In this document: piece by piece, positions 1-64,000 of the stretch
How positions within the stretch are numbered: the stretch's first letter is position 1
How the letters are laid out: every line of letters begins with the position of its first letter
Assembly: GCA_044375675.1 (NCBI GenBank)
Contig: JBILMD010000007.1
Coordinates: 7,737 to 71,736 of the forward strand
DNA: 64,000 nucleotides
Direction of reading: 5' to 3'
From: Alphaproteobacteria bacterium
GTDB taxonomy: Bacteria; Pseudomonadota; Alphaproteobacteria; JAJTHO01; CANGYM01
Made by a program: the position numbers and the translations under genes
The notes under the pieces: model-generated
What the model saw: the letters and a program-made list of their open reading frames with translations, nothing else
Database searches by the model: none
Told to the model about the DNA's origin: nothing

Positions 1-73
1 CAGAAAATGCTTGGTCAATGGGGAAGATTAAGCCAAGCATCAAAAAACACAAAAAAACGCGCAGACAAACCAT
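1..73 (-). CDS. 5' fragment of a probable exported protein (runs off window)
   Basis: ATG at 73 gives MVCLRVFLCFLMLGLIFPIDQAFS, which looks like a signal peptide; directly downstream of cysNC. Confidence 0.4.
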   Translation of the reverse strand, partial: MVCLRVFLCFLMLGLIFPIDQAFS

Positions 74-87
74 GCTTTCCTAGGGGA

Positions 88-1962
88 TTAAATGCTATAT
101 CCCCAGACTTTGGTATCCAGTGCAAAATGTTCGTCCACATAACGCACAAGGATTTCGAGGGCTTCCTCAGGGGACAAAGACTCTGTATCAATCACCAAAT
201 CGGGGGATTGAGGGGGCTCATAGGGCGCGGAAACACCGGTAAATTCAGGAATTTCTCCAGCTCTGGCTTTTTTATAAAGCCCTTTGGGATCCCGTGATTC
301 ACAGGTGGCCAGATCAGCTTTGATATAAACCTCATGAAACGGCAATGTTTCAGCGATCTCCCGAACACGGGACCGATCCGTTAAATAAGGGGCGATAAAC
401 GCGGTGATGACCAGCATGCCAGCCTCAGCAAACAATCGAGAAACCTCTGCCACACGGCGAAGGTTTTCCTGACGATCATCGGGGGAAAACCCCAGATCCG
501 AGGACAGATGCCGGCGAATGTTGTCCCCATCCAGAACGTAAACGCGGTACCCTTTTTGAAACATGGCTTTTTCCAGAGCCAAAGAAAGAGTTGTCTTTCC
601 CGATCCCGAAAGACCTGTAAAAAACAAAATGCCGGCGCGATGGCTGTTTTGGGCTTCACGGTGGGGCAGCTCGACCTTGTGTTCCACAGGGGTCAGGTGG
701 GGGTTGTGAAGATCATGGCTGCGCTGGTTGGGGAATCCTTCTGTGCTGATCACCCCGCCACCGGCAATATCATAGCCATCCACCAAAACAAAACGTCCCA
801 TGGTATCGTGGGCGCGGAAATCATCCAGAGCGATTTTTGTATGCGTGCGGATCAGCACGTCGGCAATGGCATGACGGGGAATCTCTGTGGTGGATTGTTC
901 CGACAGGTTTCCCATATCCACAACGCGCTCAATGGCCTCGATACGGGCAGGCAGGGCATGGGTGTGAACCTTCAGTTTATAGGTGGCCCCGACTCTGGCA
1001 GATTGATTGCCCAGCCAAAACAGACGAGCCCGAAAGACATTGGTTTCAAAGGGGGCATGCTCAGGATGGGCAATGACCTGACCACGTTCAATAAAAAGCT
1101 GCTCGCTTAATGTAATGGCCAGGGATTGACCAGCCTTGGCGGCCAAAATGGGGGCTTGGGGCTCAGGGAAGGCTTCGATGGATTTAACCTGCGTTGTTTT
1201 TCCCGTGGGGCTAATGACGATGGTATCCCCCACACGCAGACGTCCGCTTTCAAGACGTCCGGCAATAATCCGGCGGTGATCCAATTTATAAACATCTTGG
1301 ACGGGAAAACGCAGGGGCAAATTGACCAAAGATTGACGGGCTGAACATTTGACCATGGCCTGAACCACCGTAGGTCCGTCATACCATGGCATAGAGGCGG
1401 CAGGATCCTTTAAATTTTCCCCACTGCGGGCGGATATGGGGATCATGACCTGCGCTTCTAAATGAAGGGTGGCCAGATACGCCCTGTAATCCGTGCACAA
1501 GCGTTCATAGGCAGACTCGCTGTAATCCACAAGGTCCATTTTGTTCATAATGACAATCAGCTGTTTGATATTCAGAAGCTGAGCCAAGGCCGCATGGCGT
1601 TTGGACTGTTCCTGAATCCCCTCGCTGGCATCAATGAGCAGCAGGGCGGCATCGGCGTTGGCCGCGCCCGTGATCATGTTTTTGATAAATTCACGGTGGC
1701 CCGGGGCATCAATAATGGTGTGGGTGTCATCGCCAATTTTCAGGGGAATATGGGCCGTATCAATGGTGATGCCTTGATCCCGTTCCGCCTTAAGCCCATC
1801 CATCACAAACGCCCATTCAAACGGCATACCCCGCCGTTTGCACATGGCTTGAATGGCCTCCATTTTTCCGTCTTTCAGGTTGCCTGTTTCATAAATCAAG
1901 CGGCCCACAAGGGTGGATTTTCCGTGGTCAACGTGACCAATAATGGCAAAATGGGTGTTCAT
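88..1962 (-). CDS. cysNC: Bifunctional sulfate adenylyltransferase GTPase subunit / adenylylsulfate kinase (CysN-CysC, NodQ-like)
   Basis: [28 protein letters not shown]-domain motifs; C-terminal APS kinase [27 protein letters not shown]. Confidence 0.93.
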
Positions 1963-2066
1963 AACGATAAAAATAGAAAGGAATGAAGAAATGTTTGCAT
2001 CAAGAGTCTATACCTTAGATTGGGCTTGGCAGCAAGATGGTACCCACAGGGCGAGATGATTTAGGT

Positions 2067-2438
2067 TTAGGAAATATCCACCCCTTCTTTCCCCCCAAAG
2101 ACTTTTTCTGCGGCAAGGGAAAATTTTTCACCCATATCCGCTAAATACACAGAACCATTGATGGTGCGTTGGACAAGGACGCTGCGTCCATCCTCGGGGT
2201 CGGGTTTGCGCTTAACAAAGCCCAGATCCTGAAGTTTATCGATGGCCCGCGTGATGGCGGGTTTGGCAATCCCCAAATGGGACGAGAGACTGCGCACCGT
2301 ATGGGGGCCAGCTTTTAAATAGACGGCCAAAAGTAGGTTTAATTGCCGGATGGTTAAATCGGGCAAGTGATCTTTGACCAATCCCCCCATCATATCGTGG
2401 CATAATTCCAACAGAAGTTTTTGATCGGGTGTGGCCAT
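2067..2438 (-). CDS. MarR-family transcriptional regulator
   Basis: DLTIRQL...KPAITRAIDKLQDLGFVKRKPDPEDGRS winged-helix signature. Confidence 0.88.
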   Translation of the reverse strand: MATPDQKLLLELCHDMMGGLVKDHLPDLTIRQLNLLLAVYLKAGPHTVRSLSSHLGIAKPAITRAIDKLQDLGFVKRKPDPEDGRSVLVQRTINGSVYLADMGEKFSLAAEKVFGGKEGVDIS

Positions 2439-2441
2439 ACG

Positions 2442-2915
2442 TTAGGTCTCGATCCAAAACGTCGCGCCGACTTCAACGCATGCCCCTTTGGGCAGGGAGG
2501 CGCAGCCAATGGCGGCGCGGCTATGACGACCGATCTCTGGTCCCAAAATTTCAACCATCAGGTCCGAGGCACCGTTGGCCACAGCGGGATGATTCACAAA
2601 ATCAGGGTCTGCATTGACGAAAACAGAAAGTTGAACGCAGCGCAAAAGACGTGACCAATGGGCGTGCAAAGCACTTTTGACCTGACCCAAAACATGCAGT
2701 CCACAGAGGCGAGCGGCCTCATATCCGTCTTGTTCTGACAGCGATTTTCCCAGACATCCCTGAAGGATAAGTCCGCCCTCTTTTAAGGGCAGTTGTCCTG
2801 AAACCGAAAGAAGGGATCCTGCCACGACGAAGGGGACGTAATTCCCCGCCACCGACGGGGGCTCGGGTAGGGTAATTCCCAAGGATTCAAGACGCTGAAC
2901 AATGGGATGAATCAT
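2442..2915 (-). CDS. RidA/YjgF family protein
   Basis: GNYVP, SGQLP, ANGASDL, GRHSRAAIG..SLP motifs. Confidence 0.88.
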   Translation of the reverse strand: MIHPIVQRLESLGITLPEPPSVAGNYVPFVVAGSLLSVSGQLPLKEGGLILQGCLGKSLSEQDGYEAARLCGLHVLGQVKSALHAHWSRLLRCVQLSVFVNADPDFVNHPAVANGASDLMVEILGPEIGRHSRAAIGCASLPKGACVEVGATFWIET

Positions 2916-2942
2916 AAAAAAATCCCCGAAAGAGGCTTTCGT

Positions 2943-4211
2943 TTATAGTTTTGAAAAAACAAGGGAAGCATTTGTGCCCCCAAATCCAAAGGAATTGGAA
3001 AGAACATGTGTTAAAACTTTTTCCTGCGCCTGATGCGGAACAAAATTAAGATCACATTCTTCGTCAGGATCGTCAAGATTCAATGTGGGGGGGATGATAT
3101 TGGTGTTTAATGCCAGAATGGAAAACACAGCCTCAACAGCCCCCGCTGCCCCCAGAAGGTGGCCAATGGCGGATTTTGTTGAGGACATAGCAACTTTATA
3201 GGCGTGGTCGCCAAACAGTTTTTTGACCGCCCGCACTTCAATGACATCACCCGCAGGGGTAGACGTTCCATGGGCGTTGATATAGTCAATGGCCTCAACA
3301 GGCAGAGCGGCGCGTTTTAAGGCCATGCGCATGCATCGATAGGCACCGTCGCCATCTTCAGCAGGGGCTGTGATATGGTGGGCATCACCCGACAATCCAT
3401 ACCCCGTCAGTTCTGCGTAGATTTTAGCACCGCGGGCACGGGCGTGCTCCAGCTCTTCCAAAACCAGAATGCCTGCACCCTCGCCCATAACAAAGCCGTC
3501 TCGTCCCCGATCCCAGGGGCGAGAGGCCTTTTCAGGCGTATCATTATAACCAGTGGACAGGGCCTTTGCAGAGGCAAATCCAGCCATGCCGACGCGGCAG
3601 ATGGCGGCCTCTGCCCCCCCTGCCACCATAACATCCGCATCACCCATTTGAATCAACCGTGCGGCATCGCCTATGGCGTGACTTCCTGAGGCACAGGCCG
3701 TAACGACAGCGTGGTTAGGGCCACGGAAACCGTGTTTGATGGAAATTTGCCCACTGGCCAGATTGATCAGGCTTGATGGGATAAAGAAAGGGCTAACCCT
3801 GCGGGGTCCACGTTCGGCCAATAACAGAGAGGATCGTTCAATTTCCGGCAATCCCCCAATACCTGAACCAATCATCACACCCGTTTGGTCGGCATCGTGA
3901 TCATTTTTGGGGGCCCATCCCGCATGGGCAATGGCTTCATCCGCCGCGATCATGGCGTACAGAATGAAATCATCCATGCGCCGCCTATCTTTGTCCGTGA
4001 TATAAGCAACAGGATCAAACAGATCCGGATGATGCATCAACTGTCCCGCAATGCGGCAGGGAAGGTCATCCGTTGGGAAGCCCAGAATAGGCCGCAGCGC
4101 TGATTGTCCAGAAATCAGAAGCGGCCAGGTCTTTTCCACCCCCACACCAAAAGGAGACACAAGGCCCATTCCAGTCACAACAACACGGCGCAAACGAAAG
4201 GATTCTGCCAT
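2943..4211 (-). CDS. fabF: Beta-ketoacyl-ACP synthase II
   Basis: RRVVVTGMG, TACASG (catalytic Cys), INAHGTST, SNSFGFGG. Confidence 0.96.
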   Translation of the reverse strand: MAESFRLRRVVVTGMGLVSPFGVGVEKTWPLLISGQSALRPILGFPTDDLPCRIAGQLMHHPDLFDPVAYITDKDRRRMDDFILYAMIAADEAIAHAGWAPKNDHDADQTGVMIGSGIGGLPEIERSSLLLAERGPRRVSPFFIPSSLINLASGQISIKHGFRGPNHAVVTACASGSHAIGDAARLIQMGDADVMVAGGAEAAICRVGMAGFASAKALSTGYNDTPEKASRPWDRGRDGFVMGEGAGILVLEELEHARARGAKIYAELTGYGLSGDAHHITAPAEDGDGAYRCMRMALKRAALPVEAIDYINAHGTSTPAGDVIEVRAVKKLFGDHAYKVAMSSTKSAIGHLLGAAGAVEAVFSILALNTNIIPPTLNLDDPDEECDLNFVPHQAQEKVLTHVLSNSFGFGGTNASLVFSKL

Positions 4212-4262
4212 AACTATCCTCGGATGAAGTCAGACGGGGATGTCAAAGAGCCAGGCCAAGCC

Positions 4263-4502
4263 TTAAGCAGCGGCGGCATTTTGCTCAATAAAAGAAATGG
4301 CGTCCTGAACGGTCTGAATTTTTTCAGCAGCATCATCAGGAATTTCAACGCCGAATTCTTCTTCGAATGCCATGACCAGTTCTACTGTGTCGAGGCTGTC
4401 TGCCCCAAGATCATCCATGAAGCTGGCACCAGCGACCACTTTGCTTTCGTCGACCCCCAAGTGATCAACAACAATTTTCTTGACGCGTCCAAAAATATCC
4501 AT
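4263..4502 (-). CDS. acpP: Acyl carrier protein
   Basis: [20 protein letters not shown]. Confidence 0.97.
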
Positions 4503-4588
4503 GATTCATCGTCCATTCGTTTATGATTGAGAGATGGGACATGATTTAGCCGTCTTTAAAACAGAAATCAAGGCCAGAAATTACCTTT

Positions 4589-5341
4589 ATGACAGAATAC
4601 TATCAGCCGTTGATTATACTCAGAGAAAAGCGCGATTACGGCGCTTTGGAGGGGATTTTAGAGAAAAAATTTTTTCGTTTGTATCATGTTCCCGTTTTTA
4701 ATTATGAATTTTTGCCCCATTTAAAGCGGCCCCCCGCGTCTGGTGCGTTGCTTTTTTCCAGTCGTGCAGGGGTTCGGGCGGTATCCACTCTTCTGCGTCA
4801 CATGGAAAAGGCGCATTGTTTTGTGATCGGGGAGGACACGCAGAATGCCCTAAGAGCCGCTGGTTTTTCCGGAAAAATTGAGCGTTTTTTGACCATTCAG
4901 GATTTTTTGGCTCACCTGGTGCAGACGAAACGAAAAGACATCAAAGCCGTTCACTATTACAGGGGCGAGGTCGTTAAAAATCCCAACATCAATCAGCATA
5001 TTTCCGCCCTGGGTTTGGGGTATAGCGAGGACATTGTTTATAAAACAGGCTTGATTAAGGAAATTCCCGAATCCATCCTGGCCCTGATGAAGGAATCTAG
5101 GCGTCCTTTAGGTTATGTTGCGGTTTCAGAGCGGGCAATGCGTCATTGGGATAATTTGATTTTTTATCATTGTCTCGTCCCCTCTTATCGCAAAGGGCGG
5201 CTGTTTTGTTTGAGCAAGGATGTTGCATGCGGGTCACGAGTTATGCAACAATCATCAACGACTGTGCCGTTAGAGCCTACAACCACATCTCTGATTGCGT
5301 GCATTCAATCTTATTATAAGTATTCCCCGCCGCCAAGTTAG
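4589..5341 (+). CDS. hemD: Divergent uroporphyrinogen-III synthase
   Basis: LLFSSRAGV, FVIGEDT, YYRGE, IVYKT pattern and position before the Mic60-like/HemY-like pair. Confidence 0.6.
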   Translation: MTEYYQPLIILREKRDYGALEGILEKKFFRLYHVPVFNYEFLPHLKRPPASGALLFSSRAGVRAVSTLLRHMEKAHCFVIGEDTQNALRAAGFSGKIERFLTIQDFLAHLVQTKRKDIKAVHYYRGEVVKNPNINQHISALGLGYSEDIVYKTGLIKEIPESILALMKESRRPLGYVAVSERAMRHWDNLIFYHCLVPSYRKGRLFCLSKDVACGSRVMQQSSTTVPLEPTTTSLIACIQSYYKYSPPPS

Positions 5342-5376
5342 TGCGTCGGTGGGGTGAGTGAGTTGGTGCACACGCT

Positions 5377-6393
5377 ATGAATCTTTCTAACGAAGCCACC
5401 ATGTCCAAAAAATTTATAAGGCGTCCTGTTTTCCGGTGGTTATGGAGTGCCCTTATCGGGATTGGGTTGGCCTTTGCGGCAGGGTTGGCTGTTGGCCATT
5501 ATGGGGATTTTTTCCCTGTTCAAAAAACGCATCCTGCTGCGCCTCAGACGTCTGTGAATTTGGCGCCCCTTCATTTACAGCTGGATCGCATCGAAGGGTT
5601 GATGACAGAGCTTTCCCGCCGCATTCCCCTGTCTCCTCAGGTTTCTTCCCCTGCCCCCTTATCCTTATCTTTTTTGGGATCTTTGGCTCTTTCTGAAAAG
5701 CCGTCTTCTGAAGATAAACAATCCCCTGGGACAGATTTGATTTTGGCCAAAGACCTTGTGGATGATCTGTTGTTTTTTTTCGCATCCCAGCCCCTGACGT
5801 CACGGGATGTGGATGCGTTGGTGCGTTTGATGGAAAATCTTTTCCCTGAAAAAAAGACAGAGGATCTTTTGATTTTGCGATCCTCCTATGCCCATTTTGT
5901 GGATCAAGCCGAAGGGTTGGTGTTGCTGCCTGAACCTATTGTTGGGGCGAGTGAGCCACCATCCCCTGCCCCTGCATCGTTTTGGTCGGGTTTTTTGGGT
6001 CATTTTGTGACGGTTCGCGGCCCGGGTGAGCTGAACGCCGACGATGCTTCGGCCGTGCCTGAGGTGGTGGGTGTCTATAACGAGGCCTATGATGCCTGGC
6101 AAAACACAATTTTACCGGCTTTGCGCAAAGGGCGCCCAGACGAAGCTGCGGAGTTTGTTCAAAAGTTGGATGCTCAGGCTTTGTTTGCTGATGATGCCCG
6201 CTGGCAAATCTGGAAACAGGATTTCGCGGCATGGCTTCGCTGTTATCTGTGGCTGCGTTCTGCACGGATGGATATGACGCGCCAAATGATTCAACAGGTG
6301 ACGGATCATGCTTCACCCACCGCCATAACGCCGCCTAATGATTCCTTTGTGCCAGAAAATCCCGTGATAAACCAGCAAGAGGGGGCGCCATGA
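5377..6393 (+). CDS. Membrane-anchored protein, probable COG4223/mitofilin (alpha-Mic60)-like
   Basis: N-terminal TM helix and helical body; FWSGFLGHFVTVR...ALRKGRPDEAA...W resembles the mitofilin C-terminal motif; lies between hemD and HemY-like. Confidence 0.5.
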   Translation: MNLSNEATMSKKFIRRPVFRWLWSALIGIGLAFAAGLAVGHYGDFFPVQKTHPAAPQTSVNLAPLHLQLDRIEGLMTELSRRIPLSPQVSSPAPLSLSFLGSLALSEKPSSEDKQSPGTDLILAKDLVDDLLFFFASQPLTSRDVDALVRLMENLFPEKKTEDLLILRSSYAHFVDQAEGLVLLPEPIVGASEPPSPAPASFWSGFLGHFVTVRGPGELNADDASAVPEVVGVYNEAYDAWQNTILPALRKGRPDEAAEFVQKLDAQALFADDARWQIWKQDFAAWLRCYLWLRSARMDMTRQMIQQVTDHASPTAITPPNDSFVPENPVINQQEGAP

Positions 6394-7595
6394 AAACAGC
6401 CATCACTTTGGTTTTGCTGGTTGTTTTGGTGGGGGGGATTCAATTTCTTTCCGCCGATACAGTGACGATTTTGCTGGCCGGATATGAAATCAGCATGTCG
6501 CTGTCTGTGGCGTTAACCTGTATACTGATTTTGTTTTTTTTGGCCCATGGGGTGCTCAGCAGTATTGCATCCCTGATGGCATGGTCACAGCATCGCAGTT
6601 TGCGCCGCCAGCTGCAACGTTCCCAAGAATCCTTGGACACCTTGGGGCTTTGCTGGCAGGCGGTGGTGCTGCAGGACAAAAAAGGCGCCGATCGTCATTT
6701 GGGGGTTTTGAAAAAAACGCTTAAGGAAAACCCGTTGTTCCCCTACCTGCAGGGGCGTGTTTGTGAAATGAAGGGGGATATGGAGGGGGCCCGTCAGGCG
6801 TACCAAGCCCTGATGTTTGATCCCAAGCTGAGCGCCCTGGGGATTCGCGAGTTGACCCATTTGCCCGACAATCAGACAAAGGATCCCTTTCAGTGGCTGA
6901 GTACCCTGAGCGTCGAGCAGAGGCAAGAACCTTGGGCCGTTCGGGCCCTGATGGCGCGGGCCTTGGTGACGGCAGATATCGACGGGGCAAACCAACTGTT
7001 TCGCGCCCACCGTCGGATTTTTGATGCCAAGGAAAGTCTGCGCATGGAAAAAGCCATCGCGGCGGCAGAGGCCAAACAATCGTGGCAGGTGTATAGCGAC
7101 AGTCAAAAACAGGATCAGGACGCCCTCGCCCAGGCCCAAGAGGCTTTCAAAAAAGCCTATCAACGGGATCGTAGCGATTGTTCCATGCGCTCTCTTTATG
7201 CAGGATCACTGTGCGAAACCGATGGACGAGAGGCCCTTTCCCTGATGAAAAAAATCCTGCCCCAAGGCGCAGGATTTTTGTTTGTGCAAACTCTGCTGAT
7301 CCAAATCATCCGATCTTTGCCGGAAAAAGAGCGCACAAAAACCATCAAATCCCTCGACATCAAAGAAAACTCCCCCCTGTATCATCGGTTGATGGCCTCG
7401 GCTTTCGAAAGTTTGGGGTTTGTTGAAAAGTTGGCCTATCACGAAGCGGAGGTTGTCCGGTTACAGCCCTCAGACAACGATGGTCTTCGTCATGCCTGGA
7501 TTTGTGATCACTGTCAGGATCAAAGCATGACGTGGCAGCCCGTTTGTGGGAATTGTAAGACCATAGGGTCCTATACCATGGCGATCGCCAGTTAA
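6390..7595 (+). CDS. HemY-like TPR membrane protein with C-terminal Cys4 metal ribbon
   Basis: Two N-terminal TMs, TPR-like helices, WICDHC...WQPVCGNC; 4-nt overlap with the upstream gene. Confidence 0.65.
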   Translation: MKTAITLVLLVVLVGGIQFLSADTVTILLAGYEISMSLSVALTCILILFFLAHGVLSSIASLMAWSQHRSLRRQLQRSQESLDTLGLCWQAVVLQDKKGADRHLGVLKKTLKENPLFPYLQGRVCEMKGDMEGARQAYQALMFDPKLSALGIRELTHLPDNQTKDPFQWLSTLSVEQRQEPWAVRALMARALVTADIDGANQLFRAHRRIFDAKESLRMEKAIAAAEAKQSWQVYSDSQKQDQDALAQAQEAFKKAYQRDRSDCSMRSLYAGSLCETDGREALSLMKKILPQGAGFLFVQTLLIQIIRSLPEKERTKTIKSLDIKENSPLYHRLMASAFESLGFVEKLAYHEAEVVRLQPSDNDGLRHAWICDHCQDQSMTWQPVCGNCKTIGSYTMAIAS

Positions 7596-7610
7596 AATGC
7601 TGTATTAACA

Positions 7611-8141
7611 ATGAATCGCGCGTTATTTTTGGATCGTGATGGGGTGATTAATGAGGAGGTGAATTATGCCCATCGTCCCGACCAGATTGTGTTTGTTGAG
7701 GGTATTTTTGATCTTTGTCGGGCGGCCCAGAATTTAGGATACTTTTTGATTGTGGTCACCAATCAGGCGGGTATCGGGCGGGGATATTATACCGAAGCCC
7801 AATTCCATCACCTCACCCAGTGGATTGACCATCAGTTTAAGGATAGGGGCATCCTTTTGCACGAAACTTATTTTTGTCCCGATCATCCGGACCATGGGTT
7901 AGGGCCGTATAAAAAAGAATCCTTTGATCGCAAGCCCCACCCTGGCATGCTGATGAAGGGTATAGAAAAATATGGTCTTTCCCCCGCGGTTTCTTTGATG
8001 ATCGGGGACCGCGAAACAGATATGCAGGCCGCCCGCGCCGCATGTATCGGAACAAAGCTGTTGCTTTGCGCCGAAAAGCCCGAACACACAGCGGCGGATT
8101 TTTGGATTACGGGGTTGCATCAGGTGATGGCGTATCTTTAG
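7611..8141 (+). CDS. gmhB: D-glycero-D-manno-heptose 1,7-bisphosphate phosphatase (HAD IIIA)
   Basis: FLDRDGVIN, VTNQAGIGRGY, RKPHPGM, IGDRETD. Confidence 0.88.
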   Translation: MNRALFLDRDGVINEEVNYAHRPDQIVFVEGIFDLCRAAQNLGYFLIVVTNQAGIGRGYYTEAQFHHLTQWIDHQFKDRGILLHETYFCPDHPDHGLGPYKKESFDRKPHPGMLMKGIEKYGLSPAVSLMIGDRETDMQAARAACIGTKLLLCAEKPEHTAADFWITGLHQVMAYL

Positions 8142-8149
8142 GGGGGGGA

Positions 8150-8656
8150 TTAAAGACAAAACCCCCTGCGGGCCACAATCTTTTTTTCTGGCAGACGAAT
8201 GTCCACCACGGCATCTTTGATTAACGGCAGGGTAACCTCCCCTCCCGATGGGGTTTGGATGTCAAAAAAATCACCGGCCCCATAATTTTGCACAGCGATC
8301 ACCTGCCCCAGAACGTCCCCGCTCTCTTCATCCACAACCACGGATCCGATCAGATCCGTGTGATACCACGCATCGTCCTCTAAAACCGGTAAAGCGCTGC
8401 GGGCAACGCCCAGCTCTGTACCGCGCAGGGTTTCGGCGTGCGTGCGGGTTGAGATGCCCTCTAAATGCAAAACCCATCCTTTTCCCTGTGGGCGCGTTTT
8501 TTTGACCACAAACGCATCCCCTGTAACGGTTTTCAGGGGGCCATAGGTCATCAGGGTTTTGGGATCATGATAGGCATGAATGATCACATCACCCCCAAGG
8601 CTATGAGGCCGCAGAATGCGGCACAGCGGCACAAAATCATCAGCCGGCGTCATCAT
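8150..8656 (-). CDS. rimM: Ribosome maturation factor RimM
   Basis: RPHSLGG, RTHAETLRGTEL, WYHTDLIG, NYGAGD. Confidence 0.88.
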   Translation of the reverse strand: MMTPADDFVPLCRILRPHSLGGDVIIHAYHDPKTLMTYGPLKTVTGDAFVVKKTRPQGKGWVLHLEGISTRTHAETLRGTELGVARSALPVLEDDAWYHTDLIGSVVVDEESGDVLGQVIAVQNYGAGDFFDIQTPSGGEVTLPLIKDAVVDIRLPEKKIVARRGFCL

Positions 8657-8889
8657 GATTCGGGAACGCTGGTTTTCAGGGCTAGGGCGTGAAGCTCGGT
8701 CCCCATTTTTCCCTGCAGGGCCTGATACACCATTTGATGCTGCTGAATGCGGGTTTTGCCAACAAAATCCCCCGATATGACATGGGCAGCATAATGATCG
8801 CCGTCTCCTGCCAAATCCTCGATATGGACCTGGGCATCTGGAAATGCGGAGGCAATCATTGTTTTTAGGGTTTCTGCATCCATGGCCAT
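8653..8889 (-). CDS. bolA: BolA family protein
   Basis: DLAGDGDHY, QQHQMVYQAL, ELHALALKT. Confidence 0.9.
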   Translation of the reverse strand: MAMDAETLKTMIASAFPDAQVHIEDLAGDGDHYAAHVISGDFVGKTRIQQHQMVYQALQGKMGTELHALALKTSVPES

Positions 8890-8900
8890 AGCATTAAACC

Positions 8901-9365
8901 CTATCTGGTTGTTTCTTTTTCATTGGGCAAGGAGGAAAGGCGGCCGTAGTTCCCCAGCAGCTGTTCAATGGCAGAGAGCTTGTGCCCAGCCGTGGGTGTG
9001 GCTTGGCTTTCATAGCTGATTTCGCGGTAAGCATCCGTGCCCCGCATAACAAACGCATCCAAAACACCCTGATCGTCAAAGGACACAATCACGATTTTTT
9101 GTTCCAGAAGCTTGGGGCCACCAAAGGGTTGTTGTTCAACCTTTTGGCCCATATAATGCCAGATGTTCGGATCAAAAGTGGAGATGGTGGTGGGGGTTCC
9201 CAGCAACGATCGCACGTCTTCTTTTTTTAGAACACCCACACGCAGGGATTGAAGTTTATCGTCGGGAAGAATCTCGCCGTTGGTTTTCACAATGGGCGCA
9301 CACGATGCAACAAACAAAATGACACCATAGGCCAAAAGCCAAAAAAGCATCCCAAAACGTTTCAT
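8901..9365 (-). CDS. bamE: Outer-membrane assembly lipoprotein BamE/SmpA
   Basis: Lipobox FVASC, VRSLLGTPT, WHYM, VSFDDQGV; start uncertain (ORF extends to 9398). Confidence 0.82.
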   Translation of the reverse strand: MKRFGMLFWLLAYGVILFVASCAPIVKTNGEILPDDKLQSLRVGVLKKEDVRSLLGTPTTISTFDPNIWHYMGQKVEQQPFGGPKLLEQKIVIVSFDDQGVLDAFVMRGTDAYREISYESQATPTAGHKLSAIEQLLGNYGRLSSLPNEKETTR

Positions 9366-9544
9366 AGAATCCCAGAACATGAACAGACTGATGACCATGA
9401 CAAAGCCAGAAAAGGCAAGCCTGTGTCAATAACTAAAACAGTGGGGGTGGTTCATCCATTTCTTCCTTGCCAAAAGCCCTGCCCTACCCTTTTATGGGTG
9501 TGGTTTTTTTATGCCACAGACACCGCGCCAAAATTGCCAAAATT

Positions 9545-10408
9545 ATGACCTCTTTCCCCCTACTTTTAAAAACGTTTGCCGAAGATCTGGATGCCTTTAT
9601 GGGCAAAACATTGTCAGGGAACCATATTTTGGATCAGGCCATGCGCTATAGCGCCGTTCCCTCTGGCAAAGCCATACGGGGATTTTTGGTGCGGGAAAGT
9701 TTGTGTTTGGCGGGATTTCCCGAAGATGCTTTTTGGGACATTGCGGCGGCTTTTGAGTTGTTTCACACCTATTCCCTGATTCACGATGATCTGCCCTGCA
9801 TGGACAATTCAGCATTGCGGCGGGGGCGGCCCACGTGTCATCTGGCCTTTGATGAGGCCACCGCCGTTTTGGCAGGGGACGCTTTGCAAGCCGAGGCTTT
9901 TGTTCTGCTGTCCACCCCAAACGCTTTGTTTCAGGCCCAAGGTCAAATCCGCCTGATTCATCATTTGGCTGTATCCGCGGGGCGCTGCGGCATGGCTTTG
10001 GGTCAGGCCATCGATATTGCCGGCACCGTGAATACGCTGCAGGATTTAAAGGCCATGCACCTGTTAAAAACCGGCGTTCTGATTCAAACGGCGGCGATGG
10101 CGGGTGGCTTGCTTGGCGGCGATGAGGGGTTTACCCACACCATGGAAACCTTTGGGGGCCTGTTGGGTCTGGCCTTTCAAGTGCGCGATGATCTGCTGGA
10201 TATCGAGGGATGCCCACAGGAAACGGGAAAAACCGCAGGACAAGATCAACACAATCAGCGCGTAACGTTTATCAATCTTTTGGGCCCCACAGGCAGTCAA
10301 GATTTTCTGCGTGATTTGGAAAAACAAGCGGGGGATTGCCTTGCGACTCTACCCAACGCGGGCCATTTGCCGGATCTTTTGTCCTTTGTAATTCACCGGC
10401 GATGGTAG
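9545..10408 (+). CDS. ispA: Polyprenyl (farnesyl) diphosphate synthase
   Basis: HTYSLIHDDLPCMD..LRRGRPTCH, FQVRDDLLD. Confidence 0.9.
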   Translation: MTSFPLLLKTFAEDLDAFMGKTLSGNHILDQAMRYSAVPSGKAIRGFLVRESLCLAGFPEDAFWDIAAAFELFHTYSLIHDDLPCMDNSALRRGRPTCHLAFDEATAVLAGDALQAEAFVLLSTPNALFQAQGQIRLIHHLAVSAGRCGMALGQAIDIAGTVNTLQDLKAMHLLKTGVLIQTAAMAGGLLGGDEGFTHTMETFGGLLGLAFQVRDDLLDIEGCPQETGKTAGQDQHNQRVTFINLLGPTGSQDFLRDLEKQAGDCLATLPNAGHLPDLLSFVIHRRW

Positions 10409-10516
10409 GGCGAGGGGGACTGGCGTTTGGGGGCGTGTCTTTCTCTTTACAGAGGCACCAAGAGCTTGATACAAAGAAATGAGGCCCCTGAACATTCATA
10501 AAGGACAAAGGACCCT

Positions 10517-10843
10517 ATGCAGCCGCAAATGAATCAAATTTTACAACAAGCCCAAAAAATGCAGCAAAAGCTTCAGCAAGCCCAGCAAGAGGTTGAGAAG
10601 ATTGAGCGCGAAGGGACATCCGGCGGGGGCATGGTGAAAATCACCCTGAACGGTAAATTTCAGGCCCGAGGTTTAAAAGTTGACCCCAGCCTACTGAAAG
10701 AAGAAGAGCGCGATGTTTTAGAAGACTTGATCGTGGCGGCCATCAATGACGCCCACCAAAAGATCGAACAGGCGTCACAGGAAACCATGAGTAAAGTCAC
10801 AGCGGGCATGCCCTTGCCCCCTGGCATGAAATTGCCTTTCTAA
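10517..10843 (+). CDS. ybaB: YbaB/EbfC nucleoid-associated protein
   Basis: AQKMQ, GTSGGGMV, EDLIVAAINDA; upstream of recR. Confidence 0.93.
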   Translation: MQPQMNQILQQAQKMQQKLQQAQQEVEKIEREGTSGGGMVKITLNGKFQARGLKVDPSLLKEEERDVLEDLIVAAINDAHQKIEQASQETMSKVTAGMPLPPGMKLPF

Positions 10844-10847
10844 AGGT

Positions 10848-11441
10848 ATGATCCAAGGCGAAGAAATGCAGCAGGCCATTAAGGTCTTGGCCCAGCTGCC
10901 AGGGTTTGGTCAGCGTTCTGCGCGTCGCGCCCTGTTGCACCTGCTGATTCACAAAGATAGGAAAATGGCGCCTTTAATTCAGGCCCTAAAGACCTGCCAT
11001 GACACCATCATCGCCTGCCGGATGTGTGGTCATTTGGATACGGTTAATCCCTGTCACATCTGCCAGTCCCCCCGTCGTCATCGTCACCAGTTGTGTGTTG
11101 TTGAGTCCGTTTCAGACCTGTGGGCCATGGAAAGAACAGGCAGTTACCATGGCCTTTATCATGTTCTTGGGGGGGTTCTCTCCGCCATGGATGATGTTCG
11201 CCCTGAACATTTGGGCTTGCCTCGATTGATCGAAAGAGTTCAGGATTTGGAGGTGGAAGAGGTTATTTTTGCTCTGAACGCGTCTTTAGAGGCCCAGACC
11301 ACAGTTTTTGTCATCACAGAATCCCTACCCAAAAGTCTAAAAATTACCCAGCTGGCCCAGGGTATTCCCATAGGGGGTGAGCTGGACTACATGGATGATG
11401 CCACGTTGCAAACCGCTTTGCAGCGGCGCGGGGTTTTATAA
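10848..11441 (+). CDS. recR: Recombination mediator RecR
   Basis: LPGFGQRSA HhH, C4 zinc finger, Toprim YHVLGG, GGELDYMD. Confidence 0.95.
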   Translation: MIQGEEMQQAIKVLAQLPGFGQRSARRALLHLLIHKDRKMAPLIQALKTCHDTIIACRMCGHLDTVNPCHICQSPRRHRHQLCVVESVSDLWAMERTGSYHGLYHVLGGVLSAMDDVRPEHLGLPRLIERVQDLEVEEVIFALNASLEAQTTVFVITESLPKSLKITQLAQGIPIGGELDYMDDATLQTALQRRGVL

Positions 11442-11446
11442 TCGCA

Positions 11447-12424
11447 GTGTCTGGCAAAGATTTTCGGGATTATCAGGTCCTCGTGGTGGGGGCAGGTTTG
11501 GCGGGGGCTATGGTGGCCCATGCCCTTTCCCTGAGGGGTGTTTCTGTAGCAATCTGGGAAAAGTCTCCTCATCCTTTCACAGGGGGTGCGTCCCATCATC
11601 ATGCCTGCGCCCTCTATCCTTTGATTCACGCGGCCCCTTGCGCTGAGGATTCTTTTTTTTTGCGGGCCTATGAATACGCCCTAAAAACTTTTGGGGGCCA
11701 ACCCTTTTTTCATCCCGCCCCACTGCGCCTGCCCACGGGAAAACGACACAGTGCCCTTTGGCAGAATCATCTGGAAATTACGGACAGCGGCACGTATCTC
11801 CTCAGCGGTGGGTGGGTGGATCCCATAGCGGCCTCTGCCCATTATTTGCAGGATATTCCTGTTTTTTATGGGGTGTCTTTTGAAGGGTTTCATGATGTCC
11901 CCGCGTCTGTTGTTGTTTTTTGTGCGGGTTCCGGCATGCGGGATTGTTTTCCCCAGTGGCCTTGGCGTGTCACAGCGGGGCAGACCGATTATGGTCATCG
12001 CGTGGGCGGGGCAGAATCCGACAAAACCATTCTTTGCCAAGATGGTTTTATGATTCCCATGACAAAACATGTTGTGGCATGCGGGGGAACCTATCGCCCC
12101 CATCATGCAGAGGCCCCTGTTTTTGCTGAAGATACCAAAAAAAACCTATCAAAGCTGGAAAATATCGTGCCCCATCCAGACCTGAAACCCACCACGGGGG
12201 TTAGAATTCGGGGGAAGACAGCCCTGCCCTGCGTTGGGTATGTGGATTTTGGGGGAGAGTTTGTATCCCTGTTGAAACAGGAAAACCTCCCACCAAAAGA
12301 TCATCCCAAACAATGGATTCTTTCCGGATTTGGATCGCGTGGCATGGTCACCATTCCTTGGTCGGTGCATTGTCTGGTGTCAGCGATGGGGGGGGCAAAA
12401 AAAGACTTGCAATCGCCGGTGTAG
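11447..12424 (+). CDS. FAD-dependent oxidoreductase resembling the MnmC C-terminal domain
   Basis: VVGAGLAG Rossmann fold, GGWVDP, GQT, SGFGSRG; GTG start. Confidence 0.6.
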   Translation: MSGKDFRDYQVLVVGAGLAGAMVAHALSLRGVSVAIWEKSPHPFTGGASHHHACALYPLIHAAPCAEDSFFLRAYEYALKTFGGQPFFHPAPLRLPTGKRHSALWQNHLEITDSGTYLLSGGWVDPIAASAHYLQDIPVFYGVSFEGFHDVPASVVVFCAGSGMRDCFPQWPWRVTAGQTDYGHRVGGAESDKTILCQDGFMIPMTKHVVACGGTYRPHHAEAPVFAEDTKKNLSKLENIVPHPDLKPTTGVRIRGKTALPCVGYVDFGGEFVSLLKQENLPPKDHPKQWILSGFGSRGMVTIPWSVHCLVSAMGGAKKDLQSPV

Positions 12425-12470
12425 GCGTTACATAAGAACGACTTTCGTTTATGGATTTTAGTGTTCTGGT

Positions 12471-14546
12471 ATGTCTCGTCAAACCCCTTTGGATCATTAT
12501 CGTAACATCGGCATCATGGCCCACATTGATGCTGGGAAAACCACCACGACTGAGCGCGTTTTGTTTTACACGGGCCGCCAGCACAACATTGGTGAGGTCC
12601 ATGAGGGCAATGCCACCATGGATTGGATGGAGCAAGAGCAAGAGCGTGGAATCACCATCACCTCAGCCGCCACCACCTGTTACTGGGCGGGTCACAGAAT
12701 CAACATCATTGATACGCCTGGCCACGTTGATTTCACCATTGAAGTTGAGCGGTCTCTGCGGGTTTTGGATGGTGCTGTGGCTGTTTTTGACAGTGTGGCG
12801 GGTGTTGAGCCCCAGTCCGAAACCGTCTGGCGCCAGGCCGACAAATATAATGTTCCCCGTATGTGTTTTGTTAACAAGATGGACCGCATCGGGGCGGATT
12901 TTTTCCGCTGCGTCGACATGATGGTGGACCGTTTGGGGGCTGTGCCCTTGGTTCTGCAGTTGCCCATCGGTGTGGAATCTGACTTTGTTGGTGTTGTGGA
13001 TCTGATTAAAAATGTTGAGATTCACTGGCTTGAGGAAAGCCTAGGCGCCAAGTTTGAAGAGCGCCCCATTTCATCAGCCTATAAAGACAAGGCCGCTGAG
13101 TATCGGGAAAAACTGATCGAGTTGGCCGTGGAACAAGACGACGATGCCATGGAAAAATACTTGGCTGGGGAAGAGCCCAGCGCTGAAGTCCTAAGGGCCT
13201 GTATTCGTCGCGGCACCATTAAAAGTGTTTTTGTGCCTGTTTTGTGTGGGTCTGCCTTTAAAAATAAGGGTGTTCAGCCGCTTCTGGATGCTGTGACGTA
13301 TTATTTGCCTTCGCCTTTGGATATTGGGGACACTCAGGGTCTTAAGCCCGATTCCGATGATGCGGATGTGCGGAAGGCTTCTGACGAAGAGCCGTTTTCC
13401 GGCTTGGCGTTTAAAATTATGACGGACCCCTTTGTGGGATCCTTGACGTTTGTTCGGGTTTACTCGGGTAAAATTGAATCGGGCTCTTACGTTCAAAACA
13501 CCACCAAAGATAAGCGTGAGCGCATCGGCCGGATGTTGTTGATGCATGCCAATTCCCGTGAGGAAATCAAAGAAGCCTACACCGGCGACATCGTGGCGTT
13601 GGTGGGCATGAAGGATACAACCACAGGGGATACGCTTTCGGATCAAAAATCCCCCATTATTCTGGAGCGTATGGAATTCCCAGATCCCGTGATTGAGGTT
13701 GCTGTTGAGCCCAAAACCAAAGCCGATCAGGAAAAAATGTCCGTGGCTCTGGGGCGCTTGGCGACGGAGGACCCTTCGTTCCGTGTGTCTGTGGATCATG
13801 AATCCGGCCAGACGGTCATTAAGGGAATGGGCGAGCTGCACCTCGAAATCATCGTGGATCGTATGAAGCGGGAATTCAAGGTCGAGGCCAACGTGGGTGC
13901 CCCGCAGGTGGCCTACCGTGAAACCATTTCCAAAAAAGTCGAAATTGACTACACCCACAAGAAACAGTCCGGTGGTGCCGGTCAGTTTGCTCGGGTGATT
14001 ATGACCTTCGAGCCCTTGGAGCGTAGTGGTGGCTATGAATTTGTCAATAAAGTCATCGGGGGGTCCATTCCCAAGGAATACATTCCTGGTGTGGAAAAGG
14101 GCCTGATGTCTGCCAAAGACACGGGGGCCCTTGCCGGTTTTCCTGTGGTGGATTTTAAGGTGACGTTGACCGAGGGCGCCTATCACGATGTGGATTCATC
14201 CACCTTGGCCTTTGAAATTGCCGGCCGCGCGGCGTTTCGTGAAGGTATGAGAAAGGCCGGAAGTCAGATTCTGGAGCCAATCATGAATGTTGAGGTTGTT
14301 ACGCCTGAAGATTACATGGGTGATATTATTGGAGATCTGAACTCTCGTCGGGGTCAAGTTTCCGGTATGGACCAGCGGGGGAACGCCCGCGTGATTAATG
14401 CAATGGTCCCCTTGTCAAATATGTTTGGATATGTTAATACCCTTCGCTCAATGAGCCAAGGCCGTGCCCAATTCACCATGGTCTTTCATCATTACGAGCC
14501 CGTCCCCAACGCGATCGCTGAAGAGATCGCAGCAAAACATTCTTAA
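12471..14546 (+). CDS. fusA: Elongation factor G
   Basis: [27 protein letters not shown]; 691 aa. Confidence 0.98.
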
Positions 14547-14577
14547 TGAAAAACTAACGAAAAAGGTAGGAAACACC

Positions 14578-15753
14578 ATGGCAAAGGCAAAATTTGAACG
14601 GAACAAACCCCACGTTAACATCGGTACCATCGGTCACGTTGACCATGGAAAAACAACCTTGACGGCGGCCATTACCAAATATTTTGGTGAATTCAGAGAT
14701 TACTCTCAGATCGATGCTGCCCCCGAAGAAAAAGCCCGTGGGATTACCATTAACACCGCCCACGTGGAATACGAAACTGCCGAGCGTCACTATGCCCACG
14801 TTGACTGTCCTGGTCACGCTGACTACGTGAAAAACATGATTACCGGTGCTGCCCAGATGGATGGCGCGATTCTGGTGGTGAACGCCGCTGATGGACCTAT
14901 GCCCCAAACACGGGAACACATTTTGCTGGCCCGTCAGGTGGGTGTTCCTGCCTTGGTGGTCTTTTTGAACAAAGTGGATCAGGTGGATGACCCCGAATTG
15001 CTTGAGTTGGTGGAAATGGAAATCCGCGAGCTTCTCAGCAAATACGGCTTTGATGGTGACAATATCCCCATCGTTTCTGGTTCGGCTTTGGCCGCGCTGG
15101 AAGGTCGTAACCCCGAAATCGGCGAAAACAAGGTTCGTGATTTGCTGGCCGCTGTGGACAAAGCGATTCCTACGCCTTCCCGTCCTATCGACAAGCCCTT
15201 CTTGATGCCTATCGAGGATGTGTTCTCTATCTCTGGTCGTGGGACCGTGGTGACAGGCCGTATTGAGTCTGGCGTGGTTAAAGTGGGTGAAGAAGTTGAG
15301 ATCGTTGGAATCAACAAAACCCAAAAAACAACCGTCACCGGTGTTGAAATGTTCCGTAAGTTGCTTGATCAAGGTCAGGCTGGGGACAACGTGGGTGTTC
15401 TTTTGCGTGGTACCAAGCGGGAAGATGTCGAGCGTGGTCAGGTTTTGGCCAAGCCTGGCAGCATTACCCCCCACACCACCTTTAAGTGTGAGTGCTATAT
15501 CCTCAGCAAAGAGGAAGGTGGCCGTCACACCCCGTTTTTCTCCAACTACCGCCCTCAGTTTTACTTCCGTACCACCGATGTCACCGGCGCCATTAAATTG
15601 CCTGAAGGCAAAGAAATGGTCATTCCTGGCGATAACGTAGAAATGGAAATCGAGCTGATCAACCCCATCGCCATGGATGAAGGTTTGCGTTTTGCTATCC
15701 GTGAGGGTGGCCGGACCGTGGGTGCTGGTGTTGTCAGTAAGATTATTAAATAA
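14578..15753 (+). CDS. tuf: Elongation factor Tu
   Basis: [27 protein letters not shown] ... EGGRTVGAG. Confidence 0.98.
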
Positions 15754-15771
15754 AGGTCTTTACATACCCCG

Positions 15772-15802
15772 AAAGAGGCTGCATAATGCGGCCTCTTTTT
15801 TT
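15772..15802 (+). terminator. Intrinsic terminator after tuf
   Basis: aaagaggctgca-taa-tgcggcctcttt hairpin followed by a T run. Confidence 0.75.
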
Positions 15803-15832
15803 CTGTGAACGTTGTGGATACGAGAATTAACT

Positions 15833-16162
15833 ATGGACGCACAAACCATTCGAGTGCACCTTCGGGCCTTTGATCACCGCATTTTGGACAAATCTGCTGA
15901 GCAGATTGTTGATACGGTGAAGCGCACGGGATCAAAGCTTCACGGCCCTGTTCCTTTGCCAACTCGTATTGAGCGCTTCACGGTGTTGCGTTCGCCGCAC
16001 GTGAACAAAAAATCCCGTGAACAGTTTGAAATGCGCACGCACAAACGGTTGATTGATATTTTGAGTCCCACCCCTCAGACGGTGGATGCTCTGATGAAGT
16101 TAGAGCTCCCTTCAGGGGTTGATGTCCAAATTAAGCTGACGCCCATGGGCGCGGTGGCTTAA
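15833..16162 (+). CDS. rpsJ: 30S ribosomal protein S10
   Basis: [23 protein letters not shown]. Confidence 0.97.
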
Positions 16163-16174
16163 GGAGAAGGTGCC

Positions 16175-16951
16175 ATGACAAAGCGTACAGGTTTGATTGC
16201 TAAAAAACTGGGGATGACCCGTCGGTTCTCTGCCGCTGGTGTCTCTTCCGCCGTGACTGTGCTCAGCTTAGAGGGCTGTCAAGTGATTGGTCAGCGGACC
16301 CAAGATCGTGATGGCTACACGGCTGTTGTTCTGGGGGCTGGCGATCGTCGTGCTTCCCGCGTGAACAAAGCGCAGCGTGTCCAGTACGCCAACGCCAACC
16401 TTTCCCCCAAAGCCATCGTTCGCGAATTTCGTGTTGAAGCTCAGGCTTTCCTCGATGTGGGGTCAGTCCTTCAGGCCGATCATTTTGTTGTGGGTCAAAA
16501 AGTTGATGTGGTTGGAACATCCGTCGGTAAAGGTTTTGCCGGTGCCATGAAGCGTCACAATTTTGGTGGTCTGCGGGCCTCCCACGGGGTGTCCATCAGT
16601 CACCGTTCCCATGGATCCACGGGTCAGCGTCAGGATCCTGGAAAAGTTTTTAAGGGCAAGAAAATGGCTGGTCATATGGGGGACGTGCGCGTTACCCAAC
16701 AAAATTTAGAAATTTTGGAAACCGATGTGGCCCGTGGCTTGGTGTTTGTTAAAGGCAGCATCCCCGGCGCAACAAACAGCTTCGTTTTGATTCAAGATGC
16801 GGTGAAATCTCCTTCTCAGGATTTGCCTTTTCCTGGCTCTGTGGCGTCTGTTGGCCCTGCTCAGGATGTTCAGGCTCCCTCCTTTGAATCTGAGAGCGGT
16901 GTTTCTGATGCTGCCTCAAGTGACACCCCTGGTGATACGTTAGAAAGTTAA
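16175..16951 (+). CDS. rplC: 50S ribosomal protein L3
   Basis: [26 protein letters not shown]; acidic C-terminal tail. Confidence 0.97.
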
Positions 16952-16961
16952 GAGTCGTTTT

Positions 16962-17588
16962 ATGCACTACGCCTTGCTTACAGGACCTGATTTTAAATCC
17001 ACGGATGTGGCGTTGAGAGACGATGTGTTCGCCCTCTCTCCCCTGCGGCCGGATATCATTGCCCGTGTGGTTCAGTGGCAGTTGGACAAACGTCGTTCGG
17101 GATGTCACAAAACCAAAGGCATTTCCGAGATCCAAGGGACCACCAAAAAGCCCTATAAACAAAAAGGCACGGGAAATGCGCGTCAGGGGTCTTTGCGTTC
17201 TCCGCAATACCGCGGTGGCGCCACAATTTTCGGTCCTGTGGTTCGGGATCATGGCTATTCTTTGAACAAAAAGATACGGGTGCTGGGATTGAAGCATGCG
17301 CTTTCTTCCAAGTGTCAGGATCAGTCGTTGGTTCTCATCGATGGATACCCTGCTTTTGAAAAAGCCAAGGATGCATCGGCGTGGGCCAAAAAACTTGGGT
17401 TGGTTAAGCCGTTGTTCGTTGTCAATCAGGCGGACATGGATGCCCCTTTTGTCAGGGCTTTGCGCAACCTGAAAGACGTTCGCCTGCTGGCACTGGAGGG
17501 GCTGAACGTTTACAGTTTGCTTCAGGCCCGTCATGTTGTTCTCACGGCAGCCGCCAAAGACGCTATTGAGCAGAGGTTTTCGTTATGA
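16962..17588 (+). CDS. rplD: 50S ribosomal protein L4
   Basis: KQKGTGNARQGS.RSPQYRGG. Confidence 0.96.
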   Translation: MHYALLTGPDFKSTDVALRDDVFALSPLRPDIIARVVQWQLDKRRSGCHKTKGISEIQGTTKKPYKQKGTGNARQGSLRSPQYRGGATIFGPVVRDHGYSLNKKIRVLGLKHALSSKCQDQSLVLIDGYPAFEKAKDASAWAKKLGLVKPLFVVNQADMDAPFVRALRNLKDVRLLALEGLNVYSLLQARHVVLTAAAKDAIEQRFSL

Positions 17589-17908
17589 AGCAAGGTTTAT
17601 TGTCCACGAAAAAGAGAAAAATCAGCTCTTTTGACATTTTGCGTCGTCCCATTGTGACGGAAAAATCCACTCTTCAGGGGGAAATCGGCAACAAAGTGGT
17701 TTTTGAGGTTCTGCCTGGGGCCACCAAAAATGACGTTAAGCTGGCCATGAAAGACGTGTTTTCTGTGACGGTTGAAAAGGTGAACATGATTCGCTTGCCC
17801 GCCAAAACAAAGCGGTTCAAGGGCGTGGTTGGGCAGCGCAACGCGATAAAAAAGGCTATTATCACCCTGAAAGACGGTGAAACCCTTAATTTTTTTGATG
17901 GAGTCTAG
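17585..17908 (+). CDS. rplW: 50S ribosomal protein L23
   Basis: PIVTEKS, KKAIITL. Confidence 0.94.
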   Translation: MKQGLLSTKKRKISSFDILRRPIVTEKSTLQGEIGNKVVFEVLPGATKNDVKLAMKDVFSVTVEKVNMIRLPAKTKRFKGVVGQRNAIKKAIITLKDGETLNFFDGV

Positions 17909-17911
17909 ATC

Positions 17912-18739
17912 ATGGCCTTAAAAGCCTATAAACCCGTTACCCCTGGAACGCGTGGCCTGATTCTTTCCACATCTCCGGATCTTTGGAAGGGCCGCCCTGA
18001 AAAGAGTCTGGTTTCCGGTATTTCCTCAACAGGAGGTCGTAACAATCTGGGGCGCATGACGAATCGTAACATCGGTTCCCGTCACAAGCGTCTGTACCGC
18101 CAAGTTGATTTTAAACGCGGTAAGCGGGATATCGTGGGCACAGTGGAGCGATTGGAATACGATCCCAATCGTACCGCTTATATCGCCTTGATTGTTTATG
18201 AAGATGGGGAAAAGGCTTATATCTTGGCCCCCCAAAAGCTGAAAGCTGGCGACAAAGTTTTGGCCGGCGAAAAAGCCGACATTCGGGTGGGCAATGCCCT
18301 GCCTTTGGCCAACATTCCTTTGGGGACTGTTGTTCACAATGTTGAGATGAAGCCTGGCAAAGGTGGTCAGCTTGCCCGCAGTGCGGGGGCTTCGGTTCAG
18401 TTGGTGGCGCGGGATCAGGGCTATGCCCAGCTGCGTCTCTCTTCGGGCGAGGTTCGCCTTGTTCTTTCGTCGTGTTATGCCACGGTTGGGATGGTTTCCA
18501 ATCCGGATCATCAGAATGAGGTCTTAGGCAAAGCTGGCCGGAATCGCTGGAAAGGTCGTCGCCCCCATGTTCGTGGTGTGGCTATGAACCCTGTGGATCA
18601 CCCGCATGGTGGTGGTGAGGGGAAAACGTCCGGTGGGCGTCATCCTGTTACCCCGTGGGGAAAATCCACCAAAGGAAAACGGACACGCCGCAACAAGGCG
18701 ACGTCTAAGTATATTGTCAAACGACGCTATCAGAAATAA
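17912..18739 (+). CDS. rplB: 50S ribosomal protein L2
   Basis: [23 protein letters not shown]. Confidence 0.98.
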
Positions 18740-18758
18740 GAAATAAAGGACACTGTCT

Positions 18759-19037
18759 ATGCCTCGGTCTGTTTGGAAAGGTCCCTTTGTTGACGGGTAC
18801 TTGATTGATAAAGCGGTTAAAGTTTCATCTTCGGGCCGTCGGGATATCATCAAGACTTGGTCCCGGCGCTCAACCATTCTCCCCAACTTTGTGGGGTTAA
18901 CGTTTGGTGTTTATAACGGTAAAAAGTTTGTGCCTGTGACGGTGAATGAAGATATGATCGGCCACAAGTTGGGCGAATTTGCCCCCACACGGACCTTTTT
19001 AGGTCATGGTGCGGATAAAAAAGCGAAAAAGAAATAG
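18759..19037 (+). CDS. rpsS: 30S ribosomal protein S19
   Basis: [20 protein letters not shown]. Confidence 0.98.
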
Positions 19038-19046
19038 GTTGTTTTT

Positions 19047-19391
19047 ATGAGCCGTCTTGTCCAAGCTATGAACACTGTTGTCCGCAGCAGTCCCCAAAAA
19101 CTGAATGTTGTTGCGGGCAGTATCCGCCGTAAACATGTTCAGGATGCTATTCATATCCTCAATTTTTCCCAAAAACGTGTGGCGGACGTGGTTTTAAAAA
19201 CCCTGAACTCTGCCATTGCCAATGCCGAACACAACCATGGTTTGGATGTGGATCGGCTGTATGTCAAAGAGGCTTTTGTGGGAAAAAGCTTGGTTATGAA
19301 ACGTTTTCGGGCCCGTGCCCGTGGCCGTGGGGCTCGTATTATTAAGCCTGTCAGTCGTATCACCGTTATTCTGGCAGAAGAGGAGATTTAG
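19047..19391 (+). CDS. rplV: 50S ribosomal protein L22
   Basis: [17 protein letters not shown]. Confidence 0.96.
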
Positions 19392-19394
19392 GTT

Positions 19395-20054
19395 ATGGGT
19401 CAGAAAGTTAACCCCATCGGGTTCCGTTTGAAAATCAACAAAGACTGGGATTCTCGCTGGTTTGCTGGCAAGTCTTATCAGGAAACCTTGCTTCAGGACC
19501 TTGAGATCCGTAAGTATTTGGAAAAGCGCCTGAAGTCTGCCTATATTAGCAAGATTGTGATTGAGCGTCCGGCCAATAAGCCTATCGTGAATCTTTACTC
19601 GGGTCGTCCTGGACTGATCATTGGTAAAAAAGGGACGGACATTGAGTTGCTCCGCAAAGACTTAGCCAAGTTTTTGGGTCGCGATGTTCAAATCAACATT
19701 GTTGAAATTCGCAAGCCTGAAATCGAAGCCAAGCTGGTGGCCCAAAACGTGGCCTCTCAGCTGGAAAAACGGGTGGCATTTCGTCGTGCGATGCGTCGCG
19801 TGGTCCAGTCGGCGTTGCGTTTCGGTGCCGAGGGTATTCGGATCAACTGCAGTGGCCGTTTGGGGGGCGCGGAAATCGCCCGTATGGAATGGTATCGGGA
19901 GGGTCGGGTTCCCTTGCACACCCTGCGTGCCGATATCGACTATGGTGAAGCAGAGGCTTTGACAACCTACGGCGTTATTGGTATTAAGGTCTGGATTTAC
20001 AAAGGTGAAATTCTCAAAGATGGCGAGCGCGAAGATCTGCGCACCGCCGCATAG
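19395..20054 (+). CDS. rpsC: 30S ribosomal protein S3
   Basis: [25 protein letters not shown]. Confidence 0.98.
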
Positions 20055-20075
20055 ATAACCACAACGGAGTTAGGC

Positions 20076-20492
20076 ATGTTTAGCCCTAAAAAAACGAAGT
20101 ATCGTAAAGCCCATAAGGGACGGATCAAAGGCGAAACCAAAGCCGGTGATCGCCTGAACTTTGGCCAGTTTGGTTTAAAGGCTCAGACGGCTGACCGGAT
20201 TACGGCCCGCCAGATCGAGGCGGCCCGTCGGGCCATCACCCGTCACTTACGTCGTGCGGGCAAGCTGTGGATCCGCGTGTTTCCAGACTTGCCTGTTTCT
20301 CGCAAGCCCGCTGAAGTTCGTATGGGAAGCGGAAAAGGAACGCCAGAGTTCTGGGCCTGTCGTGTGGCCCCTGGGCGCATTCTTTTTGAAATTGAGGGTG
20401 TGTCAGAAGAGCAAGCCCGCGAGGCCTTTGCTTTGGCCCACGCCAAATTGCCCATTCAGTCCAAATTTATTAAACGCCTGCCGTGTGAGTAG
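20076..20492 (+). CDS. rplP: 50S ribosomal protein L16
   Basis: [18 protein letters not shown]. Confidence 0.98.
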
Positions 20493-20497
20493 AGATT

Positions 20498-20698
20498 ATG
20501 AAATTATCGGAACGAAAGGCCGCGTTGTTGCGGGGCAAAACCAAAGATGAATTGACCGACATGCTGCATCACTGCCAGCGTGATTTGATGAGCATGCGCT
20601 TTAAAAAGAAAAGCGGTGGTGTGGAAAACACCAATCGCTTTCGTTTTGTGCGTCGCCGAATTGCTCAGATTAAGACCCTATTGAATAACCCTGCCTAA
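20498..20698 (+). CDS. rpmC: 50S ribosomal protein L29
   Basis: Position in the S10 operon; RRRIAQIKT. Confidence 0.9.
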   Translation: MKLSERKAALLRGKTKDELTDMLHHCQRDLMSMRFKKKSGGVENTNRFRFVRRRIAQIKTLLNNPA

Positions 20699-20710
20699 AG
20701 GATTGTTGTT

Positions 20711-20971
20711 ATGCCCCGTCGTGTGATGCAAGGTGTTGTTGTGAAGGACGCCAAAGATAAAACCATCAGCGTGTTGGTTGAGCGTTCGGTCAAGCACCCT
20801 GTTTATAAAAAGTATGTTAAGCGTTCCAAGAAATTCTTGGCCCATGATGAAACCAACCGTTCCCGTCAGGGCGACGTTGTTTCCATTGTGGAGTCCCGCC
20901 CCCTTTCCAAAAGAAAAACCTGGGTCTTAGTTGAGGATGCAGGTTCAGCCGACCAAGGAGTTTCCTCATGA
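20711..20971 (+). CDS. rpsQ: 30S ribosomal protein S17
   Basis: [15 protein letters not shown]. Confidence 0.96.
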
Positions 20972-21336
20972 TCCAAATGCAAACCCGCCTGGATGTTGCG
21001 GATAACTCTGGCGCCAAAACTGTTATGTGTGTGAAGGTTCTGGGCGGATCCAAAAAAAGAACAGCCGAGATTGGTGATGTTATTGTGGTGTCTGTTAAGG
21101 ATGCTATTCCTCGGGGTAAAGTCAAAAAAGGGGATGTTCACCGTGCCTTGGTCGTGCGCACCCGTTTTGGTGTTCGTCGTCCCGATGATTCTTTGATCCG
21201 TTTTGATAACAATGCCGTTGTCATCATCAACAAGCAGGGCGAGCCCGTGGGAACCCGTATTTTTGGCCCCGTAACCCGAGAGCTGCGTTCGAAAAATTAC
21301 ATGAAAATCATATCGTTGGCCCCGGAGGTCCTATAA
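20968..21336 (+). CDS. rplN: 50S ribosomal protein L14
   Basis: [15 protein letters not shown]. Confidence 0.98.
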
Positions 21337-21338
21337 CA

Positions 21339-21659
21339 ATGAAACAGAAAGTCAAAATTAAGCGGGATGATACCGTCGTTGTGCTTTCCGGAAAAGATAA
21401 GGGCAAGCGCGGCAAGGTTTTGAAGGTTCTTCCCTCCGAAAACAAGCTGGTTGTGGATGGCGTCAATGTCGTCACCAAACACAAAAAGCCTACACAGTTG
21501 GATGCTGGCGGTATCCGCCGTTTTGAGAAGGCCATTGATGTTTCCAATGTCGCCATTTTGGATCCTAAGTTGGACGTTCCCACCCGCGTGGGCTATAAGG
21601 TCATCGATGGCAAGAAGGTCCGTTATGCGAAAAAGTCAGGAGAAGTGATCGATGGTTGA
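21339..21659 (+). CDS. rplX: 50S ribosomal protein L24
   Basis: KOW motif [15 protein letters not shown]. Confidence 0.96.
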
Positions 21660-22203
21660 GACTCAGCCCCGTTTGAAACAACAGTATCTTAAAGAGATTC
21701 AGCCAGCTTTGATGAAAGAGCTTGGCTTGTCTAACGTGATGCAAGCCCCCCGTCTGGAAAAAATCGTTATTAACGTTGGTTTTGGCGATGCTGTTCAAGA
21801 CAGCAAAAAATTGGATAAGGTGGTTGCTGACCTCGCCCTTGTGGCGGGCCAGAAACCTGTGATCACCCGCGCCAAAAAATCCATTGCGACCTTTAAGGTC
21901 CGTGAGGGCATGGTTATGGGGTGCAAAGTCACCTTGCGCCGTGAACGGATGTACGAATTTATGGATCGCTTGGTCACTATCGCCATGCCCCGTATCCGAG
22001 ATTTCCGCGGTATTTCAGGAAAATCTTTTGATGCCCAAGGCAACTACGCCATGGGGATTAAAGAGCACATTATCTTTCCCGAAATTGACTATGATAAGAT
22101 TGACAAAGTTTTTGGAATGGATATAGTCCTCGTTTCAAGCAGTAACCGCGCGGATCATACCAAGGCCTTGCTTAAGGCTTTTGGTTTCCCGTTTTATAAT
22201 TAA
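21652..22203 (+). CDS. rplE: 50S ribosomal protein L5
   Basis: [17 protein letters not shown]. Confidence 0.97.
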
Positions 22204-22217
22204 AGTGAGACCTGTTC

Positions 22218-22523
22218 ATGGCTAAACTGTGCATGAAAGAACGTGACAAGAGTCGTCGACGCAAGACAGAGAATGCCTTGGTCCGTCGCACCGCTCTTGT
22301 GGCAAAAGTGAAGGATCGCTCTCTTCCGATGGAAGATCGCCTGATGGCCGTTCGCAAGCTGTCCGAAATGCCCCGCAATTCTGCGAAGGTGCGTATTCGT
22401 AATCGCTGCGCCCTGACGGGCCGTTCCCGCGGTGTTTATCGTAAATTCGGTTTATCTCGGATTAAGTTGCGGGAACTGGCTTCTGCAGGTCAGCTTCCTG
22501 GTGTTGTAAAATCAAGTTGGTAA
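22218..22523 (+). CDS. rpsN: 30S ribosomal protein S14 (long, non-zinc type)
   Basis: [18 protein letters not shown]. Confidence 0.97.
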
Positions 22524-22529
22524 GCCATT

Positions 22530-22928
22530 ATGACCATGACCGATCCTATTGGGGCTATGTTAACAACCCTTCGCAACGGTGCTGCGGCGAAAAAGACTCA
22601 GGTCGCTGTGCCGGCATCCCGTTTGAAGCAATCCATTTTGGATGTTTTGAAACGTGAAGGCTACATCCGCGGCTATGAAGTGCGGGATGTTCGTCCCCGT
22701 GTTCAAGAGATCGTTGTGGAACTGAAGTACTATCAGGGCCAGCCTGTCATTAAAGAGATTTCTCGTGAATCTAAGCCCAGCCGCCGCGTGTATTGCGGGG
22801 CTTCTGGGATGCCCAAGGTCCACAATGGTTTGGGTATTGGTATTGTTTCAACATCTTTGGGCATTTTTTCTGACGCCGAGGCGCGTAAAGCGGGCTTAGG
22901 CGGCGAATGGATTTGCACTGTATTTTAA
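22530..22928 (+). CDS. rpsH: 30S ribosomal protein S8
   Basis: DPIGAMLT.LRN, SKPSRRVY, GGEWIC. Confidence 0.96.
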   Translation: MTMTDPIGAMLTTLRNGAAAKKTQVAVPASRLKQSILDVLKREGYIRGYEVRDVRPRVQEIVVELKYYQGQPVIKEISRESKPSRRVYCGASGMPKVHNGLGIGIVSTSLGIFSDAEARKAGLGGEWICTVF

Positions 22929-22946
22929 ATTGTGGAGTTTTGTGCT

Positions 22947-23480
22947 ATGTCCCGCGTAGGAAAGCATCCGGTTATTGTCCCTAAAGACTGCTCCGTTTCC
23001 CTTAATCAGGGCATCTTGTCCGTAAAGGGGAAGCTTGGTGATTTATCCCTATCTGTGCCCCAAGGGGTTGAGGTGGCCATTAACGACAATCTGATTACCG
23101 TTAAGCCCTCTTCTGCCAGCAAGCAAAGCCGCGCTTTGTGGGGAACCATTCGGGCCCGTATTCAGGGTATGGTCGTGGGCACCACCGTTGGCTTTACTAA
23201 GACTTTGGAATTGGTTGGTGTTGGGTATCGTGCAGCCCTGAAGGGCAATGCCATTGATCTGCAGCTCGGTTTCAGCCACCCTGTTCTTTTTGATTTGCCT
23301 GCCGGTGTGACGGCCAAGTGCGAGAAGCCAACGAGCATTCAATTGCACAGTTATGATAAGCAAATTGTTGGCCAAGTTGCGGCCAAAATTCGTTCTCTTC
23401 GTTCCCCTGAGCCCTATAAGGGCAAGGGTGTCCGCTATGAAGGTGAGATTGTTTTGCGTAAAGAAGGGAAAAAGAAGTAG
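22947..23480 (+). CDS. rplF: 50S ribosomal protein L6
   Basis: MSRVGK, PEPYKGKGVRY. Confidence 0.97.
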   Translation: MSRVGKHPVIVPKDCSVSLNQGILSVKGKLGDLSLSVPQGVEVAINDNLITVKPSSASKQSRALWGTIRARIQGMVVGTTVGFTKTLELVGVGYRAALKGNAIDLQLGFSHPVLFDLPAGVTAKCEKPTSIQLHSYDKQIVGQVAAKIRSLRSPEPYKGKGVRYEGEIVLRKEGKKK

Positions 23481-23489
23481 GTTTGCATC

Positions 23490-23864
23490 ATGGCTAAGAA
23501 AATATCTTCTTTTGAAAAACGTCGGGCGCGTGTTCGCAGTCAGTTAAAGACTTGTGCCACGACACCCCATCGTTTGAGTGTTTACCGCTCTAACACATCC
23601 CTGTATGCCCAAGTGATTGACATGACGTCGGGTCACGTGGTGGCCTCGGCCTGTTCTAGGGATGAAGAGTTTAAAAACAATCAGTCCGTGCCCCAAAAAC
23701 GTTCTGTGAATGTGGCCTCATGCAAAGAGGTTGGGGTTCTTTTGGCCAAGCGTGCCTTGGAAAAAAACGTAAGCAAGGTGTATTTTGATCGCAGCGGCTA
23801 TCGTTATCACGGACGCGTCAAATCCCTGGCTGAGGGCGCCCGTGAAGGCGGTTTATTATTTTAG
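23490..23864 (+). CDS. rplR: 50S ribosomal protein L18
   Basis: [20 protein letters not shown]. Confidence 0.96.
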
Positions 23865-23881
23865 GAAAAACGGAAAGCCTT

Positions 23882-24433
23882 ATGGATTATATCGAAAAAC
23901 TGGTTGCCATTAACCGTGTGGCCAAGGTTGTTAAAGGGGGCCGTAAATTTGCCTTCGCTGCCCTTGTGGTTGTGGGTGATGGTCAGGGCCGCGTAGGTTA
24001 TGGCTCTGGTAAGGCCAAAGAGGTTCCTGAGGCCATGAAAAAAGCCATTGAAAGCGCCAAGAAAAATATGGTTCGCATCAATCTGCGTGAGGGCCGCACC
24101 CTGCATCATGATGTTGTGGGTCGTTTTGGATCGGGCCGCATTACCCTGCGCAGTGCGCCTGCGGGTACAGGGATTATTGCCGGTGGTCCGTCGCGGGCTG
24201 TTTTCGAGGCTTTGGGGGTTCACGATGTTGTGGCCAAATCTTTGGGCTCGTCTAACCCTTATAACATGATTCGGGCCACTTTGGACGGATTGAGCGAAAC
24301 GACAGCCCCTAAGCTGGTGGCAGCCAAGCGGGATTTGAAAATTGGTGACCTCGTTCGTCGCCGTGGGGATAGCAAAGATCAGCAAGATCAAGATCAGGAG
24401 CATGGTTATGGAAACGACAGCCACGAAGCGTAA
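23882..24433 (+). CDS. rpsE: 30S ribosomal protein S5
   Basis: [19 protein letters not shown]. Confidence 0.97.
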
Positions 24434-24713
24434 AGCGACACCGGCCCAAAAGAAAGATTCTGCGGCGGCTCCTAAAGGAGTTTCCAAAAAATCTTCTTCT
24501 CAGAAACCTGCTGGAGAGACATCCTCCACGTTGCGCCTGACACAGCTTCGCAGTTTTTTTGGTATTTTGCCGAAACAGCAGGCGTGTTTGATTGGTTTGG
24601 GTCTAAGAAAAATCCAGTCCACATCCGTTGTTCAGGACACGCCGTCTGTTCGCGGGATGATTACCAAAGTTCGTCATTTAATTCGTGTTGAGGATGGTTC
24701 TGTATGCAACTAA
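24408..24713 (+). CDS. rpmD: 50S ribosomal protein L30 with N-terminal extension
   Basis: C-terminal LIGLGLRKI...[15 protein letters not shown]; AGGAG 7 nt before ATG 24408; sits between rpsE and rplO. Confidence 0.85.
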
Positions 24714-25174
24714 ACGCTGTTCGGGATAACAAAGGCGCCCGTCGCGGCCTGATGCGCGTGGGTCGTGGTATTGGAAGCGGAAAGGGTAAAACCTGTGGTC
24801 GTGGTGGTAAAGGCCAGACCGCCCGTACCGGTGTTGCCATCAATGGGTTTGAGGGGGGGCAGATGCCTCTTCACCGCCGTTTGCCGAAAAAGGGCTTCAC
24901 CAACATTTTTAAAAAACAGTACGCTGTTGTGAATGTGGGCACCCTTCAGTCCGCTATCACCAGTGGTCGTTTGGATGCGTCCCAGACTGTGACCACTGCG
25001 GATCTTGTGCGCTTGGGGATTGCGTCCAAAGCCACCCACGGTCTTCGGGTTCTAAGCCAAGGTGAGATCACAACAAAAATCACCCTGAACATTCAGGGTG
25101 TATCAGAATCTGCCCTGAAAAAAATACAGGCTGCTGGGGGATCTGTGGTTGTTGAGGCCCTTTCTGGTCGTTAA
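24704..25174 (+). CDS. rplO: 50S ribosomal protein L15
   Basis: RVGRGIGSGKGKT, GFEGGQMPL. Confidence 0.97.
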   Translation: MQLNAVRDNKGARRGLMRVGRGIGSGKGKTCGRGGKGQTARTGVAINGFEGGQMPLHRRLPKKGFTNIFKKQYAVVNVGTLQSAITSGRLDASQTVTTADLVRLGIASKATHGLRVLSQGEITTKITLNIQGVSESALKKIQAAGGSVVVEALSGR

Positions 25175-25194
25175 CATATCTTTAAAGACTTTGC

Positions 25195-25232
25195 AGAGGG
25201 GGGTTCAGGGAGAATCCCCCTTTTGTTTTTTT
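25195..25232 (+). terminator. Intrinsic terminator closing the spc operon
   Basis: aggggggttc-aggga-gaatcccccttt hairpin plus T-rich tail. Confidence 0.7.
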
Positions 25233-25268
25233 AATTCTCTTGCTCTGGATTAACAGATCCATTTTTTT

Positions 25269-25300
25269 AGTATGGATAACAGAAACTTGTTATCCATACT
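25269..25300. repeat. Perfect 13-bp inverted repeat with two near-DnaA boxes
   Basis: agtatggataaca-gaaact-tgttatccatact; each arm contains TTATCCAtA. Confidence 0.7.
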
Positions 25301-25307
25301 TTATGCT

Positions 25308-25434
25308 ATAGTGTTTTCAATTTATTTTCGTACTGAGTCGAGAACAAGCCTAGCGGAGCGATGCCTAGTGAATCTAGGTGAGTGACGCTAGGCGCCGTTC
25401 GCAGGCTAGTACGGGAATAAAGTGGAAACACTAT
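25308..25434. mobile_element. ~127-bp palindromic MITE (Correia/ERIC-like architecture)
   Basis: 27-bp imperfect terminal IRs atagtgttttcaatttattttcgtact / agtacgggaataaagtggaaacactat, TA at both ends, nested inner stems gcctagcg/cgctaggc and cctag/ctagg. Confidence 0.7.
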
Positions 25435-25435
25435 G

Positions 25436-25590
25436 CTTTTCCGTGTTTGCGAATCCAGGCGCCCCTCAAAAGGTGTACTGTTGGCTCAATACGTCCAAAG
25501 TCTCGCGCAGTGCAGGGGGGTATAATCAACGTTAAGGTTATCGTTGATTCCACGGTAAGGCAGAGCGTTTCCACCCTCTTTCCGTAACGG
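25436..25590 (-). ncRNA. Candidate structured RNA, family unassigned
   Basis: On the minus strand: GAAA-tetraloop hairpin with G-U pairs, aatcaacg/cgttgatt stem, closing ccgtg/cacgg stem. Confidence 0.25.
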
Positions 25591-25696
25591 ATCTTACGCT
25601 CAGCCAGAAAATATTTCATACGTGATGGGTGACTCTTTAAGATTTTTTAGGCTTTTGATAACCAAAGTCCTTTAGAAATCACCAAAGGCCATGGCG

Positions 25697-27076
25697 CTAT
25701 CTGGACTTTTTTTGATCTCTGGCCGTTTTTTGGGCTTGGCGTAGGTCCTGAAGTTTAATCCATCCCTCATCCCCTTCTTTCAGGGTTAGGGCCGCCCGCT
25801 GGATGTGGATGTCCACTTGCTTTAGGTCGTTGCCCAAAAGGGCGATTTCAGCCAAGGAAAGCTCTGCCATCCCCTTTTTCCCCAAACCAGCCTGCGCAAT
25901 GCTGAGCGATCGCCACGCCAAAGCGTTATAGGGTTCTTTTTGCGCGGCAAATCCCAAATGCTCTTCGGCACTGCGGTAAAGGTCTTTTTTCTTGGCGTCG
26001 TTGGTTTCTTTTTTAGCCTGATTCACATAGGTATTTCCCAAAGAAAGGCGGATTAAGGCATTAAAGGGAAGGGCTTGATAGGCCTTTTGATAAGCCGCAA
26101 AGCTTTTGTCTTCGTGACCATTCATGGCCTCAAGCTGTCCGATGGTGTCATAAAGATACGGATGCCAAGGGTAAGCGGTCAGAAGCGCCTGCATCCCAGC
26201 ACGTCCCTGATCCACCAGATGCTGCCGATAATCCCCTATGGCGCGGGCATAGCGGACATCTAGGACGTCTTTTGATGTGGGCAGGGCTTTTAAATCGCTT
26301 TCCCTCGTCAAAAAGCCCGTTAATTTTCCCCGCACAAAAGAAAGCTGGTCATCCTGACGCTGGGTGCTGCGCGTGCCGCGATGGGGGGATTGGGCAATGG
26401 CTTTTTCCAAAAAATGCAGCCGCTCGGTGTCTGTGGGGTGGGTGCGCATATAGGGGCTTCCCTCTTCCCGCCACTGGTTAGAAATGGACAGGGCATTGAG
26501 GAAATCATAAAGCCCCTCCGGAGATAGCTTTAACCGCTCTAAAATCGTCACGGCGGCGGCATCTGCAGCGCGTTCTTGGGTGCGGGTGTATTGCAAAAAG
26601 TTTTGCAGCGTCAACTGGGCGCCTCCGGTTAAAATCGCAAACCCCACTTCTGGACTTCCCAAAAGAAGGGCGGTGGTGGTTCCCAAAACATAGGTTAAAA
26701 TTTGGGGGGTGCTCAGTTTATCCAGCTGATCCTGTGTGCGGGCCAGATGGCCGCCGGAAATATGACCGACTTCGTGGGCGATGACACCGATCACTTCGTC
26801 GGCGCGTTTGGCTTTGGTCAAAAGACCCGTGTGGAAAAAGATATTTTGTCCCCCCGCCACAAACGCATTCAGTGAGGGATCATTGACAATAAAAATGCGA
26901 ATGCTTTGGGGGTGCAGCCCTGCGGCCTCAAAAATCGGTGTGGAAAAATCCCGCAAAACAGATTCTACCTCTGCATCCCGAATCAAGCTTGGTCCTGCCG
27001 CTTGGGCCCGCAAAAAAGGGTTGCCGATCAGCAGCATCAGTCCAAAAACAATAAAAAACTGCCGAAAAGAATGCAT
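25697..27076 (-). CDS. M48 family periplasmic metalloprotease with TPR (BepA/YfgC-like)
   Basis: Signal peptide, NAFVAGG, AHEVGH, ERAAD, RTHP; TPR-like C-terminus. Confidence 0.88.
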   Translation of the reverse strand: MHSFRQFFIVFGLMLLIGNPFLRAQAAGPSLIRDAEVESVLRDFSTPIFEAAGLHPQSIRIFIVNDPSLNAFVAGGQNIFFHTGLLTKAKRADEVIGVIAHEVGHISGGHLARTQDQLDKLSTPQILTYVLGTTTALLLGSPEVGFAILTGGAQLTLQNFLQYTRTQERAADAAAVTILERLKLSPEGLYDFLNALSISNQWREEGSPYMRTHPTDTERLHFLEKAIAQSPHRGTRSTQRQDDQLSFVRGKLTGFLTRESDLKALPTSKDVLDVRYARAIGDYRQHLVDQGRAGMQALLTAYPWHPYLYDTIGQLEAMNGHEDKSFAAYQKAYQALPFNALIRLSLGNTYVNQAKKETNDAKKKDLYRSAEEHLGFAAQKEPYNALAWRSLSIAQAGLGKKGMAELSLAEIALLGNDLKQVDIHIQRAALTLKEGDEGWIKLQDLRQAQKTARDQKKSR

Positions 27077-29583
27077 CAATAGATTCCATCCACCAGACTT
27101 TCAGGGGATTCTCCGCCGCCGTCCCAAGAAGGCCCTGTGCTGTCCCCGGGGACTGCTACGGTTTTTTGCTCCAAATCCTGACCTGGGATAAAGGCCTCAA
27201 TAATGCTGCCGGGTGTATCCGGTGGCACCACCACACCCGATTGCAAATCCGTGGACACCAAACGAATGCCAGATGGCATCCGAAACGGCACGGAAGGCAT
27301 GGTGGGCAAAATGGTTTTCATAAAATCAATAAACACCGGAACTGCCACGCTGCCGCCGGTTTCTTTGCGGCCCAAGGTTTGGGGTTGGTCGTATCCGTAA
27401 TAAATTCCCACCACCAGATCTGGGGAAAAGCCCAAAAACCAAACATCGCGGCTATCGTTGGTGGTTCCCGTTTTTCCCGCCAAAGCATAGCCGGGAAACG
27501 TCGCGCCAATTTTGGCCCCCGTTCCCCGCGCCACAACCCCGCTGAGGATATTCACAACCTGATAAACATGACGGGGATCCGCCAAGGTTTCCCGATCATC
27601 AGGCAATAGGGGGGGATTCTGATCTTGCCAAGTTTGATTCAAACATGCATCGCAGGGGCGATTATCGTGGCGAAAAATGGTTTTTCCATGGCGATCTTGG
27701 ATCCGGTCCACCAAAGAGGGACGGATTTTTTTGCCGCCATTGACCAGCTCGCCATAAGCCTGCGTCATTTTCAAAAGTGTGGTTTCGTTGGACCCAAGGA
27801 CTGAAGAATAGTAAGGGGGCATTTTATCGTAAATCCCAAACCGGTGGGCAACATCCTGTATGGGCTTTAACCCGATAGCGAGGGCCAAACGTACAGTCAT
27901 CAGGTTACGCGAAAGTTCCATACCCCGCCGCAAGGTGGTGAGACCATAAAAATCATCGGAATAATTGGTGGGCTTCCAGATACGGTCCTGATCTGCACCC
28001 AAAATCTCCATCACCACCGGTGCATCCAACAGGCGGCTGTTGGGGGCATAGCCGGATTCCATGGCCGCCAAGGCCACAAAGGGCTTAAACGAAGAGCCAG
28101 GTTGCCGTGTGGCCTGCGTGGCACGGTTAAATTCACTGCCATCAAACGATGTCCCCCCCACCATGGCATAAATGCGCCCTGTGTGGGGGTCCAGAACCAT
28201 CATGGCCCCATTGACTTTGGGCACCTGCTGAATGGTCCAAGAGTCTTGTGTGTTCTGGGTTGTTTTTTCCGTGTCTTGGGTGCTGTCTACGGTGGGCTTA
28301 ACGGTGTCTTTGGCGATCCAAAGGATATCGCCCGCAGAGACGATGTCTGCAAACGAGGTGATGGGAAGAAACGGCTGACCGGCTTTTTTGGCCACCCGCA
28401 TTTTCCAAGCCAAGGCTGAACGGGGCAAGGTTAAGGAACGTCCATCTTCAGTGGTTCCAGAAACAGTTTGTTTTTCAACGGATTGAACATAAAAAAGTGT
28501 CCACCCCAAACGTTCAAAAGCATGGGCATAGTGCCGCCAGCACAAGCGGTTGTTGGGATCATCGCAGGCCGTTGGCAAAGACGGGGCATGGCCCACCACA
28601 CCATCCCATGCCCGCGCCCGACGATCAAAGGCCACCGCCCCACGCATGAAGGCCTTTTGCGCTTCTTCCTGCATCATGGGGTTTAAGGTTGTCCGCACAG
28701 ATAACCCCCCTGTATACAGGGCCTGAGACCCATACCGGTTTACCAGATCGCGACGAATTTCCTCAGAAAAATACGGCGCATCAACATAGGAAAGCGTGAA
28801 GGCCTTAGGGGGCAAAAGGGGTTTTTTTTGATACAAAGCCACATCATCTGGTTTTAAAACCCCTGTTTCCCCCATGCGGGAAAGAACCCAATTGCGTCTG
28901 GCCAGTGCCGCATCGTGGTTTTTAACAGGGTGATAGTTGCTGGGCGCTTTGGGCAAGGCCGCTAGAAAAGCAGCCTCATCGGGGGCAAGCTCTGTTAAGG
29001 CTTTGCCAAAATACCGCTGGGACGCACTGCCAATCCCATAGCTGCCCAAACCAAAATAAATTTCATTCAGATACAATTCCAAAATGGTTTCTTTGGACAG
29101 GGCCTTTTCGATGCGAAAAGCCACAATGGCTTCTTTGACTTTCCGCTCTAAAGATTTTTCATTCCCCACCAAAAAGTTTTTGGCCACCTGCTGGGTGATG
29201 GTCGATGCCCCCTGACGTCGCCCTGTATGATTCACCCACGACCAAGCATTCAGGAAAACGGCCCGCGTGACCCCCCGAAAACTAATCCCTTTGTGGTGAA
29301 AAAAATCCGTATCTTCGGATGCCAAAAACGCATGAACCACCAGGGGGGGCATCATGCTATAGGGAACAAAAACACGGCGTTGTTCGGCATATTCCGTGAT
29401 CATTTTCCCATCAGCGGCATAAAGCCGCGTCGTGATTTTCGGGGTGTACTGTTTCAGGGTTTCATGATCAGGCAAATTTCGGCTGAAATAAACATATCCC
29501 ACCCCAATAGCCACCCCCCCCACCATCGCCAGAGACAGCATGACAGAAAACGTTAAAATCAAAAAACGGCGCATGTTTCGCAT
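27076..29583 (-). CDS. mrcA: Penicillin-binding protein 1A
   Basis: SEDTDF, QGASTITQQ, RKVKE transglycosylase motifs; GSSFK, SRN, KTGTT transpeptidase motifs. Confidence 0.93.
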   Translation of the reverse strand: MRNMRRFLILTFSVMLSLAMVGGVAIGVGYVYFSRNLPDHETLKQYTPKITTRLYAADGKMITEYAEQRRVFVPYSMMPPLVVHAFLASEDTDFFHHKGISFRGVTRAVFLNAWSWVNHTGRRQGASTITQQVAKNFLVGNEKSLERKVKEAIVAFRIEKALSKETILELYLNEIYFGLGSYGIGSASQRYFGKALTELAPDEAAFLAALPKAPSNYHPVKNHDAALARRNWVLSRMGETGVLKPDDVALYQKKPLLPPKAFTLSYVDAPYFSEEIRRDLVNRYGSQALYTGGLSVRTTLNPMMQEEAQKAFMRGAVAFDRRARAWDGVVGHAPSLPTACDDPNNRLCWRHYAHAFERLGWTLFYVQSVEKQTVSGTTEDGRSLTLPRSALAWKMRVAKKAGQPFLPITSFADIVSAGDILWIAKDTVKPTVDSTQDTEKTTQNTQDSWTIQQVPKVNGAMMVLDPHTGRIYAMVGGTSFDGSEFNRATQATRQPGSSFKPFVALAAMESGYAPNSRLLDAPVVMEILGADQDRIWKPTNYSDDFYGLTTLRRGMELSRNLMTVRLALAIGLKPIQDVAHRFGIYDKMPPYYSSVLGSNETTLLKMTQAYGELVNGGKKIRPSLVDRIQDRHGKTIFRHDNRPCDACLNQTWQDQNPPLLPDDRETLADPRHVYQVVNILSGVVARGTGAKIGATFPGYALAGKTGTTNDSRDVWFLGFSPDLVVGIYYGYDQPQTLGRKETGGSVAVPVFIDFMKTILPTMPSVPFRMPSGIRLVSTDLQSGVVVPPDTPGSIIEAFIPGQDLEQKTVAVPGDSTGPSWDGGGESPESLVDGIY

Positions 29584-29586
29584 ACT

Positions 29587-30939
29587 TTAGGGCTGCCAGG
29601 ATACGTGTTGAGAAGTTTTAGGATGGTCCTCGAAATAAGACTGTGTTGCCGCCACAATCCCCTGCACCAATTTTTCACGATGGCTTTTTTGTAACAACAG
29701 CCATTCTTCCTTGGGGTTGGATAAATATCCCATTTCAATCAGAACCGACGGTACATCTGGTGCCTTTAAAACCACAAACCCAGCAAAACGGTGTGATTCG
29801 TATTTCAGTTTAATGGATGAAGATAGCTCTGTCACCAAACGTGTGGCATAATCCGCCGAGGCATTCATGGTGCCCCGCTGGACCAGATCAATCAAAATGT
29901 TGCTGACATCTTGGGATTCCCCCGATAAATCGACGCCGGCGATAATGTCGGACTGATTTTCTTTGTTGGCCAGTTTGGCCGCTTCGCGGTCAGACGCGCG
30001 TTCAGAAAGGGTATAGACAGACATACCCGTGGCTTCGGTATTAATCGCTGAATCTGCATGCAGGGAAATAAACAAATCCGCCTTGGCCGAACGCGCCACA
30101 TCAATCCGCCCCCTGAGCGAAACATAACTATCGCCGTTTCGTGTCATGACCACTTTATATCCTGGCAAGGCCCGAAAGGCGGCGGCCAATTCTTGGGCGG
30201 CTTTTAAAACCAGATTTTTTTCTTGGGTGCCCCGCTTACCCGTGGCCCCTGGGTCTTTTCCCCCATGGCCAGGATCCAAAACAATGACGATGGGCTCATT
30301 GGAAACAGAGGCGGATGTTTTGTTTTTTTGTGTTTTTAGGGGCTCAGGAGAAGACGATAATGCCTCCTGCTTCGGGGTATTTTGGGCCTCTTGACTGTCT
30401 TTGGGGACAGATAAAACAACAGGCGCCAAGGGGGTTTTTGTGTCTGTTTTTAGGGATGTTTCAGCGCTTTGTGTATCCTGAAGGGGCGTGTCTTTCTTGG
30501 CTATCATCAAAGGCTGAGGTGGCGATTTTTGAGGAAGGGTGGGTTTTTTGTCTGCCATCACGGGGCTGGCTGGGCGGATTTTTGTAAAAGAAATGGACAG
30601 AATGGGCGGACGATAGCCTGCCTCAACCGAAGCGCTTCCCACCAGATCAAAAACCAATCGATAGGTATTGGGGCTGTTTTTTGCCCGACGAAAGGCCTTG
30701 ACAACCCCTTCCTTGGGCAAGGAGGGATTTTGAGCATTCCAAGCGGTTCTTTTCAGATCAATCACCAAACGATCCGGATGCGTCAAGGTAAAAACCCGCA
30801 TTTCAGGTTTTGTTTTTTCCAGAAAGGTCATCTGAATCGATTTTGGCCCCACATTCAAGGCCATAAGCGCGTTGGGATCAGCCTTTGCGACACCCCCAAA
30901 GGCCAAAATCAGAAAAAATAACCACAGCGCGGCCTTCAT
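29587..30939 (-). CDS. amiC: N-acetylmuramoyl-L-alanine amidase (AMIN + Amidase_3)
   Basis: PDRLVID AMIN domain, LDPGHGGKDPG, SLHAD, LIEMGYLSN. Confidence 0.88.
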   Translation of the reverse strand: MKAALWLFFLILAFGGVAKADPNALMALNVGPKSIQMTFLEKTKPEMRVFTLTHPDRLVIDLKRTAWNAQNPSLPKEGVVKAFRRAKNSPNTYRLVFDLVGSASVEAGYRPPILSISFTKIRPASPVMADKKPTLPQKSPPQPLMIAKKDTPLQDTQSAETSLKTDTKTPLAPVVLSVPKDSQEAQNTPKQEALSSSPEPLKTQKNKTSASVSNEPIVIVLDPGHGGKDPGATGKRGTQEKNLVLKAAQELAAAFRALPGYKVVMTRNGDSYVSLRGRIDVARSAKADLFISLHADSAINTEATGMSVYTLSERASDREAAKLANKENQSDIIAGVDLSGESQDVSNILIDLVQRGTMNASADYATRLVTELSSSIKLKYESHRFAGFVVLKAPDVPSVLIEMGYLSNPKEEWLLLQKSHREKLVQGIVAATQSYFEDHPKTSQHVSWQP

Positions 30940-30962
30940 GGTTTTTCTTTATTCTTTTTTTC

Positions 30963-32756
30963 TTACGATTCCAGAACCATTTTAACAGTCCCCGCCAATT
31001 GTTTCAAGCTAAAGGGTTTGGGGATAAAATGGACATGATCCAAACTTTCCAGCTTTGTTCGAATGTTTTCTTCCGCATAGCCAGAAACGCAAATGACTTT
31101 CAGATCGGGGTCTTTTTTGCGCATAATTTCAATTAAGGTTGGCCCATCAATCACCGGCATCATCACATCCGTCAGCAAAAGGTCGATTTTCAAATCAGGA
31201 TCGTTTTGCAGGATTTGCAGGGCCACATCACCGCTGCGGGCTTCAATGACCGTGTAACCCTTGTTTTTTAAAACACGAGAGCTGAAAATCCGCACGGGAT
31301 CTTCATCTTCCACAAGCAGGATGGTCCCCATACCCGTTAAATCACCGGTTTTTTCTTCAGTCACAACCTCAGCAACGCGTTCGGGCCCCGTATAACGTGG
31401 CAGATAGATTTTAAAAGTTGTGCCGCGCCCTAGGGCGCTGTTCACCTCGATAATGCCCCCACTTTGGCGCACAATGCCGTAAACGGTGGCCAGACCCAAT
31501 CCTGTGCCTGAACCCACCTCTTTTGTGGAAAAAAAGGGATCAAAAATCTTGTTTAAATGGGTGGGATCAATCCCTTTGCCTGTATCGGTCACACTCAGGA
31601 TCACGTAATCGCCTGAGGGTGTGGTGTCATTTCCGATATTTAAGGCCTCTGTCAACGTTACATTTTCTGTCCGCAGCAACAAAGATCCACCATGATCCAT
31701 GGCATCACGGGCATTGACGCATAAATTCACAATAACTTGCTCCAGCTGGGTTTTATCGGCGCGGACGTTCCAGAGCTCCCTGACATGCTGAACATCCAAC
31801 TGAATGGATTCGCCAATTAATCGTTGCAGCAAATGGGTAATCTCGGCAATGGCATCTGGTATTTTTAAAACCTGAAGTTCCAGTTTTTGCTGACGAGAAA
31901 ACGCCAGCAATTGACGCACCAACGCGGTGGCCCGTTTTGCGTTTTGATGAATGTGGTTGATATCTGCAAAAGAGGGATCCCCCGCAATATGCCGCTGCAA
32001 AAGCAAATCGCAAAAACCACTGATGGCTGTGAGTAAATTATTAAAATCATGGGCAATGCCCCCTGCCAATTGCCCAACAGCCTGCATTTTTTGGGATTGG
32101 GAAAATTGCATTTCCAGCATTTTGCGATCGGTAATATCCATCAGATACACCAAAAACTCAGCAGACAGGTTTTTTTTGTCCGATGACAACAATTGCAAAT
32201 GAACCAGCAATGTTTTTTCAGGTCCCGAAAGATCAATTTTTTTTAAGACGTTGAACGATTTCAGCGGCATTTCAAAACGGGTATAGTGTTTTTCGGCAAC
32301 TGAGGTTTCAAATTGAGAGGCTATGTAGTTTTTTTGCGAATCATCAATAAAATCAAGAAAATCCTGATTAAAAATACGGTCCTCTTCCAGCCCGATCATC
32401 TCGCAGAACGCAGGGTTCATACTTTTGATTTTTCGGCCTTCTTCCAAAAGGGCTAGTCCAAAGGGGGCATTAAAGAAATAGGATTGAAGAAGATCTTTAT
32501 CCTGTAAAATGATCTGCTGACCCCGTGTATAGGATAGCTCTGAAAATCGAGACCTTGTGTTTTGTTTTCGTTTGTAATTTTGAAAAACAACAAGCCCAAA
32601 AAGACCAAGGCTTGTCATCAGAAGGACAAAATACCACGCATAAAGAAACAAAAGGGTGTTTAAACGGCTTGTGACATACACCACCAAACAGGTCACAAAA
32701 ACCATGATTGCTGAGGTTATAAAAAATCCCATTTGCGAGCTAAAGAAGGCTTTCAT
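30963..32756 (-). CDS. cckA: Hybrid PAS histidine kinase/receiver, CckA type
   Basis: 2 TMs, PAS, SQKMQAVGQLAGGIAHDFNNLL, GTGLGLATVYG, receiver LLVEDED/TDVMMP. Confidence 0.8.
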   Translation of the reverse strand: MKAFFSSQMGFFITSAIMVFVTCLVVYVTSRLNTLLFLYAWYFVLLMTSLGLFGLVVFQNYKRKQNTRSRFSELSYTRGQQIILQDKDLLQSYFFNAPFGLALLEEGRKIKSMNPAFCEMIGLEEDRIFNQDFLDFIDDSQKNYIASQFETSVAEKHYTRFEMPLKSFNVLKKIDLSGPEKTLLVHLQLLSSDKKNLSAEFLVYLMDITDRKMLEMQFSQSQKMQAVGQLAGGIAHDFNNLLTAISGFCDLLLQRHIAGDPSFADINHIHQNAKRATALVRQLLAFSRQQKLELQVLKIPDAIAEITHLLQRLIGESIQLDVQHVRELWNVRADKTQLEQVIVNLCVNARDAMDHGGSLLLRTENVTLTEALNIGNDTTPSGDYVILSVTDTGKGIDPTHLNKIFDPFFSTKEVGSGTGLGLATVYGIVRQSGGIIEVNSALGRGTTFKIYLPRYTGPERVAEVVTEEKTGDLTGMGTILLVEDEDPVRIFSSRVLKNKGYTVIEARSGDVALQILQNDPDLKIDLLLTDVMMPVIDGPTLIEIMRKKDPDLKVICVSGYAEENIRTKLESLDHVHFIPKPFSLKQLAGTVKMVLES

Positions 32757-33694
32757 TATGGACGCTCTTTTTTTAAAAGGGATTCAAGGACTTCGATCAC
32801 CATGCGCGGGGAAACATTCGCTAAATTTTTTTCCCTGAATATCTTGACCCATGGCCCACGCTGGGCGCAACGCACGGGATCTGAAGCATGGGAAAACAGG
32901 GCCACAGTGGGGGCGCCGGCAACACTGAGAAGATGCAAGGGCCCCGTATCATTGCCAATGGCAAAACTGGCTTGGCTGCCCAGCGTGGCCAAATCCTGAA
33001 ACTGGGTTTTTCCGGTCATATCAATGCATTCCGGAACGGCTTTTTTGATATGTTGGTTAAGGTCAGCATCAATCTGGGTTCCAATCAAAATGGGGGTGAT
33101 GTTGTGTTGCACCAAATACGCGGCCATTTCGGTGTAATAAGAAACAGGCCAGCGTTTTTCCGGACGATGCGCCGAACCGCCAGGCACCAGCAGGGCAAAG
33201 GGTTTCTGAGGACATACCACAGCAGAAGACACAGCCCAATCCACCCGCGGAGGATAGAAACGGGTCAAACCCGCCAGCCCCAATTGTTCATTCAAGCGTT
33301 CAATGGTATGCATGGTTTTTCGGTGGGGTGTATTGTGGCGATAGCGACATCCCGCCACAGCGCCGGACCAATGATCCGGCTGATGGGGCCAAAGCATCCA
33401 GAAATAAAATGCCGTTCGGTCGCTGTTTTGCAGATCATACACGCGATCAAAGCCTTGGTGCAAAAACCAAGAGCGAAGATGGCCTATCCCTCGAAGGTCC
33501 CAAAATTTAGGCTTTTTATCCTGAGCAACCGCATCAAACCAAGGGGCATCAGCGGCAATGGTATGATAAGGGGCGCAGGTCAGCAGGGTAATCTCACCAT
33601 GGGGATGATGGGACCTTATGGCTTCAAAGGCACCCATGGCTTGGACAAAATCGCCAAAGGCACCATGTTTAATCACCAAAATGCGCTGGGACAT
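32756..33694 (-). CDS. Glycosyltransferase family 9 (ADP-heptose:LPS heptosyltransferase-like)
   Basis: ILVIKHGAFGD, KRWP, GNDTGPLHL. Confidence 0.9.
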   Translation of the reverse strand: MSQRILVIKHGAFGDFVQAMGAFEAIRSHHPHGEITLLTCAPYHTIAADAPWFDAVAQDKKPKFWDLRGIGHLRSWFLHQGFDRVYDLQNSDRTAFYFWMLWPHQPDHWSGAVAGCRYRHNTPHRKTMHTIERLNEQLGLAGLTRFYPPRVDWAVSSAVVCPQKPFALLVPGGSAHRPEKRWPVSYYTEMAAYLVQHNITPILIGTQIDADLNQHIKKAVPECIDMTGKTQFQDLATLGSQASFAIGNDTGPLHLLSVAGAPTVALFSHASDPVRCAQRGPWVKIFREKNLANVSPRMVIEVLESLLKKERP

Positions 33695-33713
33695 AATGCC
33701 TGGGGATCAACAC

Positions 33714-34244
33714 TCAACGCTCGTCCATGGGGGCATCCATGGGGGATGTTCCCATGGTGTGCGGCATCTGGTGCTGCTGCATCATGGGCCCTTTGGGCAT
33801 AGGGGTGGATGCAGGGGACATCATGCCATCGCGGGAGCATTTTCTGTACGTAAACCAGATTTTTCTCTGTTCAGGGGTTAAAATACGCCACACCTGAAGA
33901 TCCGATTCAAATCGGGCATTGTTCATGGCAGAGGACGCGGCGTTGTAATCGCCAAACAATGTTTTCAGGTCATCTTCTTTTGTGGCGGTGTTTTCAAGGC
34001 CCTGATAAAGGGCGCGTTTCTTATCGCGCATATCAGAGCGAGCTTGCTTTAGCGCATCCCCCTGCTTTTCATCAATGGCGCGAAGTTTTTTTTCCAAATC
34101 GGCGGGGGGCTTTAACGCCTCCATCGAACGCTCAAACGGGGGTTTGCAGATCATGGGGCGATCTTTGTCTGCCCCCTGCGGTGCGGCAGCCCAAGACGCC
34201 GTTACCAAAGCCAGCATCAAAACCAGTGTACGAACGATGATCAT
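33714..34244 (-). CDS. Spy/CpxP/ZraP-like periplasmic protein
   Basis: Signal peptide, helical body, ILTPEQR (LTxxQ), Met-rich tail. Confidence 0.7.
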   Translation of the reverse strand: MIIVRTLVLMLALVTASWAAAPQGADKDRPMICKPPFERSMEALKPPADLEKKLRAIDEKQGDALKQARSDMRDKKRALYQGLENTATKEDDLKTLFGDYNAASSAMNNARFESDLQVWRILTPEQRKIWFTYRKCSRDGMMSPASTPMPKGPMMQQHQMPHTMGTSPMDAPMDER

Positions 34245-34329
34245 AAGACCCCCCTAAAAAACAAAAGGACAATTGCATGTGACTATAGGGGGGAATCCCT
34301 CACAGGACAATTGTTTTTTGACCGAAGGT

Positions 34330-35322
34330 TTATCGTTTCAACTGCACCAAAATCGGGGGCGTTAGGGCGGCGTTGGGGGTGTCATTCATCATCACCTGAT
34401 GGATGCGATTGATGGCGGCTTGGTTTAATTTGACGCCCACACCCCAAGCATCGCCGTTTTGCCATTCGCGCTGGCTGGAAATCACGCCCACCATGGCAAA
34501 GGTATCATATAGGGGGTCATAGGCAAAAATCGGGCCGCCCGAGGTCCCCTCGAACGACAGGGCCCCATGTTCAAACTGATTGCCTTTGCCTGGGGACTCG
34601 GCATTGCGATAGGTTAAGGTTGTGCTGCGATACAGCTTGCCGTCTTCGCCCAAGGGGGGCTTGACAGGGTAACCGGAAACGGTCAGGGCCATGGCAGAGC
34701 CCACATCGCTGGGATGAAAATGGGCATCTGTCACCAAAGCCACAGGCACGCTGCCCCACTTTGTCCAAAAGGCATCGCCGTAGGGGGCCGATTCTAAATG
34801 CACCAGTGCCACATCTTCGTTATTATCCAGTGCTGGCCCCGAAGAGCGCATATATTCCACAGAGGCAATTGTAACGGGGGGATAGGGGATTTGTGATCCG
34901 TTGCGGGCGGCAAAAAATTTGCCGTCTTGGTAATAGCCCTGAGCTGCATCATAAAAACAATGGGCGGCCGTTAACACCACTTTGGGGGCGATCATGGTGC
35001 CGGTGCATCCATTGTATTGCGCCACGCCAAAGCGAATTTGCAGTTGCCCCACATACATCCATGGATACGTCAGGGTGTCTGCAACGGGGTCCATGGCAGG
35101 GGCTTTGGGGGTTGAGTTTTTTTGCAAGACAGGGCCCATATCGCCGTAGCGGGCCTGATCCCGATAGCCGTCCTCGGCCCGTTGATAGGTGCTGAGCAAG
35201 GCATAGCGCAGGGCATCGTCCAGTCGAATGGATAAGGGTTTTGCCTCCTCGGCCAACGCAAAAGACGCTTGCGTCACAACACAAAGCACCGTAAAAAAAA
35301 GATTCTTAAAAAAAGGGCGCAT
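34330..35322 (-). CDS. Secreted trypsin-like (V8-type) serine protease
   Basis: Signal peptide; catalytic triad in LTAAHC, EDVALV, EGTSGGP. Confidence 0.82.
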   Translation of the reverse strand: MRPFFKNLFFTVLCVVTQASFALAEEAKPLSIRLDDALRYALLSTYQRAEDGYRDQARYGDMGPVLQKNSTPKAPAMDPVADTLTYPWMYVGQLQIRFGVAQYNGCTGTMIAPKVVLTAAHCFYDAAQGYYQDGKFFAARNGSQIPYPPVTIASVEYMRSSGPALDNNEDVALVHLESAPYGDAFWTKWGSVPVALVTDAHFHPSDVGSAMALTVSGYPVKPPLGEDGKLYRSTTLTYRNAESPGKGNQFEHGALSFEGTSGGPIFAYDPLYDTFAMVGVISSQREWQNGDAWGVGVKLNQAAINRIHQVMMNDTPNAALTPPILVQLKR

Positions 35323-35388
35323 AACAACAGTGGTCTTTGTTTACCCCTAAGAGTAGGTCATGTTTATTTAAAAAGCAAGGATTTTTCC

Positions 35389-36069
35389 ATGCCCCTTATC
35401 CTCCTTCGTCATGGTCAAAGTGTTTGGAATCTGGAAAACCGCTTTACGGGTTGGGTGGATGTGGACCTGACGGATCAGGGAAAAGCTGAGGCCCAAAAGG
35501 CAGGACAAGCCCTGAAATCTGTGGGGGTGATGCCGGATGTGGTGTTTGTCTCGCCCCTGAAACGGGCTAGGGAAACCTGCCAGCGGGCGCTCTCAGAGCT
35601 GGGCTGTTCGGTCACCCCCCAAGAGTCGCCAGAAATGATTGAGCGGTTTTACGGTGCCCTGACCGGATTGAACAAAGAAGAAACGGCAGAGGCCCACGGC
35701 GCGGATCAGGTGCATACATGGCGCCGCAGTTACGATCAGGCCCCACCGGATTTGCAGGAAAGCCATGATTATCATCCTGCCAACAACCCGTTGTTTGAAA
35801 ACTTTCCTTTCCGTTTGCCGGCCACGGAAAGCCTAAAGGACGTTGTGGATCGGGTGCATCCTTTTTATCGCAACATTCTCTCTCCCTTGCTGGCGCAGAA
35901 CAAAACGGTGTTGATTGTGGCCCATGGCAACAGCATTCGGGCCCTGATCAAACTGATGGCGGGTCTGTCTGATCAGCAAATTGAGTCCGTGGAAATCCCC
36001 ACCGGTCGTCCCGTGATGTTGACCCCAGAGGGCCAACATTGGAATTACAAAATTTTGCCATCATCATGA
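35389..36069 (+). CDS. gpmA: 2,3-BPG-dependent phosphoglycerate mutase
   Basis: [25 protein letters not shown]. Confidence 0.95.
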
Positions 36070-36944
36070 CCCTTGCCTTTCAAGACATCATCCTGACATT
36101 ACAGCAATTCTGGTCGCGCCAAGGGTGTGTTTTGCTGCAGCCCTATGACAAAGAAATGGGTGCGGGGACGTTTCATCCGGCAACGGCGTTAAAATGTTTG
36201 GGGCCGGATCCATGGTGCGCCGCGTATCCCCAGCCCTGTCGCCGCCCCACCGATGGCCGCTATGGCAACAATCCCAACCGGTTGCAGCATTATTACCAGT
36301 TTCAGGTGATTTTAAAACCCAGCCCCGATGATGTTCAGGCGTTGTATCTGTCCAGTCTGGATGCCATCGGGTTATCCCTGAACGATCACGACATTCGCTT
36401 TGTTGAGGATGATTGGGAAAGCCCCACCCTGGGCGCGGCAGGTTTGGGATGGGAAGTTTGGTGTGACGGTATGGAAATCACCCAGTTTACCTATTTTCAG
36501 CAGATGGGGGGCATTCCCTGTGACCCTGTTTCTGTGGAATTGACCTATGGGCTAGAGCGGCTGGCCATGTACATTCAGGGCCGCGAAAACGTTTATGATT
36601 TGGCATTTAATGATGCATCATCCCGTTATCCCATGACCTACGGCGATGTATTTTTGGCCAACGAACGGCAGCAGTCGGCGTATAATTTTGAGGCTGCGGA
36701 TACCTTGGCCTTAAAAAACGCCTTTGAAACGGCAGAAAGGGAATGCCCCCGTCTGCTCGCGCTTGGATTGATCTTGCCGGCCTATGAACAGGCCATTGGG
36801 GCCAGTCATCTGTTTAACCTGATGGATGCGCGGGGCATGATTGGGGTGAATGAACGGGCACGGACCATCGGCCGCATTCGGGCTTTGGCCAAGGCCTGCT
36901 GTGAAGCGTATACACAACCCCAGACAGAAGGGGAAAACGCCTGA
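36066..36944 (+). CDS. glyQ: Glycine-tRNA ligase alpha subunit
   Basis: [23 protein letters not shown]. Confidence 0.97.
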
Positions 36945-39046
36945 TGGTTGATTTCCTGCTCGAATTAAACAGCGAAGAAATTCCCGCCCGTTTTTTGGTG
37001 GAGGATTCTCGGCGGGATGTATTGTTCAGGGATTTTCTGGCCAAGTTTGGCTTTGCTGATGCCTCTTTTCGCTCTTTTGATGCCCCCCGTCGCATTGCGT
37101 TTTGGGTGAGCGGTTTGCCCGCAACCCTGCCCGCCCGATCCGAAGAAATCCGCGGCCCCAAAACAACCGCCCCCGCCGATGTTGTGGCCAAGTTTCAAGA
37201 GCGATATGCCACGGCCACCTTTTCCATTGTGGAAACACCCAAAGGCACGTTTCACATCGCCACAGTCACAACGCCGCCCATCCCCTTGGCGCAGGCCTTG
37301 GCCCCCGCCATTGCTGATTTTATCATGACCTATCCTTGGCCCAAATCCATGACATGGGGCGATACTACGCTGCGATGGGTGCGGCCCCTGCGCCGGATTG
37401 TGGCCATGGTGGATGATCAGGTTTTGCCTGGGGGATTGTTTTTGGGACATGGAAACCACGCCCCCCAGTACGTTACCGACACAACGGGGCCGCGGATTTT
37501 GCCCTATAGCAACCTGTCGCTGGGGCGTTTGGGATTAAACGGGGCGCCGGATGTTCCGGTGACGCCGGCGACGTATCAGCATGCCTTGGAAAACCAAGGT
37601 ATTTTGGCCTACTCCTCTGATCGTTACAGTCAAATGGTCCAAAAGATTGTCGATCTTTGTAAAAAAAACCATGTTCCCTTGCCAGAGGGGTTTCCTACGG
37701 ATCCCATGGATATTTTGCTTGATATACATGTCAGCAAGCTCATTGATTACCCCGCCCCCTTCATCGGCCGCATTGATGCGGAGTTCATGCACCTGCCGGC
37801 GCCGATTATTAAAACGGTGATGGCGGTGCATCAGAAATACTTTGCCACGCAGCATTCGGATGGGGCCTTGGCCCCCTATTTTGTGGGGGTGGCGAATCGT
37901 GTCGATCCCGACGTTCCCCAAGGCATCATTCATGGAAACGAACGGGTTTTGCGGGCCCGCCTGTCCGATGCCGCGTTTTTTTGGGAAACGGATTTAAAAC
38001 AACCGCTGGAATCCTATAACGACCATCTAAAAACCCGCACCTTTCATGCGGGCTTGGGGGCGTTGGGGCTGGATGCAACGGTTTATGGAAAGGTTCAGCG
38101 GATGCTGGCCCTTGCCCCTGTGGTGGCGGGTTTGGTTCAGGAGGTAGACCTTCCCAAACTCTTGCGGGCGGTGAGCCTATCCAAGGCCGATCTGGCCACA
38201 GGTATGGTGGGGGAATTTCCGGAATTACAGGGATATGTGGGGTCTTTTTACGCCCATCATCAGGGGGAAGACGCGGACATCGTGGCTGCCCTGCGGGCCC
38301 AGTACCTATGGGGGGATGCGTTTCCCAACACCGAGGCATTATCTTTGGCGTTGGCCCTAGTGGACCGTCTGGATAGCTTGCTCAGCTTTTTTGCCGCCGG
38401 TGAAAAAACCACGGGCAGCAAGGACCCTTATGGCCTGCGCCGTTTGGCGTACGGGATTGTGGGGTTGGTTCTGGATAATCCCCATATCCCCTCGTTTGAT
38501 GTGGCCTCTGTGAAAAACATCGCGGTGACCCATCATTATCCCGAAGCGCAAAAGCCCTTTTCAGAATCTGTCTTTCAGGATGTTCAGGCGTTTCTTTTGG
38601 ACAAGACCATCACGTTTTTAACAGAAAACGCCGATATTCCGCTGGAGATCATCAGGACCGTTGTGCCCCAAGACACTTCTCAGGGCACCTCTGTGGACCT
38701 CGCGCTGCTGGCTATTAAGGCCAAGGCCCTAGCGGACTTCCCGCACCGAGAGACCCTGCAGGCCACCATCATTCGCCTCAAGGGCTTGGGCGGTGATGAA
38801 ACATCCCCCGTGGATGAAGCCTTATTAAATGACCCGCTGGAAAAACAGGTTTACCAAGGGATGCAGTCTCTCCCCCCCCTTGCCTTGCCCGTCACGCCAG
38901 AAAAAGAAACCTTGCGCCTTAGTGCCTTGGTCACATTATCCCAATCTGTGAATGCCATGCTGGATGCCCTGCGGATCAATGATCCCGTGTATGGCGTGAA
39001 CCGCCGGGCGTTGGTGCGGGCGTTGTTGGGGCGGTATACATCATAG
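36944..39046 (+). CDS. glyS: Glycine-tRNA ligase beta subunit
   Basis: LLELNSEEIPA, WPKSMTW, RARLSDA, EFPELQG, GSKDPYGLRR. Confidence 0.93.
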   Translation: MVDFLLELNSEEIPARFLVEDSRRDVLFRDFLAKFGFADASFRSFDAPRRIAFWVSGLPATLPARSEEIRGPKTTAPADVVAKFQERYATATFSIVETPKGTFHIATVTTPPIPLAQALAPAIADFIMTYPWPKSMTWGDTTLRWVRPLRRIVAMVDDQVLPGGLFLGHGNHAPQYVTDTTGPRILPYSNLSLGRLGLNGAPDVPVTPATYQHALENQGILAYSSDRYSQMVQKIVDLCKKNHVPLPEGFPTDPMDILLDIHVSKLIDYPAPFIGRIDAEFMHLPAPIIKTVMAVHQKYFATQHSDGALAPYFVGVANRVDPDVPQGIIHGNERVLRARLSDAAFFWETDLKQPLESYNDHLKTRTFHAGLGALGLDATVYGKVQRMLALAPVVAGLVQEVDLPKLLRAVSLSKADLATGMVGEFPELQGYVGSFYAHHQGEDADIVAALRAQYLWGDAFPNTEALSLALALVDRLDSLLSFFAAGEKTTGSKDPYGLRRLAYGIVGLVLDNPHIPSFDVASVKNIAVTHHYPEAQKPFSESVFQDVQAFLLDKTITFLTENADIPLEIIRTVVPQDTSQGTSVDLALLAIKAKALADFPHRETLQATIIRLKGLGGDETSPVDEALLNDPLEKQVYQGMQSLPPLALPVTPEKETLRLSALVTLSQSVNAMLDALRINDPVYGVNRRALVRALLGRYTS

Positions 39047-39050
39047 CACC

Positions 39051-39605
39051 CTACAACTTCGGCAACGTCACCCCCGTTTGGCCCATGTATTTGCCGGAGC
39101 GGTCCGCATAGGTCACCTCGCAGGGGGAATCGCCTTTTAGGAAAAGAAACTGGCAGATGCCCTCGTTGGCATAAATTTTGGCCGGCAGGGGTGTGGTATT
39201 GGAAATTTCTATGGTGACGTGGCCCTCCCAACCAGGCTCCAGCGGGGTGACATTCACAATAATCCCGCAGCGGGCATAGGTGGATTTGCCTAGGCAAATC
39301 ACCAAAACATCGCTGGGAATGCGAAAATACTCCACCGTCCGCGCCAAGGCAAAGCTGTTGGGGGGGACAATACAAACCTCTTTTTTGCGATCCACAAAGG
39401 ATGTGTGGGAAAAATCCTTCGGATCAATGGTGGCCGCATCCACGTTGGTAAAAATTTTAAAGTCATCGGCCACACGGGCATCATACCCATAGGAAGATAA
39501 GCCATAGGAAATCACGCCAGAGCGCGTCTGTTTTTCCACAAAGGGCGTGATCATGTTGTTGTTTTGGGCTTGGGTGCGAATCCAATGATCGGGAAGGATG
39601 CTCAT
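39051..39605 (-). CDS. dcd: dCTP deaminase
   Basis: [28 protein letters not shown]. Confidence 0.96.
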
Positions 39606-39751
39606 GATCGCCTCTGCTGAGAAGGGCTGGTTTGATCGGTTGATGCCGGTGTTGTGGGCGAAGAAGACGAGGTAGCCCCCTCCCCCTTTTTACGGCGGCG
39701 CAGATTTTGGCGCAGGGCGGCGGCGAGTTGTTCAGGGGTGGGCTTGGCCAT
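39602..39751 (-). CDS. Small (49 aa) basic protein
   Basis: [22 protein letters not shown]...; 4-nt overlap with the dcd start; I recognise the LAAALRxNLRRRK motif from small alphaproteobacterial proteins near dcd/murA. Confidence 0.6.
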
Positions 39752-39864
39752 AACAATGATCAATAAATAAACAATCAGATAAACAGTCTTGGACTTGGAT
39801 GGATTAAGCGGGGGATTCAACAAAATCCCTTGCAGATGTAAACGGTTTTTGATAAGAAGGCAAT

Positions 39865-39955
39865 CCCTGTGTTGCGCTGAGGCGGGTGAATTGTAACATT
39901 CACGGGCATGCCCAGCCAACCTTAACCTAAAAAACCACTCGAGGATCAAATGCCC
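39865..39955 (+). promoter_or_regulatory. Putative structured rpmI-rplT leader
   Basis: Hairpin gtgaat/attcac; gggcat (39904) is complementary to the start-codon region atgccc (39950); TTGCAG-N17-TAAGAA upstream at 39830. Confidence 0.35.
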
Positions 39956-40147
39956 AAACTGAAAACCAAAAGCAGCGCCAAAAAGCGCTTTAAAGTCACA
40001 GGAACCGGCAAAATCACCGCCTATCCTGCCAACAAGAGTCATAACTTGCGTCGTCGCTCTTCGAAAATGAAACGTCAAACGCGCGAAAATATGGTGCTGA
40101 AGGATTGCGATGCCAAAATCGTTCGTCCTTTCTTGCCCTATCTATAA
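39950..40147 (+). CDS. rpmI: 50S ribosomal protein L35
   Basis: MPKLKTKSSAKKRFKVTGTGK. Confidence 0.96.
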   Translation: MPKLKTKSSAKKRFKVTGTGKITAYPANKSHNLRRRSSKMKRQTRENMVLKDCDAKIVRPFLPYL

Positions 40148-40172
40148 TCGCTGAATTCAGGAGACTCTTGTC

Positions 40173-40553
40173 ATGGCCCATGTCAAACGCGGTACCACCA
40201 CCCATGCCCGCCACAAAAAGGTGATCAAGGCAGCCAAAGGATACTATGGCCGCCGCAAAAGTTGTTTCAGAACGGCTGTTCAGGCGGTTGAAAAAGCCGG
40301 CCAGTACGCTTACCGAGACCGTCGCAACAAAAAACGGACCTTCCGCAGCCTGTGGATCCAGCGGATCAATGCGGCTGTTCGGGCTCAGGGTCTGAAATAC
40401 TCTGATTTTATTGCGGGACTCAAGGCCGCCAATGTGGTCATGGACCGCAAGGCCCTTTCCGAGCTGGCCATTCACAATCCAGAGGCGTTCTCTCATGTTG
40501 TGGAAACAGCGTTAAAAGCCCTTGATGCCAAGTCTACACCTGCTGCGGCCTAA
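40173..40553 (+). CDS. rplT: 50S ribosomal protein L20
   Basis: [24 protein letters not shown]. Confidence 0.97.
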
Positions 40554-41599
40554 TGCTGGGGGATCTTTCCGGTTTACGGGATCGTATTCTGGCTGAGTTG
40601 GCCGCTGCGTCTACGTTGGAGGCCCTGGAGTCCCTCAGGGTCTCTGCCTTAGGCAAAAAAGGATCCCTAACGGCTGTCTTTTCTGCCCTGCGGGACCTTT
40701 CCCCAGAGGACAAACGCGCGGCGGGCCAAGAGGTTAATGCGGTTAAGCTGGTTATCGAAGATGCCTTGGCCCATCGGACCCAGGTTTTAAAAGACCACGC
40801 CCTGCAACAGCAGATCAAAACCCAGACCCTTGACATGACCCTGCCCCCCATCGCTATGGGCTTGGGTCGTCGCCACCCGCTCAGCCGCACGCTGGATGAT
40901 ATTGTGGCCCTGTTTGCCCGCCAAGGGTTTGTCCTGCACCATGGACCGGATGTTGAGGATGACGAGCATAATTTCGGCGCCCTGAATTTCCCCGCCCATC
41001 ACCCCGCGCGTCAGATGCATGATACCTTTTATGTGGATCAAACGGATGCCCATGGTAACCCCATGCTGCTGCGAACACATACGTCGTGCGTGCAAATTCA
41101 TGCCCTGAAAGGGGCCACGTTGCCCGCCCGTATTTTGGCTGCGGGCCGGACCTATCGTTGTGATTCCGATCAAACCCACACCCCCATGTTTCATCAGGTT
41201 GAGGGGGTTGTCATCGAAGATGGCATCACCATGGGCCATCTCAGGGGTTGTCTGGAAACCTTTCTGGCGGATTTTTTCGAGCGTGATCGGGTGGACATCC
41301 GTTTCCGTCCCAGCTATTTCCCCTTTACTGAGCCCTCTGCCGAAGTTGACATTCGCTGTCGCCGCGACGCCAATGGTATCGTGATAGGGGAAGGCGACGA
41401 CTGGCTGGAGGTCTTGGGCTGTGGCATGATTCACCCCCACGTTTTAACCGCCTGCGGTCTGGATGCTACGCGCCATCAGGGCTTTGCCTTTGGCTTGGGC
41501 GTTGAGCGTCTGGCCATGCTGAAATACGGCATCAGCGATTTGCGCATGTTTTTCCAAAACGATGGCCGCTGGTTGGGGCATTATGGGTTTGTGGGTTGA
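40553..41599 (+). CDS. pheS: Phenylalanine-tRNA ligase alpha subunit
   Basis: HPARQMHDTF, THTPMFHQVEG, RPSYFPFTEPS, GFAFGLGVERL. Confidence 0.97.
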   Translation: MLGDLSGLRDRILAELAAASTLEALESLRVSALGKKGSLTAVFSALRDLSPEDKRAAGQEVNAVKLVIEDALAHRTQVLKDHALQQQIKTQTLDMTLPPIAMGLGRRHPLSRTLDDIVALFARQGFVLHHGPDVEDDEHNFGALNFPAHHPARQMHDTFYVDQTDAHGNPMLLRTHTSCVQIHALKGATLPARILAAGRTYRCDSDQTHTPMFHQVEGVVIEDGITMGHLRGCLETFLADFFERDRVDIRFRPSYFPFTEPSAEVDIRCRRDANGIVIGEGDDWLEVLGCGMIHPHVLTACGLDATRHQGFAFGLGVERLAMLKYGISDLRMFFQNDGRWLGHYGFVG

Positions 41600-41819
41600 T
41601 ATAACCAACTGCAATCGGTTTTGAGCCCGGGGGAGTTGGGGGTCCACCCTAACATAGAAAAGCCTTAGTATTTAAGTCTCATCCATTTGTTTTTTAACAA
41701 TAATAAAAATACAAAAAACGCGGTATCTAACGCAAACTGCAACGGCTCCCGCGTAGCCCCGCTAAGACAACTTCGATGCGTGGGCGCAAGCAGCCCGCTA
41801 TTTTTTCCAAACCCCCTCC

Positions 41820-43640
41820 TCACCCTACACCCCCTTTCTTCAAAATCTCCCAAAACGCCTGTCCATATTTTTTCAGTTTGGCCTCCCCCATGCCGTTGAC
41901 GGAGAGCATAGCCTGAAGAGACGTCGGCCGTTGTTTGACCATATCCACCAAGGTGCGGTCGTGAAAAATGGCATAGGGGGGCAGGTTGCTTTTTTGGGCA
42001 AGGCCAAGGCGCAGGGTCTTGAGAGCGTTAAAAAGGGCACGTTCCTCGTCTGTGGACAGGCTCTGCGCCGCAGACCCCTTAGGCAGGGAACGAAGGGTTT
42101 CTGTGCGGATTCTTTTGGGAAGGGCTCTGAGGGCCAGCGTTTCTTTGTCCTTTAGAAACTGCCGCCCCTTGGGCGTCATCACGATTCCCCCATAACCTGA
42201 AACATCTACGGTCACTAGGTTTTGGGCCACCAGTTGGCGGAAAATGTTTTGCCATTCGGCCTTGGTGTATTCCGTGCCGATGCCAAAGGTGCTTTGTTGG
42301 TCGTGTTTAAAGCGCACAATGCGCGGGTCCTGCTCCGCTTTTCCCAGCAAAACGGCAATCAGGTAACTGACCCCGAACCGGCCGCCGGTGCGGTAAGAGG
42401 CCGACAGAGCCTTTTGCGCCGCAATAGTGCCGTCGAAGGTTTCGGGCTTGGTATCACACGTATCGCAAAAACCGCACGGTTCTGCCTGATCGCCGAAGTA
42501 TCCGAGCAGAATTTGGCGGCGACAGGATGCCGCCTCGCAAAGCCCCAGCAGGGCACTCAGCTTATGATGCTGGATCCGTTTTTGCGCTTCGGGGGCCTCG
42601 GAATCCTCAATCCACGTGCGTTGCATGGCCGCGTCTTCCATGCCGTAGAGCATATATGCGTTGGCGGGCAAGCCGTCACGTCCGGCGCGGCCCGTTTCTT
42701 GGTAATAGGCCTCGATATTTTTGGGGATGTTCAGGTGGGCAACAAACCGAACATCGGGTTTATCAATCCCCATGCCAAAGGCCACCGTGGCCACCATGAT
42801 GATGCCCTCGTCCCGCAAAAAGCGGGCCTGGTTTTTTTCCCGCACGTCATGGGGCAGGCCCGCGTGATAGGGCAGCACGCTGGCCCCTTTGTCTTTCAGC
42901 CAAGCGGCCAAATCCTCCACTTTTTTGCGGGAAAGACAGTAAATAATCCCCGCATCGTCTGCATGGTTATCCTGAATGAATCGCCAAAGCTGTTGTTTTG
43001 AATTGTTTTTAGTTTCAATGGAATAATGGATATTGGGTCGATCAAAGCCCCCGATAAAAGTTCGCCCCGTGTCCAGTTTCAGGCGCTGCACGATGTCACC
43101 CCGCGTGGGCGCATCCGCTGTGGCGGTCAGGGCAATGCGGGGAACAGCGGGGAAACGCTGGGCCAGCACCGAAAGCGCCGCATAATCCGGCCGAAAATCA
43201 TGGCCCCATTGGGACAAACAATGCGCTTCATCAATGGCAAACAGGGCCAGTTTGCACCCTTGCAAAAAATCCATAAACTCCGGCATCACCAGCCTTTCAG
43301 GCGCCACATAGACCAGATCCAGTGTTCCGGTCCGCATTTGCTGACGGATCTCCTCAATCTGATGCGGGGGCAGGCCTGAATGAATGGCCGCCGCCGCAAT
43401 CCCCAGCTGCGCCAAAGCCCCCACCTGATCCTGCATCAGGGCAATCAGGGGCGAGACCACCACCGCCACCCCATCCAGACACAACGCGGGAATCTGATAA
43501 CACAGGGATTTTCCCGCCCCCGTGGGCATCACAACAAAGGCGTTCTGGCCACGGATGACATGCTGAATAATCGCCTCCTGCTGTCCCCGAAACGCGGGAT
43601 AGCCAAAGGTTTTTTGCAGGATGCTGATGGGTGTGGTCAT
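41820..43640 (-). CDS. recQ: ATP-dependent DNA helicase RecQ
   Basis: MPTGAGKSLCYQ, DEAHCLSQWGHDFRP, QETGRAGRDG, Zn site, RQC and HRDC domains. Confidence 0.96.
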   Translation of the reverse strand: MTTPISILQKTFGYPAFRGQQEAIIQHVIRGQNAFVVMPTGAGKSLCYQIPALCLDGVAVVVSPLIALMQDQVGALAQLGIAAAAIHSGLPPHQIEEIRQQMRTGTLDLVYVAPERLVMPEFMDFLQGCKLALFAIDEAHCLSQWGHDFRPDYAALSVLAQRFPAVPRIALTATADAPTRGDIVQRLKLDTGRTFIGGFDRPNIHYSIETKNNSKQQLWRFIQDNHADDAGIIYCLSRKKVEDLAAWLKDKGASVLPYHAGLPHDVREKNQARFLRDEGIIMVATVAFGMGIDKPDVRFVAHLNIPKNIEAYYQETGRAGRDGLPANAYMLYGMEDAAMQRTWIEDSEAPEAQKRIQHHKLSALLGLCEAASCRRQILLGYFGDQAEPCGFCDTCDTKPETFDGTIAAQKALSASYRTGGRFGVSYLIAVLLGKAEQDPRIVRFKHDQQSTFGIGTEYTKAEWQNIFRQLVAQNLVTVDVSGYGGIVMTPKGRQFLKDKETLALRALPKRIRTETLRSLPKGSAAQSLSTDEERALFNALKTLRLGLAQKSNLPPYAIFHDRTLVDMVKQRPTSLQAMLSVNGMGEAKLKKYGQAFWEILKKGGVG

Positions 43641-43959
43641 GGGGAAGGATGTTGGGGAAAAAATAAGTCAGCGTTGGACAAACTTGGATGAAAAAAGACA
43701 GAATACCCTTGGCAATTAAGGACTTTTTGGACAACAATGAACGGGGGAAATTTAAGATATGGCGGTGTGGTGCTGGTTGGATGATAATCGCTCTGTTGCT
43801 GACAAAGTACTGACGGCAAATGGGGCGTAAATCTAAAAATCATAGCGTAAAAAAGCCATAAATAGCGTACGCATTTGGAATTATTCAGATACATTGAAGC
43901 ATGCCTTGCTTTTTGAAGTTTATCTGTCTATTCTGGCTTTCAATCATGGATTAGACGGT

Positions 43960-45183
43960 ATGACTTTAGCCATTAAACGTACATTAACACAAGCTATCAA
44001 AGAGACCAGCGATAGCTTTAAAGTACTGCTGCTAACAGGTCCACGACAGGTTGGTAAAACAACACTGTTGCAAGAGGTGCAGAAATCCTCACGTTCTTAC
44101 GTTACATTGGATGATCTGGGTGTGCGTCTTGCGGCACAACAAGACCCTGCGGGCTTTCTGGATCGCTTAAGCCTGCCTGTGCTGATTGATGAAGTGCAAT
44201 ATGCGCCTGATTTATTTCCCTACATCAAAATGATAGTCGATAAAGAGAAAAAGGCAGGCATGTTCTGGCTGACAGGCTCTCAGCAATTTGAGATGATGAA
44301 GAACGTAACGGAATCTCTGGCGGGACGGGTGGCCATTCTCCATTTGCAAGGCATCTCGCTCTCTGAAGAACAAGGGCGTACCTATGATGCCCCCTTCTTG
44401 CCGACGCCAGCATTGATGAAATCCCTCAGGAAAGCGAAGCCTCTGGGGTTGACAGAGGCATATCATATTATCTGGCGTGGGTCTTATCCCGATGTGGTCA
44501 CGCAGGATGGTAGAAACTGGGAACGCTTTTATAGCTCCTATGTATCCACTTATATTCAGCGTGATGTGCGGGAATATCTGGATATTAAGGATACGGCTGC
44601 GTTTCACAAATTCATGCAAATTGCGGCTGCCCGCACGGGACAACTCATCAATTATGCCGATATGGCGCGAGATGTCGGCATCAACGAAACCACGATTAAA
44701 ACGTGGCTAAATGTCCTCCATGCTTCCGGCATTATCACGTTGTTACAGCCGTATTTTAATAACCGCACCAAACGGCTCGTTAAAACCCCGAAGCTGTATT
44801 TTATGGATACGGGGTTATGTGCCTATCTAACAGGGTGGCTGAGTAGCGATGTACTGGAACGGGGGGCGATGTCGGGTGCGATGCTTGAAACATGGGTGGT
44901 ATCGGAAATTATTAAATCCTATCTGCACCATGGCCGCACCCCGCGCCTTTATTTTTACCGCGATAAAGACAAGCGCGAAGTGGATTTGTTGATCGAGGAA
45001 AATGGCACTATCTATCCCATAGAAATCAAAAAGACAGCGTCCATTCAAAATATGCATTTCAAAGGATTCGATATACTGAATACGCTTGGCATGCCTATTG
45101 GTCATGGGGGGGTACTCTGTTTTACAAGTGCTTTGTTGCCACTGTCAGAAGGGGTGGATGCCATTCCAGTGGGGTATATTTAA
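43960..45183 (+). CDS. AAA+ ATPase with DUF4143 (COG1373-like)
   Basis: GPRQVGKTT, IDEVQ, LTGSQ, KTPKLYFMDTG, C-terminal EVDLL...PIEIK. Confidence 0.88.
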   Translation: MTLAIKRTLTQAIKETSDSFKVLLLTGPRQVGKTTLLQEVQKSSRSYVTLDDLGVRLAAQQDPAGFLDRLSLPVLIDEVQYAPDLFPYIKMIVDKEKKAGMFWLTGSQQFEMMKNVTESLAGRVAILHLQGISLSEEQGRTYDAPFLPTPALMKSLRKAKPLGLTEAYHIIWRGSYPDVVTQDGRNWERFYSSYVSTYIQRDVREYLDIKDTAAFHKFMQIAAARTGQLINYADMARDVGINETTIKTWLNVLHASGIITLLQPYFNNRTKRLVKTPKLYFMDTGLCAYLTGWLSSDVLERGAMSGAMLETWVVSEIIKSYLHHGRTPRLYFYRDKDKREVDLLIEENGTIYPIEIKKTASIQNMHFKGFDILNTLGMPIGHGGVLCFTSALLPLSEGVDAIPVGYI

Positions 45184-45296
45184 GCTTAGAGTGCTGCTCC
45201 AAAGTTTCAATCTGCGCAGAAAAATGTCGATTGGTGGTAATTTTTGTGCAAAAACAGCGTTGCTCTTATCCAATATCCAACGTGCGAGTTCTATTT

Positions 45297-47036
45297 ATGG
45301 CTCTATTTACCCGACAGATTTTACAAGAAAAATCCTCTCACGATGTTTTTCAGCGCGGCATGGCAATTGCCCAAGACCGAGACGCCGTTGAACTGCTCAG
45401 CATGGATGCGCAAAAAATTGTTGCCATTGTTGAGGGAAGTAATACCTACAAAGCAACACTCACCCACAAAAGCAACGATTGGGAAGGTTATTGCAGCTGT
45501 CCTGCGTTCGCGGATTACGGCGGCTGGTGTAAGCATTTAGTGGCGGTGGGCTTGGTCGCGCTGGAAAATGCAGTCACCGCAACAGATACACAGATGATAT
45601 CGCCCTTGCGTCAGATTCAAGAGTACCTTGAGACGCTTCATGAAAAAGCACTGCAAGCCTTGCTGATGGAACAGGTGGAGAACGATAAAGCCTTACTTAA
45701 AAAGCTGCTCATCAAGGCTAATGCTGCCCAAGCCAAAGGCGGGAAACTCGATCTAAAAGCCCTGAGAAAGGCAGTAACAAACACGCTCACCATTCGCGAT
45801 TATGTGGAATATCGCGAGGCATATAGCTATGCTGCGGGGGTGCGTGAGCTGCTTGATAGTCTTGCTGATTTGCTGGAACAAGGGCACGCAGAAGCCCTGA
45901 AAGATCTGATGGAATTATGCTGGGACATCATGGAAGAAGCGATGGGGCGCATTGACGATTCCAATGGGGAAACAGGGCAGTTTATGGGGCGTATTGCTGA
46001 ATTGCACCTTGCGGCGTGTTTACAGGCAAAGCCTGAACCCGTTCGGTTGGCTGAAGAATTATTTGAACGAGAAATAGGCAGTGATTGGGATATTTTTGAA
46101 GGAGATGTTTATACAGACTATGCCGATGCCTTAGGCGAGACGGGGCGTGCGGCTTACCGTGCGTGTGTGGATGCAGCGTGGGAAAAGCTGCCCGCTCTTC
46201 AAGCGGGGGATAAGCAAGACTATGGTAAACGTTGGCGCATAACATGCCTCAAGAAACGTATGGTACTGGCAGAAGGCAATCTGGATGCGATTATAGCAGT
46301 GCTGTCAAAAGATCTTTCTAGCAGTTATTACTATCTTGGTATTGCCGAGCAGTGCGTGAAACACGAGCGCGATGATTTGGCTCTTGATTATGCCTTGCAG
46401 GGACTGCAGAATTTTGAGAGCCTCGATGATCGGTTGGTGGATTTTGTTACAACACTGGCCGAGCGGCAGGGTGATCCTGATCTTGCCTTATCATGGCATC
46501 AAAAAGCCTTCGCCAAAGAGCTTTCTTATCAACAGTTTGAACGACTGCGGAATATTGCCCGTAAACAAAACCGTTGGGAGGCATTGCGAGACGATGCACT
46601 ACAGGCGATTGAAAAAGCAGTCGTGGCGCAAACAACCGCAAAGCCGCAGAATCGCTGGCATGGAGCAGATGCGTCTTTACTGGTAAAAGTGTTGTTGCTA
46701 GAAGAACATTGGGAGCGTGCTTGGCAGACGGCTGTAAAACATGGTTGTTCGCAAGATCTTTGGCTGAAATTGGCAGTTTGGCGAGCGCAGGATCACCCTG
46801 CCGAGGTGGTGCCGTATTATCAAACGTGGGTGCACGCTGCCATTGAAGGACAAGGGAATAACGGCGGGTACGAGACCGCTCTCAAGCACCTGCTTACGCT
46901 GAAGCCCATCATGGAACGTTTAGGGCAGCAGGCGGCTTTCAATGCATTCGTTGCTGACATAAAAACCCGATATAAAGCCAAGCGCAACATGATGAAATTG
47001 TTGGAAACGCTGTCCTTATTCAAGGTTGCGGCGTAG
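45297..47036 (+). CDS. SWIM zinc-finger protein with long helical C-terminus
   Basis: CSCP...WCKHLVA (CxC..CxH); DDSNG motif; TPR-like helices. Confidence 0.78.
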   Translation: MALFTRQILQEKSSHDVFQRGMAIAQDRDAVELLSMDAQKIVAIVEGSNTYKATLTHKSNDWEGYCSCPAFADYGGWCKHLVAVGLVALENAVTATDTQMISPLRQIQEYLETLHEKALQALLMEQVENDKALLKKLLIKANAAQAKGGKLDLKALRKAVTNTLTIRDYVEYREAYSYAAGVRELLDSLADLLEQGHAEALKDLMELCWDIMEEAMGRIDDSNGETGQFMGRIAELHLAACLQAKPEPVRLAEELFEREIGSDWDIFEGDVYTDYADALGETGRAAYRACVDAAWEKLPALQAGDKQDYGKRWRITCLKKRMVLAEGNLDAIIAVLSKDLSSSYYYLGIAEQCVKHERDDLALDYALQGLQNFESLDDRLVDFVTTLAERQGDPDLALSWHQKAFAKELSYQQFERLRNIARKQNRWEALRDDALQAIEKAVVAQTTAKPQNRWHGADASLLVKVLLLEEHWERAWQTAVKHGCSQDLWLKLAVWRAQDHPAEVVPYYQTWVHAAIEGQGNNGGYETALKHLLTLKPIMERLGQQAAFNAFVADIKTRYKAKRNMMKLLETLSLFKVAA

Positions 47037-47058
47037 CGCATGATTATCTTGCGTGATC

Positions 47059-47074
47059 GTTAACGAATTGTTAA
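47059..47074. promoter_or_regulatory. Consensus CtrA binding site
   Basis: gTTAAcgaattgTTAA; reads TTAA-N7-TTAAC on the minus strand, about 62 bp upstream of the SPFH start. Confidence 0.55.
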
Positions 47075-47136
47075 TAGAATGTAAACGATAATCACTGCTC
47101 CCTAAAATGGGATGTCTTTGTTAATAGGAGAGAAAA

Positions 47137-48135
47137 ATGGGCTTAATGTCTTTTATCGGCAAACAGTTTGTTGATGTTATTCAGTGGACGGAAGAGCAGC
47201 AAGGCGTACTTGCCTATCGTTACCCCATGGAAGGCATGGAGATTCAAAATGGTGCGCAACTGGTGGTGCGGGAAACACAGCACGCTGCGTTTTTCAATGA
47301 GGGAAAATTTGCAGATCATTTTGCTGCTGGCACGTATACCCTCACCACGCAAACGCTGCCTGTCTTAACCTATCTGAAAAACTGGGATAAGGCGTTTGAA
47401 TCCCCGTTTAAATCGGATGTCTATTTTTTCAGTCTCCGCGAGCAGCTTGATCAGAAATGGGGCACCACACAGCCCATCACCATCCGTGATAAAGAGTTTG
47501 GGGCGATCCGTATTCGTGCTTTCGGCAACTATTCCTTTAAAATTGCTGATCAGGCGGTGTTCTGGACAAAACTGGTCGGCACAGCGGCGCAATACACGAT
47601 TGATGACGCCTCAGGACAATTGCGTGCTGCTATTCTTACAGCTCTTTCCAGTTTCCTTGGCAAAAGCGATATTGCCTTTGTCGATATGGCGGGCAACCAA
47701 GATGTGTTCTCGCAAAAATTGAAGGAGGCGGTTGCGCCTGCACTGGCAGAGTATGGGTTAGAGCTGCGCAGCTTTTTTGTACAAAACCTGTCATTACCCG
47801 AAGAACTGGAAAAACACCTCGATAAAGCGGCCTCGCAACGCATTGTGGGCAACTTGCAGCAATACACACAGTTTCAGGCGGCTGATAGCTTATCTGTTGC
47901 CGCCGCAAATGAGGGTGGTGTTGCAGGCGCAGGCGCAGGGCTTGGCGCGGGATTAGCTATGGGACAAATGATGACGGGCGCTTTACAGGGTATAAATACC
48001 CCAACCGCTGCGACATCCCCTGCAGAAGACCCAATTCAAATGCTGGAAAAATTAGGGGAACTTCTTAAAAAAGGCATTCTTACTCAGACTGAGTTTGATA
48101 GTAAAAAGGCGGAATTACTCAGCAGGATTAAGTAG
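47137..48135 (+). CDS. SPFH/Band-7 (YdjI-like) protein with C-terminal SHOCT-like domain
   Basis: SPFKSDVYF, KWGTTQPI, Gly/Ala-rich segment, LLKKGILTQTEFDSKKAELL. Confidence 0.82.
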   Translation: MGLMSFIGKQFVDVIQWTEEQQGVLAYRYPMEGMEIQNGAQLVVRETQHAAFFNEGKFADHFAAGTYTLTTQTLPVLTYLKNWDKAFESPFKSDVYFFSLREQLDQKWGTTQPITIRDKEFGAIRIRAFGNYSFKIADQAVFWTKLVGTAAQYTIDDASGQLRAAILTALSSFLGKSDIAFVDMAGNQDVFSQKLKEAVAPALAEYGLELRSFFVQNLSLPEELEKHLDKAASQRIVGNLQQYTQFQAADSLSVAAANEGGVAGAGAGLGAGLAMGQMMTGALQGINTPTAATSPAEDPIQMLEKLGELLKKGILTQTEFDSKKAELLSRIK

Positions 48136-48138
48136 TCC

Positions 48139-48777
48139 ATGCGGATGTTTGCCTGTCCTTCGTGCGGTGCCGAGGTGCCATTCCGCTCGTCATTAAGCGT
48201 GTATGCTGTATGTGCCTATTGCAACAGCATGGTGGTGCGGCGTGATGTGGATGTGGAAGCGATTGGGACTATGGCTGCCTTGCCAGAAGATATGAGTCCG
48301 CTGCAAATTGGGACAGAAGGCGTGTATCAGGGGGTACGTTTTAGCATTGTAGGACGGTTGAGAATTGGCTGGGAAAGCGGCACGTGGAACGAATGGTTTA
48401 TCGTATCTGATGATAGTCGCAAAGGCTGGCTTGCGGAAGCACAAGGGTTTTATGCGATAAGCTATGAACTGGCAGTACCAGATAGTTTGCCAGAGGTGAA
48501 TAGCCTTACTATCAATGATTTTATTACCCTTGAAGGTGATAGCTTGCGCGTCGTGGATATAAAAGACGCTACCTGCATAGGCAGTGAGGGTGAGTTGCCA
48601 TTTATAGCCCCCAAAGGCAGAAAAACCCGCTCCATTGATTTATTAGGCGCACATGGAGAGTTTGCCAGCATTGAAATTGAGCATAAAATGCAGGGGAATA
48701 CGCGTCTTTATGTTGGCAATTATGTGGCATGGGATGATTTAAAACTTTCCCATCTTCGTGAACTGGAGGGCTGGTGA
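48139..48777 (+). CDS. Zn-ribbon + DUF4178 protein
   Basis: CPSCG...CAYC, GTWNEW, GWLAE, EGELPF. Confidence 0.75.
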   Translation: MRMFACPSCGAEVPFRSSLSVYAVCAYCNSMVVRRDVDVEAIGTMAALPEDMSPLQIGTEGVYQGVRFSIVGRLRIGWESGTWNEWFIVSDDSRKGWLAEAQGFYAISYELAVPDSLPEVNSLTINDFITLEGDSLRVVDIKDATCIGSEGELPFIAPKGRKTRSIDLLGAHGEFASIEIEHKMQGNTRLYVGNYVAWDDLKLSHLRELEGW

Positions 48778-50162
48778 TGGTTGGTGAGCCTGTCCCTTCT
48801 TCCGAGAAACCCACAACGCAGCTTAGCCCTGCTTCTCTTTTGCCGCCGAATAAAGGCAAGCCCAAGGCGTTTAACTGCCCGCATTGTGGTGGGGTGGTAA
48901 CTCTAAAGGCAGTGGGGCTTTCTGTTTCTGCTGTTTGCAGCCATTGCGGTAGCATTATTGATGTTAATAATGAAAACTATCGGATTATTGATGCTTCGGG
49001 GCAGCATGACAGAGACATACTGATTCCTCTCGGAACACGGGGCGTGTTGTTTGATAAATCGTGGGAAGTTATCGGCTACATGGAACGCTCCAATGGGGCT
49101 GAATTTTACGAATATTTCTGGGAAGAATATTTGCTCTATAACCCTTATTATGGCTTTCGTTTTCTGGTGCAGGCGGAAGGGCACTGGAATTTTATGGAGG
49201 TGGTGCGCCGTGATATTGCGGGGGTAGGAGGATTGGACGATCTTTATCCAGAGGGAAGGCTTCTTGGAAAACGGTATAAAATTTTTCACACTGGTGTGGC
49301 GGTTGTTCATTACGTTAAAGGTGAATTTTACTGGCGCGTGCAAAAAGGCGAGAAAACTGCTGTTTGGGATTATATTTGCCCTCCCTCCCTTATTTCTGCA
49401 GAAAAATCGTTGGGCGAGTTGGTTGTTTCGCAGGGGGGGTATGTTGATCCATCGACTGTAAAAGCTGCGTTTAATATTCCTGAAATGCCCGTACGTAGAG
49501 GTGTTGCGCCCAATCAACCAGATCCTTATGCACACGGACTATTTTGGAAAATATGGTTTGTTGCGCTGATTGCCATGGTTATGGCATTTTTTATCCATTT
49601 AATCACGACAAGTAATGCCGTAAAGCAAGAAATTTCCTATTATACTTACACTGCTTCAGCAGCACAGAAAGAAGGGGAGCTAAGTAGTCCTGTCTTCACC
49701 CTGCCCAAAACAGAGAATGTGTTAGTAGAAAGTTATGCGCCGTTGGATAATGATTGGCTAGAATTAACGCTATCACTTGTCAACACACAAACGAATGAAA
49801 CCATAACAGCTCTGCAAGGAATGGAATATTACCGTGGTCAAGACAATGACGGCGCATGGGCAGAAGGAACCCGTCAAAGAACAACATGGTTTTCTGCTGT
49901 TCCTGCAGGAACGTATCAAATTCTCATGGATGTAGATGCAGGCGTCTTTGCGCAAGGGAGACAAACGCAATTTGTGGTTAAAGTGACGCGGAATGTTCCT
50001 TCCGTACAAAATTTCTGGGTGTGTATACTCCTTATTCTGCTCTATCCTTTGTTTACGTTCCTTCGTTGGTATATGTTTGAAAATAAACGTTGGTCGCAAA
50101 GTGATTTTGCGCCTGCCTTATATAGAGCATCAGAAGGAGGTGGTGATGACGATGATTCCTAA
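48777..50162 (+). CDS. Zn-ribbon + DUF4178 membrane protein
   Basis: CPHCG...CSHC, WEEYLLYNP, GEFYWRV, GVAPNQP; two TMs flank an extracytoplasmic domain. Confidence 0.75.
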   Translation: MVGEPVPSSEKPTTQLSPASLLPPNKGKPKAFNCPHCGGVVTLKAVGLSVSAVCSHCGSIIDVNNENYRIIDASGQHDRDILIPLGTRGVLFDKSWEVIGYMERSNGAEFYEYFWEEYLLYNPYYGFRFLVQAEGHWNFMEVVRRDIAGVGGLDDLYPEGRLLGKRYKIFHTGVAVVHYVKGEFYWRVQKGEKTAVWDYICPPSLISAEKSLGELVVSQGGYVDPSTVKAAFNIPEMPVRRGVAPNQPDPYAHGLFWKIWFVALIAMVMAFFIHLITTSNAVKQEISYYTYTASAAQKEGELSSPVFTLPKTENVLVESYAPLDNDWLELTLSLVNTQTNETITALQGMEYYRGQDNDGAWAEGTRQRTTWFSAVPAGTYQILMDVDAGVFAQGRQTQFVVKVTRNVPSVQNFWVCILLILLYPLFTFLRWYMFENKRWSQSDFAPALYRASEGGGDDDDS

Positions 50163-50295
50163 AAAATTTATCATCTATTGCACCACTCTTGTGTTGTTGC
50201 TGGGATTTGCCAATCATAAAGGTTATGTTGTGGCAAGCCTGTTTAGTAGTGTACAGAAAGCTGATAAATCCGCCCCCAATCGTTCCCACAAATAG
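50146..50295 (+). CDS. Small single-TM protein (~49 aa) ending in HK
   Basis: AGGAGG RBS, hydrophobic N-terminus, overlaps the upstream gene and ends 9 nt before DUF350. Confidence 0.6.
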   Translation: MTMIPKKFIIYCTTLVLLLGFANHKGYVVASLFSSVQKADKSAPNRSHK

Positions 50296-50304
50296 GAGAA
50301 AACC

Positions 50305-50526
50305 ATGGAAGACTTTATCAACATGAAATACGTTTTTAATGCCCTCATTTTTTCAGGTATCGGCATGTTGGTGTTTGTCATCAGCTTTGCGCTGCTTGAT
50401 TTACTCACGCCCCGAGTAAGTATCTGGAAAGAGCTGGTGGAGAAACAAAATATTGCCGCAGCTATTTTCCTAGGTGCCATGGCAATTGGGCTTTCGACCA
50501 TTATTGCCTCAGCCATTCACGGCTAG
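50305..50526 (+). CDS. DUF350 two-TM protein
   Basis: DLLTP...ELVEKQNIAAAI...IIASAIHG. Confidence 0.82.
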   Translation: MEDFINMKYVFNALIFSGIGMLVFVISFALLDLLTPRVSIWKELVEKQNIAAAIFLGAMAIGLSTIIASAIHG

Positions 50527-50529
50527 ATT

Positions 50530-52047
50530 TTGGCCCCGCTGCTTCTCATTTCCGTTATTATCATTGCCACCTGCGGTCTTGTTTATGAGCTGATCGCAGG
50601 TACGGCGGCGAGTTATCTGCTGGGTGATTCGGTCACGCAGTTTTCCACCGTGATAGGATGTTATTTGTTTGCCATGGGGATTGGTTCGTGGCTAGCGCAG
50701 TATGTAAACCGTAATCTGCTGGGTTTTTTTGTCCGTATAGAAATTCTGGTCGGGGTGATTGGCGGGTGTTCGGCGGCGCTGTTGTTTTTGCTGTTTGACC
50801 ATGTGGCATCGTTTTATGTCCTGCTGTATTCATTGGTGGGAATTATCGGAATATTAGTGGGGGTGGAAATCCCGCTGCTGCTCAGGATTTTGAAAGATCA
50901 ATTTGATTTTAAGAATCTTGTTTCCCGTGTGTTGGCGCTTGATTATCTGGGTGCGCTGTTTGCCTCGATTTTGTTTCCACTAGTTTTAGTGCCGCATTTG
51001 GGGCTGATTAAGTCCAGCTTTATGTTTGGTATCCTTAATATTGGGGTGGCGTTATGGCTGCTGTATTCCTCTTATAGCCATCATATACCTGCTGTTCGTT
51101 ATTACCGCGTCTCGGCAATTGCCGCGATGTTGTTGCTGCTTGCAGGCTTTATTTATTCTGAAAAATTAATGAGTGTGGCCGAGGGCAGCGCCTATCAAGG
51201 TACCGTTATTTTCGCTGAATCAACGCCATATCAGCGAATTGTGGTGACGCGGGCGGGGCAGGATGTGCGGCTGTTCCTCAACGGCAATCTACAATTTAGC
51301 TCGGCGGATGAATACCGCTATCATGAAGCATTAGTTCATCCGGCTTTAGCATCACTTGATGCGCCGAAACGTGTGTTGATTATTGGCGGCGGTGATGGGT
51401 TAGCGCTGCGCGAAGTGCTTAAATATCCGTCGATTGAAAATGTGGTATTAGTGGATTTAGATCCAGCTATGACGCGGCTTTTTTCCGACCATTCGCTGCT
51501 GTCTGCACTTAACCAGCAGGCGCTGGCCTCGCCGAAGGTAAAGGTGCTCAATAAAGATGCGTTCATTTGGTTGAAAGATGTGGTGGGAAGTGCCACGCCA
51601 CCACAGTTTGATGCGGTGGTTATAGACGTGCCAGATCCTTCCAATTTTTCCATCGGCAAACTCTATTCGGTGTCTTTTTACCGCCTGCTCCATAAAATTG
51701 TTCACGATAAAAGTCGAATTGTGGTGCAAAGCACCTCACCGTTGGTGGCGCGAAAATCTTTCTGGTGTGTGAATAATACGTTAGAGGCAGCAGGCTTTAA
51801 CACTACGCCCTATCATGCTTATGTGCCATCGTTTGGCGAATGGGGCTTTGTGATGGCGGGGCGTGGCACTTATAAAATGCCTGCCTCTTATCCTAATGGC
51901 TTGCGCTATGTGAGCGTAGATACCGTGCGCGAAATGTTTCATTTCCCCAGCGATATGGCACGGGTGAATACGAAAATTCAAAAACTTGATGACCAAGCCC
52001 TGATTCAATATTTTGAAGAAGAATGGGCACGGTATTTGGTGTATTAA
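50530..52047 (+). CDS. speE: Membrane-bound polyamine aminopropyltransferase (N-terminal ~7-TM MFS-like domain)
   Basis: CGLVYEL, AMGIGS; YHEALVHP, IIGGGDG, VDLD, IDVPDP; TTG start. Confidence 0.88.
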   Translation: MAPLLLISVIIIATCGLVYELIAGTAASYLLGDSVTQFSTVIGCYLFAMGIGSWLAQYVNRNLLGFFVRIEILVGVIGGCSAALLFLLFDHVASFYVLLYSLVGIIGILVGVEIPLLLRILKDQFDFKNLVSRVLALDYLGALFASILFPLVLVPHLGLIKSSFMFGILNIGVALWLLYSSYSHHIPAVRYYRVSAIAAMLLLLAGFIYSEKLMSVAEGSAYQGTVIFAESTPYQRIVVTRAGQDVRLFLNGNLQFSSADEYRYHEALVHPALASLDAPKRVLIIGGGDGLALREVLKYPSIENVVLVDLDPAMTRLFSDHSLLSALNQQALASPKVKVLNKDAFIWLKDVVGSATPPQFDAVVIDVPDPSNFSIGKLYSVSFYRLLHKIVHDKSRIVVQSTSPLVARKSFWCVNNTLEAAGFNTTPYHAYVPSFGEWGFVMAGRGTYKMPASYPNGLRYVSVDTVREMFHFPSDMARVNTKIQKLDDQALIQYFEEEWARYLVY

Positions 52048-52059
52048 AGGAGAAAAGAA

Positions 52060-52968
52060 ATGGCAGGCGGTTCAAGAAAAGTTATTATTATTTCGCTCTT
52101 TGCAAATTTTGGTATTGCAGTCTCGAAGCTGGCGGGCGCATTTTTTACTGGTAGCGCGGCCTTGATGGCCGAAGCAGTCCACAGCTTTTCTGATTGTGGC
52201 AATCAGGGGTTATTGCTGTATGGCGGCGCGGTTGCAAAAAAACCGCCCTCTGCCCGTTATCCGTTGGGACGCGGCAAGGAGATGTTTTTCTGGTCGTTTG
52301 TGGTGGCGTTGCTGCTGTTTACTATGGGCGGGATGTTTAGTTTGTATGAAGGCATTCATAAGCTGCAACATCCAGAAGCGTTGCATTATCCCGTGGTGGC
52401 TATTGCCATTTTGTTGGTAGCTATTGCTTTGGAATCTTTTTCAATGTGGGCGTGTTATAAAGAAGTGCAGCTGCAAAATACATATGGTTCACTTTGGCAA
52501 TGGATACAGCGTACATCATCAGCGGATTTACTGGTGATTTTCCTTGAGGATTTAGCCGCACTGCTAGGGTTATTCATTGCGCTGGCGGCGTTATCCGCAG
52601 CGTGGATAACTGGCAATCCGTTTTGGGATGGATTGGGATCGTGCGTAATCGGCGTGCTATTACTTGTTGTTGCTGTCGTGTTGGCGCGCGAAGTTAAGCC
52701 AATGCTGATTGGTGAGCGGGCATCAACGGATTACAAGAAAAGTCTTGCCCCCCTTGCTACACAACATTTTTCTGGCGGGAAATTGCTTACAGTGCTGGCA
52801 CTGCAACAAGGCGTTGGTGCTGTGTTATTGGCTTATAAACTACACCCAGGAGATTTGTCCGTTTCCACTGCGGTTCTCATGGATAAAATCAACGCTTTTG
52901 AGAAAGCCGTACGCGCACAACACCCAGAAATTCAGTGGCAATTTGCTGAAATTGATGTTGAGTCGTAG
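52060..52968 (+). CDS. Cation diffusion facilitator family transporter
   Basis: AEAVHSFSDCGNQ, YPLGRGKE, FLEDLAAL; 6 TMs. Confidence 0.85.
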   Translation: MAGGSRKVIIISLFANFGIAVSKLAGAFFTGSAALMAEAVHSFSDCGNQGLLLYGGAVAKKPPSARYPLGRGKEMFFWSFVVALLLFTMGGMFSLYEGIHKLQHPEALHYPVVAIAILLVAIALESFSMWACYKEVQLQNTYGSLWQWIQRTSSADLLVIFLEDLAALLGLFIALAALSAAWITGNPFWDGLGSCVIGVLLLVVAVVLAREVKPMLIGERASTDYKKSLAPLATQHFSGGKLLTVLALQQGVGAVLLAYKLHPGDLSVSTAVLMDKINAFEKAVRAQHPEIQWQFAEIDVES

Positions 52969-52970
52969 TC

Positions 52971-53348
52971 ATGGAAGCTGTCTTGGAGATTTTGGCGGAA
53001 GTTATCATTCAGCTTTTCGGTGAGATGTTGTTGGAATTGGGGTTTCACAGTATGGCGAGTGTTTTTGAGCGCAAACGCTCCCCTACTATGATTTTTTTTG
53101 GCTACTGCTTATGGGGGGCAATCCTTGGAGGAATCAGTTTATGGCTTTTTCCTGTATCTTTTGTCAAAACACCTGAAGTGAAAATTATTAATCTTATTAT
53201 CACGCCAATTGCTGTTGGTGGTGCCATGGTGTTGATTGGAAAATGGCGCACGCATAAGGGGCAAGATCTTATCCCTCTCAACAAGTTCTTCTACGGGTTT
53301 ATTTTCGCTCTTAGTATGGCGCTAGTGCGTTATGGGTGGGCGAAATGA
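52971..53348 (+). CDS. Hypothetical membrane protein
   Basis: Acidic-hydrophobic N-terminus and 3-4 TMs; coupled to both neighbours. Confidence 0.65.
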   Translation: MEAVLEILAEVIIQLFGEMLLELGFHSMASVFERKRSPTMIFFGYCLWGAILGGISLWLFPVSFVKTPEVKIINLIITPIAVGGAMVLIGKWRTHKGQDLIPLNKFFYGFIFALSMALVRYGWAK

Positions 53349-54976
53349 ACCTCACCCGCCGCCAATTTGCTAAACTTTCTCTTGCGGCTGTTGGGGCAAC
53401 CGCACTCAGCGGCTGGGGCTTGAGCAAAGGGATAGGAAGCATCGGCTCAATACCGCCCATCACGGGGCAGATTATTGGTGCCTCGGCAGCTTTGGGGCAC
53501 AAACTGCGCACTGGCGGTTTTCCCGCACCTAATCGAACGCTGGAACATGATATTGTCATTATCGGTGGCGGTATTGCAGGACTGGGTGCGGCATATATCC
53601 TAAACAAAGCGGGCGTAGAGAATTTCACCTTGCTGGAACTGGAGAACCACACAGGAGGTAATTCTTCTAGCGGAAAAAATGCGGTCTCTGCCTATCCGTG
53701 GGGGGCGCATTATGTGCCGTTACTCACCGAAGAATCCACCGCCCCGCGTCGTCTGTTTGAAGAACTAGGTATTATTACAGGCTATGAAAAAGGTCTCCCC
53801 GTCTATAATGACTTTTACCTGTGTGCTGCCCCCCATGAACGACTGTATCGTTTGGGGCGTTGGCAGGATGGATTAGTACCTAATGTTGGTACAACAGCAG
53901 AAGAGCAGGCGCAATTTAAGAAGTTTTTTGTACTCATGGAAGGGTATAAAACCGCCAAAGGGGTGGATGGTCGCAAAGCCTTTGCTATTCCTGTTGATAA
54001 AAGTTCCACAGATACAGTGTTTCGCGCTCTTGATACCCTGACTATGACCGATTGGCTGCACCAGCACGACCTTACTGCGGAGCCGTTACACTGGTATGTA
54101 AACTACTGCTGTCGTGATGACTATGGAACCTTAGTGAGCGATACATCTGCATGGGCGGGCATCCACTATTTCGCCGCGCGCACGGGGCGGGCAGCGAATG
54201 CTGACCCGCAGGATGTGGTAACATGGCCAGAGGGTAACGGTTGGCTGGTAGAAAAACTGCGAAATCCACAAAAAACACAAGTGCAAACGAACGCGTTGGT
54301 GTACAGCGTTCGCAAAACACCAAGCAGCGTTGCGGTTGATTACTATGATGCAAGCACTCGTGAGACCGTGCGCATAGAAGCAAAAACTGCTATTATGGCA
54401 ACGCCGCGCTTTATTGCGGCGCGGCTTACAGACGGTTTGAGCGCGGAGGGTTTTTCCTATTCGCCGTGGGCGGTGGCTAATATTACACTGAAAACATTGC
54501 CAAAAACCGGAGGTGCGCCGTTATCATGGGATAATGTGTCATATAACAGCCCGCTGCTCGGCTATGTGGTTGCAACCCACCAGATACCTCAAGCGCATCC
54601 GCTTAAAACGGTGCTGACGTATTACTGGCCGCTGACCCATATATCTCCTTTAGAGGCACGGAAAGAGGCGTTAGCTCGCAGTTATCAGGACTGGCAGGAT
54701 GCTTTCTTACAAGACCTTTACACCACCCACCCCGATCTGAAAGGACAGGTGGAACACCTTGATGTGTGCTTGTGGGGACACGCAATGGCTAGGCCAATAA
54801 GGGGATTTATTTGGGGCAAAGAACGGCAAGAAGCGTTGCGCCAAGAGCCGCCGCTGTTTTTTGCCCATTCGGATATGAGCGGCATGTCTATTTTTGAAGA
54901 AGCATACACCCACGGCGTGGTGGCAGCGGAACAAGCAATGACGTACCTGCGTCATCCCTATCAATCGGTGCTGTGA
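53345..54976 (+). CDS. Tat-signal FAD-dependent oxidoreductase (amine-oxidase-like)
   Basis: TRRQF twin-arginine signal; IIGGGIAGL, WGAHY, YCCRDDYG, TWPEGNG, HSDMSG.SIFEEA. Confidence 0.82.
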   Translation: MNLTRRQFAKLSLAAVGATALSGWGLSKGIGSIGSIPPITGQIIGASAALGHKLRTGGFPAPNRTLEHDIVIIGGGIAGLGAAYILNKAGVENFTLLELENHTGGNSSSGKNAVSAYPWGAHYVPLLTEESTAPRRLFEELGIITGYEKGLPVYNDFYLCAAPHERLYRLGRWQDGLVPNVGTTAEEQAQFKKFFVLMEGYKTAKGVDGRKAFAIPVDKSSTDTVFRALDTLTMTDWLHQHDLTAEPLHWYVNYCCRDDYGTLVSDTSAWAGIHYFAARTGRAANADPQDVVTWPEGNGWLVEKLRNPQKTQVQTNALVYSVRKTPSSVAVDYYDASTRETVRIEAKTAIMATPRFIAARLTDGLSAEGFSYSPWAVANITLKTLPKTGGAPLSWDNVSYNSPLLGYVVATHQIPQAHPLKTVLTYYWPLTHISPLEARKEALARSYQDWQDAFLQDLYTTHPDLKGQVEHLDVCLWGHAMARPIRGFIWGKERQEALRQEPPLFFAHSDMSGMSIFEEAYTHGVVAAEQAMTYLRHPYQSVL

Positions 54977-56061
54977 TGCGTGCGCAACCGTGGATTTTCT
55001 CAGCCCGTTTTGACAGTGCATTTATTCTAGCACCAGCCCTTATTGTATCTTTGCTGGCGATTCTTTTGTACGAACAGGCGCAAGCGCTTGCTGAAACACC
55101 GCTGTGGCTATGGGTGTTATTGATTGTGGGAGTAGATGTTGCCCATGTCTATAGCACCCTGTTTCGTAGTTATTTTAACCGCCATGAGTTGCAGGCGCGA
55201 CCTGCCTTATACACCTTGGCGCCGCTGTGCGCTTTTGTTGGCGGTTGTATGCTTTATAGCATTGACGCATTGGTGTTTTGGCGGGCGTTGGCCTATCTTG
55301 CCGTGTTTCATTTTGTGCGGCAACAGTACGGTTTTATGATGCTGTACAGCAGGGGCGAAAAGAATCCGCCAGCTTGGTATAAACGCATCGACAAAATGGC
55401 GATTTACGGTGCAACGCTGTTTCCGTTGCTCTATTGGCACACCCATACGCGCACATTCCATTGGTTTGTTAAGGGGGATTTCTGGCACCTGCCAGTGCCT
55501 TTGCTGGCAAGTGCAGCGGGAGGTTTGTATATACTGATTTTGTTGGTCTATGTTTATAAAGAATACTGCCTGTGGCGTAAGGGACAGTTCAATCTGCCGC
55601 GTAATTTGCTGTTATTGGGGACGATGCTGTCATGGGGTATCGGCATTGTGCTGTTTGATAACGATTTGCTCTTCACCGCCACCAACGTAATTGCCCATGG
55701 CATACCGTATTTGGCGTTAACGTGGGGCTATGGGCGCAACGAAGCCGTACTCAACGCGCCGTGGTGGAAACCGCTGTTTCGACCTACTGCTGCGCCCTTA
55801 TACATCGGGGGGTTGGTATTGTTTGCCTACCTCGAAGAAGGACTGTGGGACGGGTTACTGTGGCGCGAGCATACAGCCGTTTTCAAAGCGTTTCAAAACT
55901 TGCCGTTTGTCCACACGCCAGAAATATTGATGTGGCTCGTGCCGTTGCTTGCTTTGCCGCAAGCAACCCATTATATTCTGGATGCATTCTTATGGCGGCT
56001 GCACAGCGGTGCCCCTGAATGGAAACGTATTCTTTTTTTAGAGCAGAAGATAGTAATATGA
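54976..56061 (+). CDS. Polytopic membrane protein with four TM His motifs
   Basis: ~8-9 TMs; DVAHVYST, FHFVRQQYG, AHGIPY, THYILD. Confidence 0.7.
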   Translation: MRAQPWIFSARFDSAFILAPALIVSLLAILLYEQAQALAETPLWLWVLLIVGVDVAHVYSTLFRSYFNRHELQARPALYTLAPLCAFVGGCMLYSIDALVFWRALAYLAVFHFVRQQYGFMMLYSRGEKNPPAWYKRIDKMAIYGATLFPLLYWHTHTRTFHWFVKGDFWHLPVPLLASAAGGLYILILLVYVYKEYCLWRKGQFNLPRNLLLLGTMLSWGIGIVLFDNDLLFTATNVIAHGIPYLALTWGYGRNEAVLNAPWWKPLFRPTAAPLYIGGLVLFAYLEEGLWDGLLWREHTAVFKAFQNLPFVHTPEILMWLVPLLALPQATHYILDAFLWRLHSGAPEWKRILFLEQKIVI

Positions 56062-56537
56062 GATCTGTCATTTCTCCAGGTATTCACCTGTTACTCGATT
56101 TTTATGGGGCAAAAAATTTACAGGATAAACAAGGAATTAATAATGTGTTACATGATGCTGCTACGGCTTGTGGAGCAACTGTCTTACAAATAATACTACA
56201 TTTTTTTGGCGAAGAGGCGTGTTGTACACCTAACTTAGAGTACGGTGTAGAGGGTTTGTTATACGATGGCTCTGGTAAGCAGGCTGGCATTACTGGGGTG
56301 GCAATTCTAGCCGAATCTCACATCAGTATTCACACATGGCCGGAAACTGGTTATGCCGCGCTGGATATTTTTGTGTGCGGAAATTGTAATGCGCACAAAG
56401 CTGTGCGTGTGTTGCAAGACTTTTTTTGCCCTGAGAGAATGGTGATTGTAGAGCAGATGCGTGGTAATGAATCAGACAAAAAATATGACACCACTATGAC
56501 TGTCAAACAAGTTGACACGACTGACACCGCTGGTTGA
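56058..56537 (+). CDS. speD: S-adenosylmethionine decarboxylase proenzyme
   Basis: GIHLLLDF, GATVL, GVAILAESHISIHTWPE (self-cleavage E|S), DIFVCG; ATGA overlap with the upstream gene. Confidence 0.9.
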   Translation: MRSVISPGIHLLLDFYGAKNLQDKQGINNVLHDAATACGATVLQIILHFFGEEACCTPNLEYGVEGLLYDGSGKQAGITGVAILAESHISIHTWPETGYAALDIFVCGNCNAHKAVRVLQDFFCPERMVIVEQMRGNESDKKYDTTMTVKQVDTTDTAG

Positions 56538-56617
56538 CAGAATTGGTTGACACGGGTTGACAAGGAAACGGCAGAAAAGCTGATAGTTCAGGAGGTTTTG
56601 TCAACCGAATGTCAACC
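56501..56617. repeat. Convergent GGTTGACA/TGTCAACC iteron-like array
   Basis: gttgaca at 56511, ggttgaca at 56532, 56545 and 56555; tgtcaacc at 56599 and 56610. Confidence 0.7.
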
Positions 56618-56849
56618 TTGTGAAAACGCCTGACGCTAAAGAAATGGTGCGCTCAGCCCACCCGCATAGGTTTTGAGCGAAACAGTACCTGCTTTTTTTG
56701 CCAGTGAAAGGAACCCAAGCCCCCTAGCCGATGGTTTGACTGTAGGGTGTTGTTTTTATGATATCAAGCATTAATACTGACCGCCCGCAACCGTGCGCAA
56801 ACAAAAGCATTGGCGCGTATGCTGACAACACACGCGCCGTTGCTGGTGA

Positions 56850-57554
56850 TCAGGAAGCAGCCCGCCATTTGGTTTCTCGCTCCAGTTGTTCCAGCTTATA
56901 CTTGCTGTCACCAAAGAGCTTGAGTTGCTCTGCAAGATGCACGGCAGCAGTGTCGGCCTTCCATGCTTCATCGAGAATATCAGCGTTATAGAGTGGATGC
57001 GTATCTACCGGGCGGCGGAACAAGTTATGATTGGCATCCAGCAGCGACGGGATTTCCATTTCAAACAGGCTGCGGGTGTATCCCGTCACAGTGCCGATGG
57101 TGATTTGCACCGCATACAACCGAAACATGATAGCGTTGAGGTGTGCGACTGTCTGCCGCCATTCTTCCTCCAAATCAGCGCGATAGGTTTCAGACAGCTC
57201 AAACAGCAGCACGGTCATGCTTTCCATCTGAGCAGGCAACTGCTGTTGCAGTTCTGCCTGCTGCTGATGCAGGGCTTCTTCGGCGGCCTGTAAGCGTTCC
57301 TGCCTTTCGCGTAAAGCAGACAGATTAACAGCAACGGCTTGTTCCCCTTCGGGCGTGCTGTCACCCAGCAGGCTTTGCGCCTCCAAGGCGCCCGCTTGGC
57401 GGATGATAGCCTGCCGTTCGGTTTCAAAGGCGGCTTTTTTATCGGCCAGGGCTTTGAGGGCAGACGCCAGTTTCTGCTGTTGTTCAAGGTAGGTTAGGAT
57501 GGGTTTGAAGGCTTTCTGCGTGGCAGCCAGTTGTTTTTGGGTAGTGGTTTTCAT
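56850..57554 (-). CDS. Hypothetical coiled-coil protein
   Basis: GGAGA RBS before ATG 57554; Q/E/A/L-rich heptads. Confidence 0.65.
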   Translation of the reverse strand: MKTTTQKQLAATQKAFKPILTYLEQQQKLASALKALADKKAAFETERQAIIRQAGALEAQSLLGDSTPEGEQAVAVNLSALRERQERLQAAEEALHQQQAELQQQLPAQMESMTVLLFELSETYRADLEEEWRQTVAHLNAIMFRLYAVQITIGTVTGYTRSLFEMEIPSLLDANHNLFRRPVDTHPLYNADILDEAWKADTAAVHLAEQLKLFGDSKYKLEQLERETKWRAAS

Positions 57555-57632
57555 GGGATGTCTCCGGTAATTGAATGGATGGGAAAAATGCAAAAACACG
57601 GAAGCATCAGGGCGGCAGCCCGCTGGGTGGGC

Positions 57633-57844
57633 GTGACGGACAGGTGACGCGACCGTGACGCGGAAAACCCTCCCAACACCGCCGTTGTGCTGAGATGACG
57701 CACTTTTGACCGATACCTTTATATATAGGGGGGATTATATTGATAACCGCCCATATACGATGGGTGGGGTTTAAGTATGTCATCTCAGCACTTCCGCCAT
57801 TTTTTGGCCATTTTTGTGTCACAACTGCGTCACCCATGCGTCAC
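57633..57844. repeat. Symmetric iteron array, putative replication origin of the element
   Basis: GTGACG at 57633, 57644 and 57655; 13-bp IR at 57687 and 57779; AT-rich core; GTCAC units at 57816, 57827 and 57838. Confidence 0.75.
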
Positions 57845-60108
57845 CAGTCTTTTGATTCATACGGCGGGGTGTACGCAGTGGCGGCACGGCGCAGGGCAAG
57901 CCCGAGAAACAGGCGGCCATTACGGGTGCGTTTGTATTCAACACCGACAGCATTCGCCTGCACCCGCTGGACAAATCCGTTGATGGTGGGCAGTTTCTCA
58001 TTGGGGAAACCCTCGGCGGTGGCCCAGGCATGAAAGTGATCATAGACGGTACGAGTAGCCAAGGCTGGCATGGCGCCGATGATGGGCCGTACCTCCAGGC
58101 ATTCCTCCAGCCAGGCGAGTACTGGGTCAGCGCCAAGCATCCAGTCCACCAGTGCCTGTTTGCTGCTGGGCGGTACGGTGAAATTGCGCTGGCGGATCAG
58201 CCGTGAGGCTCCCTCAACCACCCACGCCAGCAGCAGATCGGTTTCTTCATCGGCGATGCGCCGACCGATGCCTTCAATGCGCTCATCCAGCGGAATCACC
58301 CGGTTAAACGTGATGACCAGCAGACGGCGCTGAACGCCCCTGTCCATGCCGCCTTGAAAAGGTGGCAGGGTGTTGGTGGCAAACAGGTGCTGGGCAATGG
58401 GGCGAAACTCAACGCGGCTTTTGTAAACGTCGCGCCCCTCTACTGGTTCACCGGTAATGACGGCTTTAAACACTTCAGAAGCCACGGCAGTTGCAGACGA
58501 TAATTCGTCGCTGGCATTGAGCAGTTTACCAGCCAATGCCACAATATGACGCTCATCGCCCAGGCGGGCGGGTGTGATGGTGCAGACAGCGGTAGCAGGG
58601 AGAATGCCCCGTGCCAGATCCAGTACCTGACTTTTGCCGTTCTCGGCGCATTCCCCTTTGAGCACCACGGCGCGGGGTTGTAACAGGCGGGTGGCATAGC
58701 CCAGCGCGGCGCAGCCATACACTTCGGCCAGCAGTTGAATTTTTTCACGACTGTCGGCATCGTCTTTAAAAATACCGCCCAGAAAACGCCCGAGTAAGGT
58801 TTCCGCTGGAATGTGTGCGGCACTGACGTGCCAGCATCCCGGTAAAGTATGGCGACTGCGGTGGTCAGGGCTGTACGACTGTAGCACGGGACTGCCATCG
58901 GCATTAAACTTGATAAAGCCGGAGCGGCAGTTAATGCCAACAGTACAACGCTCAAAGAAATCTGGTAAGGCCGTTAAAGCCGCCATTTCATGCAAGATGG
59001 AGTCAATACGGGTTTTGCTGAGCTTAACGCAGGTTGCCTCGCCTTTAGGCGTTTTATAGGGTGCGCCGTCATAGCGGTGCACAGCAAGCCGCAACGTGTG
59101 TTCTGGGAGCATTTCCCAGTGTGTGGCGGTATATTGCCAGAACTGCCCTTCGGCGTGGATCAGTTTACCGCGCACCTGTTCCAGATCAGCACGGACATGG
59201 CGGGCAATTTCCACATCAGAACCAATATCAACCAGTTGCAGGGAATTGCTCTCTGCTTTTGCGGCGCCATTATACCGGCTCGCCCCCGCTTGCTGCATAG
59301 CTGCGGTGAGGCCGCTGTGCAGCGTGGCTGTTGCCTCCGCATCCGGCAACCCAAGCTGTTGCGCCTGCTGGCGCAGCATATCTTCCGCTTCACGTGCTGA
59401 TACTTTTCCCTTGCTGACATGCCGGCCAAGGGCAAAAGCTGCCTTGTTCAGCGCATCATTGCGGTGGCCGTTCTGCGCCTGACGCAGGTCATTGAGAATA
59501 GCTTCTATGGAGCCTTTCTTCTTGGAAGTGCCTGGTGCTGGCACCAGCAACTGCAACCACTGTTCACTTAAGGGTGATAGCGGAATATCCCAGATGCTTT
59601 TCCCCGCCTGCCACTGATACAGATGGCCTGAACTGTGTATGCTGGGCGGCAGAATGACATAGCCACTCTCCCCGCGCACATCAACATGCGGCACAATGCC
59701 GGTGGCGTTGCGGATGGTGTGCGCATCGGGATACCGGAAGTAGAGATGCCAGCCCCGACCGGTTTTCACGGTGGGAACAGGCAGTGCTAGAATATCAGAA
59801 ACACCAGCCGCCTGTTCCAACGCTGGAACCGCCTGTTCATCGTCGATATCAATGACCAGCAGATTCGAGACACGCCCAGTGACAACGGCAATATTGGCAC
59901 TGGTGAACTGTTGCCGCCAATCTTCCAGCATGGGAGTATTCGGGGGTGTTTGCTGAAAAGGCTTCCACTTCACCAGCGGCTTTTTGCTCTGCCGTGCCAC
60001 AGGGATGACAGACCAGCCCAGATCAGCATACGCTGCGGCAGCGCTGGCGAATGGCAACGCCGGTGGTACAGGTTGGGAAACGGCGATATTTTGAATGCGC
60101 ACTCCCAT
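57841..60108 (-). CDS. Bifunctional Prim-Pol primase fused to a D5/P4-type SF3 helicase
   Basis: GWSVIPV, NIAVVTG, VIDID, TGRGWHLYF, DVRG..GYVILPPSIH; Walker A ENGKS, ASDEL, FATNTLP, RRLLVITF. Confidence 0.85.
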   Translation of the reverse strand: MGVRIQNIAVSQPVPPALPFASAAAAYADLGWSVIPVARQSKKPLVKWKPFQQTPPNTPMLEDWRQQFTSANIAVVTGRVSNLLVIDIDDEQAVPALEQAAGVSDILALPVPTVKTGRGWHLYFRYPDAHTIRNATGIVPHVDVRGESGYVILPPSIHSSGHLYQWQAGKSIWDIPLSPLSEQWLQLLVPAPGTSKKKGSIEAILNDLRQAQNGHRNDALNKAAFALGRHVSKGKVSAREAEDMLRQQAQQLGLPDAEATATLHSGLTAAMQQAGASRYNGAAKAESNSLQLVDIGSDVEIARHVRADLEQVRGKLIHAEGQFWQYTATHWEMLPEHTLRLAVHRYDGAPYKTPKGEATCVKLSKTRIDSILHEMAALTALPDFFERCTVGINCRSGFIKFNADGSPVLQSYSPDHRSRHTLPGCWHVSAAHIPAETLLGRFLGGIFKDDADSREKIQLLAEVYGCAALGYATRLLQPRAVVLKGECAENGKSQVLDLARGILPATAVCTITPARLGDERHIVALAGKLLNASDELSSATAVASEVFKAVITGEPVEGRDVYKSRVEFRPIAQHLFATNTLPPFQGGMDRGVQRRLLVITFNRVIPLDERIEGIGRRIADEETDLLLAWVVEGASRLIRQRNFTVPPSSKQALVDWMLGADPVLAWLEECLEVRPIIGAMPALATRTVYDHFHAWATAEGFPNEKLPTINGFVQRVQANAVGVEYKRTRNGRLFLGLALRRAATAYTPPYESKDW

Positions 60109-60599
60109 CACAACCCCGCCCGGCGAACGCGATCCGGATTGATGCTGCCAACAACCAGCGGCAACTGGGGTTTTTCACGGCGCAGGTAAGCAGCCCAGGC
60201 CATTTCGTGTGCGGGCAGCGTTTCGACGATCAGCAGATTCTGCCGCATCGCGCCCGCTGTGCGGCACAGGCTTTCATAAACCCCGGTGATGGGTGCACAG
60301 GCAAGCACTGCCGCACAATGTGCCAATGCCGTCAGATTTTTCAAAACCTGCTGGTCAAAGGCTTCTGGGCCGAGTGATGCACCACTGTCATCCAGCACCA
60401 TGGCGATGAACGGGCTAGCCTGCTGCAAGGCTTCTAGTTCTGAATCTTCTGAGCCAGGCTGTAGAAAAGCAAGCCGCAACCCATAATCGCGTACCGCCGT
60501 GAAGATGACATGAAAATGCGGCGGCAACGCGGGGTTATTTTGCAGCAGCGATTCCAGTCGCCCAGCATCCAGCGCAATCCAATCGGGATGCGGTATCAT
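60108..60599 (-). CDS. Hypothetical protein of the mobile element
   Basis: 163-aa ORF overlapping both the HTH and primase genes. Confidence 0.65.
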   Translation of the reverse strand: MIPHPDWIALDAGRLESLLQNNPALPPHFHVIFTAVRDYGLRLAFLQPGSEDSELEALQQASPFIAMVLDDSGASLGPEAFDQQVLKNLTALAHCAAVLACAPITGVYESLCRTAGAMRQNLLIVETLPAHEMAWAAYLRREKPQLPLVVGSINPDRVRRAGL

Positions 60600-60829
60600 G
60601 ACCGCACCCCGCTGCCCGCAGGCTGGCTGAAATAATGCTCATCAGCGGTTGATTGGCAGAGGCGGGATTCCTCGAAGGCCTCCACGTCTTCCAGCCGGTA
60701 TTTGACGCGGCCGCCCACCTTGATAAAGCGCGGTCCCATGCCGAGCCACCGCCACCGCTCCAGCGTGCGCACCGAGATGCCGAGCCGCCGTGATAAATCG
60801 ACTTGGTTTAAATGCCTGATGTCCGTCAT
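60596..60829 (-). CDS. AlpA/excisionase-like HTH DNA-binding protein
   Basis: LNQVDLSRRLGISVRTLERWR..GPRFIKVGGRVKY; AGGAG RBS. Confidence 0.85.
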   Translation of the reverse strand: MTDIRHLNQVDLSRRLGISVRTLERWRWLGMGPRFIKVGGRVKYRLEDVEAFEESRLCQSTADEHYFSQPAGSGVRS

Positions 60830-61258
60830 AATTGCTGTCTCCTTGTTTTTGCTGTGGTGGAGACCAGCCTGCCTTGGATGCGCATCCCGAAAAAGATGCC
60901 CAATTTCTCCCGAAATAGGAAAATATCGGGAGGGAAATCGTGTTATTGAGGGGCGTAACGCAACCCCTCGAACTGCCGAGAACCCCTGTCACTGTGAACT
61001 GTGGTTTTTAGGAAACAGTCATCACTTTTTTACGGCGATAGAAACAGCGCGGGTATAAGCGGGTTTGTGAGGGAATACAGTGGATTGTTGATTTTAGGGG
61101 ATTTTATTATACTGGCGTCATGACTTGCCGCACTCCCGCCAATACTTTGCACTCTCAATACAAAACACAGAAAGATGGTTTTCTGTGGTCACTTCGACTG
61201 GACTTGTGCGGTCTTCCAAGCATGCATGGTGAAACTTCTCAAACACAGGAGAAAAACC

Positions 61259-61708
61259 ATGAATGACAAGGTTTTAAGCCAGATTACCGCGCTGCCAAAT
61301 AAAAGTGCGGCGGAACTCAAAACCCTCTGGAAAGATCTGTACCAGCAGGAACCGCCTGCCTTCAACAAGCCGTATTACCTGAAACGGTTAGCGTACAGAC
61401 TCCAAGAACTCGCGTACGGGGTTGATACCCGCCCGCTGGAACGCAAGCTGGAAATCCATGCCCGCCAGCATCTCGATGCCAAAGGGCAACCCTTACGCAA
61501 ACCGCGCAAGGCAAAGACGCTGGTGGTGGGTACGCGGCTGGTGCGGGAGCACAACGGGGAACAGCATCAGGTCACGGTGTTAACCAACGGCTTTGACTAT
61601 CGCGGCCAGCGATACAAAAGCCTGTCGGCCATTGCCCGCAGCATTACCGGCACGCAATGGTCAGGGCCACTGTTCTTCGGCCTCAAACAGGGTGGAGGCA
61701 AAGCATGA
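61259..61708 (+). CDS. DUF2924 protein
   Basis: LKTLW, RLAYRLQELAYG, GTRLVREHNG, SLSAIARSITGTQWSGPLFFGL. Confidence 0.85.
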   Translation: MNDKVLSQITALPNKSAAELKTLWKDLYQQEPPAFNKPYYLKRLAYRLQELAYGVDTRPLERKLEIHARQHLDAKGQPLRKPRKAKTLVVGTRLVREHNGEQHQVTVLTNGFDYRGQRYKSLSAIARSITGTQWSGPLFFGLKQGGGKA

Positions 61709-63048
61709 GCGAGAAAACCCGCCGTATCCGCTGCGCCGTTTACACCAGAAAATCGCACGAAGAGGGGCTGGAACAGGAATTTAACAGCCTTGATGCGCAG
61801 CGCGAAGCAGGGGAATCCTATGTGCTGGCGCAGCGGCACGAGGGCTGGACGCTGGTGCCGGATTATTACGATGACGGCGGTTTTAGCGGCGGCAGTATGG
61901 AACGTCCGGCACTTAAGCGACTGCTGGCGGATATTGAGCGCGGCCTGATTGACGTGGTTGTTGTGTACAAAATCGACCGCCTCACGCGCTCGCTGGTGGA
62001 TTTCTCCCGCATCATTGATGTGTTTGAAAAACGCGGCGTGTCGTTTGTCTCGGTAACGCAGCAATTCAATACCACCACCAGCATGGGGCGGTTGATTCTC
62101 AACGTGCTGTTATCGTTTGCCCAGTTTGAACGGGAAGTCACCGGTGAGCGCATCCGCGACAAGCTCGCCGCCAGCAAACGCAAAGGGTTGTGGATGGGCG
62201 GCGTACCGCCCTTGGGATACGACATTATTGAGCGAAAACTGATCATAAACGATGCGGAAGCCACTATTGTCCGCTTCCTGTTTCGGCGGTTTACTGAAAC
62301 GGGATCAATTACTGCTGTGACCCTCGATGCCCGTAAAGCAGGCTACCGTAGCAAAACCTACATCACCACCAAAGGAAACCGCCGCGAGGGGAAGCTGCTG
62401 GATAAGGGCGCTGTGTACAAGCTTCTGCACAACCGACTGTATCTGGGCGAGATTCCCCATAAGGGTGCAAGTTACACGGGACAACATCAGGCGATTATTG
62501 ATCAGCCCACATGGGATGCGGCACACGCTGTGCTGGCGATCAGCCCGCGCACCCGCGCCAATCACAACCGCCGGGAAATACCCGCCAGTCTGCGCGGGGT
62601 GTTGACCTGCGGTGGCTGTAATTCTGGCATGACAGCCACCAGCACACGGCGGCGCGGTAAACTCTACCGCTATTATACGCCGAACAACCACATCAAGAAA
62701 TCCTGCCTCGATTGCCCCATCGGCAGCATCAGTGCCGGGGAGATTGAAGGGATTGTGCTGCAGCAACTGCAACCCATTCTGAAAACGCCGGAGACGCTAG
62801 CACTGCTGACCAGCGAAGCGCGGAAAACAAATCCAGCGGCCACCGAGGCTGATGTTGCCCATGCCCTCGGCAATCTTGCCGAAATCTGGGAACATGTCTT
62901 TCCTGCTGAACAGGAACGCCTGATGCAGCGGCTCATCAAGCGCATCACCGTGCACCCGGATCGCGTGGATATTGACATCCAGCCAGATGGTGTGTCGGCA
63001 CTGGCCAGTATCCTGCCCATTGCCACTGAAAACAAGGAGGCAGCCTGA
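61705..63048 (+). CDS. Large serine recombinase (resolvase + recombinase + Zn ribbon)
   Basis: AVYTRKS (catalytic Ser), SLDAQR, DGGFSG, KIDRLTRS, FAQFERE, LTCGGC. Confidence 0.92.
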   Translation: MSEKTRRIRCAVYTRKSHEEGLEQEFNSLDAQREAGESYVLAQRHEGWTLVPDYYDDGGFSGGSMERPALKRLLADIERGLIDVVVVYKIDRLTRSLVDFSRIIDVFEKRGVSFVSVTQQFNTTTSMGRLILNVLLSFAQFEREVTGERIRDKLAASKRKGLWMGGVPPLGYDIIERKLIINDAEATIVRFLFRRFTETGSITAVTLDARKAGYRSKTYITTKGNRREGKLLDKGAVYKLLHNRLYLGEIPHKGASYTGQHQAIIDQPTWDAAHAVLAISPRTRANHNRREIPASLRGVLTCGGCNSGMTATSTRRRGKLYRYYTPNNHIKKSCLDCPIGSISAGEIEGIVLQQLQPILKTPETLALLTSEARKTNPAATEADVAHALGNLAEIWEHVFPAEQERLMQRLIKRITVHPDRVDIDIQPDGVSALASILPIATENKEAA

Positions 63049-63470
63049 TGACAGCCCAACCCATTACCGTGAGTGTACCTGTCAACTTTCGCCGCAAGGG
63101 ATGCCGAAAACTGATTTTGCTGCCAGATACCCTATCGGCGCAAAACCCGGTAACTGTCGCCCCTGATACCACGCTGCTGAATGCTATCGCCAAGGCGCAC
63201 CGCTGGCAGGTGTTGTATGAACGCGGCGGGTTTACCTCACTCGATGCGTTCGCTGAAAAGTACAGCATAAATGTTTCCTACGCCGCCCGCATCCTGCGCC
63301 TGAATCTGCTGGCACCCGATATCCGCGAGGCCATCCTGCATGGCCGCCAGCCGCGCACCCTGAAGCTGGCGGATCTGCTGTCACCGGTTCCGGCACTCTG
63401 GACAGAACAGCGCGAGAAATTCGGTTTTCAATCCGACAGTTTGGCCAAGCCTCCGGTAAATAACCAGTAG
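63048..63470 (+). CDS. Recombinase-associated HTH-like protein
   Basis: AIAKAHRW, SYAARILRLNLLAPDIREAILHG; 1-nt overlap with the recombinase gene. Confidence 0.75.
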   Translation: MTAQPITVSVPVNFRRKGCRKLILLPDTLSAQNPVTVAPDTTLLNAIAKAHRWQVLYERGGFTSLDAFAEKYSINVSYAARILRLNLLAPDIREAILHGRQPRTLKLADLLSPVPALWTEQREKFGFQSDSLAKPPVNNQ

Positions 63471-63482
63471 GAGGACTACGCC

Positions 63483-64000
63483 ATGCCACTACCGGAACGA
63501 CCGCATTTGTATCTTGAAGAGGCTCGAGAACAACTCGGCCTTAAACCCTATGATTTCTGGTATTATCTGGGGCAAGGGCTGTTGAAAGCCGAGGTATGGG
63601 TGGAGCATCGCTGCCAATACGTTGAACGCTTTGATTTGGATGACGCACCTAAATCTTGGGAGACGCTCTTCACCAGCTTTTACGCAGGTTATCTTATGTG
63701 CCGCCTGTTTTCTGTCATGCATTGGCCGCAGGCGTACCCGTTGCTGTTTCACGCTTTTATGACGGTAATCCAGATTGTCTGCGCATTCCTTGCAGTCACA
63801 ATGAAGGTGAGGAAGTGCAAACACCCATCACCATCCATCGTGACGCGCTGCTGATTCGTAAAGTGGAAATATGGCCTATGTAATCAAAAGGCTGATGCCT
63901 GTGCCGCACCCGGTCGCCCCTCTATCATGCCGGAGATTCTGGCAGAGCATCAACGGCGGGCACGCCTGCATATCGCCTATAAAAGCAACAGCCGCGAAGC
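63483..64000 (+). pseudogene. Probably frameshifted hypothetical gene (runs off window)
   Basis: Strong RBS; protein-like sequence switches frame near 63692 and returns near 63868 (…PGRPSIMPEILAEHQRR). Confidence 0.45.

Follow-up and report, generated by a model that had tools for sequence, protein, structure and literature searches.

The eleven genes at 47137–56537 of the window (the whole stretch of DNA analysed, 64,000 nucleotides) make up a single, horizontally acquired copy of an envelope module that is widespread among bacteria and has drawn notice earlier. The conserved core of this module consists of SpeD, one or two zinc-ribbon DUF4178 proteins, a protein of about 50 aa ending in ...HK, DUF350, a 7TM-SpeE fusion and a Tat-exported flavin amine oxidase; a ten-TM protein rich in histidine and acidic residues is a frequent extra, a soluble SPFH-SHOCT protein a clade-specific one, and a cation diffusion facilitator (CDF) and a 125-aa protein are local additions. 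The preferred reading, to which a probability of roughly 0.45 is given, is that polyamines or other amines are modified at the envelope by SpeD, the membrane SpeE and the exported oxidase with the help of scaffold proteins, and "aminopropylate, then oxidise at the envelope" is the most economical account of the genes present.

All eleven co-directional ORFs on the + strand were confirmed, and the families assigned to their translations by Pfam and NCBIfam profile searches, as listed in Table 1, agree with the domains named in the preliminary description of this DNA. The junctions are tight: the gaps measure 3, 9, 3, 12 and 2 nt, overlaps are of 4 nt, and the small ORF overlaps its upstream DUF4178 gene by 17 nt, about the largest value in the block. 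The SpeD gene most likely starts at ATG 56058, giving a 4-nt overlap, rather than at 56019; for the oxidase, ATG 53345 is a possible start in place of 53336. The SpeE–CDF junction and those joining CDF, the 125-aa protein and the oxidase are bridged by lake-water and plankton metagenome contigs of other studies, which cover the stretch, so the gene order is no artefact of chimeric assembly.

Table 1. Genes of the cluster and features of the island that carries it (window positions).
Feature	Position	Strand	Evidence and remarks
SPFH-SHOCT protein, Band_7_1, 332 aa	47137..48135	+	Pfam Band_7_1 E 9e-76, SHOCT E 4e-07
Zinc-ribbon + DUF4178 protein, 212 aa, predicted cytoplasmic	48139..48777	+	Pfam DUF4178 E 2e-13
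Zinc-ribbon + DUF4178 + TM + ~130-aa outer domain + TM + acidic tail, 462 aa	48774..50162	+	DUF4178 E 1e-16
Small single-pass membrane protein, 49 aa, C-terminus ...NRSHK	50146..50295	+	Shine-Dalgarno, conserved tail
DUF350 (YjfL family) two-TM protein, 73 aa	50305..50526	+	Pfam DUF350 E 1e-12
7TM-SpeE fusion (polyamine aminopropyltransferase domain), 505 aa	50530..52047	+	NCBIfam PRK03612 E 8e-195
CDF, 302 aa	52060..52968	+	Pfam Cation_efflux E 3e-43, TIGR01297
125-aa membrane protein	52971..53348	+	no Pfam or NCBIfam match
Tat-exported FAD amine oxidase/dehydrogenase, 546 aa, TRRQF	53336..54976	+	Pfam Amino_oxidase E 8.5e-09, full length
Ten-TM His/Asp/Glu protein, 362 aa	54973..56061	+	family without Pfam model or solved relative
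Class 1b AdoMet_dc (SpeD), 159 aa	56058..56537 (ORF opens 56019)	+	Pfam AdoMet_dc E 2e-30, TIGR03330 E 1e-30
Integrative island carrying the cluster	43766..64000, on to window-equivalent 64452		abuts tRNA-Ser(GGA)
PrimPol/D5 primase	57841-60111		
DUF2924	61175-61708		
Large serine recombinase	61657-63048		

The module was compared across 80 fetched loci from at least five phyla, with SpeE proteins 53–70% identical and the window's own copy not counted; contig ends cut many of these loci, and the counts out of 80 are lower bounds. The order DUF4178, small protein, DUF350, 7TM-SpeE and Tat flavin amine oxidase was observed in about 72–76 of the loci, with the oxidase present in 76, DUF4178 in 75, DUF350 in 72 (immediately 5' of SpeE), SpeD in 62, the 362-aa ten-TM protein in 50 and SPFH in 22 (directly 5' of DUF4178). 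This order is constant among loci whose flanking genes differ, so the block is not a chance association. The genes also co-occur in a second set of 20 loci, divergently transcribed forms included, and of 401 genomes sampled from the phylum 43 hold the module, in many cases on large chromosomal contigs. The co-occurrence expected from a gene-neighbourhood check is thus borne out in both sets, but SPFH, earlier counted with the core, occurs in 22 of 80 loci and does not belong to it. Three genes had been regarded as extras of this copy: the CDF (found at this position in none of the 80 loci) and the 125-aa protein (a homologue at the same position in one locus) are indeed lineage-specific, the former an insertion and the latter an addition, but the 362-aa protein is recurrent.

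The 7TM-SpeE fusion scored 648 bits on PRK03612 (cut-off 472) and merely 20 bits on the NCBIfam model "fused MFS/spermidine synthase". Among aligned relatives, GGGDG and D366-x-P-D369-P are invariant in the SpeE domain, retention of both aspartates of D-x-P-D-P being a trait of di- and polyamine-using enzymes, and the nearest solved chains (7xif, 1uir and 6bq2) are polyamine aminopropyltransferases and thermospermine synthase. Many acidic TM residues of the 7TM domain are invariant as well (E20, D33, E71, E113 and D138), a conservation that, judged from the alignment, exceeds the needs of a mere anchor. SpeD retains ESH...HTWPE and the cysteine of DIFVCG, the processing and catalytic residues, at positions matching S63, H68 and C83 of T. 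maritima SpeD (PMC10407285). In the cluster SpeD homologues of Bacteroidota the catalytic cysteine is replaced by serine. By their motifs both enzymes look catalytically intact, which agrees with the proposal that the two halves of aminopropyl transfer are present. SpeE and SpeD each occur once in the genome, both in the cluster, and SpeE was found in none of six same-genus genomes, so the module supplies its own donor. On the polyamine precursor side, the 1.55-Mb genome holds LysA and one unassigned PLP decarboxylase.

Sole copies with intact motifs, lacking in the congeners, would also suit ordinary membrane-anchored synthesis of a common polyamine such as spermidine, the oxidase serving salvage or catabolism and the island supplying a pathway missing from a streamlined freshwater bacterium. 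This is quite improbable, since soluble SpeD and SpeE suffice for such synthesis, yet five or six further genes of membrane-associated products keep their order from phylum to phylum, and the oxidase is exported. Moreover, Li, Kurihara, Kim, Liang and Michael are said to have found in 2019 that bacteria carrying the fusion lack spermidine and that the fusion fails to complement an E. coli speE mutant, and reportedly proposed aminopropylation of something other than putrescine; on that account putrescine is an unlikely acceptor.

For the oxidase, the Tat signal of the flavoenzyme was upheld by an RR motif in 55 of 72 orthologue ORFs, the remainder being mostly RK variants. Its AF2 model (pLDDT 90) gave MAO-A, bacterial monoamine/putrescine oxidases and spermidine dehydrogenase SpdH as top Foldseek matches (E ~1e-22 to 1e-21, TM ~0.63), with the top entries close to a tie and protoporphyrinogen oxidase at rank 46, and the predicted fold is closest to monoamine/putrescine oxidases and SpdH. 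The ten-TM protein displays the invariant residues H58, H113, H242, H333, D55, D231, E288, E289, D293 and D337; 40 members of its family searched against Pfam returned nothing above noise, and structure searches with its AF2 model (pLDDT 92) reached at best Foldseek E 0.29 and VIA Z 6.6, with no solved relative. From K/R bias it is predicted to be N-in/C-in, with much of the conserved cluster in the outer half of the membrane.

The small ORF is preceded by a strong Shine-Dalgarno sequence, AAGGAGG at 50134-50140, five nt 5' of ATG 50146. A search with a motif and a TM condition found it in 73 of the 80 loci, with the tails YHK (44), FHK (10), HHK (6), GGK (7) and others; the terminal lysine was a selection criterion for these 73, and the unbiased figures are those for the longest ORF in the same gap taken with no motif condition, which ends in H[KR] in 42 of 61 loci and in GGK/RGK in 7 more, and those of an independent locus set, where the protein is present in 10/10 loci with DUF4178 and 0/10 without it. 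No Pfam family matched the protein, and mean column identity is 20%, conservation being limited to one TM helix and the C-terminus. Judged by the charge at the N-terminus, 47 of 68 sequences lean towards N-in/C-out. In several lineages a cysteine stands immediately past the hydrophobic segment, as in a lipoprotein signal. The K/R bias of SpeE is 9.6 vs 1.8 per protein (81 sequences), and charge bias would place the SpeE catalytic domain, the tail of the small protein and the oxidase on one side of the membrane, the periplasmic one. Decarboxylated AdoMet is made in the cytoplasm, away from the SpeE domain as so placed; either the donor crosses the membrane or the charge rule fails here.

The small lysine-ending membrane protein is a new candidate target of the system. 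It is conceivable, but rather unlikely, that its C-terminal lysine is the acceptor itself, invariant on a flexible Gly/Ser-rich periplasmic tail, aminopropylated by an outward SpeE and processed by the oxidase and the ten-TM protein, either as a hypusine-like protein modification or as a shuttle arm that hands on a cationic group in the manner of DltX. Such a role would accord with the gene's presence in essentially every DUF4178 locus, the confinement of conservation outside the TM helix to the C-terminus, the N-in/C-out charge and the lineage-specific cysteine, the convergence of SpeE charge bias, Tat oxidase and outward ten-TM residues on one membrane side, the aminobutyl length shared by the lysine side chain and putrescine, and, in the available text of PMC12148441, the precedent of DltX, a microprotein whose C-terminal residue carries a group between enzymes. 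It is weakened by the second aspartate of D-x-P-D-P, which fits a distal ammonium better than a C-terminal carboxylate, by the want of a known periplasmic source of decarboxylated AdoMet, and by the preselection of the terminal lysine in the tail-statistics alignment. Improbable, too, is an acceptor among the lipids or macromolecules of the envelope (for instance the phosphatidylethanolamine headgroup, peptidoglycan or LPS amines), which would be modified in charge as by MprF or Dlt; the small protein would then act through its C-terminal lysine as a peptidoglycan tether or adaptor comparable to Lpp and OutB. The fusion of SpeE to a conserved polytopic domain, the periplasm-facing components and the aminopropylation of "other substrates" for which the accessible part of PMC11237479 cites Li et al. 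2019 are consistent with it, and L,D-transpeptidases can, according to the portion seen of bioRxiv 10.1101/2024.09.03.610988, join periplasm-exposed proteins with a C-terminal lysine to peptidoglycan; but the cluster has no L,D-transpeptidase gene, lipid-handling and peptidoglycan-binding domains were looked for in its members and none was detected, and the amine oxidase is left with no clear role.

The SPFH protein is of the soluble Band_7_1 type, with a Gly/Ala-rich hydrophobic segment at about aa 255-285 followed by a C-terminal SHOCT domain, and is the only Band_7_1 protein over the cut-off in the genome; a B. subtilis control has a Band_7_1 member. The 212-aa DUF4178 protein carries CxxC...CxxC at its N-terminus, and a structure search of the Atlas returned DUF4178 relatives only; the protein has no solved relative. 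The 462-aa protein has two hydrophobic segments towards its C-terminus and the tail GGGDDDDS. Bacteroidota often have a single gene of ~630 aa in place of the two DUF4178 genes. DUF350 is a single copy in the genome.

In the preferred reading of amine modification at the envelope, SpeD, an enzyme class assigned from family and motifs, would produce decarboxylated AdoMet in the cytoplasm, and at the membrane the SpeE fusion would pass the aminopropyl group of this donor to an amine of the di- or polyamine type. The acid-lined, highly conserved 7TM domain may carry the cationic donor or product through the membrane, and the Tat-exported oxidase would oxidise or trim the aminopropylated product on the periplasmic side, with the ten-TM protein as its putative membrane partner. 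DUF4178, the small protein, DUF350 and SPFH could form a membrane scaffold or gate by analogy with YdjG/H/I, and the outcome would be an envelope-associated polyamine or amine modification rather than a cytoplasmic spermidine pool. Counted against this are the near-universal terminal lysine of the small protein, which a free-polyamine pathway leaves unexplained; the SpeE domain placed outside by K/R bias and the Ser-for-Cys SpeD of Bacteroidota; and the polyamine precursor supply of the genome, the near-tie in the oxidase ranking and the result reportedly obtained by Li et al. in 2019.

The cluster is cargo of a 20.7-kb island of the serine-recombinase type. In genome G004, a 97% identical congener, window position 43765 is joined directly to position 72189 of contig C20 in G000, the island being missing, and a 9-bp direct repeat, ATATGGCGG, has its two copies at window 43757-43765 and C20:72189-72197, with the tRNA-Ser at C20:72192-72282. 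Next to the cluster lie two genes that match candidate defence models of PADLOC, PDC-S01 (E 1.6e-118) and PDC-S62 (E 3.5e-60). Oxidation of aminopropylated amines can yield reactive aldehydes, and together with the mobile island and these neighbours this might point to an anti-phage or abortive system in which SPFH and DUF4178 sense membrane damage and toxic aminoaldehydes or peroxide are released in the periplasm. Such a role is very improbable: of eight cluster genes tested with PADLOC, six had no match and two had fold-level matches only (SpeE to mad2, oxidase to C3a186), most of the 80 loci have ordinary, unconserved flanks, and the distribution across the phylum is often chromosomal, in the 43 of 401 genomes noted above.

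Several known systems resemble the cluster. That of Li et al. reportedly combines a polytopic N-terminal domain and a SpeE-like domain with a linked functional class 1b SpeD and DUF350 in the cluster; the polytopic-SpeE fusion, linked SpeD and DUF350 recur here, and the fusion subfamily there may differ. The system proposed as undescribed is already described: in the available text of Ravi et al. 2024 (mSystems, PMC11237479), operons of 7TM-SpeE, DUF350 and DUF4178 were grouped independently, one variant has a Band-7 + 2TM + SHOCT protein in the place of PspA/CesT and contains AdoMetDC and a polyamine oxidase besides, and the system was suggested to monitor polyamines or to aminopropylate other substrates (citing Li et al. 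2019, Biochem J 476:2579). That variant, as given there, and the present copy have in common 7TM-SpeE, DUF350, DUF4178, Band-7/hydrophobic segment/SHOCT, AdoMetDC and oxidase; PspA was looked for in this genome and not found. The CDF and the 125-aa protein are extra here, and the same text does not include the ten-TM His-rich protein, Tat export of the oxidase, mobile-island carriage or, unless it equals the "novel lipoprotein, Ctha_1186 domain", the HK small protein. It also ties DUF350 (YjfL) to polyamine-type enzymes and envelope proteins in E. coli yjfIJKLMC and the actinobacterial DUF4247/DUF2617 variants, where an ATP-grasp glutathionylspermidine-synthetase-like ligase or other partners replace SPFH, SpeD and the oxidase. 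In B. subtilis PspA-YdjGHI (SamGHI), small membrane proteins recruit a cytosolic SPFH protein to the membrane (available parts of PMC13713150 and PMC8581546), and YdjG has two zinc ribbons and a TM segment (PMC11237479, as available); the DUF4178 proteins likewise pair zinc ribbons with TM segments, a likeness of architecture, whereas PspA and a TPM-domain protein are features of that operon and not of this one, and the polyamine enzymes occur here and not there. DltX, in the text seen of PMC12148441, and the small protein are both tiny and membrane-anchored with only an extracytoplasmic C-terminal motif conserved; its C-terminal residue carries a cationic group between enzymes, and the terminal lysine of Lpp/OutB is, in the source as available, a reactive amine, an analogy of working only, since these proteins are unrelated by sequence (FxYxxF or R/K-K vs [YFH]HK here). 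P. aeruginosa, in the accessible portion of PMC11107197, shares a dedicated SpeD/SpeE pair and a Tat-exported FAD polyamine-oxidising enzyme, SpeD2/SpeE2 and SpdH being proposed to give surface norspermidine, and SpdH (7d9j) is among the best oxidase matches (TM ~0.64, 14–16% identity); there, however, SpeE2 is soluble, the genes do not form a single operon, and SpdH has 620 aa with a haem domain against 546 aa here. Beside these systems, new here are the carriage on an island, the ten-TM family, the ...HK/...GGK tail, the predicted shared periplasmic side and the local addition of CDF and the 125-aa protein.

All eleven plus-strand open reading frames that the preliminary description had placed at 47137-56537 were found to be present, and its family labels agree with the Pfam and NCBIfam assignments listed in the table, while the 125-aa and 362-aa proteins were assigned no family in either Pfam or NCBIfam. 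The genes of the cluster are joined by gaps of 2-12 nt or by 4-nt overlaps, and a promoter and terminator scan of the region returned nothing better than chance. The eleven-gene block is real and represents one functional unit, and the cluster is a mobile new member of a known, unsolved module.

Positions and assignments of the features of the island and of the eleven-gene block (window coordinates; G000 is the window's genome)
Feature	Position	Strand	Assignment or remark
Island	43766 to window-equivalent 64452		20.7 kb
Direct repeat, 9 bp, ATATGGCGG	43757-43765 and G000:C20:72189-72197 (window-equivalent 64453-64461)		both junctions
AAA/DUF4143 ATPase	43894-45183		island left end; PADLOC candidate PDC-S01, E 1.6e-118
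SWIM/DUF6880 protein	45231-47036		island left end; PADLOC candidate PDC-S62, E 3.5e-60
SPFH gene product		+	Band_7_1 E 9e-76 and SHOCT E 4e-07 (Pfam)
Two DUF4178 proteins		+	E 2e-13 and 1e-16 (Pfam); CxxC...CxxC zinc ribbon at the start of both
Small ORF	50146-50295	+	strong AAGGAGG five nt upstream
DUF350		+	E 1e-12 (Pfam)
SpeE		+	NCBIfam PRK03612, 648 bits against a cut-off of 472, covers 4-502 (whole length)
CDF transporter		+	E 3e-43
Oxidase		+	flavin Amino_oxidase, residues 80-534; TRRQF twin-arginine motif; start possibly ATG 53345
362-aa protein	54973-56061	+	
SpeD	56058-56537	+	class 1b AdoMet decarboxylase; AdoMet_dc E 2e-30; TIGR03330; start probably ATG 56058
PrimPol/D5 primase	57841-60111	-	
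DUF2924	61175-61708		
Large serine recombinase	61657-63048		

A scan for relatives at one genome per species yielded at least 583 SpeE relatives, of which the best 80 loci (53-70% identity) were kept and compared by tblastn with the window proteins and by all-against-all clustering of ORFs. These best 80 of at least 583 derive from Alpha-, Beta- and Gammaproteobacteria, Chlorobaculum, many Bacteroidota, Oligoflexus, Leptospiraceae and Acidobacteriota, and their recurring order is (SPFH)-(SpeD in some clades)-DUF4178-small ORF-DUF350, continued by SpeE-oxidase-(362-aa protein)-(SpeD), with DUF4178 encoded either by two genes of ~210 and ~430 aa or by a single gene of ~630 aa. The co-occurrence across genomes that the preliminary description had proposed as a check was thus observed, the same order being kept with the oxidase in 76, DUF4178 in 75, DUF350 in 72, SpeD in 62, the 362-aa protein in 50, SPFH in 22, the 125-aa protein in one (locus L014) and the CDF transporter in none of the 80 loci; these counts represent cluster membership with the window's own copy subtracted, and are lower bounds since several loci end at contig ends. 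Three to four of the loci (L061, L081, L087 and partly L083) display another context for SpeE. The flanks are not conserved among the best 80 of at least 583, indicating that the module is self-contained. Of 401 genomes sampled from the window's phylum, 43, with the window's genome counted, hold a SpeE above the PRK03612 cut-off; the literature also reports the 7TM-SpeE family in actinobacteria, and the cultured carriers among the fetched loci include Asticcacaulis, Pleomorphomonas oryzae DSM 16300, Labrys, Chitinophaga ginsengisoli DSM 18107 and Dyadobacter endophyticus. Several variations of the arrangement were also observed: the DUF4178-DUF350 pair is duplicated in tandem in Solitalea agri (L027:6083-11488), an additional gene of 220-253 aa lies between DUF350 and SpeE in loci L015 and L018, and in three Pseudomonadota loci (L105, L106 and L109, from genomes G321, G113 and G315) the module consists of two divergently transcribed halves, SPFH-DUF4178a-DUF4178b-small-SpeD against SpeE-oxidase on the opposite strand, where the small gene keeps with DUF4178 and not with SpeE.

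The eleven-gene cluster is cargo of a mobile island. In the same-genus congener G004, which is free of the island and whose adjoining recQ is 97% identical to that of the window, the contig passes from window position 43765 directly into the sequence at G000:C20:72189, which is the 3' end of tRNA-Ser(GGA) and the insertion site of the island; this junction and the repeat at both ends delimit the inserted element. No tRNA was found within the window, the tRNA-Ser lying just past its end. The GC content is 0.44-0.52 over the gene block versus 0.526 for the genome, with higher values in the flanks, and a SpeE match was detected in none of the six same-genus genomes. PDC-S01 and PDC-S62, matched by the two genes at the left end of the island, are PADLOC candidate single-gene defence systems. 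Among eight of the eleven cluster genes searched with PADLOC (all but DUF350, CDF and SpeD), no membership in a defence model was detected, and the matches were at the fold level only, namely mad2 for SpeE (E 2e-13) and a desaturase model for the oxidase. Contig fragments of at least 99% identity from three further lake-water runs of different studies span the whole of 44000-63000, and the SpeE-CDF junction is bridged by a 90-97% variant in the plankton metagenome run X4, where cover is nearly nil over 57948-60483 (primase). In this X4 variant the SpeD stretch is swapped for a different sequence (joints 56037-56284 and 56506-56596). The island brings the module into a streamlined 1.55-Mb freshwater genome that is otherwise without SpeD, SpeE and PspA, which suggests that the module is self-sufficient and confers a selectable envelope trait.

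A gap of 140-370 nt separates the second DUF4178 gene from DUF350 in almost every locus, and its longest ORF ends in H-K or H-R in 42 of 61 loci and in GGK or RGK in 7 more; in six loci a longer spurious frame had been chosen, and an ORF ending in HK is present there as well. With a filter for a TM segment plus the motif, the small protein was recovered in 73 of the 80 loci (best 80 of at least 583), ending in YHK (44), FHK (10), GGK (7), HHK (6), SHK (3) and others (3). An independent set of 20 loci was drawn from additional genomes of the phylum, some of the loci having their halves transcribed divergently; of its 390 small hydrophobic ORFs (all frames), only 10 terminate in HK or GGK. Each of these 10 immediately follows the second DUF4178 gene of a different locus, and the 10 loci concerned are exactly those with DUF4178, while none of the 10 loci without DUF4178 contains such an ORF. 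Beyond one TM helix, a Gly after the helix and the C-terminus, the protein shows no conservation (mean column identity 20%) in an alignment for which the terminal K had been a selection criterion; the tail is Gly/Ser-rich in many cases, and no Pfam family fits the protein. The N-terminal charge favours an N-in/C-out orientation in 47 of 68 sequences. In several lineages a Cys directly follows the hydrophobic segment, in the manner of a lipoprotein signal, so Ravi et al. (2024) may have described this small protein as their 'Ctha_1186 lipoprotein'. The 362-aa protein is encoded in 45 of 54 loci with HK tails and in 0 of 7 with GK tails, an association between tail type and protein that is a hint only because the lineages are related. 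The loci whose small proteins end in GGK/RGK (L085-L092, from Acidobacteriota and a single betaproteobacterial MAG) all lack the 362-aa protein (7 of 7).

The catalytic motifs GGGDG and D366-x-P-D369-P of SpeE are invariant in 65 sequences, and the nearest solved relatives of this domain are the polyamine aminopropyltransferases 7xif and 1uir (T. thermophilus) and thermospermine synthase 6bq2, with E values from 1e-30 to 1e-26, no membrane-fused form being detected among the solved structures. The 7TM domain is more strongly conserved than the catalytic domain, with E20, D33, E71, E113, D138 and N170 invariant, and this strong conservation with its invariant acids, as read from the alignment, argues for a cation channel or binding site rather than a mere anchor. 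With Pfam searched to E 10, neither the 7TM domain by itself nor the C-terminal portion of the second DUF4178 protein had a significant match. SpeD keeps ESH with its processing serine, a His at +5 and a Cys at +20, the same positions as S63, H68 and C83 of T. maritima (PMC10407285). The catalytic Cys (DIFVCG) is kept in the SpeD of the window, of other Proteobacteria and of Acidobacteriota; the cluster-linked SpeD of Bacteroidota (L027-L082, upstream of DUF4178; alignment A6) displays Ser at this position (DVFLSN/DIYLSN), and these homologues may not be ordinary AdoMet decarboxylases. The window SpeD harbors an insertion of ~20 aa before the GITGV strand and a C-terminal extension of ~20 aa, neither of which occurs in 16 aligned orthologues. 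The SpeE and SpeD of the cluster are the genome's only ones, and as PLP decarboxylases the genome encodes LysA and one unassigned protein. The latter, a 434-aa member of the Orn/Arg/DAP family (G000:C10:84798-86102, also L098:1312-2616), scores far under the LysA cut-off and is the sole visible diamine-making candidate in the 1.55-Mb genome.

The AF2 model of the oxidase (pLDDT 90) has its closest folds in MAO-A, bacterial monoamine and putrescine oxidases and P. aeruginosa SpdH (Foldseek E 1e-22 to 1e-21, TM ~0.63, 14-17% identity), with SpdH 7d9j matched at E 1.6e-21 and TM 0.64 and protoporphyrinogen oxidase only at rank 46. The sequence profile of the oxidase matched solved proteins only at its FAD-binding start; the profile aligns with SpdH residues 2-117. 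The Tat motif was observed in 55 of 72 orthologous oxidase ORFs, the remainder being mostly RK variants, and a Cys after the signal is found in many Bacteroidota oxidases. For the 362-aa protein, H58, H113, H242, H333, D55, D231, E288, E289, D293 and D337 are invariant in 40 orthologues (alignment A1), and none of the 40 members gave a Pfam match above noise. Its AF2 model is confident (pLDDT 92); Foldseek against the PDB returned no solved relative (best E 0.29), and the best match of a wide VIA search (Z 6.6, rhodopsins) lies within helical-bundle noise. Brp/Blh beta-carotene dioxygenase (Pfam BCD, PF15461) found no support as its identity, with no Pfam hit in 40 of 40 members and an hhalign probability of 0.3% for A1 against PF15461, the Blh profile being built from two sequences only. 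The Atlas clusters near the protein are 'hypothetical', with one auto-named beta-carotene monooxygenase and TPR-fused forms, and the Acidobacteriota relatives in the Atlas are fused to long TPR regions (741-753 aa). The loops carry 14.2 K/R inside versus 3.7 outside, indicating ten TM helices with both ends inside, and in that orientation the outer half contains H156, D231, N238, H242, E288, E289, D293 and H300. We take the 362-aa protein to be a putative membrane enzyme or redox partner whose site would face the periplasm.

Across 81 sequences, loops 2-3, 4-5 and 6-7 of SpeE carry 9.6 Lys+Arg per protein versus 1.8 in the remaining loops, so that by the positive-inside rule the N-terminus is inside and, after seven helices, the catalytic domain is outside. 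This predicted side is the side of the Tat oxidase, of the small-protein tail and of the conserved face of the 362-aa protein. No signal peptide is present in SpeD, whose product is cytoplasmic; it is possible that the acid-lined 7TM domain conducts dcAdoMet outward, or that the positive-inside rule fails here, and it is likewise possible that the SpeE domain in fact lies inside and the product is exported by way of the 7TM part. A search for SpeE in longer, fused form returned 9 matches, and the five inspected SpeE-oxidase fusions (public proteins P0001-P0005, ~1000 aa) were rejected as frameshifted read-throughs of adjacent genes on high-GC metagenome contigs, with Arg-rich, out-of-frame linkers and the Tat signal still present; not being real fusions, they have no bearing on the topology of SpeE. 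The SPFH protein belongs to the soluble Band_7_1 type, of which B. subtilis also has a member (control). In B. subtilis the membrane proteins YdjG/H recruit the cytosolic SPFH protein YdjI/SamI, as given in an excerpt of PMC13713150, and YdjG is described in the excerpted text of PMC11237479 as a zinc-ribbon and TM protein. By analogy, the zinc-ribbon DUF4178 proteins would dock the SPFH protein and the enzymes at the inner face; an Atlas search with DUF4178 returned only DUF4178 clusters.

The reading to which we give the most weight, at a probability of roughly 0.45, is that the module vectorially aminopropylates a polyamine-type amine, with oxidative trimming in the periplasm. It seems unlikely, though worth setting out, that the module is instead a trans-membrane protein-aminopropylation machine acting on the invariant C-terminal lysine of the small protein at the periplasmic side. 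In that case SpeD would make dcAdoMet inside, the acid-lined 7TM domain would pass it to the outward SpeE domain, this domain would aminopropylate the C-terminal lysine of a dedicated membrane microprotein of ~50 aa, and the Tat flavoenzyme and the 10-TM His/acid protein would then oxidise or transfer the polyamine-like arm. A predicted complex of SpeE and the small protein (alignments A5 and A4), run without controls, gave ipSAE values of 0.08 and 0.09, compared with a mark of 0.32. If protein aminopropylation were true, it would represent a periplasmic equivalent, in bacteria, of hypusine-type lysine modification or else a cationic-group shuttle in the style of DltX, and the purpose of the 'polyamine-independent' AdoMetDC would be answered. 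New handles are offered by the universally linked microprotein with its conserved C-terminal His-Lys or Gly-Lys, by the recurrent 10-TM family with its predicted outward-facing metal-ligand-like residues, and by three independent topology indications that point to periplasmic-side chemistry, while the cultured carriers make the acceptor question directly testable.

For vectorial aminopropylation with periplasmic trimming, SpeD2/SpeE2 together with SpdH is the closest worked-out analogy of 'aminopropylate, then trim outside', since an excerpt of PMC11107197 describes SpdH as Tat-exported and proposes that SpeD2/SpeE2 and SpdH lead to surface norspermidine. Like SpdH, the oxidase has a Tat signal and, in its model, the FAD amine-oxidase fold; unlike SpdH (620 aa), it has 546 aa, at an identity of ~14%. 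A full-text literature search for DUF4178 with or without DUF350 gave Ravi et al. 2024 (PMC11237479) as its sole match. The cluster had been put forward as an undescribed system, a view that does not survive, as the gene neighbourhood is already in print in the excerpted text of PMC11237479; the accompanying statement of knowing no functional characterisation was nearly right. The same excerpts present a variant in which a Band-7 + 2TM + SHOCT protein replaces the PspA/CesT dyad, and refer to Li et al. 2019 both on the linkage to AdoMetDC and on 'aminopropylation of other substrates'. As in the published operon type, the SpeE of the window is fused to an N-terminal 7TM domain (PRK03612; seven hydrophobic segments in 81 sequences), with DUF350 and DUF4178 genes beside it, and as in the variant there are Band_7_1 and SHOCT, the '2TM' part corresponding to a Gly/Ala-rich hydrophobic stretch read from sequence, a linked class 1b AdoMetDC and a flavoenzyme of amine-oxidase fold. 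No PspA_IM30 was detected in the window's genome (99.3% complete), which fits the PspA-free variant. The membrane-protein/SpdSyn-like fusion of the Li et al. 2019 study reportedly co-occurs with thousands of class 1b AdoMetDC genes, is said to be found in bacteria without spermidine, not to turn putrescine into spermidine and to fail to complement an E. coli speE mutant, and its genes, with those of AdoMetDC, are reportedly clustered with DUF350. In comparison with canonical spermidine synthesis, the soluble SpeE with SpeD is not found, as SpeE here has seven TM helices and sits in a conserved block of 6-9 genes, whereas both enzymes, the aminopropyltransferase and the pyruvoyl decarboxylase, keep the catalytic motifs seen in the canonical pathway.
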